Source of the DNA: a candidate division FCPU426 bacterium
GTDB lineage: Bacteria > Oederibacteriota > Muellerivitia > Muellerivitales > Muellerivitaceae
Direction of reading: 5' to 3'
NCBI GenBank assembly: GCA_963847625.1
Contig: CAWKAR010000055.1
Coordinates: 1 to 35,866 of the forward strand
DNA length: 35,866 nt
The translations under genes were made by a program, and so were the position numbers. The notes under the pieces are model-generated. The model worked only from the letters and a program-made list of their open reading frames with translations, did not search any database and was not told where the DNA came from. Below are positions 1 through 35,866 of this stretch, piece by piece; positions within the stretch are counted from its first letter, which is position 1; each line of letters begins with the position of its first letter.

Positions 1-177
1 ACCCACCGGCCATATCAGAATAATCACTCTGTCGGAACACAGGGATGGGGTTTGGTACGGCATTGTCCTTGGCTCCCGGCCGAATACGGGTGAATTGCGA
101 AAAAGCCGGTACGGCAAGGAAGAGGATGGACAAATCATGCAAACCAAAAAGTTAAAGCGGTTATTAATTGAGTTCAT
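1..177 (-). CDS. 5' part of a probable exported-protein cassette gene, running off the left edge; apparent 1-nt frameshift near 134
   Basis: GGAGG RBS and ATG at 177 just after array site 1. MNSINNRFNFLVCMI continues as signal-peptide-like LSILFLAVPAFSQ only after a frame change. Confidence 0.5.
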   Translation of the reverse strand, partial: MNSINNRFNFLVCMICPSSSLPYRLFRNSPVFGREPRTMPYQTPSLCSDRVIILIWPVG

Positions 178-197
178 TTCACCTCCTCGTTTTCCCT

Positions 198-225
198 TGT
201 CCATGAAGGGTCCCCGTCGTGGACA
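198..225. repeat. 28-bp cassette boundary site 1 (11-6-11)
   Basis: tgtccatgaag-ggtccc-cgtcgtggaca, 7 bp after the stop codon of 233..919. Confidence 0.9.
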
Positions 226-232
226 GACAAAT

Positions 233-919
233 TCACTTTTTTTGTAATAAATATTTCTTTTTAGTCCAATTAATTCCATCCCAATGAAAAATCCAAGATT
301 CGACAATATCCTCGTTGGTCTTGGCACTTGTGGTTATGTCGTCCAAGATTATGTCGCTTTTTGTTTTTTTGCTAGGGGTCAAAAAATAAGAGCCATAAAG
401 GGTTCTGATTTTTTTCGTTGAAAGATCAATGTCTAAGATCATCAACTTGGGATAGCCTGCGTAACGCCCGTTTCCTGTCACGGCATGTTGCACGTAAAAT
501 CGATAATTGTTTTCATTTATTTTTTCTAAGAAATGATGCCCATCTCCGCCGTTCGTGTTGGAAGTTCCAATGTTATAAATTCGGAATGAAGGTTTCGTAT
601 CGATCAAATAATTTCGACTACAGCCAAAAGGATCACATAAGTAATTTATTTTCAGAAAATAACACCTTTCATCCAACTTCATTATGTCCGGACTTGCTTT
701 AATCGTTTTAGACCCACTTCCCTGATCCCCGTCCACTTCTTTGCAGAATTTTTTGGCTATCTCCTTTATTTTTAAATACGTATTTTTATTTGAAGTATCA
801 GTTGCTATGGCAGGCGGAATTGCAACAGGAGCAAGGGTGGTTACTTTAAAAAAATCCGCATGCCCACTCAGAGAGGTCGAGAAAAACATAAGGAAACAAA
901 TAGTTCCAATTTTTTTCAT
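233..919 (-). CDS. hypothetical exported protein (cassette)
   Basis: 228-aa AT-rich ORF with N-terminal signal peptide and AAGGA RBS, lying between sites 1 and 2. Confidence 0.8.
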   Translation of the reverse strand: MKKIGTICFLMFFSTSLSGHADFFKVTTLAPVAIPPAIATDTSNKNTYLKIKEIAKKFCKEVDGDQGSGSKTIKASPDIMKLDERCYFLKINYLCDPFGCSRNYLIDTKPSFRIYNIGTSNTNGGDGHHFLEKINENNYRFYVQHAVTGNGRYAGYPKLMILDIDLSTKKIRTLYGSYFLTPSKKTKSDIILDDITTSAKTNEDIVESWIFHWDGINWTKKKYLLQKK

Positions 920-947
920 TTTAATCCTTTAAGCCAACTGTCCATAT

Positions 948-975
948 TGTCCACGCTGGGTCCCCATCGTGGACA
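948..975. repeat. 28-bp cassette boundary site 2
   Basis: tgtccacgctg-ggtccc-catcgtggaca, 7 bp after the stop codon of the DinB gene. Confidence 0.9.
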
Positions 976-982
976 GCCCCGC

Positions 983-1441
983 CTAGCAATTCCGTTTGTA
1001 TTTCAAGTTCAACATCGTTTGAAGGGAACCGCGATGGTGAATTTCATGGTCCAAACCACCACGAACCAGAATAAGCCATTTACTAACTTTCCCCATTTTT
1101 TCCCAATCATCGACTTCTTGGATCAGTTCGTCATCCGACATTTTCCTAAGGAATTCGGATTTCTTCCGCCCCAAATTCTCGAATTCTAAAAGGTAGTGGT
1201 CCCAATCTTCAGGTTTTGCATCGCCCGGATGGATAACAGCTCTCGGAATGTTCTTTTGGTTACTGAGAATGGCCATATTCCATTTATCGGCGTCAATCAA
1301 ATGCTTCAAAAGGTCCACAAAACTCAATTGGTTGGGAGCGGGACTCCAACCCCGGTCTTCCGGGGCTACTTTTTTGAATCTTTTTAAACTTGATTCCCGG
1401 ACCAATTCCGAGAATTGAGCAAGTCTTTCACCCTCGGTCAT
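983..1441 (-). CDS. DinB/YfiT superfamily protein (cassette)
   Basis: SFVDLLKHL and DHEIHHRGSL motifs. GGGAGG RBS places the start at ATG 1441; the longer predicted start lies inside site 3. Confidence 0.85.
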   Translation of the reverse strand: MTEGERLAQFSELVRESSLKRFKKVAPEDRGWSPAPNQLSFVDLLKHLIDADKWNMAILSNQKNIPRAVIHPGDAKPEDWDHYLLEFENLGRKKSEFLRKMSDDELIQEVDDWEKMGKVSKWLILVRGGLDHEIHHRGSLQTMLNLKYKRNC

Positions 1442-1460
1442 TTTAAATGCCTCCCTGCAT

Positions 1461-1488
1461 TGTCCACGACGGGTTCCCTTCGTGGACA
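1461..1488. repeat. 28-bp cassette boundary site 3
   Basis: tgtccacgacg-ggttcc-cttcgtggaca, 5 bp after the stop codon of the antitoxin. Confidence 0.9.
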
Positions 1489-1493
1489 ATGAA

Positions 1494-1793
1494 CTAGCGT
1501 ATTTCTGAGATTAGTTCCGGATGGGATTTAAGAATTCGAATTAACTTTGAGGCGGAACCGCTGGGCCGTCGGATTCCCTGTTCCCAATGTTCAACAGCAT
1601 TAGGACTTGCACCCACAACACCCGCAAAACCGACCTGGGTCAGATGCAAAGCCTTGCGGATACCCTTCACTTCCTGGGCAGTGGCGGGTTTTTGCCGGTA
1701 GCTTTCCCGCATCCCGTGGAGTTTCTTGCCTTTTTTGATCTCAATAGCCTGCTTGAGGCTCTCACGCATTAGTTGAAAATCTTTGTCATTCAT
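1494..1793 (-). CDS. HigA-like XRE HTH antitoxin
   Basis: IRKALHLTQVGFA...WEQGIRRPSG; overlaps the toxin stop codon by 4 nt. Confidence 0.85.
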   Translation of the reverse strand: MNDKDFQLMRESLKQAIEIKKGKKLHGMRESYRQKPATAQEVKGIRKALHLTQVGFAGVVGASPNAVEHWEQGIRRPSGSASKLIRILKSHPELISEIR

Positions 1794-2143
1794 TTCGATT
1801 TACCCCCTTTTTTCCCCTTGGCCAAGGCCTGACGTAAATCCTTGACGAGGATTTTTTCCTGCTCAGTCGTAAGATCAGGAGCCTTTCGTTTATCAATTAT
1901 AAAAAAGAGGTAAATGTCGTCGGGCTTATCGTAAAAGTACCATACCCGATAACCACCACTTTTCCCTTCCGGCCTTACGGTTGAGGCAATACGCAACTTA
2001 TGAATCCCGCCGCCTAAATGCACACCGCCATTGGGGTTATTGTTTATGGCTTCTTCAATGGCTACTTGCAAACCCTCCTCGCGAATGGCGTCTATTAATC
2101 TTGAGTAGATAGGTGACTGAATGAAATGTAACTGTTCCATCAC
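1790..2143 (-). CDS. RelE/HigB-family toxin
   Basis: GGIHKLRIA...GKSGGYRVWYF motif, toxin-first order. Confidence 0.85.
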   Translation of the reverse strand: MMEQLHFIQSPIYSRLIDAIREEGLQVAIEEAINNNPNGGVHLGGGIHKLRIASTVRPEGKSGGYRVWYFYDKPDDIYLFFIIDKRKAPDLTTEQEKILVKDLRQALAKGKKGGKSK

Positions 2144-2165
2144 CCGTCCTTTCTGTTACTCCTAC

Positions 2166-2193
2166 ATTGTAGGACTTCCCAGGAGATAGTCAA
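2166..2193 (-). promoter_or_regulatory. sigma70-like promoter of the TA cassette with palindromic operator
   Basis: TTGACT-N16-TACAAT on the minus strand; palindrome CCTACAATGTAGG overlaps the -10. Confidence 0.65.
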
Positions 2194-2223
2194 GATCCCT
2201 CCGAAAACTACCGTAAGAGGGTG

Positions 2224-3015
2224 GTCGGGTAGACCTGGACAGTTGCCCACCCAGGCCCCCCACAGATCCGGACATGCGTAATTGACGCATCCGGCTCCTC
2301 AAGCTACGGATTCGCTGTCGGGTGGTCGATCGTTTCAAAGCCCGATCTCCCTCCCGCACCTGCGCCTACCTTCGCTATCCGTTGGTCTTTCGTTAAGAGG
2401 AAACCCGGGGCTCAGTGTCCCCGTCCTCTTTCACCCCAGCGGTTCCGTGTCCTGTCCTCCCCTTCGCTCCACAGGGTCCTTTCAGGTCAGTTCCCCTGCT
2501 TCTTCGCTACTGTGGGATTCTCCGAGTTCTTGATGTCCTTTTCTTTCGAAGGTTTATTGTGTTCACCTTCCGGGATACCGCTACGACGTTTCCTTTTCGC
2601 TCCAGAAGAGGCGAAACGTTGCCTTCCTCTGACCGGGGTTATTCGGGTTACGGCTTCCCCAACCGTGTTTATTTTGCGGGAACATCAAGACTTCCCAAGT
2701 TCCTGGGGAACCCCCATGTGCACATGCCCTGCTCTACGACCGCGGTGGACTTGAGGACCCGGCCTTACTTCGGTCTCTCAGGTTTTGCCTTCCGTTCGTG
2801 GAACGACGTCGGCTTCCACAATTCCCTTTTCGAGGCTCAATCACACGGCCTGCGCACTCCCTGTTTACGCTTTGCGGCAACAGTTACCCGTTGGCTCGCA
2901 CAAAACTCGGTTCCGACTGCTGGCCAGCTTTGTCGGACAGGATTGTTTACCTGCTGGGTTCCTCTACAAAGTTTCAGTTATTACACTTCCTCCTTGTCCA
3001 AGCTTCTTGGCGCAC
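2224..3015 (-). mobile_element. group II intron lacking its RT ORF (792 nt), inserted into array site 4
   Basis: 5' GTGCG; domain V GAGCCGGATGCG...CGCATGTCCGGATC; domain VI ending CCCGAC; RT N-terminal remnant TKDQRIAK. Excision restores an intact 28-bp site. Confidence 0.9.
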
Positions 3016-3041
3016 TCCACGAGGGGTCCCCATCGTGGACA
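3016..3041. repeat. 28-bp cassette boundary site 4 (first 2 bp displaced to 2222-2223 by the intron)
   Basis: tg|tccacgagg-ggtccc-catcgtggaca. Confidence 0.9.
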
Positions 3042-3091
3042 ATTTCTTATCGACCGAGCTCGCGAGCTCGTCCGGGACACACCGCAGGGCA

Positions 3092-4408
3092 CTACTTCAT
3101 CATTTTACTCAAGCGCTGAAGGTCAATCGGACGCGAGCGAACAAGAAGAAGAACGCCTTCTTCGGTAAAGCTCTCCCTCAAGATTTTCATTCTCGAACGC
3201 ATTTCTTTGATGGCGCCTTGGGCTTTATAGGGGACGAGAATCTCCTTTTCAATCATGTCTTTCTCGAAAAAATGAATAATGCGTTCACTAACGCTCTGCA
3301 TGTCCTCAGGGCTACGAGTCGAGGTTAAAACCGCGTCCGGATACTCCCGCCTGAGATCCTGCTTCTGCTCTTCGCTCAAGCAGTCGGCCTTATTGAGGAG
3401 AAGAAGATATGGCGTTTTGTCGGCGCCAATCTCACCTAAGACTTCCCGAACTACCGCGAGCTGGGAACGAAAGTTGCGGTCAACGGCATCCACCACGTAA
3501 AGAAGCAGGGTTGCGCCGCGGGCCTCATCCAGCGTGGAGCGGAAGGACGCCACCAGATCGTGTGGAAGCTTGTGGATAAAACCCACCGTATCGGTGATCA
3601 GGATTCTCGGCTGGGTCTCTGGTTGTAGGGCGCGTATCGTCGTATCCAGGGTCGCGAAGAGCTTGTCCTCCACCAGGACGTCGCTGCCGGTCAGCGCCCG
3701 CATGAGGGATGATTTTCCGGCATTCGTGTAGCCCACGAGCGCGGCGCCGAGCAGTTCCGCGCGTTTCATCCGGCGTTGCTCTTCTTCTTTTTGAACCGCT
3801 TGTAACTCGTGCCTCAGCTCAGCCAGGCGGTCGCGGACTTTGCGTTTTTCGGTCTCTATGATGGTTTCCCCGGATCCTCGTCCCGACTGGCGTTCCTTTC
3901 CTACTCCCGTATCCCTGAGACGGGGAGCCTGATAGGTTTGGCGCGCGATATCGACCTGGAGCCGCGCGGCCCGGGTCTTCGCGTGCCGGTTGAAAATTTC
4001 GATAATCACCCCGGTCCGATCGAACACCGGAACCCCCAAAGCCTCTTCGACGTTGCGAATCTGGGACGGGCTCAAATCGCAGTCAAAAACCACCATCTCG
4101 GGTCCTTCGGGAGTCGAGGCTGTGACTGGCGACTGTTGTGGCGTTTCGGAGTTCCCCTTGACCCTATCCCGGTAGCCCTTTCCGCGGGTGAGGTGGGCGA
4201 GCTCCATCAGTTTTCCCTCACCGACCATAGTGACCCCTGATGTGTTGGGTTGCCGCTGGGACATAGTGCCGGTCACCTCGTATCCCAGGGTCGTCACCAG
4301 CCGTTCGAGCTCGATCAACGATTCCGTCGCTTCGTTATCAGTCACCTTGGGCGTTCTGACCGAAAACAGGAGTGCTTTCGGATGTGTGTTTGTCTGCGGG
4401 GATTCCAT
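3092..4408 (-). CDS. hflX: GTPase HflX (ribosome-splitting factor)
   Basis: GYTNAGKSS, DKLFATLDTT, DTVGFI, NKAD motifs plus N-terminal HflX domain. Confidence 0.95.
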   Translation of the reverse strand: MESPQTNTHPKALLFSVRTPKVTDNEATESLIELERLVTTLGYEVTGTMSQRQPNTSGVTMVGEGKLMELAHLTRGKGYRDRVKGNSETPQQSPVTASTPEGPEMVVFDCDLSPSQIRNVEEALGVPVFDRTGVIIEIFNRHAKTRAARLQVDIARQTYQAPRLRDTGVGKERQSGRGSGETIIETEKRKVRDRLAELRHELQAVQKEEEQRRMKRAELLGAALVGYTNAGKSSLMRALTGSDVLVEDKLFATLDTTIRALQPETQPRILITDTVGFIHKLPHDLVASFRSTLDEARGATLLLYVVDAVDRNFRSQLAVVREVLGEIGADKTPYLLLLNKADCLSEEQKQDLRREYPDAVLTSTRSPEDMQSVSERIIHFFEKDMIEKEILVPYKAQGAIKEMRSRMKILRESFTEEGVLLLVRSRPIDLQRLSKMMK

Positions 4409-4577
4409 TTCCAGCCTCGATTGAATTCTATTAACTTTTTTATCTACTCGGTTTACATCAGCAAAGATAGCATGTATGGGCCAGCAACCTACGTAGTAGC
4501 TTTGATCAATAGTAGCTGATCAAAATAACGCGGGTTGCTCCTGGTAAGGAGCCTATCCGCATACGGAGGGCTGACCC

Positions 4578-5684
4578 ATGGGAAATAATAGCACGGTGGT
4601 AGGGCTGGATGTTCATAAGGAAACGATCACGATTGCAGTTTTAAGGCCCGACAAGGATCGTCCTGATCCCTCGGTTACGGTTGAAAATCAGCCATCAATC
4701 ATTGAAAAGAAAGTACGGGAACTTAATCGCCGCCATGCCCCACTGGAATTCGTTTATGAGGCTGGGCCTGGGGGATTTGCTTTGTATAGGCAGATTACCC
4801 AATTGGGACACCCTTGTGCGGTGATTGCGCCCGCATGGATGCCGATGAAACCTGGGGACCGAGTCAAGACGGACCGAAAGGACGCAGAAAAGCTGTCTTG
4901 GTATTGGCGCATGAGGGATTTGAAAGAAGTCCGGGTACCCACGCCCGAAGAAGAATCCGTGAGGGATTTGCTGCGTGTCCGGGAAGATGTTCTCGCAAAC
5001 CAGTTGAGAGCCCGTCATCGGTTATTGAAATTCCTGCTTAGGCAAGGCCGGATTTATCGGGGTGGCAAACACTGGACCCAAGCCCATAGGGAATGGTTGA
5101 GACACCAGAAGTTTGAGCTGCCAAATCTCGTAAAGACCTATGAAGCGAATTACCGAATTTTGGCTGAGATTGACGTGCACTTGGCTGATTTGAATTGTGA
5201 AGTTGAATTGCTGGCACAAGACGAGAAATATCGAATTGCTGTCAGCTATTTGAAATGCCTGAAAGGCGTTAACACACTCACGGCCATGACTTTATTAGCA
5301 GAAAGCGGAGATTTCAGGCGGTTTAAAAACGCCCGCAGTTATATGCGATATACGGGAATGGTCAGTTGGGAAGACAGCACCGGAAGCCATGTTTACCGGG
5401 GCGGGATTGTCAAATCCGGAAATGCCCATTTGAGGCGAGTGCTAGTCCAAGGGGCATGGACCTATCAGCTACGAAGCCTTGGGAGTCCAACACTCGCTAA
5501 ACGGAGAAAAGGTTGTCCCCCGGAAGTTATACATTTAGCACGAAAAGCTGATGAACGTTTGCATTTGAAGTTTCGGCGGATGGTAAGCCGAAACAAACGT
5601 TCCCAGGTGGCGGTAGTGGCCATCGCACGGGAATTGGCTGGCTTTATCTGGGCGATTGGACAGATGATCCCATCCGATCAGTAA
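4578..5684 (+). CDS. IS110-family DEDD recombinase/transposase
   Basis: GLDVHK, YEAGPGG, KTDRKDA, GNAHLRRVL, AIARELA motifs. Confidence 0.95.
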   Translation: MGNNSTVVGLDVHKETITIAVLRPDKDRPDPSVTVENQPSIIEKKVRELNRRHAPLEFVYEAGPGGFALYRQITQLGHPCAVIAPAWMPMKPGDRVKTDRKDAEKLSWYWRMRDLKEVRVPTPEEESVRDLLRVREDVLANQLRARHRLLKFLLRQGRIYRGGKHWTQAHREWLRHQKFELPNLVKTYEANYRILAEIDVHLADLNCEVELLAQDEKYRIAVSYLKCLKGVNTLTAMTLLAESGDFRRFKNARSYMRYTGMVSWEDSTGSHVYRGGIVKSGNAHLRRVLVQGAWTYQLRSLGSPTLAKRRKGCPPEVIHLARKADERLHLKFRRMVSRNKRSQVAVVAIARELAGFIWAIGQMIPSDQ

Positions 5685-5956
5685 TAGATCCGATGAGAAG
5701 AAAAAGAAGGACGAGCTCTGATTTCAGGAGCGTGGCGCGGCACGGAGAACCCTCGACGACCCCTTGTGCAATGAAGTCTTATTTCATGACGCACGGACAA
5801 AGATCGAGGCAGCTCCCGACGACAGGTCATCATGCGTCCCTGCCCTTTGGGGTAATACGCGAATATCAGTTTGATCAACCGTCGGAAATGGCTACGCTCT
5901 TGGAATCAGGGCTCTGTCGTGCTGGTCCGTGAAAAGACCAACACCCTAGAATCTGA
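5685..5956 (+). ncRNA. candidate bridge/seek RNA region
   Basis: About 270-nt non-coding segment between the transposase and the right IR. It contains ATATCAG (5863-5869), matching the element-end core. The RNA itself is inferred from family knowledge. Confidence 0.55.
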
Positions 5957-6009
5957 AGGTTGACTGGCCCATACATATCAGGGGTTAGGCCACCCTAATC
6001 CATTTTCCT

Positions 6010-6036
6010 TGTCCAATCCAGTTCCCGTAGTAGACA
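6010..6036. repeat. degenerate 27-bp head site of the array (attI analogue?)
   Basis: tgtccaatcc-agttcc-cgtagtagaca; right arm 9/11 identical to site 1. AAGGAG RBS at 6044-6049 (minus) precedes a TTG at the site edge. Confidence 0.65.
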
Positions 6037-6100
6037 AAACTTTCTCCTTAAATCTACACGATTTTACCCCATTTTGAAGGATATGGGGTGAGCGTTCCAC

Positions 6101-6324
6101 CTGCGTTGAGGCCTATTATCCGCCCTCACCCACCAGGTGAGGGGCGTTAGTTGATAATGCCAACCCATAAAAAGTTGGTACAAACCGAGACGCACGGTTA
6201 GGGTGTGCCGATTTATTAAGGGAATCGGCCATGCCCCTGGGGGGGCCGGGGGATCGCCTTCCTGCGTCGAGACCACAAGTCGAAACGCATGACTTGGGTG
6301 TGCTGGTTCAATAAAGGAACCAGC
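6101..6324 (+). repeat. hairpin repeat cluster (module D with module B nested, then a second D)
   Basis: Close similarity to 22008-22271. Confidence 0.8.
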
Positions 6325-6390
6325 CGCCCGGGCCAGGGTGGGTACAGGGCAGGGGTCCTCCCCTCCCTGCGGCACATGATCAGGTTCTTT

Positions 6391-6579
6391 TCAGGGTGAA
6401 TCTGAAAATGCTTTAACTGCTTTCAAATAGTTGCCCATAACAGCCTGAAAGTAAGGGGAGCAGGAAATTTTCCCGCAAGCGGCCAAGGGTTCCTCATTAG
6501 GATTTTCAATTTTGAATTCCCTTAAACGATCTTCCGAAACTTCAAGCTCTTCCCCGCAAATCCAGCAATTCATTTTCAT
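6391..6579 (-). CDS. small Cys-rich (Zn-finger-like) hypothetical protein
   Basis: CWIC...CGKISC; RBS; abuts the upstream ORF. Confidence 0.65.
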   Translation of the reverse strand: MKMNCWICGEELEVSEDRLREFKIENPNEEPLAACGKISCSPYFQAVMGNYLKAVKAFSDSP

Positions 6580-6580
6580 T

Positions 6581-6748
6581 TCACACCCCTTTGCCTTTAA
6601 GATTTAAGGGGAAAAATTGAAAGATTTTGTTATAGCGGTTCCACTTAGCCAGTTCCTCAAGAAATTCTTCCTCGGAGTAACAGTTCATCCGATGAATTTT
6701 CGATTTACCGGTCAATAAAGTGATGGCCTTGTAGGTGAATCTTTTCAT
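6581..6748 (-). CDS. small hypothetical protein
   Basis: GGAGG RBS before ATG 6748; operonic spacing. Confidence 0.6.
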   Translation of the reverse strand: MKRFTYKAITLLTGKSKIHRMNCYSEEEFLEELAKWNRYNKIFQFFPLNLKGKGV

Positions 6749-6762
6749 ATGTCCTCCACTGG

Positions 6763-7011
6763 TTAACATGCCGTTCTCTCCTTTAAAAAATTACTTTTGG
6801 CGTCAAAAACCTCCCGGATGTGCGGGGCGTTTTTCTCGGCCTCGTCGTATTGGGTTATTAAGACTTCCTGGCCGTCGATCACCTGGGTTTCCCCTTCCGT
6901 GCTTCCCTCGATGTCGTGGTCAATAACCTTGAAATCAACCCCCCCGAAATCAGAAATCACGTTTTGAACCAGTCCACCTTCAAGGTGGATAACAATTTTC
7001 GGTATTTTCAT
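6763..7011 (-). CDS. hypothetical protein, paralogous to the C-terminal half of 13275..13742
   Basis: KIVIHLEGGLVQ...DHDIEG versus KLVVVIEGGNVQ...DYDCEG. Confidence 0.75.
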   Translation of the reverse strand: MKIPKIVIHLEGGLVQNVISDFGGVDFKVIDHDIEGSTEGETQVIDGQEVLITQYDEAEKNAPHIREVFDAKSNFLKERTAC

Positions 7012-7022
7012 TTCTTACCCCC

Positions 7023-7125
7023 CTGCGTCGAGGCCACAAGCCGCGACGCACGATTCGTTGGTCTTTATCGCCCTTGGGCTGAAAGCCCAACGGGTGGATA
7101 TGCCGGTTCCATAAGGGAACCGGCA
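7023..7125 (+). repeat. module D hairpin repeat with internal insert
   Basis: ctgcgtcgaggccacaagccgcgacgca...tgccggttccataagggaaccggca. Confidence 0.75.
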
Positions 7126-7128
7126 CTA

Positions 7129-7425
7129 TTAAATTTCGTATTTTTCCGCAAAGTTTGAAAGGGATTCTGCGGCGGCGGCGCATACGTCTAAAGCCCGTGC
7201 GGTGGGTAATCCGACAAGCATTTCCCCCCCTGCGTCAAAATCCAGTTTCGTGAAAACCGTTTCGGCCTGGTCGGTTAAGTAGTTTGTTAATGCCCCTGCC
7301 ACCTCCCCAAGGCCGTGCTTTTTTAAGAGGTACGCCAAAACGTCGTATACCTCATAAGCTTCAAGGGCAAATCCTTTAAACTCCTTCTCGGTTTCCTTCT
7401 CCGGTCCCAACAATACAACTTTCAT
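7129..7425 (-). CDS. hypothetical acidic protein
   Basis: 98 aa, AGGAGG RBS. Confidence 0.7.
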   Translation of the reverse strand: MKVVLLGPEKETEKEFKGFALEAYEVYDVLAYLLKKHGLGEVAGALTNYLTDQAETVFTKLDFDAGGEMLVGLPTARALDVCAAAAESLSNFAEKYEI

Positions 7426-7461
7426 AAAGCCTCCTTTTTTTTTGCCCTTACGGGCGTTTAA

Positions 7462-7734
7462 TTAACTTTCCTGATGGATAAAATCCAATTGGCCCATAAA
7501 TTCATGGGGTTCGTTGGTTTCTTTGTAAAATTGGTAATCGGCTTCAAAAACATCCTCACAGATCAAGCAAAAGCCCGTTTCCGGGTCGAGCGGAAATATT
7601 TTTTCCCCGCATGACATACAAAACCCATTACAAGCGGGGCAAGGCTTCGCTTCTTTTTCCTCGTCCCATCCGTGGTTACATTTCCAGGGAGAAAAGGGAA
7701 GGTGGATTTCAACTTTTTTAATTTCCGGGTTCAT
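7462..7734 (-). CDS. acidic Cys-rich hypothetical protein
   Basis: CPAC, CMSC and CLIC motifs. Confidence 0.65.
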   Translation of the reverse strand: MNPEIKKVEIHLPFSPWKCNHGWDEEKEAKPCPACNGFCMSCGEKIFPLDPETGFCLICEDVFEADYQFYKETNEPHEFMGQLDFIHQES

Positions 7735-7744
7735 GATTTCCCCC

Positions 7745-8230
7745 TTAAGCCAAAAGGCCGGTTTGGCGGAAAGAAAAATGGCCTTCGTGGGTTACGATTA
7801 CGTGATCGTGCACGGTCAAACCAAGCGCACGGGCGGCGGTTGAAACCTGGCGGGTCAATTGCTGGTCCCCTTCGGACGGTTCGAGGCTTCCGGCTGGATG
7901 GTTATGGGCCAAAATCAAGCCAGTGGCGTTAAGCATCAAAGCTTTTTTCAGGATTTCGCGGGGATAGCAAGCCGTATGGTCCACCGTTCCGCCCTGGGCT
8001 TCGCATTCAAGGACGTGGTTTCTGTGGTCGAGGTACATGGTCAAGAAAGCTTCTTTATCCATGCCTCCGATGTATTTCTTGAAATATCCAATGGCGTCTT
8101 CCGGGCCTGCGACAACCGGACCCCTTTTATAATCCGCCCTTGCCTCCGCCCATGAAATCGGCGGAACCGTCGGCGGGATTTGGAACATCGTTTCCAGATT
8201 CATTTCTAACTGCTTTGCCCTTTTCTTCAT
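7745..8230 (-). CDS. radC: RadC-like JAB/MPN domain protein
   Basis: YPREILKKAL, AHNHPAGSLEPSEGD, HDHVIV. True start is probably ATG 8230, after a GGGGAG RBS. Confidence 0.9.
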   Translation of the reverse strand: MKKRAKQLEMNLETMFQIPPTVPPISWAEARADYKRGPVVAGPEDAIGYFKKYIGGMDKEAFLTMYLDHRNHVLECEAQGGTVDHTACYPREILKKALMLNATGLILAHNHPAGSLEPSEGDQQLTRQVSTAARALGLTVHDHVIVTHEGHFSFRQTGLLA

Positions 8231-8250
8231 GTGACCTACTCCCTTTGATT

Positions 8251-8760
8251 TATTTGAGGAGAGAGCACCCTCCGGGTGCGCCCCCTCACAAAATCCTTGG
8301 GGGCGCAGACGGAGCACAAAGAGGTGTTGGTTATGGAAAACCGAGTCCGGGGGGAAGTGCGTCGTTGGTTTAAGCATTATTGGGGGAAAAGACAAAACAT
8401 CCGTGAGGCCGGATCAGCGAGGAACGAAGCCCGGCCGTTTTGGCTTTTAGGCGCCGACCGACCCCAACGGCGAAGCCGCCCCCGGATTGATTTTCTTCCA
8501 GGTTGTCTTTCGACGTGGGGGTTCCGGGGGGATCTACCACCGGGCTAGGGATGGGCACCTCGTCATCGCACACAAGGCGGTGACGGCGGTTTGGTTGGGC
8601 AAACAGCATTGAGGCTGTTTGACAATGGGGAAGGGTCTGTTCCCTTCCCCTGGGGGGCTCCGGGGGATCGCCACCCGGGCTACGAGAGGATTTAAGGGAG
8701 AGGGTTATCGCTCCCTTTTTAAAAATATTAACGAGGCCTGGCCATAGGGAAGATTACACG
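8251..8760 (+). repeat. conserved upstream repeat (modules A+C) ahead of radC
   Basis: Module A (about 185 bp) recurs at 10540, 14111 and 21238; module C recurs at 10941 and 14444. Confidence 0.9.
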
Positions 8761-8863
8761 GACGCTGTTTTGCGGACGGCGAAACTTCTTCAATCCCGTG
8801 AGGGTGGCCAGGCCGAGGTAAGGGGCCTATGTCATGCCAACGTGATTCTTGCACTTAAAAACA

Positions 8864-8895
8864 AAAAGCCTCCCGGCCTATGGCCGGGAAGCTTT
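8864..8895 (-). terminator. intrinsic terminator
   Basis: cccggcc-tat-ggccggg stem with T tract on the minus strand, after the TA pair. Confidence 0.7.
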
Positions 8896-8916
8896 ACTCT
8901 AGGGATGAGATGTGTT

Positions 8917-9234
8917 TTAGGCGCTCTTTTTACTTTGGGCAAGTTCCTTCGCGAAAACAATCCGCACTCCAAAGGCATGAAGAATCTTTTCAAGACTGGA
9001 AAGGGTCGGGTTTCCTTTTTCGGAAAGCGTGGTATAGAGGGCTTCCCTGGCCAACTGTGTTTCTTGGGAAAGTTTTTTCATCCCCCCCAGGGCGTCGGCC
9101 ACGTTCTTTAGGGCTCTTAAAAAGTATTTAAAGTCCCCAGTTTCCCAAGCGGCGTTGATGTATCCAATCCGCCTTGCTGGTTTTTTCAATTCTTCGAATA
9201 AATATTCTTTGTGGTCAACTAATCTGAATTTCAT
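8917..9234 (-). CDS. addiction-module antidote protein (HI1420-like HTH)
   Basis: GGMKKLSQETQLAREALYTTLSEKGNPTL. Confidence 0.85.
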   Translation of the reverse strand: MKFRLVDHKEYLFEELKKPARRIGYINAAWETGDFKYFLRALKNVADALGGMKKLSQETQLAREALYTTLSEKGNPTLSSLEKILHAFGVRIVFAKELAQSKKSA

Positions 9235-9569
9235 TTTAAACTCCTTTTGAAAGCCGTCCAAAGTTTAGTAGCTTTCCTTATGTTGCTGTCCTGGTTGTCT
9301 TTTTCGCCCCCGCAAACCACTACGATAATGGCTCCCTTATGGAAACCATAATAAACCCGATACCCTTTTCCGTAATGAATCCTTAATTCCCAAAGGCCCC
9401 CAGTATTTGGCAAGTCGTGGTGATCGCCAAAATTCCCGTCCACCATCCTGTCAACCGCCGTCTGAATGCGTTCCTTGGCGGTATTATCCTTCAAACGACG
9501 GTGCCACTCTTTGTAAAGTTCTTTCCCATCGACTTCTAAAAATTTCACTTCAAAAGGGTGGTTTTCCAT
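9231..9569 (-). CDS. addiction-module killer protein (HI1419-like RelE/ParE)
   Basis: GNFGDH, LWELRIHYGKGYRVYY, GGEKDNQ. Confidence 0.85.
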   Translation of the reverse strand: MENHPFEVKFLEVDGKELYKEWHRRLKDNTAKERIQTAVDRMVDGNFGDHHDLPNTGGLWELRIHYGKGYRVYYGFHKGAIIVVVCGGEKDNQDSNIRKATKLWTAFKRSLK

Positions 9570-9632
9570 GCCTAAACCAAGTGTAATAATTATATTACTC
9601 ATTTTCAAGCCTTTCCTTCGTTAAAAATTCCA

Positions 9633-10520
9633 CTAAGCTACCTCCTTTTCTTTTTCCTCTGAAACCGGCTTCAAGAGAAAATCCACGGCTTTTTGGGCCT
9701 GGGTAACTGCGGTCATAAGGGCTTTTGGTTCATCCTTTAATCCCTTAATCCAGGAAGCGACATAAGCGGCGTGGTTGGTATGGTAGGGGATGCCCACGTG
9801 GGCGCAAAGGACGGCGGCTCCGAATTCCGCCACAAGTTCCTCGGCGGCGTAGGGATCGGAACCAAATTTGCTTTGAAGATTCCGGTTAAGCCTCTTGGGT
9901 CCGCCTACCCAATGGCATAGCTCGTGAAAAAAAACCTCATAAAATCCTTCGGTCGTCTTAAAGGATTCCTTGAAGGGTAGGGTGATGGTATCGGTGGCCA
10001 CCGTGTAAAAGGCCTTGTCCCTTAACTGGTCATAAACGATATTGGCCCCCGATTCCTTAATAATCCGGTCGGCTTCCTGGTTGTTGGCGACCCGGTTGGG
10101 GGTAATTTTCTCCTTGAGGTGGTCCAGGCCTTCCAACTGGTCCAGGTTGAAAACGTAGTGAAGGCGCACAAAAGGAAAAGTCTCCTTTTTGTTTTTCCCG
10201 TCCGTTTCCTTCTCGTCGGAAACCTTCGTTTTAATTTCAAAATAAATAATCTCGGTCCCCTCCTGGCCTTTTTTCACACGGCCCCCGAGGTTCTTGCATT
10301 GTAAAAAAGTCATCCATATTGGGGATGAATAGCCTTTAACCTGGCGCTCATAGCCCAAAAGTAAAAGGTTCATTCCCTGGTAAACGTGTTTGGATGAACC
10401 ATTGACCGATGGAATAAAGAACCAAGGTTTTTCCCAGGGCATGACCCCGGTTTCCATGTCCTTAATGATTTTGTCGGTAACTTCCTCGATCAGATTTGAA
10501 AGCCTTTCTTTAGTACTCAT
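9633..10520 (-). CDS. ardC: antirestriction protein ArdC (ssDNA-binding domain plus zincin domain)
   Basis: PWEKPW, YQGMN, WMTFLQ, FHELCHW, YAAEELVAE, HAAYVASW. Confidence 0.92.
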   Translation of the reverse strand: MSTKERLSNLIEEVTDKIIKDMETGVMPWEKPWFFIPSVNGSSKHVYQGMNLLLLGYERQVKGYSSPIWMTFLQCKNLGGRVKKGQEGTEIIYFEIKTKVSDEKETDGKNKKETFPFVRLHYVFNLDQLEGLDHLKEKITPNRVANNQEADRIIKESGANIVYDQLRDKAFYTVATDTITLPFKESFKTTEGFYEVFFHELCHWVGGPKRLNRNLQSKFGSDPYAAEELVAEFGAAVLCAHVGIPYHTNHAAYVASWIKGLKDEPKALMTAVTQAQKAVDFLLKPVSEEKEKEVA

Positions 10521-10539
10521 TTTTTCTACTCCTTTTCTT

Positions 10540-11122
10540 TATTTGAGGAGAGAGCACCCTCCGGGTGCGCCCCCTCACAAAATTCTTGGGGGCGCAAACG
10601 GAGCACAAAGAGGTGTTGGCTATGGAAAATCGAGTCCGGGGGGGAAGTGCGTCGTTGGTTTAAGCATTATTGGGGGAAAAGACAAAACATCCGTGAGGCC
10701 GGATCAGCGAGGAACGAAGCCCGGCCGTTTTGGCTTTTAGGCGCCGACCGACCCCAACGGCGTTTATCCACCCTCGCCCACAAGGCGAGGGGTGAAGGTT
10801 GACAATGCCAACTCAATAAGAGTTGGTGACGCCGCCCCCGGATCGGTTTTCTTCCACGTTGTCTTTCTCTCTGCGTCGAGGCCTCAAGCCGAGATGCGTG
10901 GTTTGGGTGTGCCGGTTCCATATAAGAACCGGCGCGCCGCGGGGGATCCGGGGGGATCTACCACCGGGCTAGGGATGGGCACCTGGTCAATCGCTCACAA
11001 AGCGATGACCAAGCTTTGGTTGGGCAAACAGCATTGAGGCTGTTTGACAACGGGGAAGGGGCTGTTCCCTTCCCCTGGGGGGGCTGGGGGGATCGCCACC
11101 CGGGCAATGGGAAGGTTACACG
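10540..11122 (+). repeat. conserved upstream repeat (modules A+B+D+C) ahead of ardC
   Basis: Segmental identity with the 8251, 14111 and 21238 copies. Confidence 0.9.
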
Positions 11123-11243
11123 ATTGCGTTGGTTATGATTGTTAAATTTTTTGAAGGATTCTGACTAGTTTATTTTCATCCGAATCTGGATTCCTGGAAA
11201 TCTTCATGCTTAAATTATTTAACGCCGAATCAAGGTAAATAAA

Positions 11244-12206
11244 ATGCACACACAAGACCTTAGTAGTTGGTTGCATACCCACGTGTTCAATAATGAAAAC
11301 AAGCACGCCGAGCGGAGCACCCGCGTGGTTGCATCCATTACAGCAATTATGATGATCATCGAGATATGGGCTGGTTGGTGGTTTAATTCCATGGCATTGT
11401 TCGCTGACGGCTGGCACATGAGTTCACACACGATTGCCATCGGCCTGAGCGCACTTGCTTACGTAGTCGCCCGTAGGCACGCGAATGATGGGAGATATGC
11501 ATTTGGCACGTGGAAGATCGAGGTATTAGGCGGGTTTACCAGCGCTGTTTTGCTAATGGTCATCGCGGCCTATATGGTTCTGAGTTCCCTCGAAAACCTT
11601 CATACACCACGCCCTATCCGTTTTGCGGAGGCCATTCCCGTAGCGGTAGTGGGTCTCTTCGTCAATATCATATGCGCCCTCATTTTGGGAAAAGCTCATC
11701 ATGACGGCCACCACCATACGGAAGGACACGATCATCACCACCATGATTTAAACCTCAAATCCGCCTACGTTCACGTTATGGTGGATGCAGGGACTTCCAT
11801 GCTTGCCGTGCTGGCTTTATCCGGTGGCATGTTTTTGGGTTGGGTTTGGCTGGATCCCGTCATGGGAATTGTTGGCGCGACAGTGGTGGCTCTTTGGGCA
11901 TGGGGGTTAATCAAGGAAACCAGCCAAGTTTTGTTGGACCGCGAAATGGACAGCCCCGTCGTGATTGAAATCAGGGATACCATCGAAAAACATCCCCAAT
12001 GGTCGGAATCCACCCGGATTTCTGACCTCCATGTTTGGCGCGTTGGAAAAGAAAATTATTCCTGCGCTATAAGTTTGGTTACCGACGACGTTAAAATGAC
12101 GCCCCAATCTGTTAAAGAAATACTTCAACAACATGAGGAAATAGCCCATATCACTGTTGAAATCAATCAATGTCCACACCAGGTTAAATCTGTTTCTTAT
12201 GTATGA
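11244..12206 (+). CDS. dmeF: CDF-family Co/Ni efflux transporter (DmeF-like)
   Basis: SMALFADGWHM, FGTWKIEVLGGF, His-rich loop, AYVHVMVDA, DLHVW. Confidence 0.88.
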   Translation: MHTQDLSSWLHTHVFNNENKHAERSTRVVASITAIMMIIEIWAGWWFNSMALFADGWHMSSHTIAIGLSALAYVVARRHANDGRYAFGTWKIEVLGGFTSAVLLMVIAAYMVLSSLENLHTPRPIRFAEAIPVAVVGLFVNIICALILGKAHHDGHHHTEGHDHHHHDLNLKSAYVHVMVDAGTSMLAVLALSGGMFLGWVWLDPVMGIVGATVVALWAWGLIKETSQVLLDREMDSPVVIEIRDTIEKHPQWSESTRISDLHVWRVGKENYSCAISLVTDDVKMTPQSVKEILQQHEEIAHITVEINQCPHQVKSVSYV

Positions 12207-12335
12207 AGCTATACCTCACTCCTTTTTTCGCACTTCAAAAAAAGAGAACTGATAATGGGAAAGCTACATGGCCGCCGATGTTGCGGACGGCGAGGTTTCC
12301 ATCCTTTCGGTGTAGGGGGTGACAAAACGGACAAA

Positions 12336-12421
12336 GGGGGTCCGGGGGAAACGCCTTCCTGCGTTGAGACCACAAGTCGAGACGCGAGGTTTGGGTGTGC
12401 CGGTTCCATAATAGAACCGGC
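12336..12421 (+). repeat. module D hairpin repeat
   Basis: ctgcgttgagaccacaagtcgagacgcg...gccggttccataatagaaccggc. Confidence 0.8.
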
Positions 12422-12455
12422 CCCCGGTGCTTATGCCCGGAAATTAACAAGCCGC

Positions 12456-12860
12456 CTATTCGGCAGATTGTTCCTCGGCCAAAGTAAAAGTCTGGTTTTT
12501 AATGTTTGCAAGCCAGTCCGCTAAAAATTCGTTTTGGCTCCTGAATTGGCGGGGGTCCTCCTTCCCGTCTGGGTATACCTCCCAATACCCCAATGAATTT
12601 TGGAAATGAATTGCAAGGGCCGTTTTATTTTCGGGGTATAGATGGATTTCCATATCCGGATCGGGGACTAAATCCCCGTTCAGTTCATAATAATGGGTTA
12701 AGGAAATGTGATTCTTGGAAAGGCATTCCAGGTGCAAGTCCATGTAACCATTGGCCTTAAATTTCATGGTCCGGCCCGACCGGCTGGCCCATTCGGTTAT
12801 ATCCTTTCCGGCCAATTCCGACAAAGCCTTGTAATTCAATTCCGGGATTTTCGAATCCAT
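12456..12860 (-). CDS. DUF6908/DUF1249-like protein
   Basis: ISLTHYYELNGDLVPDPDMEI...NEFLADWLANI. Confidence 0.7.
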   Translation of the reverse strand: MDSKIPELNYKALSELAGKDITEWASRSGRTMKFKANGYMDLHLECLSKNHISLTHYYELNGDLVPDPDMEIHLYPENKTALAIHFQNSLGYWEVYPDGKEDPRQFRSQNEFLADWLANIKNQTFTLAEEQSAE

Positions 12861-12883
12861 ACTTCCTCCTTTCTAAAATCCTA

Positions 12884-13075
12884 CTATTCAATTGTTTTCA
12901 CTTCCTCAATGTCATTGAGTTTTTTCATTAAATTTTGAAAATACCGGGTCATTTCTTTTTGGTAGACGGTTTGAGAAAGGATTTCAGGCTGGTAATTCTC
13001 CCAAAAAGCGACCGCCCGGCAAGCATAAGAAACAATCGCGCTAAATTGTGGAGAAGGAATTGCGGAATATTTCAT
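12884..13075 (-). CDS. hypothetical protein
   Basis: GGAGG RBS; start overlaps the upstream stop codon. Confidence 0.6.
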   Translation of the reverse strand: MKYSAIPSPQFSAIVSYACRAVAFWENYQPEILSQTVYQKEMTRYFQNLMKKLNDIEEVKTIE

Positions 13076-13266
13076 GGTAAAACCTCCCTCGTGAAATCCT
13101 CTAAAAATCTCCATCCGTTACTTCGAGCGTGAAGTTTTGCCGACTTGACAGCCGACGACTTCGTGTTGCCTTCAATCCTGGCCATTTCCAAAATCGGGCC
13201 GAAATTATTCACCCGTTTTTCATCCGTTGTCGCGGGCCGGTAAAAGTAAAACTCAAATGTTTTCAT
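13072..13266 (-). CDS. hypothetical protein
   Basis: Operonic spacing. Confidence 0.6.
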   Translation of the reverse strand: MKTFEFYFYRPATTDEKRVNNFGPILEMARIEGNTKSSAVKSAKLHARSNGWRFLEDFTREVLP

Positions 13267-13274
13267 TTCCCGCC

Positions 13275-13742
13275 TCACTGCATGGCGTTGCGAAAGAAAC
13301 TCTTAATTTCTCTTGGTTCTGGTGATGCTTCTCCCCAATGGCGGACGTAAGCCAGTTCATAAGTCTTTTTGTTGTTGTTCCCAAATTGGAGAACCCTTTT
13401 AACCTCGGCCCGGTCGGCCCCCTCACAGTCATAATCGACTTTGCAAATCTTGACCCCTGGGCGGTTTGCCATGATTTCCTGGACGTTTCCCCCCTCAATG
13501 ACGACAACCAACTTGGTTTCCGCCTTCGGTTTCAAAACCGAAAGGATGTTTTCGGCCAATTCCAAGGCCTCCGCCCTGGATATCTTTAGGCTGATCGGGT
13601 CGGTTTTCCCGGCTCGGCTCGAAGAAACCGAAAGGTTAAGATTCCCTTCAATGTCCTTGAAGCAATCCACCTTCCGGGGAATGAAATAACCATTTCTTCC
13701 CCTGGCCCAGCCTGTCCCTTTCAAAAGCAATTCTTTAAACAT
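13275..13742 (-). CDS. hypothetical two-domain protein
   Basis: AGGAG RBS before ATG 13742; C-terminal domain shared with 6763..7011. Confidence 0.7.
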   Translation of the reverse strand: MFKELLLKGTGWARGRNGYFIPRKVDCFKDIEGNLNLSVSSSRAGKTDPISLKISRAEALELAENILSVLKPKAETKLVVVIEGGNVQEIMANRPGVKICKVDYDCEGADRAEVKRVLQFGNNNKKTYELAYVRHWGEASPEPREIKSFFRNAMQ

Positions 13743-13753
13743 GACTTCTCCTT

Positions 13754-13984
13754 TCAAAGTGAATGAATGAGGGTTAAAAATTCGGGTTTGGAAGAAGGGG
13801 AAAGGGCGCACGCCACGGACTCGAATAAAAGGCTTTCGGTTAGGTTGTCCTTCACGTCCACTGTTTGAAGGTGGTCAAGGTCCTGAATCTCGTAAAAGTA
13901 ACCTTGTAGATTCTTGCCAACGTGAATTTCAAAATTCCCCATGATGGGAAAGCTGACTAACTTGAAAGCTGTCGTGGTATTCAT
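13754..13984 (-). CDS. hypothetical protein
   Basis: AGGAG RBS; operonic. Confidence 0.6.
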   Translation of the reverse strand: MNTTTAFKLVSFPIMGNFEIHVGKNLQGYFYEIQDLDHLQTVDVKDNLTESLLFESVACALSPSSKPEFLTLIHSL

Positions 13985-13996
13985 GCGCCCTGCTCC

Positions 13997-14092
13997 TTAA
14001 AGCTCCCGGCCTTCGATAAAAAGCATTTCGATAGCCCGGTCCAATTCTTCTTCCGGTATTCCTGAATCCTTGACTTCCTCTTTTTCATCCAT
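13997..14092 (-). CDS. 31-aa acidic peptide directly after module A
   Basis: AAGGAG RBS; MDEKEEVKDSGIPEEELDRAIEMLFIEGREL. Confidence 0.55.
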   Translation of the reverse strand: MDEKEEVKDSGIPEEELDRAIEMLFIEGREL

Positions 14093-14110
14093 CTTTGTTT
14101 CTCCTTGATT

Positions 14111-14686
14111 TATTTGAGGAGAGAGCACCCTCCGGGTGCGCCCCCTCACAAAATCCTTGGGGGCGCAAACGGAGCACAAAGAGGTGTTGGCTATGGGAAA
14201 TCGAGTCCGGGAGGAAGTGCGTCGTTGGTTTAAGCATTATTGGGATTCCGGCAGGCCATGTTTTAGGCCGGATAAGACGAGGAACGAGGCCCGGCCTGGC
14301 TTGCCGGAAAGGCGATGACCGGTCCCAACGGCGTTTATCCGTCCTCGCCCACAAGGCGAGGGACGACGGTGGATAATGCCAACTCAATAAGAGTTGGTGA
14401 CGCCGCCCCCGGATCGGTTTACTTCAACGTTGTCGTTCGTCGTGGGGGTTCCGGGGGGATCTACCACCGGGCTAGGGATGGGCACCTCGTCACTACCCAC
14501 AAGGCGGTGACGGCGGGTTGGTTGGGCAAACAGCATTGAGGCTGTTTGACAACGGGGAAGGGTTACTTCCCTTCCCCTGGGGGGCTCCGGGGGATCTCCG
14601 CCCGGGCTATGGGTGTGTTGAGGGACAGGGTTATCTCTCCCTTTTTAAAAATATTAACGAGGCCTGGCTATAGGGAAGGTTACATG
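14111..14686 (+). repeat. conserved upstream repeat (modules A+B+C)
   Basis: Identity with the other copies, including a tail shared with 8700-8760. Confidence 0.9.
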
Positions 14687-14755
14687 GCTAAAGGCCGGCG
14701 AGCCTTTTTCAAAACGTTCACGTCTGGGTCGAGACAAAAAGCACTATGAAAAAAG

Positions 14756-14793
14756 AAAAAGCCCCACTGGTTTATAAACCGTGGGGCTTTTTT
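14756..14793. terminator. bidirectional intrinsic terminator
   Basis: aaaaagccccac...gtggggcttttt. Confidence 0.75.
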
Positions 14794-14825
14794 CTACGCC
14801 GATTACAATTTACATTTGGAATCGG

Positions 14826-15056
14826 TTATTTATTCTTAGGCAACACCAAGGGCGAAACCTGCTTCGCTCCCCTCTTCGCTGTTCCACTGATCTTGCGGAC
14901 GGGTTTGGCCTTTTTAGTATGGCGACCCATGGCATGGTCCTTTTCATGGTCCAAGACCCACTGGGGTTTTTCTTTGCTCTGGGTGGCTTGCGCCCAGGAT
15001 GCCGTCCCTGCCGCCGCCGTGAATAGAATGACCGCTGCTAAAATGATCTTTTTCAT
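14826..15056 (-). CDS. small basic exported protein
   Basis: Signal peptide MKKIILAAVILFTAAAGTASWA; GGAG RBS. Confidence 0.7.
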   Translation of the reverse strand: MKKIILAAVILFTAAAGTASWAQATQSKEKPQWVLDHEKDHAMGRHTKKAKPVRKISGTAKRGAKQVSPLVLPKNK

Positions 15057-15120
15057 GTTTTAACTCCACAGATTTGATTTGGATTGCCTTCCACATTCAA
15101 AATTTGAATCATTTCGTTAA

Positions 15121-16194
15121 TTATTCCAGGTTGCATCCCGCAGCCCTGAGTTCCGCTTCCTCGGTCAGCACGTTCGGGCTCGTAAGTGGGTTGCCGGTTA
15201 GTACAGAAACAATGGTTGCGTTGTTTCCAAGCCCAGAATTGTTCACCAGGGGCTGTAAATCCACAATTTGGTTATTGTTCAAGAACAAATCTTCCAGGTG
15301 CATCAACCCAGAAAGGGGTGTGAGGTCGCTGATCTGGTTGTATGAAAGGTATAGATATCCCAAATGCGTCAGTCCAGACAGGACAGTTATGGTGGTGATT
15401 TGGTTGTTCTCGAGAACCAAGTAATAAATTTGCGTCAAATTGGACAGGATTGAAATGTCGCTGACCTGGTTATCGGCAAGGTTCAGGTATCCCAATTGCG
15501 TCAGTCCAGACAGTGCCGAGATGTCGCTGATCTGATTAGAAGATAGGTCCAATTCCAACAAATTTGTAAGGTTGGATAAGGGAGCAAGATCGGTGATTTG
15601 GTTGTTGTTGAGGCTTAAGTACTGCAACCCCGTGAGGCCAGCGATGGGAGTGAGATCGGTGATATGGTTGCCGTTGAGGCTCAAGTTCGTCACTGCGGAA
15701 CAATATTCCAACCCTTCCAGGTTGGTGACGCCGTCGGAATTAAAATACAAATCGGTAATGGTGGCCATGTCACATTGGGTAATGATGTCTGAGGTGCTTG
15801 CAATGATTCCGTTGTTAATCAATACGGTTTGGACTGCCGACAAAAGGTTGGGGTCCGGAATATTCACTGGTAAAGAACAAGCAACTGTGGGATTAACCGT
15901 GACGGTGATCGTCGGGGTATAGGTCGAAGTCCCCGTTAGAGTAATCGTAGGCGTATATGTAATGGTAAGGGTGTTGGTAGGAGTGGAGGTGATCGTCGGT
16001 GTGATAGTTGGAGTGTTGGTGGAAGTATTTATGGGTACAGGGGTATTGCTTAAACTCGGGGTTGGACTGGGCGTGTTGGTGGGGCTGGAGGAGGGTGGAA
16101 CCGCCGCGGGTCCACTGGCCATAAAATTGTGGGTACAAGCCATCGTAAGAATACTTAATCCCAAAAACAGAAATAGGCACTTTTTCATATTCAT
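15121..16194 (-). CDS. internalin-like leucine-rich-repeat lipoprotein with Thr/Pro stalk
   Basis: Lipobox-like TMAC, TPT repeats, IPDPNL cap, 22-aa LRRs (LxLxxNQIxDL). Confidence 0.9.
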   Translation of the reverse strand: MNMKKCLFLFLGLSILTMACTHNFMASGPAAVPPSSSPTNTPSPTPSLSNTPVPINTSTNTPTITPTITSTPTNTLTITYTPTITLTGTSTYTPTITVTVNPTVACSLPVNIPDPNLLSAVQTVLINNGIIASTSDIITQCDMATITDLYFNSDGVTNLEGLEYCSAVTNLSLNGNHITDLTPIAGLTGLQYLSLNNNQITDLAPLSNLTNLLELDLSSNQISDISALSGLTQLGYLNLADNQVSDISILSNLTQIYYLVLENNQITTITVLSGLTHLGYLYLSYNQISDLTPLSGLMHLEDLFLNNNQIVDLQPLVNNSGLGNNATIVSVLTGNPLTSPNVLTEEAELRAAGCNLE

Positions 16195-16379
16195 CCGCTT
16201 TGACGCCTTTTTATTACCTTCAATAGTATAGCGTCGAAGGTGGAGGTTTTATTCCATGGTTTCACTGATTAAATAAAAAATCTTTATGGGGTAAGAACAG
16301 GTCTTTTACAAGCCAACCCCCCCGGAATACCCCTATTCCGGCGCATCTTCGTTCATTCCGGCATAATATGAAGCCGGGA

Positions 16380-17291
16380 TCAATATGTCGTCTGGTTGAA
16401 ACTTCCAGGTTGGCCCGGCTGTGCAGGAGAAATTGCTGTTCCACCTTGTACTGAATTGGTTCCGCTGAAATTGTTAACCGAATGGGATGAAAGAATAATA
16501 ATTCCGCCACCACCACCACCCGAGTTGTCGGCCCTAGTGCTGGTATCCGCGATACCTGATCCTCCGTTGGCCTGTAAAAATCCACTTCCTTCAATGTCAT
16601 TGGCCATAATATAAATAGACCCGCCTGATCCCGACCCCGGTAATCCTCCCGAACAATTAATACTATCCAACCCAATCGCACTCACCAAACCGTTAAAGGT
16701 TGCCGATCCATTCGGCGCTTGTATTAAAATCATCCCACCTCCTGGCCGCCCTCCTATCGGGCAAGTTCCATTCCCACCCGGACTTCCTCCGTAGGACGGG
16801 ACCATTGGATTGTCATAAGCCGCGCCTCCAGCGTTTCCAAGACCATCCTGCCCTCCTGTTCCACCGTGTCCAGCCCCTGCGCTGCTGGTTAAATTAGCCG
16901 GTGTTCCCGTTGTTCCGTTAGTGTTAAAACCTACTAAAGTACTTCCGCTGTCCATGGCGAAATAATTGGAAACATTGAAGGTTACCCCTCCTTCCACTGC
17001 TAGGGTTCCTCCCGCAGCTATGTGGATATAAGAATAAGAGTAGGTTCCCGCAGCGATACTTGTGGGGGAAGATGTAACATCCAAGCCACTTGGAGTTGTA
17101 CTTGGGGTCACTGTTGCCGTGTTAGTGGGAGTAGTGGTCATCGTCTGTGTTAATGTCATTGTAGCGGTATATGTGGATGTTGCAGCAATGGCTGGCGCAA
17201 GAGGCTGTGCGGAATTAATTTTTCTCTCACATCCATAAAATCCCAATACAGTGAGGGCCAAACAAACTAAAAATGGATTTAAATACCTCAT
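16380..17291 (-). CDS. Gly-rich surface lipoprotein with Thr-rich stalk
   Basis: FYGC lipobox; GAGHGG, GSGSGGSIYI, GGGGGGII repeats. Confidence 0.8.
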   Translation of the reverse strand: MRYLNPFLVCLALTVLGFYGCERKINSAQPLAPAIAATSTYTATMTLTQTMTTTPTNTATVTPSTTPSGLDVTSSPTSIAAGTYSYSYIHIAAGGTLAVEGGVTFNVSNYFAMDSGSTLVGFNTNGTTGTPANLTSSAGAGHGGTGGQDGLGNAGGAAYDNPMVPSYGGSPGGNGTCPIGGRPGGGMILIQAPNGSATFNGLVSAIGLDSINCSGGLPGSGSGGSIYIMANDIEGSGFLQANGGSGIADTSTRADNSGGGGGGIIILSSHSVNNFSGTNSVQGGTAISPAQPGQPGSFNQTTY

Positions 17292-17789
17292 AAACAGCCT
17301 CCCGGTATGGCTTTATACATCTCATCCATATAGTGACGGTTAAGTACTGTTTATTCCCTCTTTTCTCACTTTTATTTCTTGTATTTCCGTTCTTTGGATG
17401 AGTTTTAAAGCTTTTAAAACGGGTTTCTAAGGACAGAAGGGAGGTTGCCCACCTACCTTCTTTAGTTAACTAAATAAACTCACTTCGAAAGCGATGACTG
17501 GGACACTGAATCCAAACAGATTCAGCGACCAGCCTTGGGTGTCACGCCCCTACCCTCCACCGCGAATACCACGGTGGGGGTACCAGGCCTCGAACGCTGT
17601 CGCTTCGCTTTCGCGCTTCGTCGCTTAAAGCAAATCTTTAACTCATCAACAATCGCTCCAGGGAATCCGCTGAAGCTACTTCCCTTCCGCAAAAGGCATT
17701 TACCTTTTTACTCGCGCCCCCCCACGGTTTGTGCGGGGGGCGCGGTAAAAAGGCGCGCAACCCACAAAATAAAAATGAGGAGGATTCGA

Positions 17790-18200
17790 ATGAATCCAAA
17801 AATCGAAGTCGTGAAGTTGAATATCCTGAAGAAAGGACACCAGGCCGGGACGTTCTCCGTTAAGGTGGGTTTCGAGCCCGGGTGTGAGGTGATCCTTCCG
17901 GGAATGAGGATCGTCGAGGGTTCCAAGGGGACTTTCGTGGATCTGCCGTCACGGAAGTTCAAGGAAGTCGGGTTTGTTCCCTTCTATTACTTGAACAAGG
18001 CTTTAAGGGATTTGATTACCAGCCAAGCGCTGGTGGAGTATCGCAAGACGGTGGCTGGGAAGGTTGAGAGTCCAATTGCAGCTGCGGCGCCCACAGTGGT
18101 CAAACCGGTGGTGAGTTCGGCGGCGTCCAGGCCGACATCCCCCACTACCGCGAAAACGTGGCCAAGGAAGGAATGGAAGCCTAATTCAATAAGAAAGTAG
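17790..18200 (+). CDS. SpoVG-like nucleic-acid-binding protein with Ala/Pro/Lys tail
   Basis: GMRIVEGSKGTFVDLPSRK resembles the SpoVG signature; GGAGG RBS before ATG 17790. Confidence 0.7.
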   Translation: MNPKIEVVKLNILKKGHQAGTFSVKVGFEPGCEVILPGMRIVEGSKGTFVDLPSRKFKEVGFVPFYYLNKALRDLITSQALVEYRKTVAGKVESPIAAAAPTVVKPVVSSAASRPTSPTTAKTWPRKEWKPNSIRK

Positions 18201-18208
18201 AAAAATAA

Positions 18209-18244
18209 TAAAAGCCCGGTTCCGGAAGGAGTCGGGCTTTTTTA
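18209..18244. terminator. bidirectional intrinsic terminator
   Basis: aaaagcccg...cgggcttttttt between convergent genes. Confidence 0.8.
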
Positions 18245-18280
18245 TGCCTATTATTTCTCGCCCGTTATGGGCGTAGTCGC

Positions 18281-18466
18281 TTATCTTTTCCCGACCAATT
18301 TCTCCTGCCGGGCTTTTTCAATACGTTCCCGCAAGTCTTTTCCAAGAATTTCAGACCGCTTGTGAAATTCCGCTATCCCAAGCCTGTCAATTTCCCTGAA
18401 GAGTTTGCGTTTTATCGCCCTAATTTCCAACAGGCTTTTCGGTTCTTTATATTTAATCTTTTTCAT
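18281..18466 (-). CDS. small basic protein, putative antitoxin partner of the PIN protein
   Basis: Overlaps the 3' end of the PIN gene. Confidence 0.65.
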   Translation of the reverse strand: MKKIKYKEPKSLLEIRAIKRKLFREIDRLGIAEFHKRSEILGKDLRERIEKARQEKLVGKR

Positions 18467-18935
18467 CGCCCAAAACCTCCAACGGCGTTACCAACTGGAC
18501 AGGAAAAGTATATCCCCTTTTAATATTCAAAGCCATAACCCGGTTTCGACGACTCACGTTAGCCAAATGCCTGAAATTCCAACTTACAAGGGCATCCATT
18601 TCATAAACCGTGGCATAAGCAACATGTAAAGCGTCAAAGCCGCTTTTTTTCGGTAAAACCGCCTGGCGCAAATATTCATTCGCCAATTCATCGATTTCAG
18701 CGCGAAACGCGAGCCTTCTAGGTGTGAATTCCTCCAACAAATTTTCTACTTGCCGACGCCTTGGCGGGGGAGCCGCGATAACTTCCCGTTCAACAGCATC
18801 CGAGTAGAACAACTCGAATAAACCCAAGCGGGCTTTTTGGAAAAATTCTAAAGTTTCTTTCCGATGCTCCGGCGAATCATCCACAAAAGCGAAATTCCAA
18901 ACGGTTGTGTCTAAGTAAAGTTTTAATTTTTCCAT
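18453..18935 (-). CDS. PIN-domain protein
   Basis: LYLDTTV, DALHVAYA, LVSWNFRHL. Confidence 0.9.
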   Translation of the reverse strand: MEKLKLYLDTTVWNFAFVDDSPEHRKETLEFFQKARLGLFELFYSDAVEREVIAAPPPRRRQVENLLEEFTPRRLAFRAEIDELANEYLRQAVLPKKSGFDALHVAYATVYEMDALVSWNFRHLANVSRRNRVMALNIKRGYTFPVQLVTPLEVLGDEKD

Positions 18936-18936
18936 C

Positions 18937-19273
18937 TTAATAGTTCACAGTTAAGTCAACGGGCCTTATCAGGTCGGAAGCCGTCACCCCAAAGGCCTTG
19001 GCGACTCCGTCGATCACGTCCCAAGGTGGGGTTATAATTATTATTCTCTATGCTTATTATTGTCCCCCTGGAAACACCCGCCAATTCGGCTAATTCAACC
19101 TGCGAAAATTGTTTTTTATTCCGCAAGGTGGTTACATTCCAGGCAAGTGAAACACGAGGACTTGGATGTTTTAAGGAAGCGTAAAGGTCAGGCCGGTTCT
19201 TTTTAATACGTTCCAAAGATTCTGTTGCAGTTAAAAAATGGGGCACAAATTTCTCTTTAGGTTTTTTCTTCAT
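18937..19273 (-). pseudogene. XRE HTH protein, paralogue of 19498..19836, with +1 frameshift near 19021
   Basis: Extra base relative to the paralogue. Removing it restores DVIDGVAKAFGVTASDLIRPVDLTVNY* ending at 18937. Confidence 0.75.
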
Positions 19274-19275
19274 AA

Positions 19276-19464
19276 TTACTTCTTTGAGTTTTTTCCGGTC
19301 CAGGGTATCCCCTTAACCTTTCCTTCCATAACCGCATCGGCCCTTTCGTCAATCTCACGCGCTAACAATGCTGGAACTGCGGACTTTTCAGCGGCCTCTA
19401 TCCGGTCAACAATCTCACCTACAGTTAAATCTGACTTTCCAACCTTGATTTTATCTTTTTTTAC
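19276..19464 (-). pseudogene. addiction-module component (TIGR02574-like) lacking a normal start codon
   Basis: Open frame ...LAREIDERADAVMEGKVKGIPW...; RBS followed by GTA. Confidence 0.45.
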
Positions 19465-19497
19465 GTTTTTATCCCTTCTAGGAATTTAATTAATTCT

Positions 19498-19836
19498 CTA
19501 AAAGTTCATGGTTAAGTCAACGGGCCTTATCAGGTCGGAAGCAGTCACGCCAAAGGCCTTGGCGATCCCGTCGATCACGTCCAGGGTGGGGTTATAGGTT
19601 CCGTTCTCATCCTCAATACTGATGATGGTCCTGCTGGTAACCCCCGCCTTTTCCGCCAACTCAACCTGGGTAAATTGCTTTTTATTCCGCAAGGTGATTA
19701 CATTCCAAGCAAGGGAAATCCTGGGACCTGGATTTTTCATGGAAGCGTAAAGGTCAGGCCTTTTTTTCTTAATCCGCTTAATATCTTCTTCCAGCGAAAC
19801 ACCCGGCAAAACAAATTTTTTCAGTTGTGTTTTCAT
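19498..19836 (-). CDS. XRE HTH antitoxin/regulator
   Basis: LRNKKQFTQVELAEKAGV...NPTLD. Confidence 0.85.
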   Translation of the reverse strand: MKTQLKKFVLPGVSLEEDIKRIKKKRPDLYASMKNPGPRISLAWNVITLRNKKQFTQVELAEKAGVTSRTIISIEDENGTYNPTLDVIDGIAKAFGVTASDLIRPVDLTMNF

Positions 19837-20139
19837 TTATTCCCCCTCCAAAGCTTTGATTTCATTGAGATATTTTTGAAGCGCCTCTTTTTCCTTTACA
19901 CGGGGTTCCCCCGCCCTGGTGATGTGGGCGGTCAAAACAAAAAGTGCGTCCAATTTGAAAGACAAATAGTAATTCACGACCAAAACCCTTTTCTGTCCCT
20001 TAATGACTTTTTCGAAAAGCCGTGTCCGGTCTTTCGCGTGCGCAAGGCTTAAAACCTGAAGCCTAAAAATATCAAGTTCTTTGCTCTCCATGATGGAATC
20101 CCGGAAGTCCTGGAAAAATGGCATCAACTGTATTTTCAT
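19837..20139 (-). CDS. putative divergent RelE/HigB-like toxin
   Basis: Size and position directly upstream of the XRE gene; weak motif support. Confidence 0.5.
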   Translation of the reverse strand: MKIQLMPFFQDFRDSIMESKELDIFRLQVLSLAHAKDRTRLFEKVIKGQKRVLVVNYYLSFKLDALFVLTAHITRAGEPRVKEKEALQKYLNEIKALEGE

Positions 20140-20158
20140 TCAAATCCCTTCATGACTC

Positions 20159-20187
20159 ATTATATGAAATATACTTCACATTGCCAA
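20159..20187 (-). promoter_or_regulatory. sigma70 promoter with operator in the spacer
   Basis: TTGGCA-N17-TATAAT; imperfect palindrome TGAAGTATATTTCA. Confidence 0.7.
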
Positions 20188-20280
20188 GAAAAAAAGGGTC
20201 TTTATCAATTTAAGGAGAACCAAGAAACGTAGAAGGGCTTCCTGCCCCAAGGGCTGATGGCTCCACCGCATCGAAAAAAA

Positions 20281-20682
20281 CTATCTAATCCACTTTACCT
20301 TGATTTCCTTTTCAACCGATTTGAATTCCTTGTCCCCTGTTACTAGGTGGGCGTTTTTAAGTTTCGCCGTGGCGGCGGCGTAAGCGTCGGCGTATGACAT
20401 CTTATGAGATCCTTTGAATCTCGCCGCAATAAGGGTCAATTCCCTATCCACGTCCATAACCTGGATATCCAATTCCGAAAGCGTGTTTTGATACAAAAAT
20501 GCCCTTTCTTCCCCACCCTCCCGGAAAGCCGTGTACCAAACTTCCCCCCAATTCACGACACAAAGAAAAGCCTCGGCCTGTCCGTCCGCGACTTCATCTA
20601 AAATGGAAATTACGGTTTCCTTGCCTTCTTCACCTTCCAGGTAGGCAATGAGCGAATGGGCATCCAGAACGTAATGTTTCAA
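20281..20682 (-). CDS. vapC: VapC-type PIN toxin
   Basis: YVLDAHSLIA, MSYADAY, LVTGDKEF. Confidence 0.9.
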   Translation of the reverse strand: MKHYVLDAHSLIAYLEGEEGKETVISILDEVADGQAEAFLCVVNWGEVWYTAFREGGEERAFLYQNTLSELDIQVMDVDRELTLIAARFKGSHKMSYADAYAAATAKLKNAHLVTGDKEFKSVEKEIKVKWIR

Positions 20683-20909
20683 AACTCACGCTCGGCTTTC
20701 TTATCCTCCGCCAAAAGCTTCAAGAGTTTTCCCTTTGTCCCGAGTATCCCGCAGTTTTTCCTAATCAAATCCTTGGTCATGGGAACCAAGCGGATTTCCC
20801 CGTCTCTCTCAAAAAATTTGACGGATGTTCCCTTTTTGATTCCGTATTTATCCCTGAATTCGACCGGGATGACCACCTGCCCTTTTTCTGAAACGTGTGT
20901 AATCTGCAT
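20679..20909 (-). CDS. AbrB/MazE-type antitoxin
   Basis: VSEKGQVVIPVEFRDKYGI. Confidence 0.9.
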   Translation of the reverse strand: MQITHVSEKGQVVIPVEFRDKYGIKKGTSVKFFERDGEIRLVPMTKDLIRKNCGILGTKGKLLKLLAEDKKAEREF

Positions 20910-20921
20910 AAAACCCCCCAA

Positions 20922-20969
20922 AAAGTAAAACTATTAATTAAAGTATAACTTATTTATAAAGTAATACTT
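20922..20969. promoter_or_regulatory. probable autoregulatory operator array
   Basis: Three AAAGTA(A/T)(A/T)ACT repeats at 18-bp spacing upstream of the antitoxin. Confidence 0.55.
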
Positions 20970-21035
20970 ATTGGAAACATTGTCAATGATATTTCCATTT
21001 TTGCCATTTAGCGGTTCTCATTAATGAGAGCGGCA

Positions 21036-21212
21036 CTAACCCTTATGCTCTTTTAAATAAACATTCCTTATGATCCCCAAATTCCCCACCTTGCCGCATT
21101 TAGTACAAGTAACTTTCCAACGGTCGCTTCGATGGTTGAACCGGTTACCGCATTCACAAATGATAACCAAGTAGTTGATGACTTGGGTCCAAAACACATC
21201 GACGATTCGCAT
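21036..21212 (-). CDS. 58-aa zinc-ribbon protein (absent from the ORF track)
   Basis: MRIVDVFW...CECG...CTKCG...; GGGGTG RBS; directly follows module A. Confidence 0.65.
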   Translation of the reverse strand: MRIVDVFWTQVINYLVIICECGNRFNHRSDRWKVTCTKCGKVGNLGIIRNVYLKEHKG

Positions 21213-21237
21213 CAGTTCACCCCGGCTATTAGTTTAA

Positions 21238-22325
21238 AGGAGAGAGCACCCTCCGGGTGCGCCCCCTCACAAAATCCTTGGGGCGCAAACGGAGCACAAA
21301 GAGGTGTTGGCTATGGAAAACCGAGGCCTGGGGGGAAGTGCGTCGTTGGTTTAAGCATTATTGGGGGAAAAGACAAAACATCCGTGAGGCCGGATCAGCG
21401 AGGAACGAAGCCCGGCCAGGGGGAGAGGAAAGGCGCTGACCGTTCCCGCGATGTTTATCCGTCCTCGCCCACAACCCCTGTGTTGAGACTTCAAGTCGAA
21501 ACACGAGACTTGGTTGTGCCGAATCATTAATACAAAGATTCGGTAAAGAGGGACGACGATTGATAATGCCAACTCTATAAGAGTTGGTGACGTCGCCCCA
21601 GGGGAGGTTTTCTTCAAGTATCTTTTGTTAAGAGGGTGGGGAAGTGCAACACCCGAAAAACCCGACCGGTGAAACCGGAAGCTGAAAAGCTTTTTCCCGA
21701 GAACGGATTCTGTACGGCGCGATTTTGTCTTGCGACGGACAGTATCCGGTCGAGGGATAGGGGTTTTGAGGAACCGCCACACCCTTACGGCTTCCGGTTG
21801 AGAGGGGAGTCCAATCGGCGGGGGGCTATCCCATTCGGGCAACGCCGGGACCCGAATGGGGGTGGAACCGCCGCTTGGAAGAGGCTCTCCAACCGAGCCG
21901 AAAGGGAACTGCTTCAACATGAAAGGGAATAACCAAGAACCAATAGGGATAGAGGCCCTTTGGGCCGGCCAAGTGGGAGGGCGGGGAATTGAAAGGGCGA
22001 AAGCCCACCTGCCTTGAGGCTTATTATCCGCCCTCACCCACCAGGTGAGGGGCGACGATTGATAATGCCAACTCAATGCAAGTTGGTACAAGCCGAAATG
22101 CGAGTCTTGGTTGTGCCGGTTCCATTAAGAACCGGCGCAATGGAAAGGGGTGTGGGAGAGATCACCCGAAGCGAAGCGTAGGGAAGCTCGACCCAGGGGG
22201 AAGGCCCGCCTGTGGCGAAACCTCAAGTTAAGACACAAGTTTAGGCTGTGCCGGTTCCAGAAAGAACCGGCTCGGGGCAGGGAAGGGGTGAAGTTCCTTT
22301 CCCCGCCCTGCCCCGTTTCCCCCAC
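21238..22325 (+). repeat. 1.1-kb structured non-coding region (A, B with nested D, unique hairpins, D with nested B, D)
   Basis: Repeat identity with the other copies; dense hairpins; no credible ORF. Confidence 0.85.
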
Positions 22326-22327
22326 TG

Positions 22328-22534
22328 CTAGACTTTAAAACGCGGTGCTTGCTCAAAGCAAGTATCGGATATTTTCCAAACCTCATCGCGCTTCATATTT
22401 GAATCTTTAACCTTAACTAGGCAAACATCATAGGGAACATTAGTAATTGTTTTTGCGACGCCTAATGACTGAAAAATACCGTAACGCCCTGTGTTAATAT
22501 TAAAAACCACATCACCCTTCTTAACCTTCGACAT
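22328..22534 (-). CDS. hypothetical protein (SH3/KOW-like start)
   Basis: GGAGG RBS; VKKGDVV. Confidence 0.6.
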   Translation of the reverse strand: MSKVKKGDVVFNINTGRYGIFQSLGVAKTITNVPYDVCLVKVKDSNMKRDEVWKISDTCFEQAPRFKV

Positions 22535-22826
22535 AGTAACCTCCGAAAAGTGAACCTTAAAAATCAATCAAATAGAACGGTCCGCCAAGAATGGAAGGAA
22601 TACTTCTGTATTCCTTTTTAACCAATAAATTGAAGCCATGTAAACTTGTAAAGGAAAGAAAAAATCCACAGAGAAATAGGCCTCTAAGTAAAAAATCGAC
22701 CCAGAAAACGGAAAATGGAATGAAATTCCAAAATTTTCCGGAGAAAACTAAGGTAAGAAGTTGTTTTTTGAAAAGTGCTCTAAGAGCATTTGCATATAGT
22801 TCTTAACAACTTCTATTTTGTCAAGA

Positions 22827-22854
22827 ATTTCATATAACAACGTTTATATGAAAT
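22827..22854. other. dif-like (Xer-type) site
   Basis: ATTTCATATAA-CAACGT-TTATATGAAAT; right arm 9/11 identical to the XerD arm TTATGTTAAAT. Confidence 0.55.
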
Positions 22855-22947
22855 CCGGGGAAGGGCTATTTGCTTTCAACGACGGCCAAAAAATCCTTAA
22901 CTCCTCTTTTGCTTACCTTTCCGTTTTCATGGAATTCCAAAACACTT

Positions 22948-23205
22948 TTATTTCCCCTTAAAGAGGGCCCACGATTCCTCGGCGATTTCTTCGAACGTCT
23001 TGGCCGTAAGGCCTTCGCCACCGGAATCTTCCGCCTGGAACTCATCCCGGAGAATCCAAGCGCCCCTGACCAACTCGTAAACCTTGCACCTTTTGGTCCC
23101 CCGGACTAAACCCGCGAAAAGTTGGAGGATCTCCATTCGGTAGTTGTTGCCTTGAATCAGCCGCTCCTCGGTGTAGAGAAGTTTTAACTTTTCCATCTTA
23201 GCCAC
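22948..23205 (-). CDS. hypothetical protein
   Basis: 85-aa ORF between the two dif-like sites. Confidence 0.55.
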   Translation of the reverse strand: MAKMEKLKLLYTEERLIQGNNYRMEILQLFAGLVRGTKRCKVYELVRGAWILRDEFQAEDSGGEGLTAKTFEEIAEESWALFKGK

Positions 23206-23242
23206 ACCTTCTAGGTCATTTTGTCAGTATTGTTGTCAAGAA

Positions 23243-23270
23243 TTTTGGTATAACCGTTATTATAGGAAAT
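23243..23270. other. second dif-like site
   Basis: TTTTGGTATAA-CCGTTA-TTATAGGAAAT. Confidence 0.45.
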
Positions 23271-23338
23271 TTATTCGCGGGGAATTCTTTTGAAAAATCT
23301 TCTTCATTCGTTTCTTCCTCGTATGAAAAGATTTTTCT

Positions 23339-23557
23339 TTACGTCTCCACGCTTGGAACCAAGGTTACTTCATTCAGAATCATAGGTAGTTTTACTACGC
23401 ACTCATCGCACTTCGACGGTTTAATTACCGCATCCGATTCCAAGCCTTTGCCCTCAACTTCTTCCAATTTGAACCTTTTGCAAAGGCTCCTTTCAGCGTC
23501 TTTTAAAAAATAGTGATAAAAGCCTCTTTCGTCACAACACAAAATTTTATGCCACAT
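23339..23557 (-). CDS. Cys/His-containing hypothetical protein
   Basis: AGGAGG RBS; HY...SLC...CDEC. Confidence 0.65.
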   Translation of the reverse strand: MWHKILCCDERGFYHYFLKDAERSLCKRFKLEEVEGKGLESDAVIKPSKCDECVVKLPMILNEVTLVPSVET

Positions 23558-23785
23558 CGTTTAAATCCTCCTTCAATGAGGATTCCCGGTACGGGAATCT
23601 ACCTTCAAGGCCTGGCCAAGCCAGGCCCCATTTCACCGCTCATGAGTGAAATGATCTTCTAGGGGAATCTCCAAAGGGGCGAAGCCCCCTTTGGAATCCC
23701 CGTGGGGATAATAGGGGCAAGGTTTCCCAAGTATGGGAAACCTACGGAAGGGTATCTTTATTTCTTTCATACTAATAATACTTTC

Positions 23786-23926
23786 ATCAAAAAATCATAA
23801 AATCATGCTAAACGTTTCACACGCCCGACCCCACTCAGTCGAATTGCAGAACAAAGTGATGCAGAGTGAGTGGGGTCGGGCGCGTGAAACATCATGTTTA
23901 GCATGATTTTATATAGTTTTTTTGAT
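23786..23926. other. long imperfect palindrome, candidate oriT
   Basis: Arms ataaaatcatgctaaac..gtttcacacgcccgaccccactca and its near-complement, just downstream of the relaxase. Confidence 0.45.
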
Positions 23927-23977
23927 ACAAAAGAGTTCGCACGGTACGAACCGTTTAGAATTGCTCTTAGAGCACTT

Positions 23978-24814
23978 TTATAACTTATTTGACAAATCAT
24001 TGGTTAATTTATCCGTTTTTATCGGCCTAAAAGCCGTAAAAAAAGGTTCGGAAATCGCCTTTTCAAAATAGCTTATTAGCCAGGGCGTATTGAAAGCGAA
24101 TTTTCTTTTTGTACTTGTTATCGCTCCAACGATTCCCATTTCGAGCAGTTCAATCCTTTTTTGATCCCTGCATACCAGTACTTTCGTGGCATCCGGGTAT
24201 TCCCTTTCAAGGTGGTCCACCACCGAAAAAATCCTATCCCTTGAATAAGGGAAGTGTTCGTATTCAAGTACGAAAGGTTTTGATTCACCTTTGACCACCG
24301 CATCGAAATATCCGTCAGGGTATCTTAGTTTTTGATCCTTCGGGTTGGGTTTCCATTCTTTCAAGAATTCCTTTCGCTTTTCAACTCCGGAATCCCTGTA
24401 GTAATTCCATTTAGTCTCCCGGTTGATGCCCTGCATAAACTCAAAATCCGTCACAAAAAAAACGTCATCAAAATCAGGGTTGGACTCAAAGGAAATCCTT
24501 AATTCCGTGACCCTTTCGTGGTGTTGTTGGGTTCTAAGGCTTATCTTGGCGGGGCGCAAGTTCTTGGCCAATAGCAAGTAACTTTCCGTGAGTTCCTTGA
24601 TGGCCGAATCCGTAAGCACGTAAATCATTTTGAAAAATTTACTGGTTTGGAAAGGTTTTAAATAACCCTTTTCAGCGTAAAATTTAAGCTGTTTTTGCGC
24701 CATCCTCATTGACTTGTTTTTGAAGTATTTTTGGTGGAAAAGAAGGGGCGTAATGTTCCTGTTGCTGTGAATAAATACGAGTTTTTCCAAATCGGACGGC
24801 CTAAGATTTTTCAT
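23978..24814 (-). CDS. Replic_Relax (MobC-like) relaxase
   Basis: N-terminal wHTH-like region, QHH, YPDG, VLEYE; directly downstream of the coupling protein. Confidence 0.65.
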   Translation of the reverse strand: MKNLRPSDLEKLVFIHSNRNITPLLFHQKYFKNKSMRMAQKQLKFYAEKGYLKPFQTSKFFKMIYVLTDSAIKELTESYLLLAKNLRPAKISLRTQQHHERVTELRISFESNPDFDDVFFVTDFEFMQGINRETKWNYYRDSGVEKRKEFLKEWKPNPKDQKLRYPDGYFDAVVKGESKPFVLEYEHFPYSRDRIFSVVDHLEREYPDATKVLVCRDQKRIELLEMGIVGAITSTKRKFAFNTPWLISYFEKAISEPFFTAFRPIKTDKLTNDLSNKL

Positions 24815-24821
24815 TCTTTTC

Positions 24822-26717
24822 TTACGGTTCTTTTTCCAATGGTTTCGGCTTGCGTTGGTTTTTAATTTCCTTCTTCAACTTCTCCATGTTTTGGAAAACA
24901 GGATCCTTCTGGAAAGCTGGTTTTCCCTGCTCCGATATCTCGATTTTAGGAATTTTAACCGGTCTTTTATAGGGCAAACTTTTTTCGGGTTGATCCTTGT
25001 TGTAATTCTTGAGCCCCACTACGTCCATGAAATCAAAAGTAGCCGGCACGGCCGGGGCCATGTCGAATTGAAGCTTGAACCGCGCAATCCCCTTCTTGTA
25101 AGTCAGAAGGCAAATGGCTTCTCCTTTTTTCAGGTTCTTGAATTCATCCGGGGGCATTATGAATTCTTTGTCCCTCTCCTTTATCGTCGCTCCCGCTTCT
25201 TGCTCGCCCCCCAAGATACCCGCGTTGGTCCTGACGGATCGCACCCGGTAAGCTTCGGCTGTTTGAGTCCCCACGATTTTCGCGCAACGGTCGGCCGTTT
25301 CGTCGGACATGATCCTGAAAAAGATCTTGGTCGTGGTGTTGTCAAGGATGGCTTCCTGGAAGGCGGGGCCTCCCGCCCTCAGGAGATCCCCCAGGCTTTG
25401 GTGCCCCAAATGGACCCCGATATCCGTGCTTCTCACCTTCTCGACGATATCCTCGAAGCCCGGATAGGCAATCGACGAAAATTCGTCCAGGAAAAAATCG
25501 AAAGGAATCCTTTGCGGTTTTTCCGACCGCCGCCCGGCCTCGCCCATCAACCCGATTAAGAACGCGCAACTTATTTTCCGGTAATCGACGGGGAACAAAA
25601 GCGCGGCCGCGCCAAAGTGGAAAATCTTGTTCGTTTGGACTATTTCCGAAATCAGGTAGTTGGGGGTCTTGGAATTCAATAACGGAGCCCACGCCCCCGT
25701 CACGAACGACGAGAGCAGGTTTAAAAGCCCGGAAAGGACGTACCGGCGTTCCTGGGCCGACATGGCGGACCAATGCTGTTTGAAATATTGCGCCTCCAAG
25801 GTTTCGGGGTATTTATCGCATAAGGCCCTGACGGACTCGAAGGACTCGATTTCGTTTGCTACGACTTGATAGTAGTCGAAATAAGTGATCACCGGGAATT
25901 CGCGCAGGAACAACCCGGTGAGGTTTTTTATGAATTCCTTCCCCGAGTTCTCGAAAAAATCGTCCTTGGTCTTGTTCATGAAATAAACGGACTGCCTGGC
26001 GATGTTGGTCACCAGGTCCACGTCCGGGACCATCTGCCCCTCGCCGTTGTCCTTGAACCAGGCCAACGGGTTGATTTTCGGGCTCCTATCGGGGTAACGC
26101 AAATCAAAAGGGATGAAGTCAGATATTCTCCCGGCTTCCTGGGCGTAGTACGCCATCATCGGCAGTTCCTCGCTCTTGGCGTCGAAAGAAAAGCATCCTT
26201 TGCCCTGTTTAATGGCCTGGTACTTGGCGTTGTGGAAATACGAGACGGATTTGCCGCTCCCGGACTTCCCGATCACCTGGACGTGCTCGACCACCTGCTT
26301 CGTCGTAATCCAGTGGTTCCCTTCCTCGCTTAAGCAAATGGGATAGAGTCCCAATTCATCGGGAAACGCCTTGGGCTCGTTCTTTTTAGCCGGAACTTTT
26401 CCCAAGAGCATATATAGGGCTAGGGCGGTAACGACCAAAGCGATTATCGAGATAATGGCCGTGAAAGGATTTTCCGGAAGGACGGAAAAAGCGTGCCTTA
26501 AAAAAAGTACCGCCGGGCATACTGCCGCCGATTTTTGAAGGGGGGATAGGTTTTTATTTTTCCCAAGCCGGAAAGAAGCGTATAAAGCCAAAAAAGTGGT
26601 TATGGGATCCAAAAAACCCAAGCCCTGGGAGTAAACCCCAAGAGCTTCCAATACATAAATAATCGCTGAATAACCGCCAAGGACCCAAATAAGGATCGAA
26701 TAGACTTCAGACAGCAT
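24822..26717 (-). CDS. type IV coupling protein (VirD4/TraD family)
   Basis: N-terminal TM helices, GKSGSGKS, FDAK, FFLDEF, HQSLGDL. Confidence 0.9.
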   Translation of the reverse strand: MLSEVYSILIWVLGGYSAIIYVLEALGVYSQGLGFLDPITTFLALYASFRLGKNKNLSPLQKSAAVCPAVLFLRHAFSVLPENPFTAIISIIALVVTALALYMLLGKVPAKKNEPKAFPDELGLYPICLSEEGNHWITTKQVVEHVQVIGKSGSGKSVSYFHNAKYQAIKQGKGCFSFDAKSEELPMMAYYAQEAGRISDFIPFDLRYPDRSPKINPLAWFKDNGEGQMVPDVDLVTNIARQSVYFMNKTKDDFFENSGKEFIKNLTGLFLREFPVITYFDYYQVVANEIESFESVRALCDKYPETLEAQYFKQHWSAMSAQERRYVLSGLLNLLSSFVTGAWAPLLNSKTPNYLISEIVQTNKIFHFGAAALLFPVDYRKISCAFLIGLMGEAGRRSEKPQRIPFDFFLDEFSSIAYPGFEDIVEKVRSTDIGVHLGHQSLGDLLRAGGPAFQEAILDNTTTKIFFRIMSDETADRCAKIVGTQTAEAYRVRSVRTNAGILGGEQEAGATIKERDKEFIMPPDEFKNLKKGEAICLLTYKKGIARFKLQFDMAPAVPATFDFMDVVGLKNYNKDQPEKSLPYKRPVKIPKIEISEQGKPAFQKDPVFQNMEKLKKEIKNQRKPKPLEKEP

Positions 26718-27709
26718 TACTTACTTCCGTTTTTGGAAATAATTTTCTCAAGGCTTTCGACAAATTTTAACGCTTCGGTTCGAATCTTCTTAAGTTCCTT
26801 AATATCGGATTTCCCCGGGACGGCCCGCGCGGAAAAAGAAATTTTTCCGTCGTTGAATTTCTTGAAATAGGATTTAATTCCCGAATCGTCGCTCGACCCC
26901 TTTTTCTTTCCCTTAGAAGGCGTTTTCAGATCCGGATTCTCCGGTGACGCCGCAGAAACTCCCGGTAATTCCCCGCCCCTATCCAAAAAATATTCCAAAT
27001 CCGCGATTTTTAATTTTTCGGCCGATAAGTATTCAATGGCTTTCTTTTGCAAATCCTCCGGAATGTTTTTGGAAGAAACCGTAGTGGATAAAACCCTGGC
27101 CGCAGTTTCATTGATGACCGAATCCTTGAGGGCGTTAAGGATAACGGGATAATTAAAGATCCGATTCAGGGTGTAAACATAACTTTTGGAGGAAACACCG
27201 ATAAATTGGGAAACTTCCTCCACCGTGAAATTATCATCCAATAGCTCCTTAACTTTCCTGGCTTTGTCATATCCCTCCAATTCGTTCCGTTGGATATTTT
27301 CGATCAAGGCCCAAACTTTGCAGGTCCTTTCGTCCGCGTCGGTAACCATAGTCTGGACCTTGAAGCCTAATTCGAGGCAGGCAAAAACCCTGGTCCACCC
27401 CATAACGATTTGGAGTTTATTCCCGTCTTTTAAGCGGGCCTTGACCGGCTCCTGCTGCCCCTGGCTCTTTATGCTTTCCTTCATGGAGTCGATATGTTCC
27501 TGGATCTTCTTGGACCTGGTCGAGAAAGTTTTATCCTCGATGTCGAACCACTCCGCGGGTATCGAATAAATAACATCCTTGCGGAAATTGATCTTGAGCT
27601 CCTCGGGGGTGTTAATCTCTTTTACTTCCGTGGGAGCTCCGTCGCCGCCGCCAAAAATACCGTTAAGCTTTTCCGACGAAACATCGTTAAGGGATTTAAC
27701 TTTAACCAT
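26717..27709 (-). CDS. parB: ParB-family partition protein
   Basis: SIKSQGQQEP, IVMGWTR, ALIENIQRNEL, HTH; start overlaps the end of parA. Confidence 0.85.
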   Translation of the reverse strand: MVKVKSLNDVSSEKLNGIFGGGDGAPTEVKEINTPEELKINFRKDVIYSIPAEWFDIEDKTFSTRSKKIQEHIDSMKESIKSQGQQEPVKARLKDGNKLQIVMGWTRVFACLELGFKVQTMVTDADERTCKVWALIENIQRNELEGYDKARKVKELLDDNFTVEEVSQFIGVSSKSYVYTLNRIFNYPVILNALKDSVINETAARVLSTTVSSKNIPEDLQKKAIEYLSAEKLKIADLEYFLDRGGELPGVSAASPENPDLKTPSKGKKKGSSDDSGIKSYFKKFNDGKISFSARAVPGKSDIKELKKIRTEALKFVESLEKIISKNGSK

Positions 27710-28745
27710 TGACGGTCTCCTTTTGTTTTGTAAGTGCCTTGAAACGCCCTTCCACTTCCTTGAAAAGAACCTCAAAAACTTCCTTGGCCATGACAGGATA
27801 TTTTTCCGGCCAAAAAGCGAAAGGAACCTGCTCGATTTGCGAGTTAATGACTTCCTCCGTCAGGGGAACGGCCACCCTGGCCACGAGGCTTTTCAGTTCC
27901 TTGAAGTTTTTCAAATGGTAAGCCTCGTGTTTTTTTACGTTCCCCCGCATCATGTTCATTACGGCGAAAATCAGGTCCGGGCATCGGCCGTAGGTCGCTT
28001 TCAAGGCCGATAACTGGTCCATGACCCGGATGACCCCAAGCCTCTCGAACTCGCCGGGTTTAAGGGGAATGATGAGTTGTTCGGAGGCAATGACCGACAT
28101 TTTGGATAGGCGGTCCCAGGAAGGGGGACAATCAAAGATAATGTAGTCGTATAAATCCTCCACCTCCAAGATTTTCTCATGCAACAAATTAGGGTGAAGG
28201 CTCGTCCTGAAAATATCCTCGTCCATCAAATCGCCCTTGACGAGGTCCTGAAAGCCTTCCCGCGCTATAGCCTGGACTAACTTCGTGTAATCCCCCCCAG
28301 TGGGCGGCAAATCAGTTTCAATGCTGGAATAAGCCGGGATTATTTGAAAATTAGGTATTTCAACGTAACGAAACTTTTTCCTGTTTATTTTCTCTTTTCC
28401 GTCGTCTTCATAACCGGCCCATTGGTCCGTGTAAAAAATATCATCGCCTTTGGCGTTGATGGGAAGGTATTTCCGCATTTTATAAGTTATGACGGCGTCC
28501 TGGATACTGCCGCCTTTGAGTACAGTTCCTAAATGTTTGTCTTTATCGGCTTCATCGCGAAAATCGCTTCCGACGCCCAACAAATCAGAAGCGTTTTGTT
28601 GTTGATCGGCGTCAATGTATAAAACGCGGTATAGGGGGTTGCCGGCTGGATCTTTTTTAGCCGCGATAGTCGCGGCCAAATTAACGGAAATGGTTGTTTT
28701 CCCCACGCCCCCCTTTTTGTTATATACCGCGATCTTCCTCGCCAT
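27702..28745 (-). CDS. parA: ParA-family ATPase with internal insertions
   Basis: NKKGGVGKTT, IDADQQ, YDYIIFDCPP. Confidence 0.92.
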   Translation of the reverse strand: MARKIAVYNKKGGVGKTTISVNLAATIAAKKDPAGNPLYRVLYIDADQQQNASDLLGVGSDFRDEADKDKHLGTVLKGGSIQDAVITYKMRKYLPINAKGDDIFYTDQWAGYEDDGKEKINRKKFRYVEIPNFQIIPAYSSIETDLPPTGGDYTKLVQAIAREGFQDLVKGDLMDEDIFRTSLHPNLLHEKILEVEDLYDYIIFDCPPSWDRLSKMSVIASEQLIIPLKPGEFERLGVIRVMDQLSALKATYGRCPDLIFAVMNMMRGNVKKHEAYHLKNFKELKSLVARVAVPLTEEVINSQIEQVPFAFWPEKYPVMAKEVFEVLFKEVEGRFKALTKQKETVNG

Positions 28746-28749
28746 ACCC

Positions 28750-29901
28750 TCACCCCTTCCCTTTAAGTTTGTTTAAAACTTCGTCTAAATTCGGGTTTCC
28801 CTTGTACGTTTTCTTAATATGCTCGATGGGATCAATCCCTTTTTTCTTCAAGTGATCGGTGGCGAAATTGAATGTCGCTAAAATTTCCTCGATTCCAGCT
28901 TTTAGGTTCGATTTCCTCAAAAGTTCGTCTGTTTCGATTCGATCTTTTTCCTCTTGTTCCCTTCTTCGTATTTCAGCTTCCATTTTTGCTTTAGTTGATA
29001 TTTTAGGTTTCCAATCCTTTTCAATCGCAACCCATAATAAACCCTTAACGTCGTCCGTGTTCTTATGCTCTAAGACAACCCGGACCTTTTCCTCGAAATA
29101 TTCCTTTGCCGCTTCTACGTCGTCGTTCATTAAATTCAGGCACTTGTAAAAGCAGTCCTCGAGGTCGTTAAGGGATATCTCAGGGGCTTTGTTTTTAAGT
29201 TTGTCTAAACTAATATTCAAAAAAGATTCGTAAACGGGGTTAGTTAGTTTAGTCTTTATTTTATCTTTATCGTATTGTAGGCCTGGTGCCGACACCGTGT
29301 GGGCATCATCCGGACGCCCTGTAGGCATGGTGCCACCACCAGGGGGGCCCGATGCCGACACCTCTTCCAACCCATGTGTAGGCATAGTGCCGACACCATT
29401 TGATGGTAGTTGAGAACTCCTTGATTGTGTAGGCATAGTGCCTACACCCTTAGTCTTACCCCCCTTCTCTTGTGGTATGCCTCCAAAATTCAAGTTAAAT
29501 AAGAGTAATTCGAGGGGCTCTTTGGCTCTCTCTGGTATAGTCCAGTTCTTGGGAAAGAATTTCTGAACGATGTGGTCCGGTGCCGGAAGTGGGGGAAGTA
29601 AAATCATATAGGCGGTTGGCCTGGTGTTGTCCCCTGGGGTGATTTTAATAAGGCCAAGATTTTCAAGGTGTATAGCCCATCTTTGTATAGTTTCGGGATC
29701 GACCCCGCCCGTTTCGGCTAATACCCGGAGGCTCGTTTTTGTTTCAGAAGTGGACCAATTTATAAAACGGATAAGAAGGGCATAACCCCAACCGGCCTTG
29801 CCCATGCCAGGCCCGTAGAGGTCGAAAATAAGGTGTGGTATCCCAGCATAGTTAGGCTTTAACTGGGTAAGTATGCGTATTGGCTGCTCTTTGTCCTGCA
29901 T
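28750..29901 (-). CDS. replication initiator (N-terminal wHTH, replisome-organizer type)
   Basis: SLRVLAETGGVDPETIQRWAIHLENLGLI; intragenic iterons; upstream of parAB. Confidence 0.7.
   Translation of the reverse strand: MQDKEQPIRILTQLKPNYAGIPHLIFDLYGPGMGKAGWGYALLIRFINWSTSETKTSLRVLAETGGVDPETIQRWAIHLENLGLIKITPGDNTRPTAYMILLPPLPAPDHIVQKFFPKNWTIPERAKEPLELLLFNLNFGGIPQEKGGKTKGVGTMPTQSRSSQLPSNGVGTMPTHGLEEVSASGPPGGGTMPTGRPDDAHTVSAPGLQYDKDKIKTKLTNPVYESFLNISLDKLKNKAPEISLNDLEDCFYKCLNLMNDDVEAAKEYFEEKVRVVLEHKNTDDVKGLLWVAIEKDWKPKISTKAKMEAEIRRREQEEKDRIETDELLRKSNLKAGIEEILATFNFATDHLKKKGIDPIEHIKKTYKGNPNLDEVLNKLKGKG
29276..29448. repeat. six 21-bp iterons inside rep (candidate origin)
   Basis: Consensus TGTAGGCATRGTGCCGACACC at 29276, 29298, 29320, 29342, 29377, 29428; AT-rich flank. 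Confidence 0.8.
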
Positions 29902-29925
29902 TAAGCTCCTGGCGTAAAAAGGGTA

Positions 29926-29953
29926 TTGACACCCGGAAGCCAGGGACTAAAAT
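29926..29953 (+). promoter_or_regulatory. sigma70 promoter antisense to the rep leader
   Basis: TTGACA-N16-TAAAAT. Confidence 0.7.
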
Positions 29954-29959
29954 ATCCTC

Positions 29960-30158
29960 AATGGCTTCACCGTAGGGACCGGCCCCGCCAAGGAAAGGCC
30001 CCAAGTGAGTGTCCAGACGCAAAAGGGCCCGCAAGGCGCACCTGTAGCGTCAGCAACTAAAGCCAAATCTGAAGTCCTCCGCCAAGAGAAATTTTCAGGT
30101 TCGGCCGGAAGAAACGAAAAAAGCCCGGGAGTTAACGCTTCCGGGCTTTTTGTTTTTT
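29960..30158 (+). ncRNA. candidate counter-transcript RNA
   Basis: Bounded by the promoter above and a terminator with a plus-strand T tract. Confidence 0.5.
30117..30158. terminator. bidirectional intrinsic terminator
   Basis: aaaaaagcccgg...ccgggctttttgtttttt. Confidence 0.8.
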
Positions 30159-30350
30159 ACTCAGTGTTAAAAGTTTTAATTCCTCCTGGCGCTCTTGTGG
30201 CCTGATAACGGCCTCGCCATTTCGAATAATAAGGTCAACTCTTTCACCGGCTTTCCAACCTAAAGCTTGAAGGGCTTGTTCGGGGAAGCTAACATAGGTC
30301 GTAGGTCCAGTCTTCGCAACTTTACGGCCTTTAAAAGTAATTTCGCCCAT
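30132..30350 (-). CDS. AbrB/MazE-fold regulator
   Basis: RKVAKTGPTTYVSFP...LGWKAGERV. Confidence 0.75.
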   Translation of the reverse strand: MGEITFKGRKVAKTGPTTYVSFPEQALQALGWKAGERVDLIIRNGEAVIRPQERQEELKLLTLSKKQKARKR

Positions 30351-30398
30351 TTTTGCCCCTCTGAAACGCATTATAATTCCACGAAATAAGACATGGAA

Positions 30399-30455
30399 TT
30401 ACCCACATAATTATCCACAAAATAAACACTATGTCAATATGTGGTATTATCCATG
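30399..30455. promoter_or_regulatory. DnaA-box-like cluster over the abrB promoter
   Basis: TTATCCACA at 30411-30419 and TTACCCACA at 30399-30407; minus-strand TTGACA-N16-GATAAT. Confidence 0.5.
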
Positions 30456-30631
30456 TGCGAAAACATGGATTTGTCTATGGAAGTAAACATTGAGTATCCC
30501 GGCCTGGATCTGCCTGGCCTCGACGGCCAAGCCAAAGCCCCGGGGAGGTGCTCCGGGTGGATCGGGTAGCCTTGGGCAGGGGGTATCCCTGGCCGTGACC
30601 CCGGGGGTGGGCATTCTTTAAGGGGGTAAAC

Positions 30632-30862
30632 ATGCTTAAGGATAAAAATGACATTCGAATGATCCTCAAATTCGGGGAGAACGTCCGCAAAATTCGCAAA
30701 AAGCGCGGTTGGTCACTGAAAAAGTTAGGCTCCCAGTCAGGTTTGTCGTCAATCTTCATTGCTTTTGTGGAACTAGGCAAGAGAGGCATAACACTAAAAA
30801 ATATTGTAAAGATCCAACGGGGTTTAGGCTGCCCTATCAACAAACTCTTCGAGGGGATTTAA
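30632..30862 (+). CDS. XRE-family HTH regulator
   Basis: FGENVRKIRKKRGWS...VELGKR. Confidence 0.85.
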   Translation: MLKDKNDIRMILKFGENVRKIRKKRGWSLKKLGSQSGLSSIFIAFVELGKRGITLKNIVKIQRGLGCPINKLFEGI

Positions 30863-30937
30863 AAGGTTATAGAGATTGAGAGGTGGACCGCCTGGCGGTG
30901 CTCATGGTCTACCTGAACCGGAATTGAGAAAACGCCC

Positions 30938-31558
30938 ATGCCAACTATATACAAAACCAAGAAAGCGGAAAAATTAGTATCGAAGAAGTTTTATAGGATC
31001 AGGTTGGCGGCTACACAGGAGGATTTTGAACAAAAAATAGGGGAATTAATCCGGGATCTTCGACTGGGAAAAAACATAACCCAAAATCAGGCCGCTAACC
31101 AATTTGGCTGCACTCTTGACGAATGGAAAAGATATGAAAGAGGGCAAAACCTGAACGTTCGTTTATTTTTGGAAATCGTATTATCTCTTGATCATATCCT
31201 GTACAAAATGACAAGACTCCTAAAAATAAAATTCGCCCATGATCTGCATTATTCAACTCTTTCATTCGATAGAAATGGCTTTTATACCAGTATTAAACGG
31301 AATATGGACCTGCAGGAGATTGAATCCTATTTGAAAAAAGAGAAAATACCGTGGGTCAAGGAAAAGTTACAGGCGCTTGCCTGGCTAGCGGAAGGTATGA
31401 AAGTCAAAGTTGTCGGTAAGCGGCTTGGGCGGAGAAGAAGCCTCATCCAGTACTGGCTTAAGCGTTACTACAAGTTAGGTATTGGTTGGGTGTTGAAATC
31501 AAAAAAACCACCACGCCACACGGTCCTTCTCAATTTGGGAAGACATAGGAGTTTTTAG
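30938..31558 (+). CDS. double-HTH protein (XRE plus homeodomain-like HTH)
   Basis: IRDLRLGKNITQ...YERG; LAEGMKV...IQYWLKRY. Confidence 0.7.
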   Translation: MPTIYKTKKAEKLVSKKFYRIRLAATQEDFEQKIGELIRDLRLGKNITQNQAANQFGCTLDEWKRYERGQNLNVRLFLEIVLSLDHILYKMTRLLKIKFAHDLHYSTLSFDRNGFYTSIKRNMDLQEIESYLKKEKIPWVKEKLQALAWLAEGMKVKVVGKRLGRRRSLIQYWLKRYYKLGIGWVLKSKKPPRHTVLLNLGRHRSF

Positions 31559-31563
31559 GCTAA

Positions 31564-31875
31564 TTAGCCTAAATCCCCCAGGGCGGGCGGGCTATAGGGC
31601 GCGGAGGGGGGCAAGTAAGCCAGGGTGGGGGTATTGAGAAGGGGCAAGAGATCCTGGCGCAAGGAGCGGATTTCCGCCAATTCGAATCTTTTTAGAACGG
31701 GCGAAAGTTTAACGGCGATTTTGGATTTGAGGCCCGGGGGACAGGTCACCATGATTTTTTCATAGGGGGGATGGGGGCTTTCGAGAACCTGTCTCAATGT
31801 GGCCCAAAGGACATTGAGATCCTCACCCGAAGCGAGAACGAGGGTTGTTTTGGAAAAACCATTGTTCTGTTGCAC
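31564..31875 (-). CDS. hypothetical protein
   Basis: GAGG RBS; follows the glycosyltransferase. Confidence 0.5.
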   Translation of the reverse strand: MQQNNGFSKTTLVLASGEDLNVLWATLRQVLESPHPPYEKIMVTCPPGLKSKIAVKLSPVLKRFELAEIRSLRQDLLPLLNTPTLAYLPPSAPYSPPALGDLG

Positions 31876-31895
31876 AGAATAACCTCAATCCTAAG

Positions 31896-34100
31896 TTACT
31901 TGGGTTCTTTGTCCGGCCGCAGGTCAAAGAGCTGAAGGTTGGCGATGCCGCCCCTGCGCCCGTTGAACCCGTCGGGTAAACCCGGACTGCCATAACCGAA
32001 AGGCGCAGCCGAAACGTTCCCAGGGGGGGCGGCCGGTTTCCAGAGGGTCGGGTCCACTGGTTTCCCGTGTTCCCGTGCCCACTTGGCGATGTCGGCCTGC
32101 AAGCCGCCCGCGCGGCCAAGTCCGAAACCACCGCTGAAATTCCCGCCGTTGCCTGCCGAACCACGGTCCGTGCCGCCCGGTTGACGGCCCTGGTCCCGCC
32201 TGAAATCCGAAAGCAACATATAACGGAACTGGCCTTCCCTCACCTTTTGCGCGAATTGGTTGACGGTGACGATGGGGTCTCCGCCCATGAAGCCTCCCAG
32301 GGCTACCACCGGTTCGCCGGTCTCAATAATAATCGGCGCCACCAATTGGCTGTTTTGCGCGACCAAAAGATATTGCTCGCCCTGGCGATTAGCCCTTAAG
32401 AAATCCAAAAGCTTGGCGTTGTTCAAACGCTGGTCGTTTCCCCGGAACATTCCACCCCTTCGGCCCCCGGACAGCAGGTCGGGGCTGGCCTCCACCGACT
32501 GGCCCGAGCCCAAAACCGGCGTAAAGGCCCAAAAGACCGGGCAAAGAAAAAGGGCGCAAAGGCCCAAACCCAAGACGGATGGCATCCAAGAACTGAAAAA
32601 GGATTTTTGACGGATGAGGAGGGGGAAAAGAATTAGCCCGCCGATGGACAAACCTGCGCCCGAAAGAAGAATGGGTAAAAGCGAGGATTGCCAATCGGGA
32701 TATTGATGCACGATGAAGGCTTGCCAGAGAGCCGTTAAAAGCAGGCCTAGGATCAGCGGGCTTCGGCGGCCTTCCTGGAAATAAAGCCAGAGAGCCCTTG
32801 CTCCGATACTCGCGAGGGCGGCTAAGGGCGGGGCCAGGAGGACCAAGTAATAGGCATGCATGGCCCCCCGCATGAAACTGAACACTAGCGCATAAGTAAG
32901 AAACCATCCTGACCAAAGCACCAAGGCCTGGTGGGAAGGGGCCAGGGGTAAAACAAAGCGAGTCCGCCGGGCGGCGGCCCAGGTGCCCACGAGGGCCAGC
33001 GGGAGAAACCAGCTCACCTGTCCGGCCATGTTCTTGTCGGCTAGGCGGAGCGGCCCCGGGGTTCCGGTGTTCATTCCGCCTCCATCTCCCCGGCGGCCTA
33101 AACCCTGGGATGCGGGCGCGGCCCCGGTAACCCCTGAATTCGCCATGGAGGTTGGGGATGATGCGGCGTTTCCAGCCGGGTTTGGTGCTCCGTTTGTCCC
33201 CGTTCCCGCCACCTGTAAATTTCCGGCCCTTGGGTTTGGACGAAGTCCCCGGCGTCCTCTGGAAAGAAGTCTTTGGAATCCGTTCCAGCCCAAGGACAAT
33301 CCGATCATGGAATTATCCTGGGTGCTTCCAATAAAGGGCCGTTGTTCCGGGGGCGTCAGGTCCACCGCCAAGGGCCAGGACAAGGCTACCATCAGCAAGA
33401 TGAGGGTGCCGATGGCCAGGTCTCCCAGGCGCCGGAGCCAGGTGAGGGGGGAACCGGCCAAGTAAACCAGATAAAAAGTCGGAAGAACCACAAAAGCCGC
33501 CATCATTTTGGTGTTGAATCCTACCCCTACCAGGATGAGGGACAGGTAAAGCAACCTTCGGTCTCCGGTTTCGGAAGCCCGGATGAGTGCCCAGGATGAA
33601 AGAAGCAATACCAGGACCAGGCAGGCATCGGTGTTGTTGTAGCGGTCCACGGCCACGCTGACGGGTGTAAGGGCCAGCCCCAGGGCGGATAAAAGCGCCG
33701 CCCAGACCCCGAAGCGGCGGCGAACCAGGTGGTATAGCAGGGCCACCGCGCCCAGGCCTTCCAATACCTGCGGCAGGATAAGGGTGAATCCCTTGTAACC
33801 GAACAGTTTCGTGAATAGAGTTTGAACCCATAAGGCCACAGGAGGCTTGTCGACGGTGACGAACCCAACCGGATCAAAGGACACGAAAAAGAAGTTGTGA
33901 CAGTTCATCATCATGCTGCGCACGGCCGCAGCGTAATAGGGATTGCCGGTACCGTTTTTGTCCAACCCCCATAGTCGGAAGGCGGCCCCCAGCAGGAAAA
34001 TGGAGGCAAGACCCGCCCATTCCCAAGAGCTTGGCGTGGAATGGCTTGGTGGCTCCTCGGAAAGAGGGGGGATCTGTCGAAGGGGCATTGTGTAGTCCAT
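31896..34100 (-). CDS. ArnT/PMT (GT39-like, YkcB-type) membrane glycosyltransferase
   Basis: NPYYAAAVRSM, VDKPP, GFNTKM, GGFMGGDP; many TM helices. Confidence 0.9.
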   Translation of the reverse strand: MDYTMPLRQIPPLSEEPPSHSTPSSWEWAGLASIFLLGAAFRLWGLDKNGTGNPYYAAAVRSMMMNCHNFFFVSFDPVGFVTVDKPPVALWVQTLFTKLFGYKGFTLILPQVLEGLGAVALLYHLVRRRFGVWAALLSALGLALTPVSVAVDRYNNTDACLVLVLLLSSWALIRASETGDRRLLYLSLILVGVGFNTKMMAAFVVLPTFYLVYLAGSPLTWLRRLGDLAIGTLILLMVALSWPLAVDLTPPEQRPFIGSTQDNSMIGLSLGWNGFQRLLSRGRRGLRPNPRAGNLQVAGTGTNGAPNPAGNAASSPTSMANSGVTGAAPASQGLGRRGDGGGMNTGTPGPLRLADKNMAGQVSWFLPLALVGTWAAARRTRFVLPLAPSHQALVLWSGWFLTYALVFSFMRGAMHAYYLVLLAPPLAALASIGARALWLYFQEGRRSPLILGLLLTALWQAFIVHQYPDWQSSLLPILLSGAGLSIGGLILFPLLIRQKSFFSSWMPSVLGLGLCALFLCPVFWAFTPVLGSGQSVEASPDLLSGGRRGGMFRGNDQRLNNAKLLDFLRANRQGEQYLLVAQNSQLVAPIIIETGEPVVALGGFMGGDPIVTVNQFAQKVREGQFRYMLLSDFRRDQGRQPGGTDRGSAGNGGNFSGGFGLGRAGGLQADIAKWAREHGKPVDPTLWKPAAPPGNVSAAPFGYGSPGLPDGFNGRRGGIANLQLFDLRPDKEPK

Positions 34101-34170
34101 GAGTCTCTAGACGCTCAGCATCTCTTTTATGGGTCAAAGCTCTGGGAGTGGAAAAGCGCGACCCCTTCAC

Positions 34171-35866
34171 CCGGAATTTCCCAGATGACCTTCTCTGAAA
34201 ACATTGCCGGGTAATTTGTTTCTCATTATATTCCCCCCCCCCGCTTCTTCCACCCGTATCCGGAATTTTCTGGCCCAAGGCCAGCGAAATGAGCCCAAAA
34301 AAGGGTTTCTGTGCCCCAAAAAAGTTGAAAATGACCTTCCAGAAAGCCAATTCTCGTTGTGAACGCACACCTATCCCACGATGGTTGATCCGGTTGAAGC
34401 CATGAAGTGTTCCTGCGGTTATCGCAGTACTGGCGCTCGCGGCCTTACCATTGCCAGTAGCCGTATCCGATTGAGGATTTCAGCAAACAGGCGTCGGGAA
34501 ACCATCACCTCCGCCATCTGGAAAATAACGTACCGCGAATGACGGATGACATTAGCCCCGATCTTGATGAGTTTTTCCCTCAAGGTCGTTAGCGACCAAT
34601 GTTTCACCAGTTCTGGCAGTGCCAGTCGGCGCAGGAAGTTGCCCAGATTGTAGGCCAGGGCGAATAGTTGTAAGCGCACTTGGTTGTCCGCGAAGTCGTG
34701 GCAGCTTAGTCTTGTCCACTTCATCGCATACTTTCCCTCTTTGATCCACTGCTCAGCCGTGCCTCTTCCGTTGTAGAATTTCACCACCTGGGGTGCCGGT
34801 CGTCGCATGTTCGTTACGATGAAACCCACCCTCGGGAAAAGTTCGCCGTTGTGATGCTCAATCTTCGCCACCACGCGGCGGGGTTTGTCCCAGCTGACGG
34901 CTTGGTATTGGAAGCTGTGAAACCGGACAACCGGCTTGTGGGAGGGGCGGCCCACGGGACGGGTTAAAAATGGCTCGATTTCCCGTTGGAGTATGGCATT
35001 GGCAGGTTGGCGGATCGCGTAAAGATATCCTTCGCCTTCTAGGTATTCGTATAGTTCCTGACGGGCGAAAGCCGCGTCACCCCGGAAAAACCGGCTGATG
35101 GAAAGACCCCGGTAGCGGGCAACTACCGGTTCAAGAACCGAACGCCATTCGTGGGCACTGGCCACATTGCCGTTGCGCAACATAGCCCGTTCCAAATCGC
35201 CGAACTGGTTGAAGCAAAACAGGGGATGGTAACAGGTACAGCCGAAGTAACCGTTGTACAAGGAACCTTCTTGGTCCCCGTAGGTTTCACTCACGGAGCT
35301 GTCCATGTCGAGAATAATCTGCTGGATGGGCTTTTTTTCATGGACACCATCAATCCATTGGCCCGATAGGTCAATCAGACCGGTCTGGTTCTTCGACTGG
35401 GTGAGAACTTCCGTCTCGAAACGTCCCATCTGGCTGGTGGAGGCAGCTTGTTTTTCCTTGGCCCGTCCTCCGATCACATGCCGCATCGCAGGATCGACAC
35501 TCAGGCGTTCTGCGTCGTTGGTATCCTCATAACCGGCCAAGCGGCTGAATACCGACTGGCGAAGAAGCGCCGTCATCGTGTGTTGCGTATTCTTACCGGT
35601 CCGCCGATCCCAAAGGATGTTTTCTGTTCTGTCAGTCAAACCAAAAGCTTCGTCGAGTTCGCGATAGGGAATCAACCCGCCATCGGAAGTGACCTTCGCG
35701 CCATGGAACTCCAACTTGAGGCCAGGATCAAAAACCACCCGAAGAGCGTCTTTTCCGCCTTCACCCATTGCATTTCCCCCTCTCATGTTCCCCAACACGA
35801 AGAAAAACCTTTGTTTATATGGCCAAACGTTGTCTTATTATACTCGAAAGGAAATTCCATCTGGGA
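34171..35866 (-). mobile_element. IS1380-family element (other end cut by the window edge)
   Basis: tcccagatg at 34179-34187 is inverted against catctggga at the window end. Confidence 0.8.
34419..35768 (-). CDS. IS1380-family DDE transposase
   Basis: TSDGGL, LDMDSS, CYHPL, RGDAAF, YNGRGTAEQWIKEGK, LAYNL. Confidence 0.95.
   Translation of the reverse strand: MGEGGKDALRVVFDPGLKLEFHGAKVTSDGGLIPYRELDEAFGLTDRTENILWDRRTGKNTQHTMTALLRQSVFSRLAGYEDTNDAERLSVDPAMRHVIGGRAKEKQAASTSQMGRFETEVLTQSKNQTGLIDLSGQWIDGVHEKKPIQQIILDMDSSVSETYGDQEGSLYNGYFGCTCYHPLFCFNQFGDLERAMLRNGNVASAHEWRSVLEPVVARYRGLSISRFFRGDAAFARQELYEYLEGEGYLYAIRQPANAILQREIEPFLTRPVGRPSHKPVVRFHSFQYQAVSWDKPRRVVAKIEHHNGELFPRVGFIVTNMRRPAPQVVKFYNGRGTAEQWIKEGKYAMKWTRLSCHDFADNQVRLQLFALAYNLGNFLRRLALPELVKHWSLTTLREKLIKIGANVIRHSRYVIFQMAEVMVSRRLFAEILNRIRLLAMVRPRAPVLR

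Follow-up and report, generated by a model that had tools for sequence, protein, structure and literature searches.

Integrons are the textbook means by which single genes are accumulated and rearranged in bacteria; tools of the IntegronFinder type detect IntI and attC alone. The crossover site of small serine resolvases and invertases (res site I, hix or gix) is 26–28 bp long, with 2 bp between inverted arms; these enzymes carry an HTH DNA-binding domain, employ enhancers or accessory sites and recombine two or a few sites in cis. The locus analysed here, in a window of 35,866 nucleotides from a candidate division FCPU426 bacterium, shares the site layout of these small enzymes but differs in the HTH domain, the accessory sites and the cis action. 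With large serine integrases (LI/A118, SPbeta, Bxb1, phiC31, and CcrAB of SCC elements) its candidate enzyme shares the catalytic and recombinase domains, the fold and, as proposed here, an orientation set by the central dinucleotide. In contrast to these integrases it lacks a zinc ribbon and coiled coil, the cargo consists of single genes rather than the element itself, and dozens of copies of one near-symmetric 28-bp site stand in place of distinct attP and attB sites of 40–50 bp.

As in integrons and CALINs, so far as the available part of PMC9024848 describes them, co-oriented one-gene cassettes, TA cargo, shuffling between arrays and arrays without an enzyme are found. Group II introns insert at attC sites, according to the accessible text of PMC7923331, and the present site is likewise a target of such introns. 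However, the present site is conserved in sequence, has neither R boxes nor hairpin covariation and is exchanged centrally, and the candidate serine recombinase is convergent with the array, whereas the integron enzyme is divergent. The dif modules of Acinetobacter (pdif, XerC/XerD), in the portion of PMC13141974 at hand, also have 28-bp double-stranded sites with a central crossover, accessory genes, TA pairs and a trans-acting enzyme, the last being proposed here as well. Unlike in those modules, the sequence is not dif-like, both arms are alike, the host has a separate dif-like site, and the sites are direct repeats (401 of 409 neighbouring pairs are co-oriented) instead of alternating C/D and D/C. 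A literature search returned no published description of such a system.

A 28-bp site in a cassette array

The sites of the window, read on the gene strand, are as follows.

198..225, minus strand: site 1, 28 bp, central GA
948..975, minus strand: site 2, 28 bp
1461..1488, minus strand: site 3, 28 bp, centre AA instead of GA
3016..3041 (bases 1–26) and 2222–2223 (last 2 bases), minus strand: site 4, split by a group II intron
6010..6036, minus strand: first (head) site of the array, 27 bp, 1 base deleted centrally

A motif scan of the window, in which at most three arm mismatches were allowed and the match for site 4 was counted at 3014, returned four matches (198, 948, 1461 and 3014) against a chance mean of 0.01; four or more were seen in 0 of 100 shuffles. 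By this measure the repeats at 198, 948, 1461 and 2222/3016 reported in the original prediction are real. The degenerate head copy that it placed at 6010 is also present, one base short in the centre, and three sites do lie 5–7 bp past a stop codon (7, 7 and 5 bp; 50 bp for the fourth). The G001 ortholog of the head site is a complete 28 bp. Its upstream half is common to related elements, and its downstream half to hflX cassettes. Head sites and recombinase-adjacent sites have one half fixed, and it is this half that is often deviant.

The sites had been read as 11-6-11 elements. In fact the arms pair over 13 bp and the central GA alone is asymmetric (13-2-13), the consensus being TGTCCACGACGGG-GA-CCCGTCGTGGACA. 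GA occupies positions 14–15 in 587 of 611 sites. Position 16 is variable in 11% of sites and position 17 in 5%; this variation is linked to right-arm variants, and position-16 variants are associated with left-arm changes too (odds ratio 2.8). A 13-2-13 palindrome broken at a central GA is serine geometry, which makes the tyrosine reading doubtful. Since the centre of site 3 is AA, a serine model predicts that this site is incompatible with the GA sites. The sites resemble neither attC nor dif, as had been stated: positions 1–6100 of the window contain no pair of R boxes (RYYYAAC...GTTRRRY) 35–150 bp apart on either strand, and the host dif-like site differs in sequence. IntI (TIGR02249) was over the cut-off in 0 of 5 genomes (best 45 bits against 265), in a search lacking a positive control, 14 control genomes having given none either.

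Cassettes and inserted elements

The array contains the following features.

1..177, minus strand: cassette gene, 5' part, running off the contig end (from sequence and translation)
233..919, minus strand: cassette, 228-aa ORF, no Pfam/NCBIfam family, signal-peptide-like N-terminus by eye
983..1441, minus strand: cassette, DinB_2-superfamily protein of 152 aa (PF12867), not DNA polymerase IV
1494..2193, minus strand: TA cassette (RelE-type toxin 1790–2143, HTH antitoxin 1494–1793, sigma-70-like promoter 2193–2166)
2224..3015, minus strand: group II intron of 792 nt, ORF-less, interrupting site 4 after base 26
3092..4408, minus strand: cassette, hflX (TIGR03156, over cut-off)
about 4462..5988, plus strand: IS110-family element (transposase 4578–5684), inserted within the hflX cassette head

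A single gene or TA pair had been described for each interval; the IS110 element, of which the genome has seven full-length, near-identical copies, intervenes between hflX and the 6010 site. HflX, the TA pair and the DinB_2 protein are confirmed as cargo; the exported proteins claimed alongside them come down to a single complete ORF (233–919), judged by eye. A promoter of the TA pair's own had also been suggested. A sigma-70-like match at 2193–2166 does precede the pair, but it counts as a consensus match only, because the region yields three such promoters and its shuffles 4.9. In G001 and G011, homologs of the TA cassette at 80–82% identity have different neighbours. The hflX gene, for which no second copy was found in this genome, is 83–94% identical at the nucleotide level to copies in other genera, whose neighbours differ.

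Neither the group II intron that splits site 4 nor the IS110 element had been named before. The intron matches Rfam RF02005 at 2730–2946 (131 bits, cut-off 49), and an identical 5' junction occurs in L152 and L154. It has a GUGYG 5' end, an AY 3' end, domain I and domain V structure (domain V being read by eye) and EBS1–IBS1 pairing, the EBS1 loop being complementary to the six site bases preceding the insertion point; the longest sense ORF is 48 aa. By these sequence features 2224–3015 is a group II intron. A search of G000 for a mobilising RT gave two RT matches, whose flanks have no DNA similarity to the intron.

The conjugative backbone

Beyond the head site, the window contains the following features.

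6064..28745, minus strand: conjugative-element backbone
7745–8395: RadC, in the backbone
8917–9608: backbone TA pair
9633–10520: ArdC, in the backbone
11244–12206, plus strand: cation efflux gene; in a relative, the short recombinase occupies this position
24822–26717: coupling protein, in the backbone
26717–28745: ParB/ParA, in the backbone

The array thus adjoins a conjugative backbone (coupling protein, ParA/ParB, ArdC, RadC), in agreement with the mobilizable setting originally proposed. G001 has the same backbone (99.98% over 8145–12651), followed by unrelated DNA past the head site. The recombinase had been expected outside the window, and the candidate gene, a short serine recombinase, is indeed absent from the window and present on contig C61. 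Joining C61 and C55 into one array was considered and rejected; their orientations are compatible, but the ends do not overlap.

Cassette order breaks inside the site

The host genome holds 50 site copies on 19 of 63 contigs. Sites occur in 27 of 30 family genomes and in 0 of 15 genomes from other families, and the viral contigs searched gave 0 matches. Genome-wide scatter had been named as an observation that would count against mobile cassettes. To the letter this is partly the case, but the copies lie mostly in accessory-gene arrays and are not terminator- or REP-like.

Cassette order, which was to be compared among relatives, differs between them, and the break falls inside the site. The same flanks reappear next to different neighbours and each arm goes with its own flank, which places the exchange centrally within the site. 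Where the upstream flank is common (25 families), positions 1–10 differ little (0.41 vs 1.31) and positions 19–28 differ at background (2.40 vs 2.57). Where the downstream flank is common (20 families, four intron families having been taken out first), positions 19–28 are nearly unchanged (0.25). Tracking of the flank by the left arm is weaker (0.41 vs 0.64), and no more than a crossover at position 18 or earlier is firmly supported. These comparisons show, at the level of sequence, that cassettes of one to few genes move among arrays, genomes and genera, and that the upstream and downstream site halves travel with their respective flanks. The sites are confirmed as real and mark mobile cassettes. 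With exchange bracketed to about positions 11–18, the comparative data are consistent with cleavage at the central dinucleotide with a 2-nt stagger.

Circles and empty sites were sought in read runs, of which each of the 24 listed holds at most 14% of the region's words, and no circle was seen. One apparent joint 225/947 in the four runs examined as contigs was discarded, the mere 28 letters on one side being the site matching itself. Orientation of the sites by replication was likewise rejected: G002 fits, only 16 of 22 clusters do so in G000 (GC skew), and two G001 clusters disagree.

A short serine recombinase at the array end

The short serine recombinases are proteins of 275–283 aa with catalytic and recombinase domains (PF00239, PF07508) and no zinc ribbon or coiled coil. 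All 19 clusters (68–100% identity) fall within this length and end ahead of the zinc ribbon. In a quick tree the short type is monophyletic (SH-aLRT 99). Its nearest relatives are enzymes of 483–741 aa with at most 60% identity, no protein of at least 483 aa exceeding this value among the best 120. The catalytic serine is kept in a YxRVSS (YVRVSS) motif across the clade, the best fold matches are the SPbeta, Bxb1 and phiC31 complexes, and dN/dS is 0.04–0.16 in the 11 measurable of 15 pairs.

At nine of 11 distinct short-type loci, one of them frameshifted and reading through the site, a site lies 8–34 bp from the 3' end of the gene in the same orientation; these loci are of common origin and hence not independent. 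As background, only 23 of 525 sites have an equally close convergent ORF of at least 150 aa. The two deviant loci have a half site only (G018) or a site 110 bp off in opposite orientation (L263). Full-length relatives have a site at the 3' end in 0 of 6 cases, and several end in tRNA-like sequence. Several short-type loci lie in a conjugative leading region resembling that of the window. An intact short gene turned up in only 5 of 32 genomes (G000, G002, G018, G042 and G045), and recombinase 3' stubs remain joined to a site in G006 and G022. Against its role as the shuffling enzyme, the intact gene was not found in the site-rich genomes G023 (36 matches), G016 (15) and G043 (16) or in G001 (14), which has a full-length relative only, and G011 (22 site matches; 99% complete) gave no PF00239 or PF07508 match. 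As the enzyme best linked to the sites, the shortened serine recombinase is most likely the one that shuffles the cassettes.

In LI integrase, according to the part of PMC3783163 available, the recombinase domain reads positions 9–11 and the zinc domain positions 16–24 (attP) or 11–19 (attB). Deletion of the coiled coil abolishes site selectivity of this integrase, in favour of such a role for the short enzyme; counting against it, intermolecular recombination by the coiled-coil-less enzyme is inefficient, as stated in the accessible section of PMC5499577.

Discussion

The original prediction thus stands as far as cassette shuffling by non-attC, non-dif sites on a conjugative element is concerned, but not in its tyrosine recombinase and 11-6-11 core. 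By analogy with XerCD and the dif modules of Acinetobacter, the single-copy Xer-like enzyme of the host, or some other tyrosine recombinase in trans, might act on an 11-6-11 site, but this is unlikely. The Xer-like gene (G000 C60:99799) is distributed like the motif, occurring in 23 of 24 genomes of the family, 1 of 1 from its sister family and 0 of 15 from elsewhere, and is found also where the serine enzyme is missing; G002 sites are oriented away from dnaA and towards the Xer gene, and both the 28-bp length and a crossover known only within the bracket would suit such an enzyme. However, this co-distribution is expected for any clade marker, and positions 16–17, within the supposed 6-bp overlap, vary more than positions 12–15. 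Directly ahead of the gene, 12 of 12 Xer loci shown have a different palindrome (TATAA-N6-TTATA type), which has no sequence in common with the cassette site, occurs as one exact copy in G000 and resembles the pdif table in the available part of PMC13141974. No tyrosine recombinase was detected in array loci L021–L095 with a profile made from the enzymes of this genome, and in G000 not one of 18 PF00589 matches lies within 4 kb of a site scoring above 9 bits. A seven-copy integrase family, at tRNA ends behind an excisionase-like ORF, was ruled out as tRNA-targeting. Slightly less probable still is an enzyme of another kind (with no PF00589, PF00239 or PF07508 match, or of IS110 or HUH type), the short serine recombinase being a passenger or parasite at array ends. 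Such a role would accommodate the site-rich genomes that lack the serine gene and a site exploited by other elements too, namely two group II intron families. Yet no site lies within 1.5 kb upstream of the short gene, in the mapped loci the gene was not observed between sites lying close together (the nearest 5' site in L089 is 6 kb off), the terminal site was kept across 68–86% protein divergence while adjoining cassettes changed, and the domain loss fits the size of the site. When 1569 ORFs around arrays were clustered, the 60 largest clusters listed, which are partly annotated, contained no further recurrent candidate.

Repeats of 28 bp are of about the minimal length for RecA. Exchange of near-identical repeats by homologous recombination or gene conversion, with no dedicated enzyme, is improbable, even if the differences in some pairs with a common flank fall on the arm where they are not expected and, in L100 of G001, only the last ~120 bp of the antitoxin gene and the left arm are in common, the break being intragenic. 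It leaves unexplained the palindrome and invariant centre, the clean right-arm partition (0.25 vs 2.40) and the first gain of sites by unrelated genes. An operator, terminator or REP-like repeat between accessory genes is largely refuted by flank swaps that are exact at the site, and we consider it very improbable. The consensus could fold into a hairpin, and certain single sites come after ordinary metabolic genes, but the arms lack hairpin covariation (none among the 30 strongest covarying column pairs) and none of the full sites of the window is among the terminator-like sequences listed. No promoter element lies at a fixed distance from the sites, and no hybrid promoter from the right end of the site was apparent, with no -10 hexamer peak at any gap in 592 sites.

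The reading that we favour, and consider reasonably probable, is an integron-independent cassette system with a double-stranded 13-GA-13 site, run by a candidate truncated large serine recombinase. The enzyme of 275–283 aa would bind each arm and cut at the central dinucleotide, an activity that is putative. With the directionality module absent, any two sites with matching centres could recombine; direct repeats would give excision, and the resulting circle could integrate at any other site. GA would set the orientation, so that arrays stay co-oriented. The recombinase gene, which ends at the last site of an array and in many cases belongs to an ArdC/RadC leading region of conjugative elements, would work in trans on arrays such as that of the window. 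More speculatively, genomes without the gene would hold orphan arrays, reshuffled upon entry of a recombinase-bearing element.

A broader scenario, to which we give about even chances, is a third gene-capture platform, evolved independently alongside integrons and dif modules. Its enzyme would descend from a tRNA-targeting large serine integrase that lost the zinc/coiled-coil module and became a direction-free cassette recombinase in conjugative leading regions. On entry into a cell it would reshuffle the chromosomal arrays already resident there, dozens in number, and sustain a family-wide cassette pool, its site being targeted by two group II intron lineages.

If true, this would be a convergent, serine-based system with a short double-stranded site. 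Such a system would be invisible to IntegronFinder-type tools, which suggests that cassette arrays are undercounted. It raises the questions of whether a large serine recombinase can function without its zinc and coiled-coil domains, and of the origin of cassette systems. With an enzyme of 276 aa, a site of 28 bp and a dinucleotide that is programmable, it could also serve as a compact engineering tool. The arrays carry genes such as hflX across genera at about 90% nucleotide identity.

Cassette sites and inserted elements in the window

The window takes in all of contig C55 of the host genome G000. The arm motif of the 28-bp cassette boundary was matched at 198, 948, 1461 and 3014 of the window, against a chance mean of 0.01, bearing out the direct repeats of the original prediction. 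The fourth of these sites, placed there at 2222/3016, is split in two by a group II intron. The predicted head copy at 6010 is a site, but an IS110 element lies between it and hflX. Since the sequence following the copy at 6010 matches hflX-cassette heads elsewhere, this copy bounds the hflX cassette on its upstream side. The remaining sequence agrees with the mobilizable element proposed earlier. The features are:

2224-3015 (792 nt), minus strand: group II intron (Rfam RF02005, 131 bits), interrupting the fourth site
Between hflX and the head site: IS110
6010: head site, 27 bp
Remaining window: RadC, ArdC, TA pairs, coupling protein and ParAB, parts of a conjugative element

The intron has the ends GTGCG and AC, and its longest sense ORF is 48 aa. 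The six site bases preceding the insertion can pair with its EBS1 loop, and two further copies have an identical 5' junction within a site. Another family of ORF-less group II introns, its ends atypical, starts right at the downstream edge of the site; it was seen at 15 sites from 3 families, for example in locus L053 (8320-9120 and 10029-10830). Integrons are alike in this respect, group II introns at attC being known (PMC7923331; see also PMC3001079).

A leucine-rich-repeat protein is encoded within the conjugative element (15121-16194), and the end of the contig carries an IS1380-type transposase (PF13701; 34419-35798). Families of 70-230-nt structured repeats lie among the leading-region genes (6100-22300; for example 8240-8697, 10529-11122, 14100-14687 and 21221-21617); these may be single-strand promoters of that region. 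After the site, several unrelated cassette heads have in common the motif AAATGGAT(A/T)A (contig positions C19:110970, C34:88614, C39:42633 and C59:12595; window 5990-6009), the window copy directly preceding the IS110 insertion point. Three-recombinase (RIT-like) elements were seen in the relative G001 (L149:4590-7716), where one disrupts radC of the conjugative element common to G001 and the window, and in the host genome G000 (C20:38768-42101).

Distribution of the sites and layout of the arrays

The original prediction suggested a genome-wide scan. Matches occurred in 27 of 30 family genomes in an order-wide pattern scan (at most 81 per genome), and copies are dispersed through the host genome, with 50 sites of at least 20 bits on 19 of 63 contigs. 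The latter were located by a weight matrix for which the host genome itself served as training set; it gave one such match in one shuffled genome. Allowing one mismatch, the pattern matched 21 of 24 family genomes, the single sister-family genome and none of 15 from other families of the phylum; its reversed control had no matches. It was further matched in 119 metagenome stretches and not among viral contigs; one matching record has Candidatus Firestonebacteria in its title.

A same-strand stop codon precedes 468 of 617 unique sites within 250 bp (median 22 bp), while 26 come after the start of a gene on the opposite strand, 58 lack an ORF at that place, and for 65 a sequence end is too close. 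Neighbours within 6 kb are co-oriented in 401 of 409 pairs (median spacing 816 bp) and discordant in 8. Rare sites with a reversed centre, within or beside arrays (L035:3820, L080:15948, L247:5493), are possibly inversion products. The cargo is varied, comprising TA pairs, hydrolases, repeat proteins, oxidative-stress enzymes and many unknowns. In genome G002 site orientation switches across the Xer gene (C1, ~329 kb) and dnaA (C2, 1.46 Mb), a layout that would suit alignment of the arrays with replication; the pattern is weak in the host (16 of 22 clusters), and two G001 clusters are contrary.

Cassette order among relatives, which the original prediction proposed to compare, is not fixed. 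The hflX cassette recurs in other genera at 83-94% nucleotide identity and the window TA cassette elsewhere at 80-82%, both beside different neighbours, and in genera sharing them the single-copy Xer protein is only 65-75% identical. The window backbone is found in G001 at 99.98% identity over 8145-12651 and 97% over 6011-8150, followed by an intact head site and then by DNA different from the window's.

Site geometry and the position of exchange

The palindrome is broken only at positions 14-15, which read GA in 587 of 611 sites, so that the predicted 11-6-11 geometry gives way to 13-2-13. Serine recombinase crossover sites have this layout. Their central dinucleotide is treated in PMC11722253. 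Position 16 varies in 11% and position 17 in 5% of the 611 sites. Twelve, including window 1461-1488, have the centre AA; under a serine model these would be locked against the common GA type.

At many sites one flank is near-identical between copies and the other side unrelated. Where the upstream flank is common (25 families), positions 1-10 differ by 0.41 versus 1.31 in random sites, and positions 19-28 by 2.40 versus 2.57; where the downstream flank is common (20 families, four intron families having been taken out), the differences are 0.25 at positions 19-28 and 0.64 at 1-10. These flank-specific differences point to a central exchange, which on such sequence comparison would fall at or before position 18, as we hold firmly, and after position 10, as we hold less firmly. 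Exceptions occur on upstream and downstream sides alike. A right-arm marker is associated with variants at 16-18 (odds ratios 3.2-5.2); changes in the left arm, too, are associated with position 16 (odds ratio 2.8), and decay therefore confounds this test.

The 30 strongest covarying column pairs of the site included no hairpin partners, and arm compensation was near expectation except for pair 4/25 (7 versus 1.8 expected), and we therefore interpret the site as double-stranded DNA. It would thereby differ from attC, described as conserved in structure and variable in sequence (PMC9024848).

A short serine recombinase as candidate enzyme

Clustering of ORFs around arrays brought out a serine recombinase lying tail-on to the site in three loci. 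Its 19 clusters (275-283 aa, 68-100% identity) make up a single clade in a quick tree and all end before the zinc ribbon, so that the enzyme differs from large serine integrases in lacking a defining domain; long proteins among the best 120 reach no more than 60% identity. Its dN/dS is 0.04-0.16 in 11 pairs, four further pairs being saturated, and an AlphaFold model (mean pLDDT 79, pTM 0.51) best matches the integrases of SPbeta, Bxb1 and phiC31. The gene's 3' end and a site are 8-34 bp apart, the orientation being constant, in 9 of 11 distinct short-type loci; the others have only a half site (G018) or a reversed site 110 bp away (L263). No site was found at six full-length relatives within the DNA examined around them; two loci that run off contig ends are left out of the count. 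A large convergent ORF is equally close at 23 of 525 sites, and 6 of these 23 are the short recombinase gene.

The gene adjoins ArdC in G045, G042 and G018 and a RadC fragment on host contig C61; the G045 locus has the window's gene order, with the recombinase in the position of the window's cation efflux gene. Relatives of the window's structured repeats lie upstream of the gene on C61 and in G042 and G045. In several full-length relatives (L341, L331, L335, L337 and others) the stop codon is inside a tRNA-like sequence.

For LI integrase, PMC3783163 describes a zinc domain that reads the outer half-site and a recombinase domain that reads positions 9-11; without its coiled coil the enzyme no longer distinguishes site types and is weak between molecules (PMC5499577). 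By analogy, a zinc-less enzyme would fit a 28-bp, direction-free site.

Weighing the candidate enzymes

Alternatively, an Xer-like tyrosine recombinase of the host might work the cassette sites, mainly because the distribution of its single-copy gene equals that of the motif. However, a dif-like palindrome unlike the cassette site stands just upstream of this gene in 12 of 12 loci. A lone Xer-like recombinase so placed (L116-L127, palindrome directly before the gene; C60:100843 in the host) resembles XerS- or XerH-type systems, and XerC/XerD models gave nothing above cut-off among 14 proteins tested. The palindrome is single-copy in the host genome and resembles pdif arms published in PMC13141974. 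The linked tyrosine recombinase expected earlier was not found in array loci L021-L095. Seven paralogous integrases were rejected as cassette enzyme, being located at tRNA ends.

The short serine recombinase, most likely the enzyme of the system, was found intact in 5 of 32 genomes and truncated or broken in G019 and G046; in G006 and G022 only 3' stubs remain, attached to a site. It was not found in the site-rich G011, G016, G023 and G043, and G001 has a full-length relative only; these five hold 14-36 site matches each, and G011 (99% complete) gave no PF00239 or PF07508 match. Recombinase-linked loci have common ancestry. No circles were found in contigs of four public runs, in which the region is poorly covered. 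Arrays of genomes without the short gene may be orphans, CALIN-like, or a different enzyme may act there.

As predicted for a system based on neither attC nor dif, tests for attC, for IntI (none above cut-off in five genomes) and for pdif sequence and orientation were all negative, setting it apart from integrons and pdif modules. No account of such a system was found in the literature searched, mostly outside subscription journals. That the short serine recombinase works the cassettes we regard as probable, with considerable room for doubt; that the cassette system itself, working like an integron, is real we hold with high confidence.

Follow-up and report, generated by a model that had tools for sequence, protein, structure and literature searches.

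The stretch of DNA analysed here (the window, 35,866 nt from a candidate division FCPU426 bacterium whose genome we call G000) contains a group II intron with only a remnant of its reverse transcriptase (RT) ORF, and this intron interrupts a palindromic site at the border of two gene cassettes. How does an intron without its own enzyme come to lie at such a position, and what does the insertion do to the site and to the genes on either side? A first-pass annotation had proposed that a non-IIC lineage has converged on integron attC sites, moves with an RT acting in trans, and locks hflX to a toxin-antitoxin (TA) cassette in DNA while splicing restores the site in RNA. We consider a modified scenario probable, in which the intron, whose lineage we call A, would spread by retrohoming to a fixed base of the cassette-border site: its EBS1 would pair with the conserved arm of the site, and the enzyme would be borrowed from a full-length relative.

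The intron and the site that it interrupts

The element is confirmed as a group II intron by its boundaries (5' GUGYG and 3' AY), by the triad and bulge of domain V, by the bulged A of domain VI, and by a domain I that includes EBS1 (Table 1). It lies between nt 26 and 27 of the site, as annotated at the outset, and the AGC triad and near full-length domain V (33-34 nt) described then are also found. The Rfam comparison suggested in the same place gave, besides the domain I match, 39.8 bits (E 3.6e-6) with Intron_gpII, slightly below the 40-bit gathering score. Domains V and VI, folded sequence by sequence, are predicted to take the window-type structure in 7 of 7 aligned short copies. The TKDQRIAK remnant of the RT is real but longer than had been stated: it covers 33 codons in domain IV, runs in frame into a second piece, and its two ends match both ends of related RTs.

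Table 1. Features of the intron, its site and the neighbouring cassettes (window positions), with loci of nested introns in relatives.
Feature	Position	Strand	Remarks
ORF-less group II intron, lineage A	2224..3015	-	792 nt, GTGCG start, AC end
5' exon, site nt 1-26	3016..3041	-	ends TCGTGGA; IBS1 at 3016-3022
3' exon start, last 2 bp of site (CA)	2222..2223	-	+1 C is the likely IBS3
Domain I core	2730..2946	-	Rfam group-II-D1D4-6 (RF02005), 131.1 bits
EBS1 loop UCCACGA	2796..2802	-	complementary to exon -7..-1
Tentative short EBS2 (GGGA)	2823..2826	-	probably opposite CCC of site core
RT ORF remnant	2304..2402	-	TKDQRIAK (N-terminal) joined in frame to TANP-stop (C-terminal); start codon absent
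Domain V	2265..2297	-	AGC triad 2296-2294, 5-nt loop, 2-nt (AU) bulge
Domain VI	2224..2262	-	bulged branch A at 2230, terminal AC
hflX GTPase gene	3092..4408	-	cassette; neighbours vary in relatives
Sigma70-like promoter match, 10/12	2166..2193	-	upstream of TA genes, overlaps short inverted repeat; consensus match only
RelE-like toxin and HTH antitoxin (TA) cassette	1494..2143	-
Intact 28-bp site	1461..1488	-
Intact 28-bp site	948..975	-	after DinB_2 cassette
Intact 28-bp site	198..225	-
Nested-intron loci	L043 about 632-2655; L042; L156 778-2661

The cassette site is a 28-bp palindrome with an 11-6-11 layout, and rejoining the window exons gives a site that resembles the three intact window copies and has their orientation. 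A weight matrix of the site finds 51 matches of at least 17 bits in G000 and none when reversed as a control; chance may account for a few of the low scores. Together, 51 sites of 28 bp make up 0.03% of the genome. Of the 30 other family genomes, 27 contain the pattern (at most 2 mismatches), as does the single genome from elsewhere in the order; none of 29 others of the phylum does. DNA matches to hflX occur in 11 of the 30 family genomes and to the TA region in 8. Among the junctions listed, each of the two lies between sites next to other genes, and no second hflX-TA pair occurs; because they sit between sites with changing neighbours, both are cassettes. The hflX cassette is 83-94% identical over 8 genera. 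Some HflX paralogues rescue antibiotic-stalled ribosomes. At window positions 4578-5684, where relatives carry the upstream site of the hflX cassette, there is an IS110-family transposase and no site was found. Farther along, RadC, ArdC, PIN/HTH pairs, a type IV coupling protein and ParA/ParB are encoded at positions 7745-29901; these genes suggest that the array adjoins a backbone of plasmid or ICE type. Between 6200 and 22272 the intergenic regions contain several repeat families (D1-D9, 30-230 nt) that are dispersed and bear no relation to the cassette site, and a leucine-rich repeat protein with 66-nt repeats lies at 15121-16194.

Direct-repeat sites bounding genes that change neighbours are thus present, but the sites are not the integron attC that had been proposed: R'' and R' boxes are absent, the ends of the palindrome are different, and short serine recombinase genes lie beside it. 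A 276-aa protein encoded at C61:35485-36315 of G000 has Resolvase and Recombinase domains. Among the 14 loci found with it, the end of the gene lies 8-38 nt from a site in all 8 short versions (an intron interrupts one of the sites) and in 0 of 5 long versions, the remaining locus being cut by a contig end. The short serine recombinase is likely the enzyme of the cassette sites. This query detected the short gene in just 6 of the 32 genomes; since several site-rich genomes have no match, the assignment stays at likely. An Xer/dif identity, raised by the 11-6-11 shape, was dropped given the short serine recombinase genes that end beside the site; G000 has 18 matches to the tyrosine recombinase family PF00589.

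Insertion base, exon pairing and the fate of the site

Homologues were collected blind to their flanks, by DNA searches of 61 and 32 related genomes and by searching metagenomes with a domain I pattern that left EBS1 and flanks unconstrained. Of the 24 metagenome loci that the pattern returned, 10 reach at least 85% identity with the window intron; 14 are distant, matching only in part, and none of these 14 is at a site. With the duplicates L048 and L057 counted once, and with the window, G001 and G019 included, there are 12 distinct close loci. In 10 of these 12, window included, the intron is inserted after nt 26 of the site. Because sites occupy only 0.03% of the genome, this is not chance, and the sequence comparison confirms that lineage A inserts into the site in a targeted manner. 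The claim of a non-IIC lineage specialised on these sites thus holds, the counter-case of homologues scattered in unrelated flanks having failed to appear. The cassette-sense orientation noted for the window copy is correct but not a fixed trait, 7 of the 10 on-site copies being in cassette sense and 3 antisense.

The pairing of EBS1 with the 5' exon, which the first-pass annotation had asked for, amounts to 7 bp in the window and covaries with the target. Across the 10 on-site copies, 9 have 6 of 6 Watson-Crick pairs and one has 5 of 6. The usual loop is UCCACG(A); it is UCCAAU in L046 and L048, where the arm is a TTGGA variant. Two off-site relatives (86% identical) have the loops UAACAC and UUACGC, each pairing 6 of 6 with its own exon. 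All six distinct 3' exons seen start with CA, and the tentative EBS2 has one compensatory change in the G019 relative. Targeting probably relies on this covarying EBS1-IBS1 pairing, i.e., on ordinary EBS-IBS homing, and not on the hairpin reading of IIC-attC introns. Still, IBS1 plus IBS3 (+1 C) occurs 910 times in G000 with only 36 occurrences within sites, so base pairing alone is insufficient for the specificity. When the core CCC and the +2 A are added, 32 of 50 occurrences are in sites (26 of 36 outside long ORFs). Specificity would then result from EBS1, EBS3 and a short EBS2 together with protein contacts (for instance at the +2 A) and the purging of insertions in genes.

Could the palindrome itself be what is read? 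The RT-RNA particle might need the site folded in single-stranded DNA, with EBS1 setting only the register. The site does fold at -11 kcal/mol as DNA, each of the 10 on-site copies of lineage A occupies a full palindrome (no copy at a half-site was found among the loci read), the off-site L056 also follows a palindrome-like 10-6-10 sequence, and base pairing alone predicts just 64-72% on-site. We nevertheless regard this as unlikely, because the 86%-identical relative in G019 has no stable upstream hairpin (-1.8 to -4.2 kcal/mol), the fold would mask IBS1, EBS1 pairs over 6-7 bp against 3-4 bp in IIC introns, and, of the other lineages described below, B is also found at half-sites while C and D lie within the palindrome. 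Homing by EBS-IBS pairing is the reading retained here. Two targets were set aside: L042 as a hairpin-free target, its left arm being displaced by a lineage-D intron on the opposite strand, and the G019 target as an attC, which has no stable fold. The 5' exon of L056 (86% identical) is a different palindrome-like sequence that starts with TGT, with the intron apparently 2 nt from its end; it may belong to another recombination-site family. The contig of L056 stops short of the 3' exon.

A related question is whether the exon fold matters after insertion. The 5' exon has a predicted fold of -14.0 kcal/mol that hides IBS1, against -9.7 kcal/mol for the EBS1 duplex, and this predicted structure could hinder splicing. 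Lineage B has an equal exon-fold problem yet reaches 11 copies in G026, so the block is probably not absolute.

The consequences for the site can be judged from 159 intact copies, whose last two bases are CA (138), CG (17), TA (2), TG (1) or AG (1), and never GT; nt 27 is C in 155 of them. Since GT never ends an intact site, it is plausible from these frequencies that the insertion impairs the site. A lock between hflX and the TA genes would likewise be plausible. A splicing event changes only the RNA and cannot restore the DNA substrate of the recombinase. It may be asked whether the intron was retained for this, to fix hflX to the TA genes or to put expression under splicing control. The replacement of the two conserved end bases by GT and the intact domains V and VI would fit such a role, but 26 of the 28 bp are still present in the interrupted site, which scores above 15 of the 51 genome matches and is intergenic, no relative read has hflX adjacent to the TA genes, and homologous introns lie between arbitrary cassettes. 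The TA genes also have a promoter-like element of their own downstream of the intron, a weak argument by itself because 2 such matches were found against 1.9 expected by chance. We find retention for such a function extremely improbable.

Probable spread of the ORF-less form

Six distinct on-site copies (the window, L041, L046, L048, L049 and L052), 92-99.9% identical, share one common deletion. Two of them, L041 and L049, are 99.9% identical although both of their flanks are unrelated and their orientations opposite. This near-identity in unrelated flanks, with the shared deletion, makes it likely that the ORF-less form moved in trans, as had been proposed; the simplest reading would be a single deletion followed by repeated homing. 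L046 also has a 51-nt insertion in domain III, and its intron starts with CTGCG.

The same distribution bears on whether the ORF-less intron is immobile and one or a few old insertions were carried around by cassette shuffling. The intron is downstream of the apparent crossover and could ride with the next cassette, G000 and G001 have no cognate RT, and there are plasmid- or ICE-type genes on the contig. A rider would, however, retain its 3' flank, whereas the six distinct 3' flanks all differ; moreover, right-arm sequences differ, orientation flips, and the contexts of the L041-L049 pair are unrelated. As a general explanation, carriage by cassettes is already contradicted and seems very improbable to us, even if riding may explain how the window copy arrived. 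A search for recombination at intron-bearing sites (one 3' flank with a new 5' flank) gave no informative pair, shared flanks being duplicates or double insertions in the same site.

If homing in trans is the process, which enzyme would be used? In on-site L043 the start of the ORF is visible downstream of a nested intron; L042 matches L043 at 99.8% identity over 1648 nt. On-site L045 has a frameshifted RT ORF. The ORF pieces of L043 and L045 match P0006, an intact 465-aa RT-maturase present on 21 contigs, in a cluster of 14, and giving no endonuclease hit. In a contig from an RNA library, 1320 nt take the place of the 109-nt remnant of the window copy and the CA exon is kept; the C-terminus of the remnant is closer to P0004 and P0005 than to P0006. 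Among the loci read, no on-site lineage-A copy bears its complete RT in one piece.

Where the earlier proposal needs qualifying is the host itself: no cognate RT was found in the G000 assembly (best matches 36-40% identical, other lineages). It encodes two RTs, one in a CGC-triad intron that follows a terminator-like hairpin, the other in a broken intron of lineage C. With 63 contigs and a completeness of 93.9%, the assembly may have missed a collapsed RT-bearing copy; the window copy is probably stranded, without a cognate RT in the assembly. In G001 (96% complete) there is no RT match at E<=1e-30, and the lineage-A copy has lost its 3' half to IS1595 elements. Besides this truncated copy, G001 (loci L014, L114 and L152) contains short forms of lineages C and D, three in number, one C being in tandem. 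Viral contigs gave 0 domain I pattern matches and 0 confirmed RT loci, a genome contig collection gave 20 distant loci (19 archaeal) and no close homologue, plasmids gave no better than 71% partial DNA matches, and no sequencing run contained half of the window stretch. Contigs of eight sequencing runs have lineage A with varied flanks, the exon join being without coverage.

The retrohoming cycle that we favour would start with read-through transcription from upstream cassettes; the RNA would be spliced and then reverse-spliced into another site. Because the site is palindromic, either arm would be a target, which would suit an endonuclease-less intron that depends on the replication strand. 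The site would serve as a multi-copy, intergenic and horizontally shuffled safe harbour, and the insertion would probably weaken one recombinase-binding arm, as a side effect rather than as regulation.

Other lineages at the site and comparison with known introns

Lineage A is not the only one at this site. When the 32 genomes of the order were searched with the Rfam domain V model, 67 hits lay outside G000; the 5' junction was readable in 60 of them and not in 7. Of the readable junctions, 49 are on-site (48 of 58 after merging two duplicated loci), two more belong to lineage-B copies after half-sites lacking the left arm, and 9 are elsewhere. The on-site copies fall into three lineages, each with its own register. 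Lineage B accounts for 30 copies after nt 28 (two in 27-bp variants, two in sites also interrupted by C), lineage C for 15 after nt 11 and lineage D for 4 after nt 19. In three of the 15 lineage-C copies, a contig end cuts the 3' side short, a tandem copy follows, or the contig begins on the 5' side. Most of the copies come from G025 and G026 and are therefore not independent events across taxa. The EBS1 loops, where read, match these registers: UGUCUAC, UGUCCAC or UGUCCAA in B, CGUCGUGG in C, and UGGGUC or CGGGUC in D, following A or G at nt 19. The RTs of the four lineages are 33-45% identical and form separate branches, the deep branches involving long rows and being unsure. Off-site relatives with other EBS1 loops are in the RT tree for A, B and C, whereas lineage D is a single row there and has an off-site DNA relative, L111. 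Short forms of 700-860 nt occur in all four. The convergence of a non-IIC lineage on the site thus stands, but with insertions after nt 11, 19, 26 and 28 at least four lineages have converged on it and not one. They would do so because the site is a multi-copy intergenic safe harbour.

Several loci hold more than one intron. L042 has, with a junction near 1649, lineages A and D on opposite strands of one site, and in G025 (L128/L140, L136 and L138) C after nt 11 and B after nt 28 share single sites. Twintrons also occur, a further lineage being nested in A and B introns after ATAGT near the start of domain III (Table 1). In G000, the lineage-C intron L079 (C20:37354-35418) has a frameshifted RT and an EBS1 that fits the cassette site, and was inserted off-site through wobble pairing and one extra base. 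L122 was considered as a fifth insertion base, but it has a lineage-C EBS1 and 3 extra nt and was taken as an aberrant junction. L130 has, near position 1954, a small hairpin inserted in a site core.

How do these introns relate to known ones? The class D introns RmInt1 and RmInt2 of Sinorhizobium home into IS elements, RmInt2 into IS inverted repeats; the inverted repeats double its targets, and a delta-ORF RNA can be complemented by protein in trans (PMC4615759). Lineage A resembles them as an endonuclease-less IIB-type intron with probable EBS-IBS homing into a multi-copy sequence of mobile elements. It differs in that the target is a cassette-border site, likely that of a serine recombinase, instead of an IS end, that natural ORF-less copies spread, that four lineages share a single 28-bp target, and that P0006 does not have the class D C-terminal motif LX3AX3PXLF[V/A]HW (motif as given in PMC4615759).

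IIC-attC introns such as S.ma.I2 are likewise group II introns specialised on recombination sites of gene cassettes (PMC7923331, PMC8876359, PMC4424553). The window intron has an AGC triad where IIC introns have CGC (PMC7923331), and the EBS1 of lineage A is longer, as noted above. The junction is TGGA/C and not TTGT/T, and 7 of 10 copies are in cassette sense, whereas IIC-attC introns are antisense. P0006 is 32% identical to the RT of the CGC-triad intron of G000 and is in a different clade, not class C. Lineage A probably works like RmInt2 and fills the niche of IIC-attC introns without passing for one.

Non-IIC introns in cassette arrays beside TA cassettes have precedents in IIB introns of integron and CALIN arrays, UHB.I2 (CL1) and H.ha.F1/F2 (class E), for which the source gives three isolated copies (two being fragments) whose exons are poorly conserved (PMC7923331); here, by contrast, a fixed base is used over many loci and EBS1 covaries with the site. 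The Trichodesmium dnaN introns also include an ORF-less ribozyme that relies on the RT of a related intron, and a review describes such introns as rare in bacteria and splicing-only (PMC12584367, PMC4424553). The difference is that one deletion derivative lies at six unrelated sites here and that all four lineages have short derivatives. Lineage A shares with class E (IIE) the 5-nt domain V loop, the lack of an endonuclease domain and an EBS1-dominated, IIB-like exon recognition (PMC3753933, PMC3552965), but the 5-nt loop is also found in IIF (PMC3753933). A further class E feature is an alpha-prime motif that caps a DId3 stem-loop (PMC3753933). P0006, P0002 and P0004 match RVT_1 with or without GIIM and no other Pfam family, and the lineage-A RT groups with those of ANME-1, Bradyrhizobium and Halomonas, in a tree without database-named class E references; the ANME-1 introns UA.I6-8 have been placed near class E (PMC7923331). 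A class E-like affiliation of lineage A is thus suggested but unconfirmed.

A search of the open-access literature by title and start of abstract found nothing on group II introns at serine-recombinase cassette sites. The four registers, the covariation of EBS1 and the spread of ORF-less copies come from the present analysis; non-IIC introns in integron arrays are known as isolated cases (PMC7923331). A wider reading is possible, though we hold it tentatively: a serine-recombinase cassette system not yet described may offer its 28-bp site as an ecological niche divided among at least four group II lineages, each retargeted independently and each at its own base (11, 19, 26 or 28), with MITE-like ORF-less derivatives of every lineage moving in trans. 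Insertions after 11 and 19 would split the site and weld cassettes together, those after 28 would spare it and ride with cassettes, and those after 26 would tune it, so that introns would reshape which genes stay shufflable.

Intron retargeting appears to have been repeated in nature: the EBS1 loops of four distant lineages fit different registers of a single 28-bp target, and close relatives inserted elsewhere serve as controls. The short copies indicate that in bacteria, group II introns without an ORF do not only decay but can also spread as non-autonomous elements. The association between introns and cassettes is extended from IIC-attC introns to cassettes outside integrons, where the mechanism is a different one. 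The four registers bear on which bases the short serine recombinase needs, and the 28-bp sequence, likely a recombination site, would be a niche shared by several genetic parasites.
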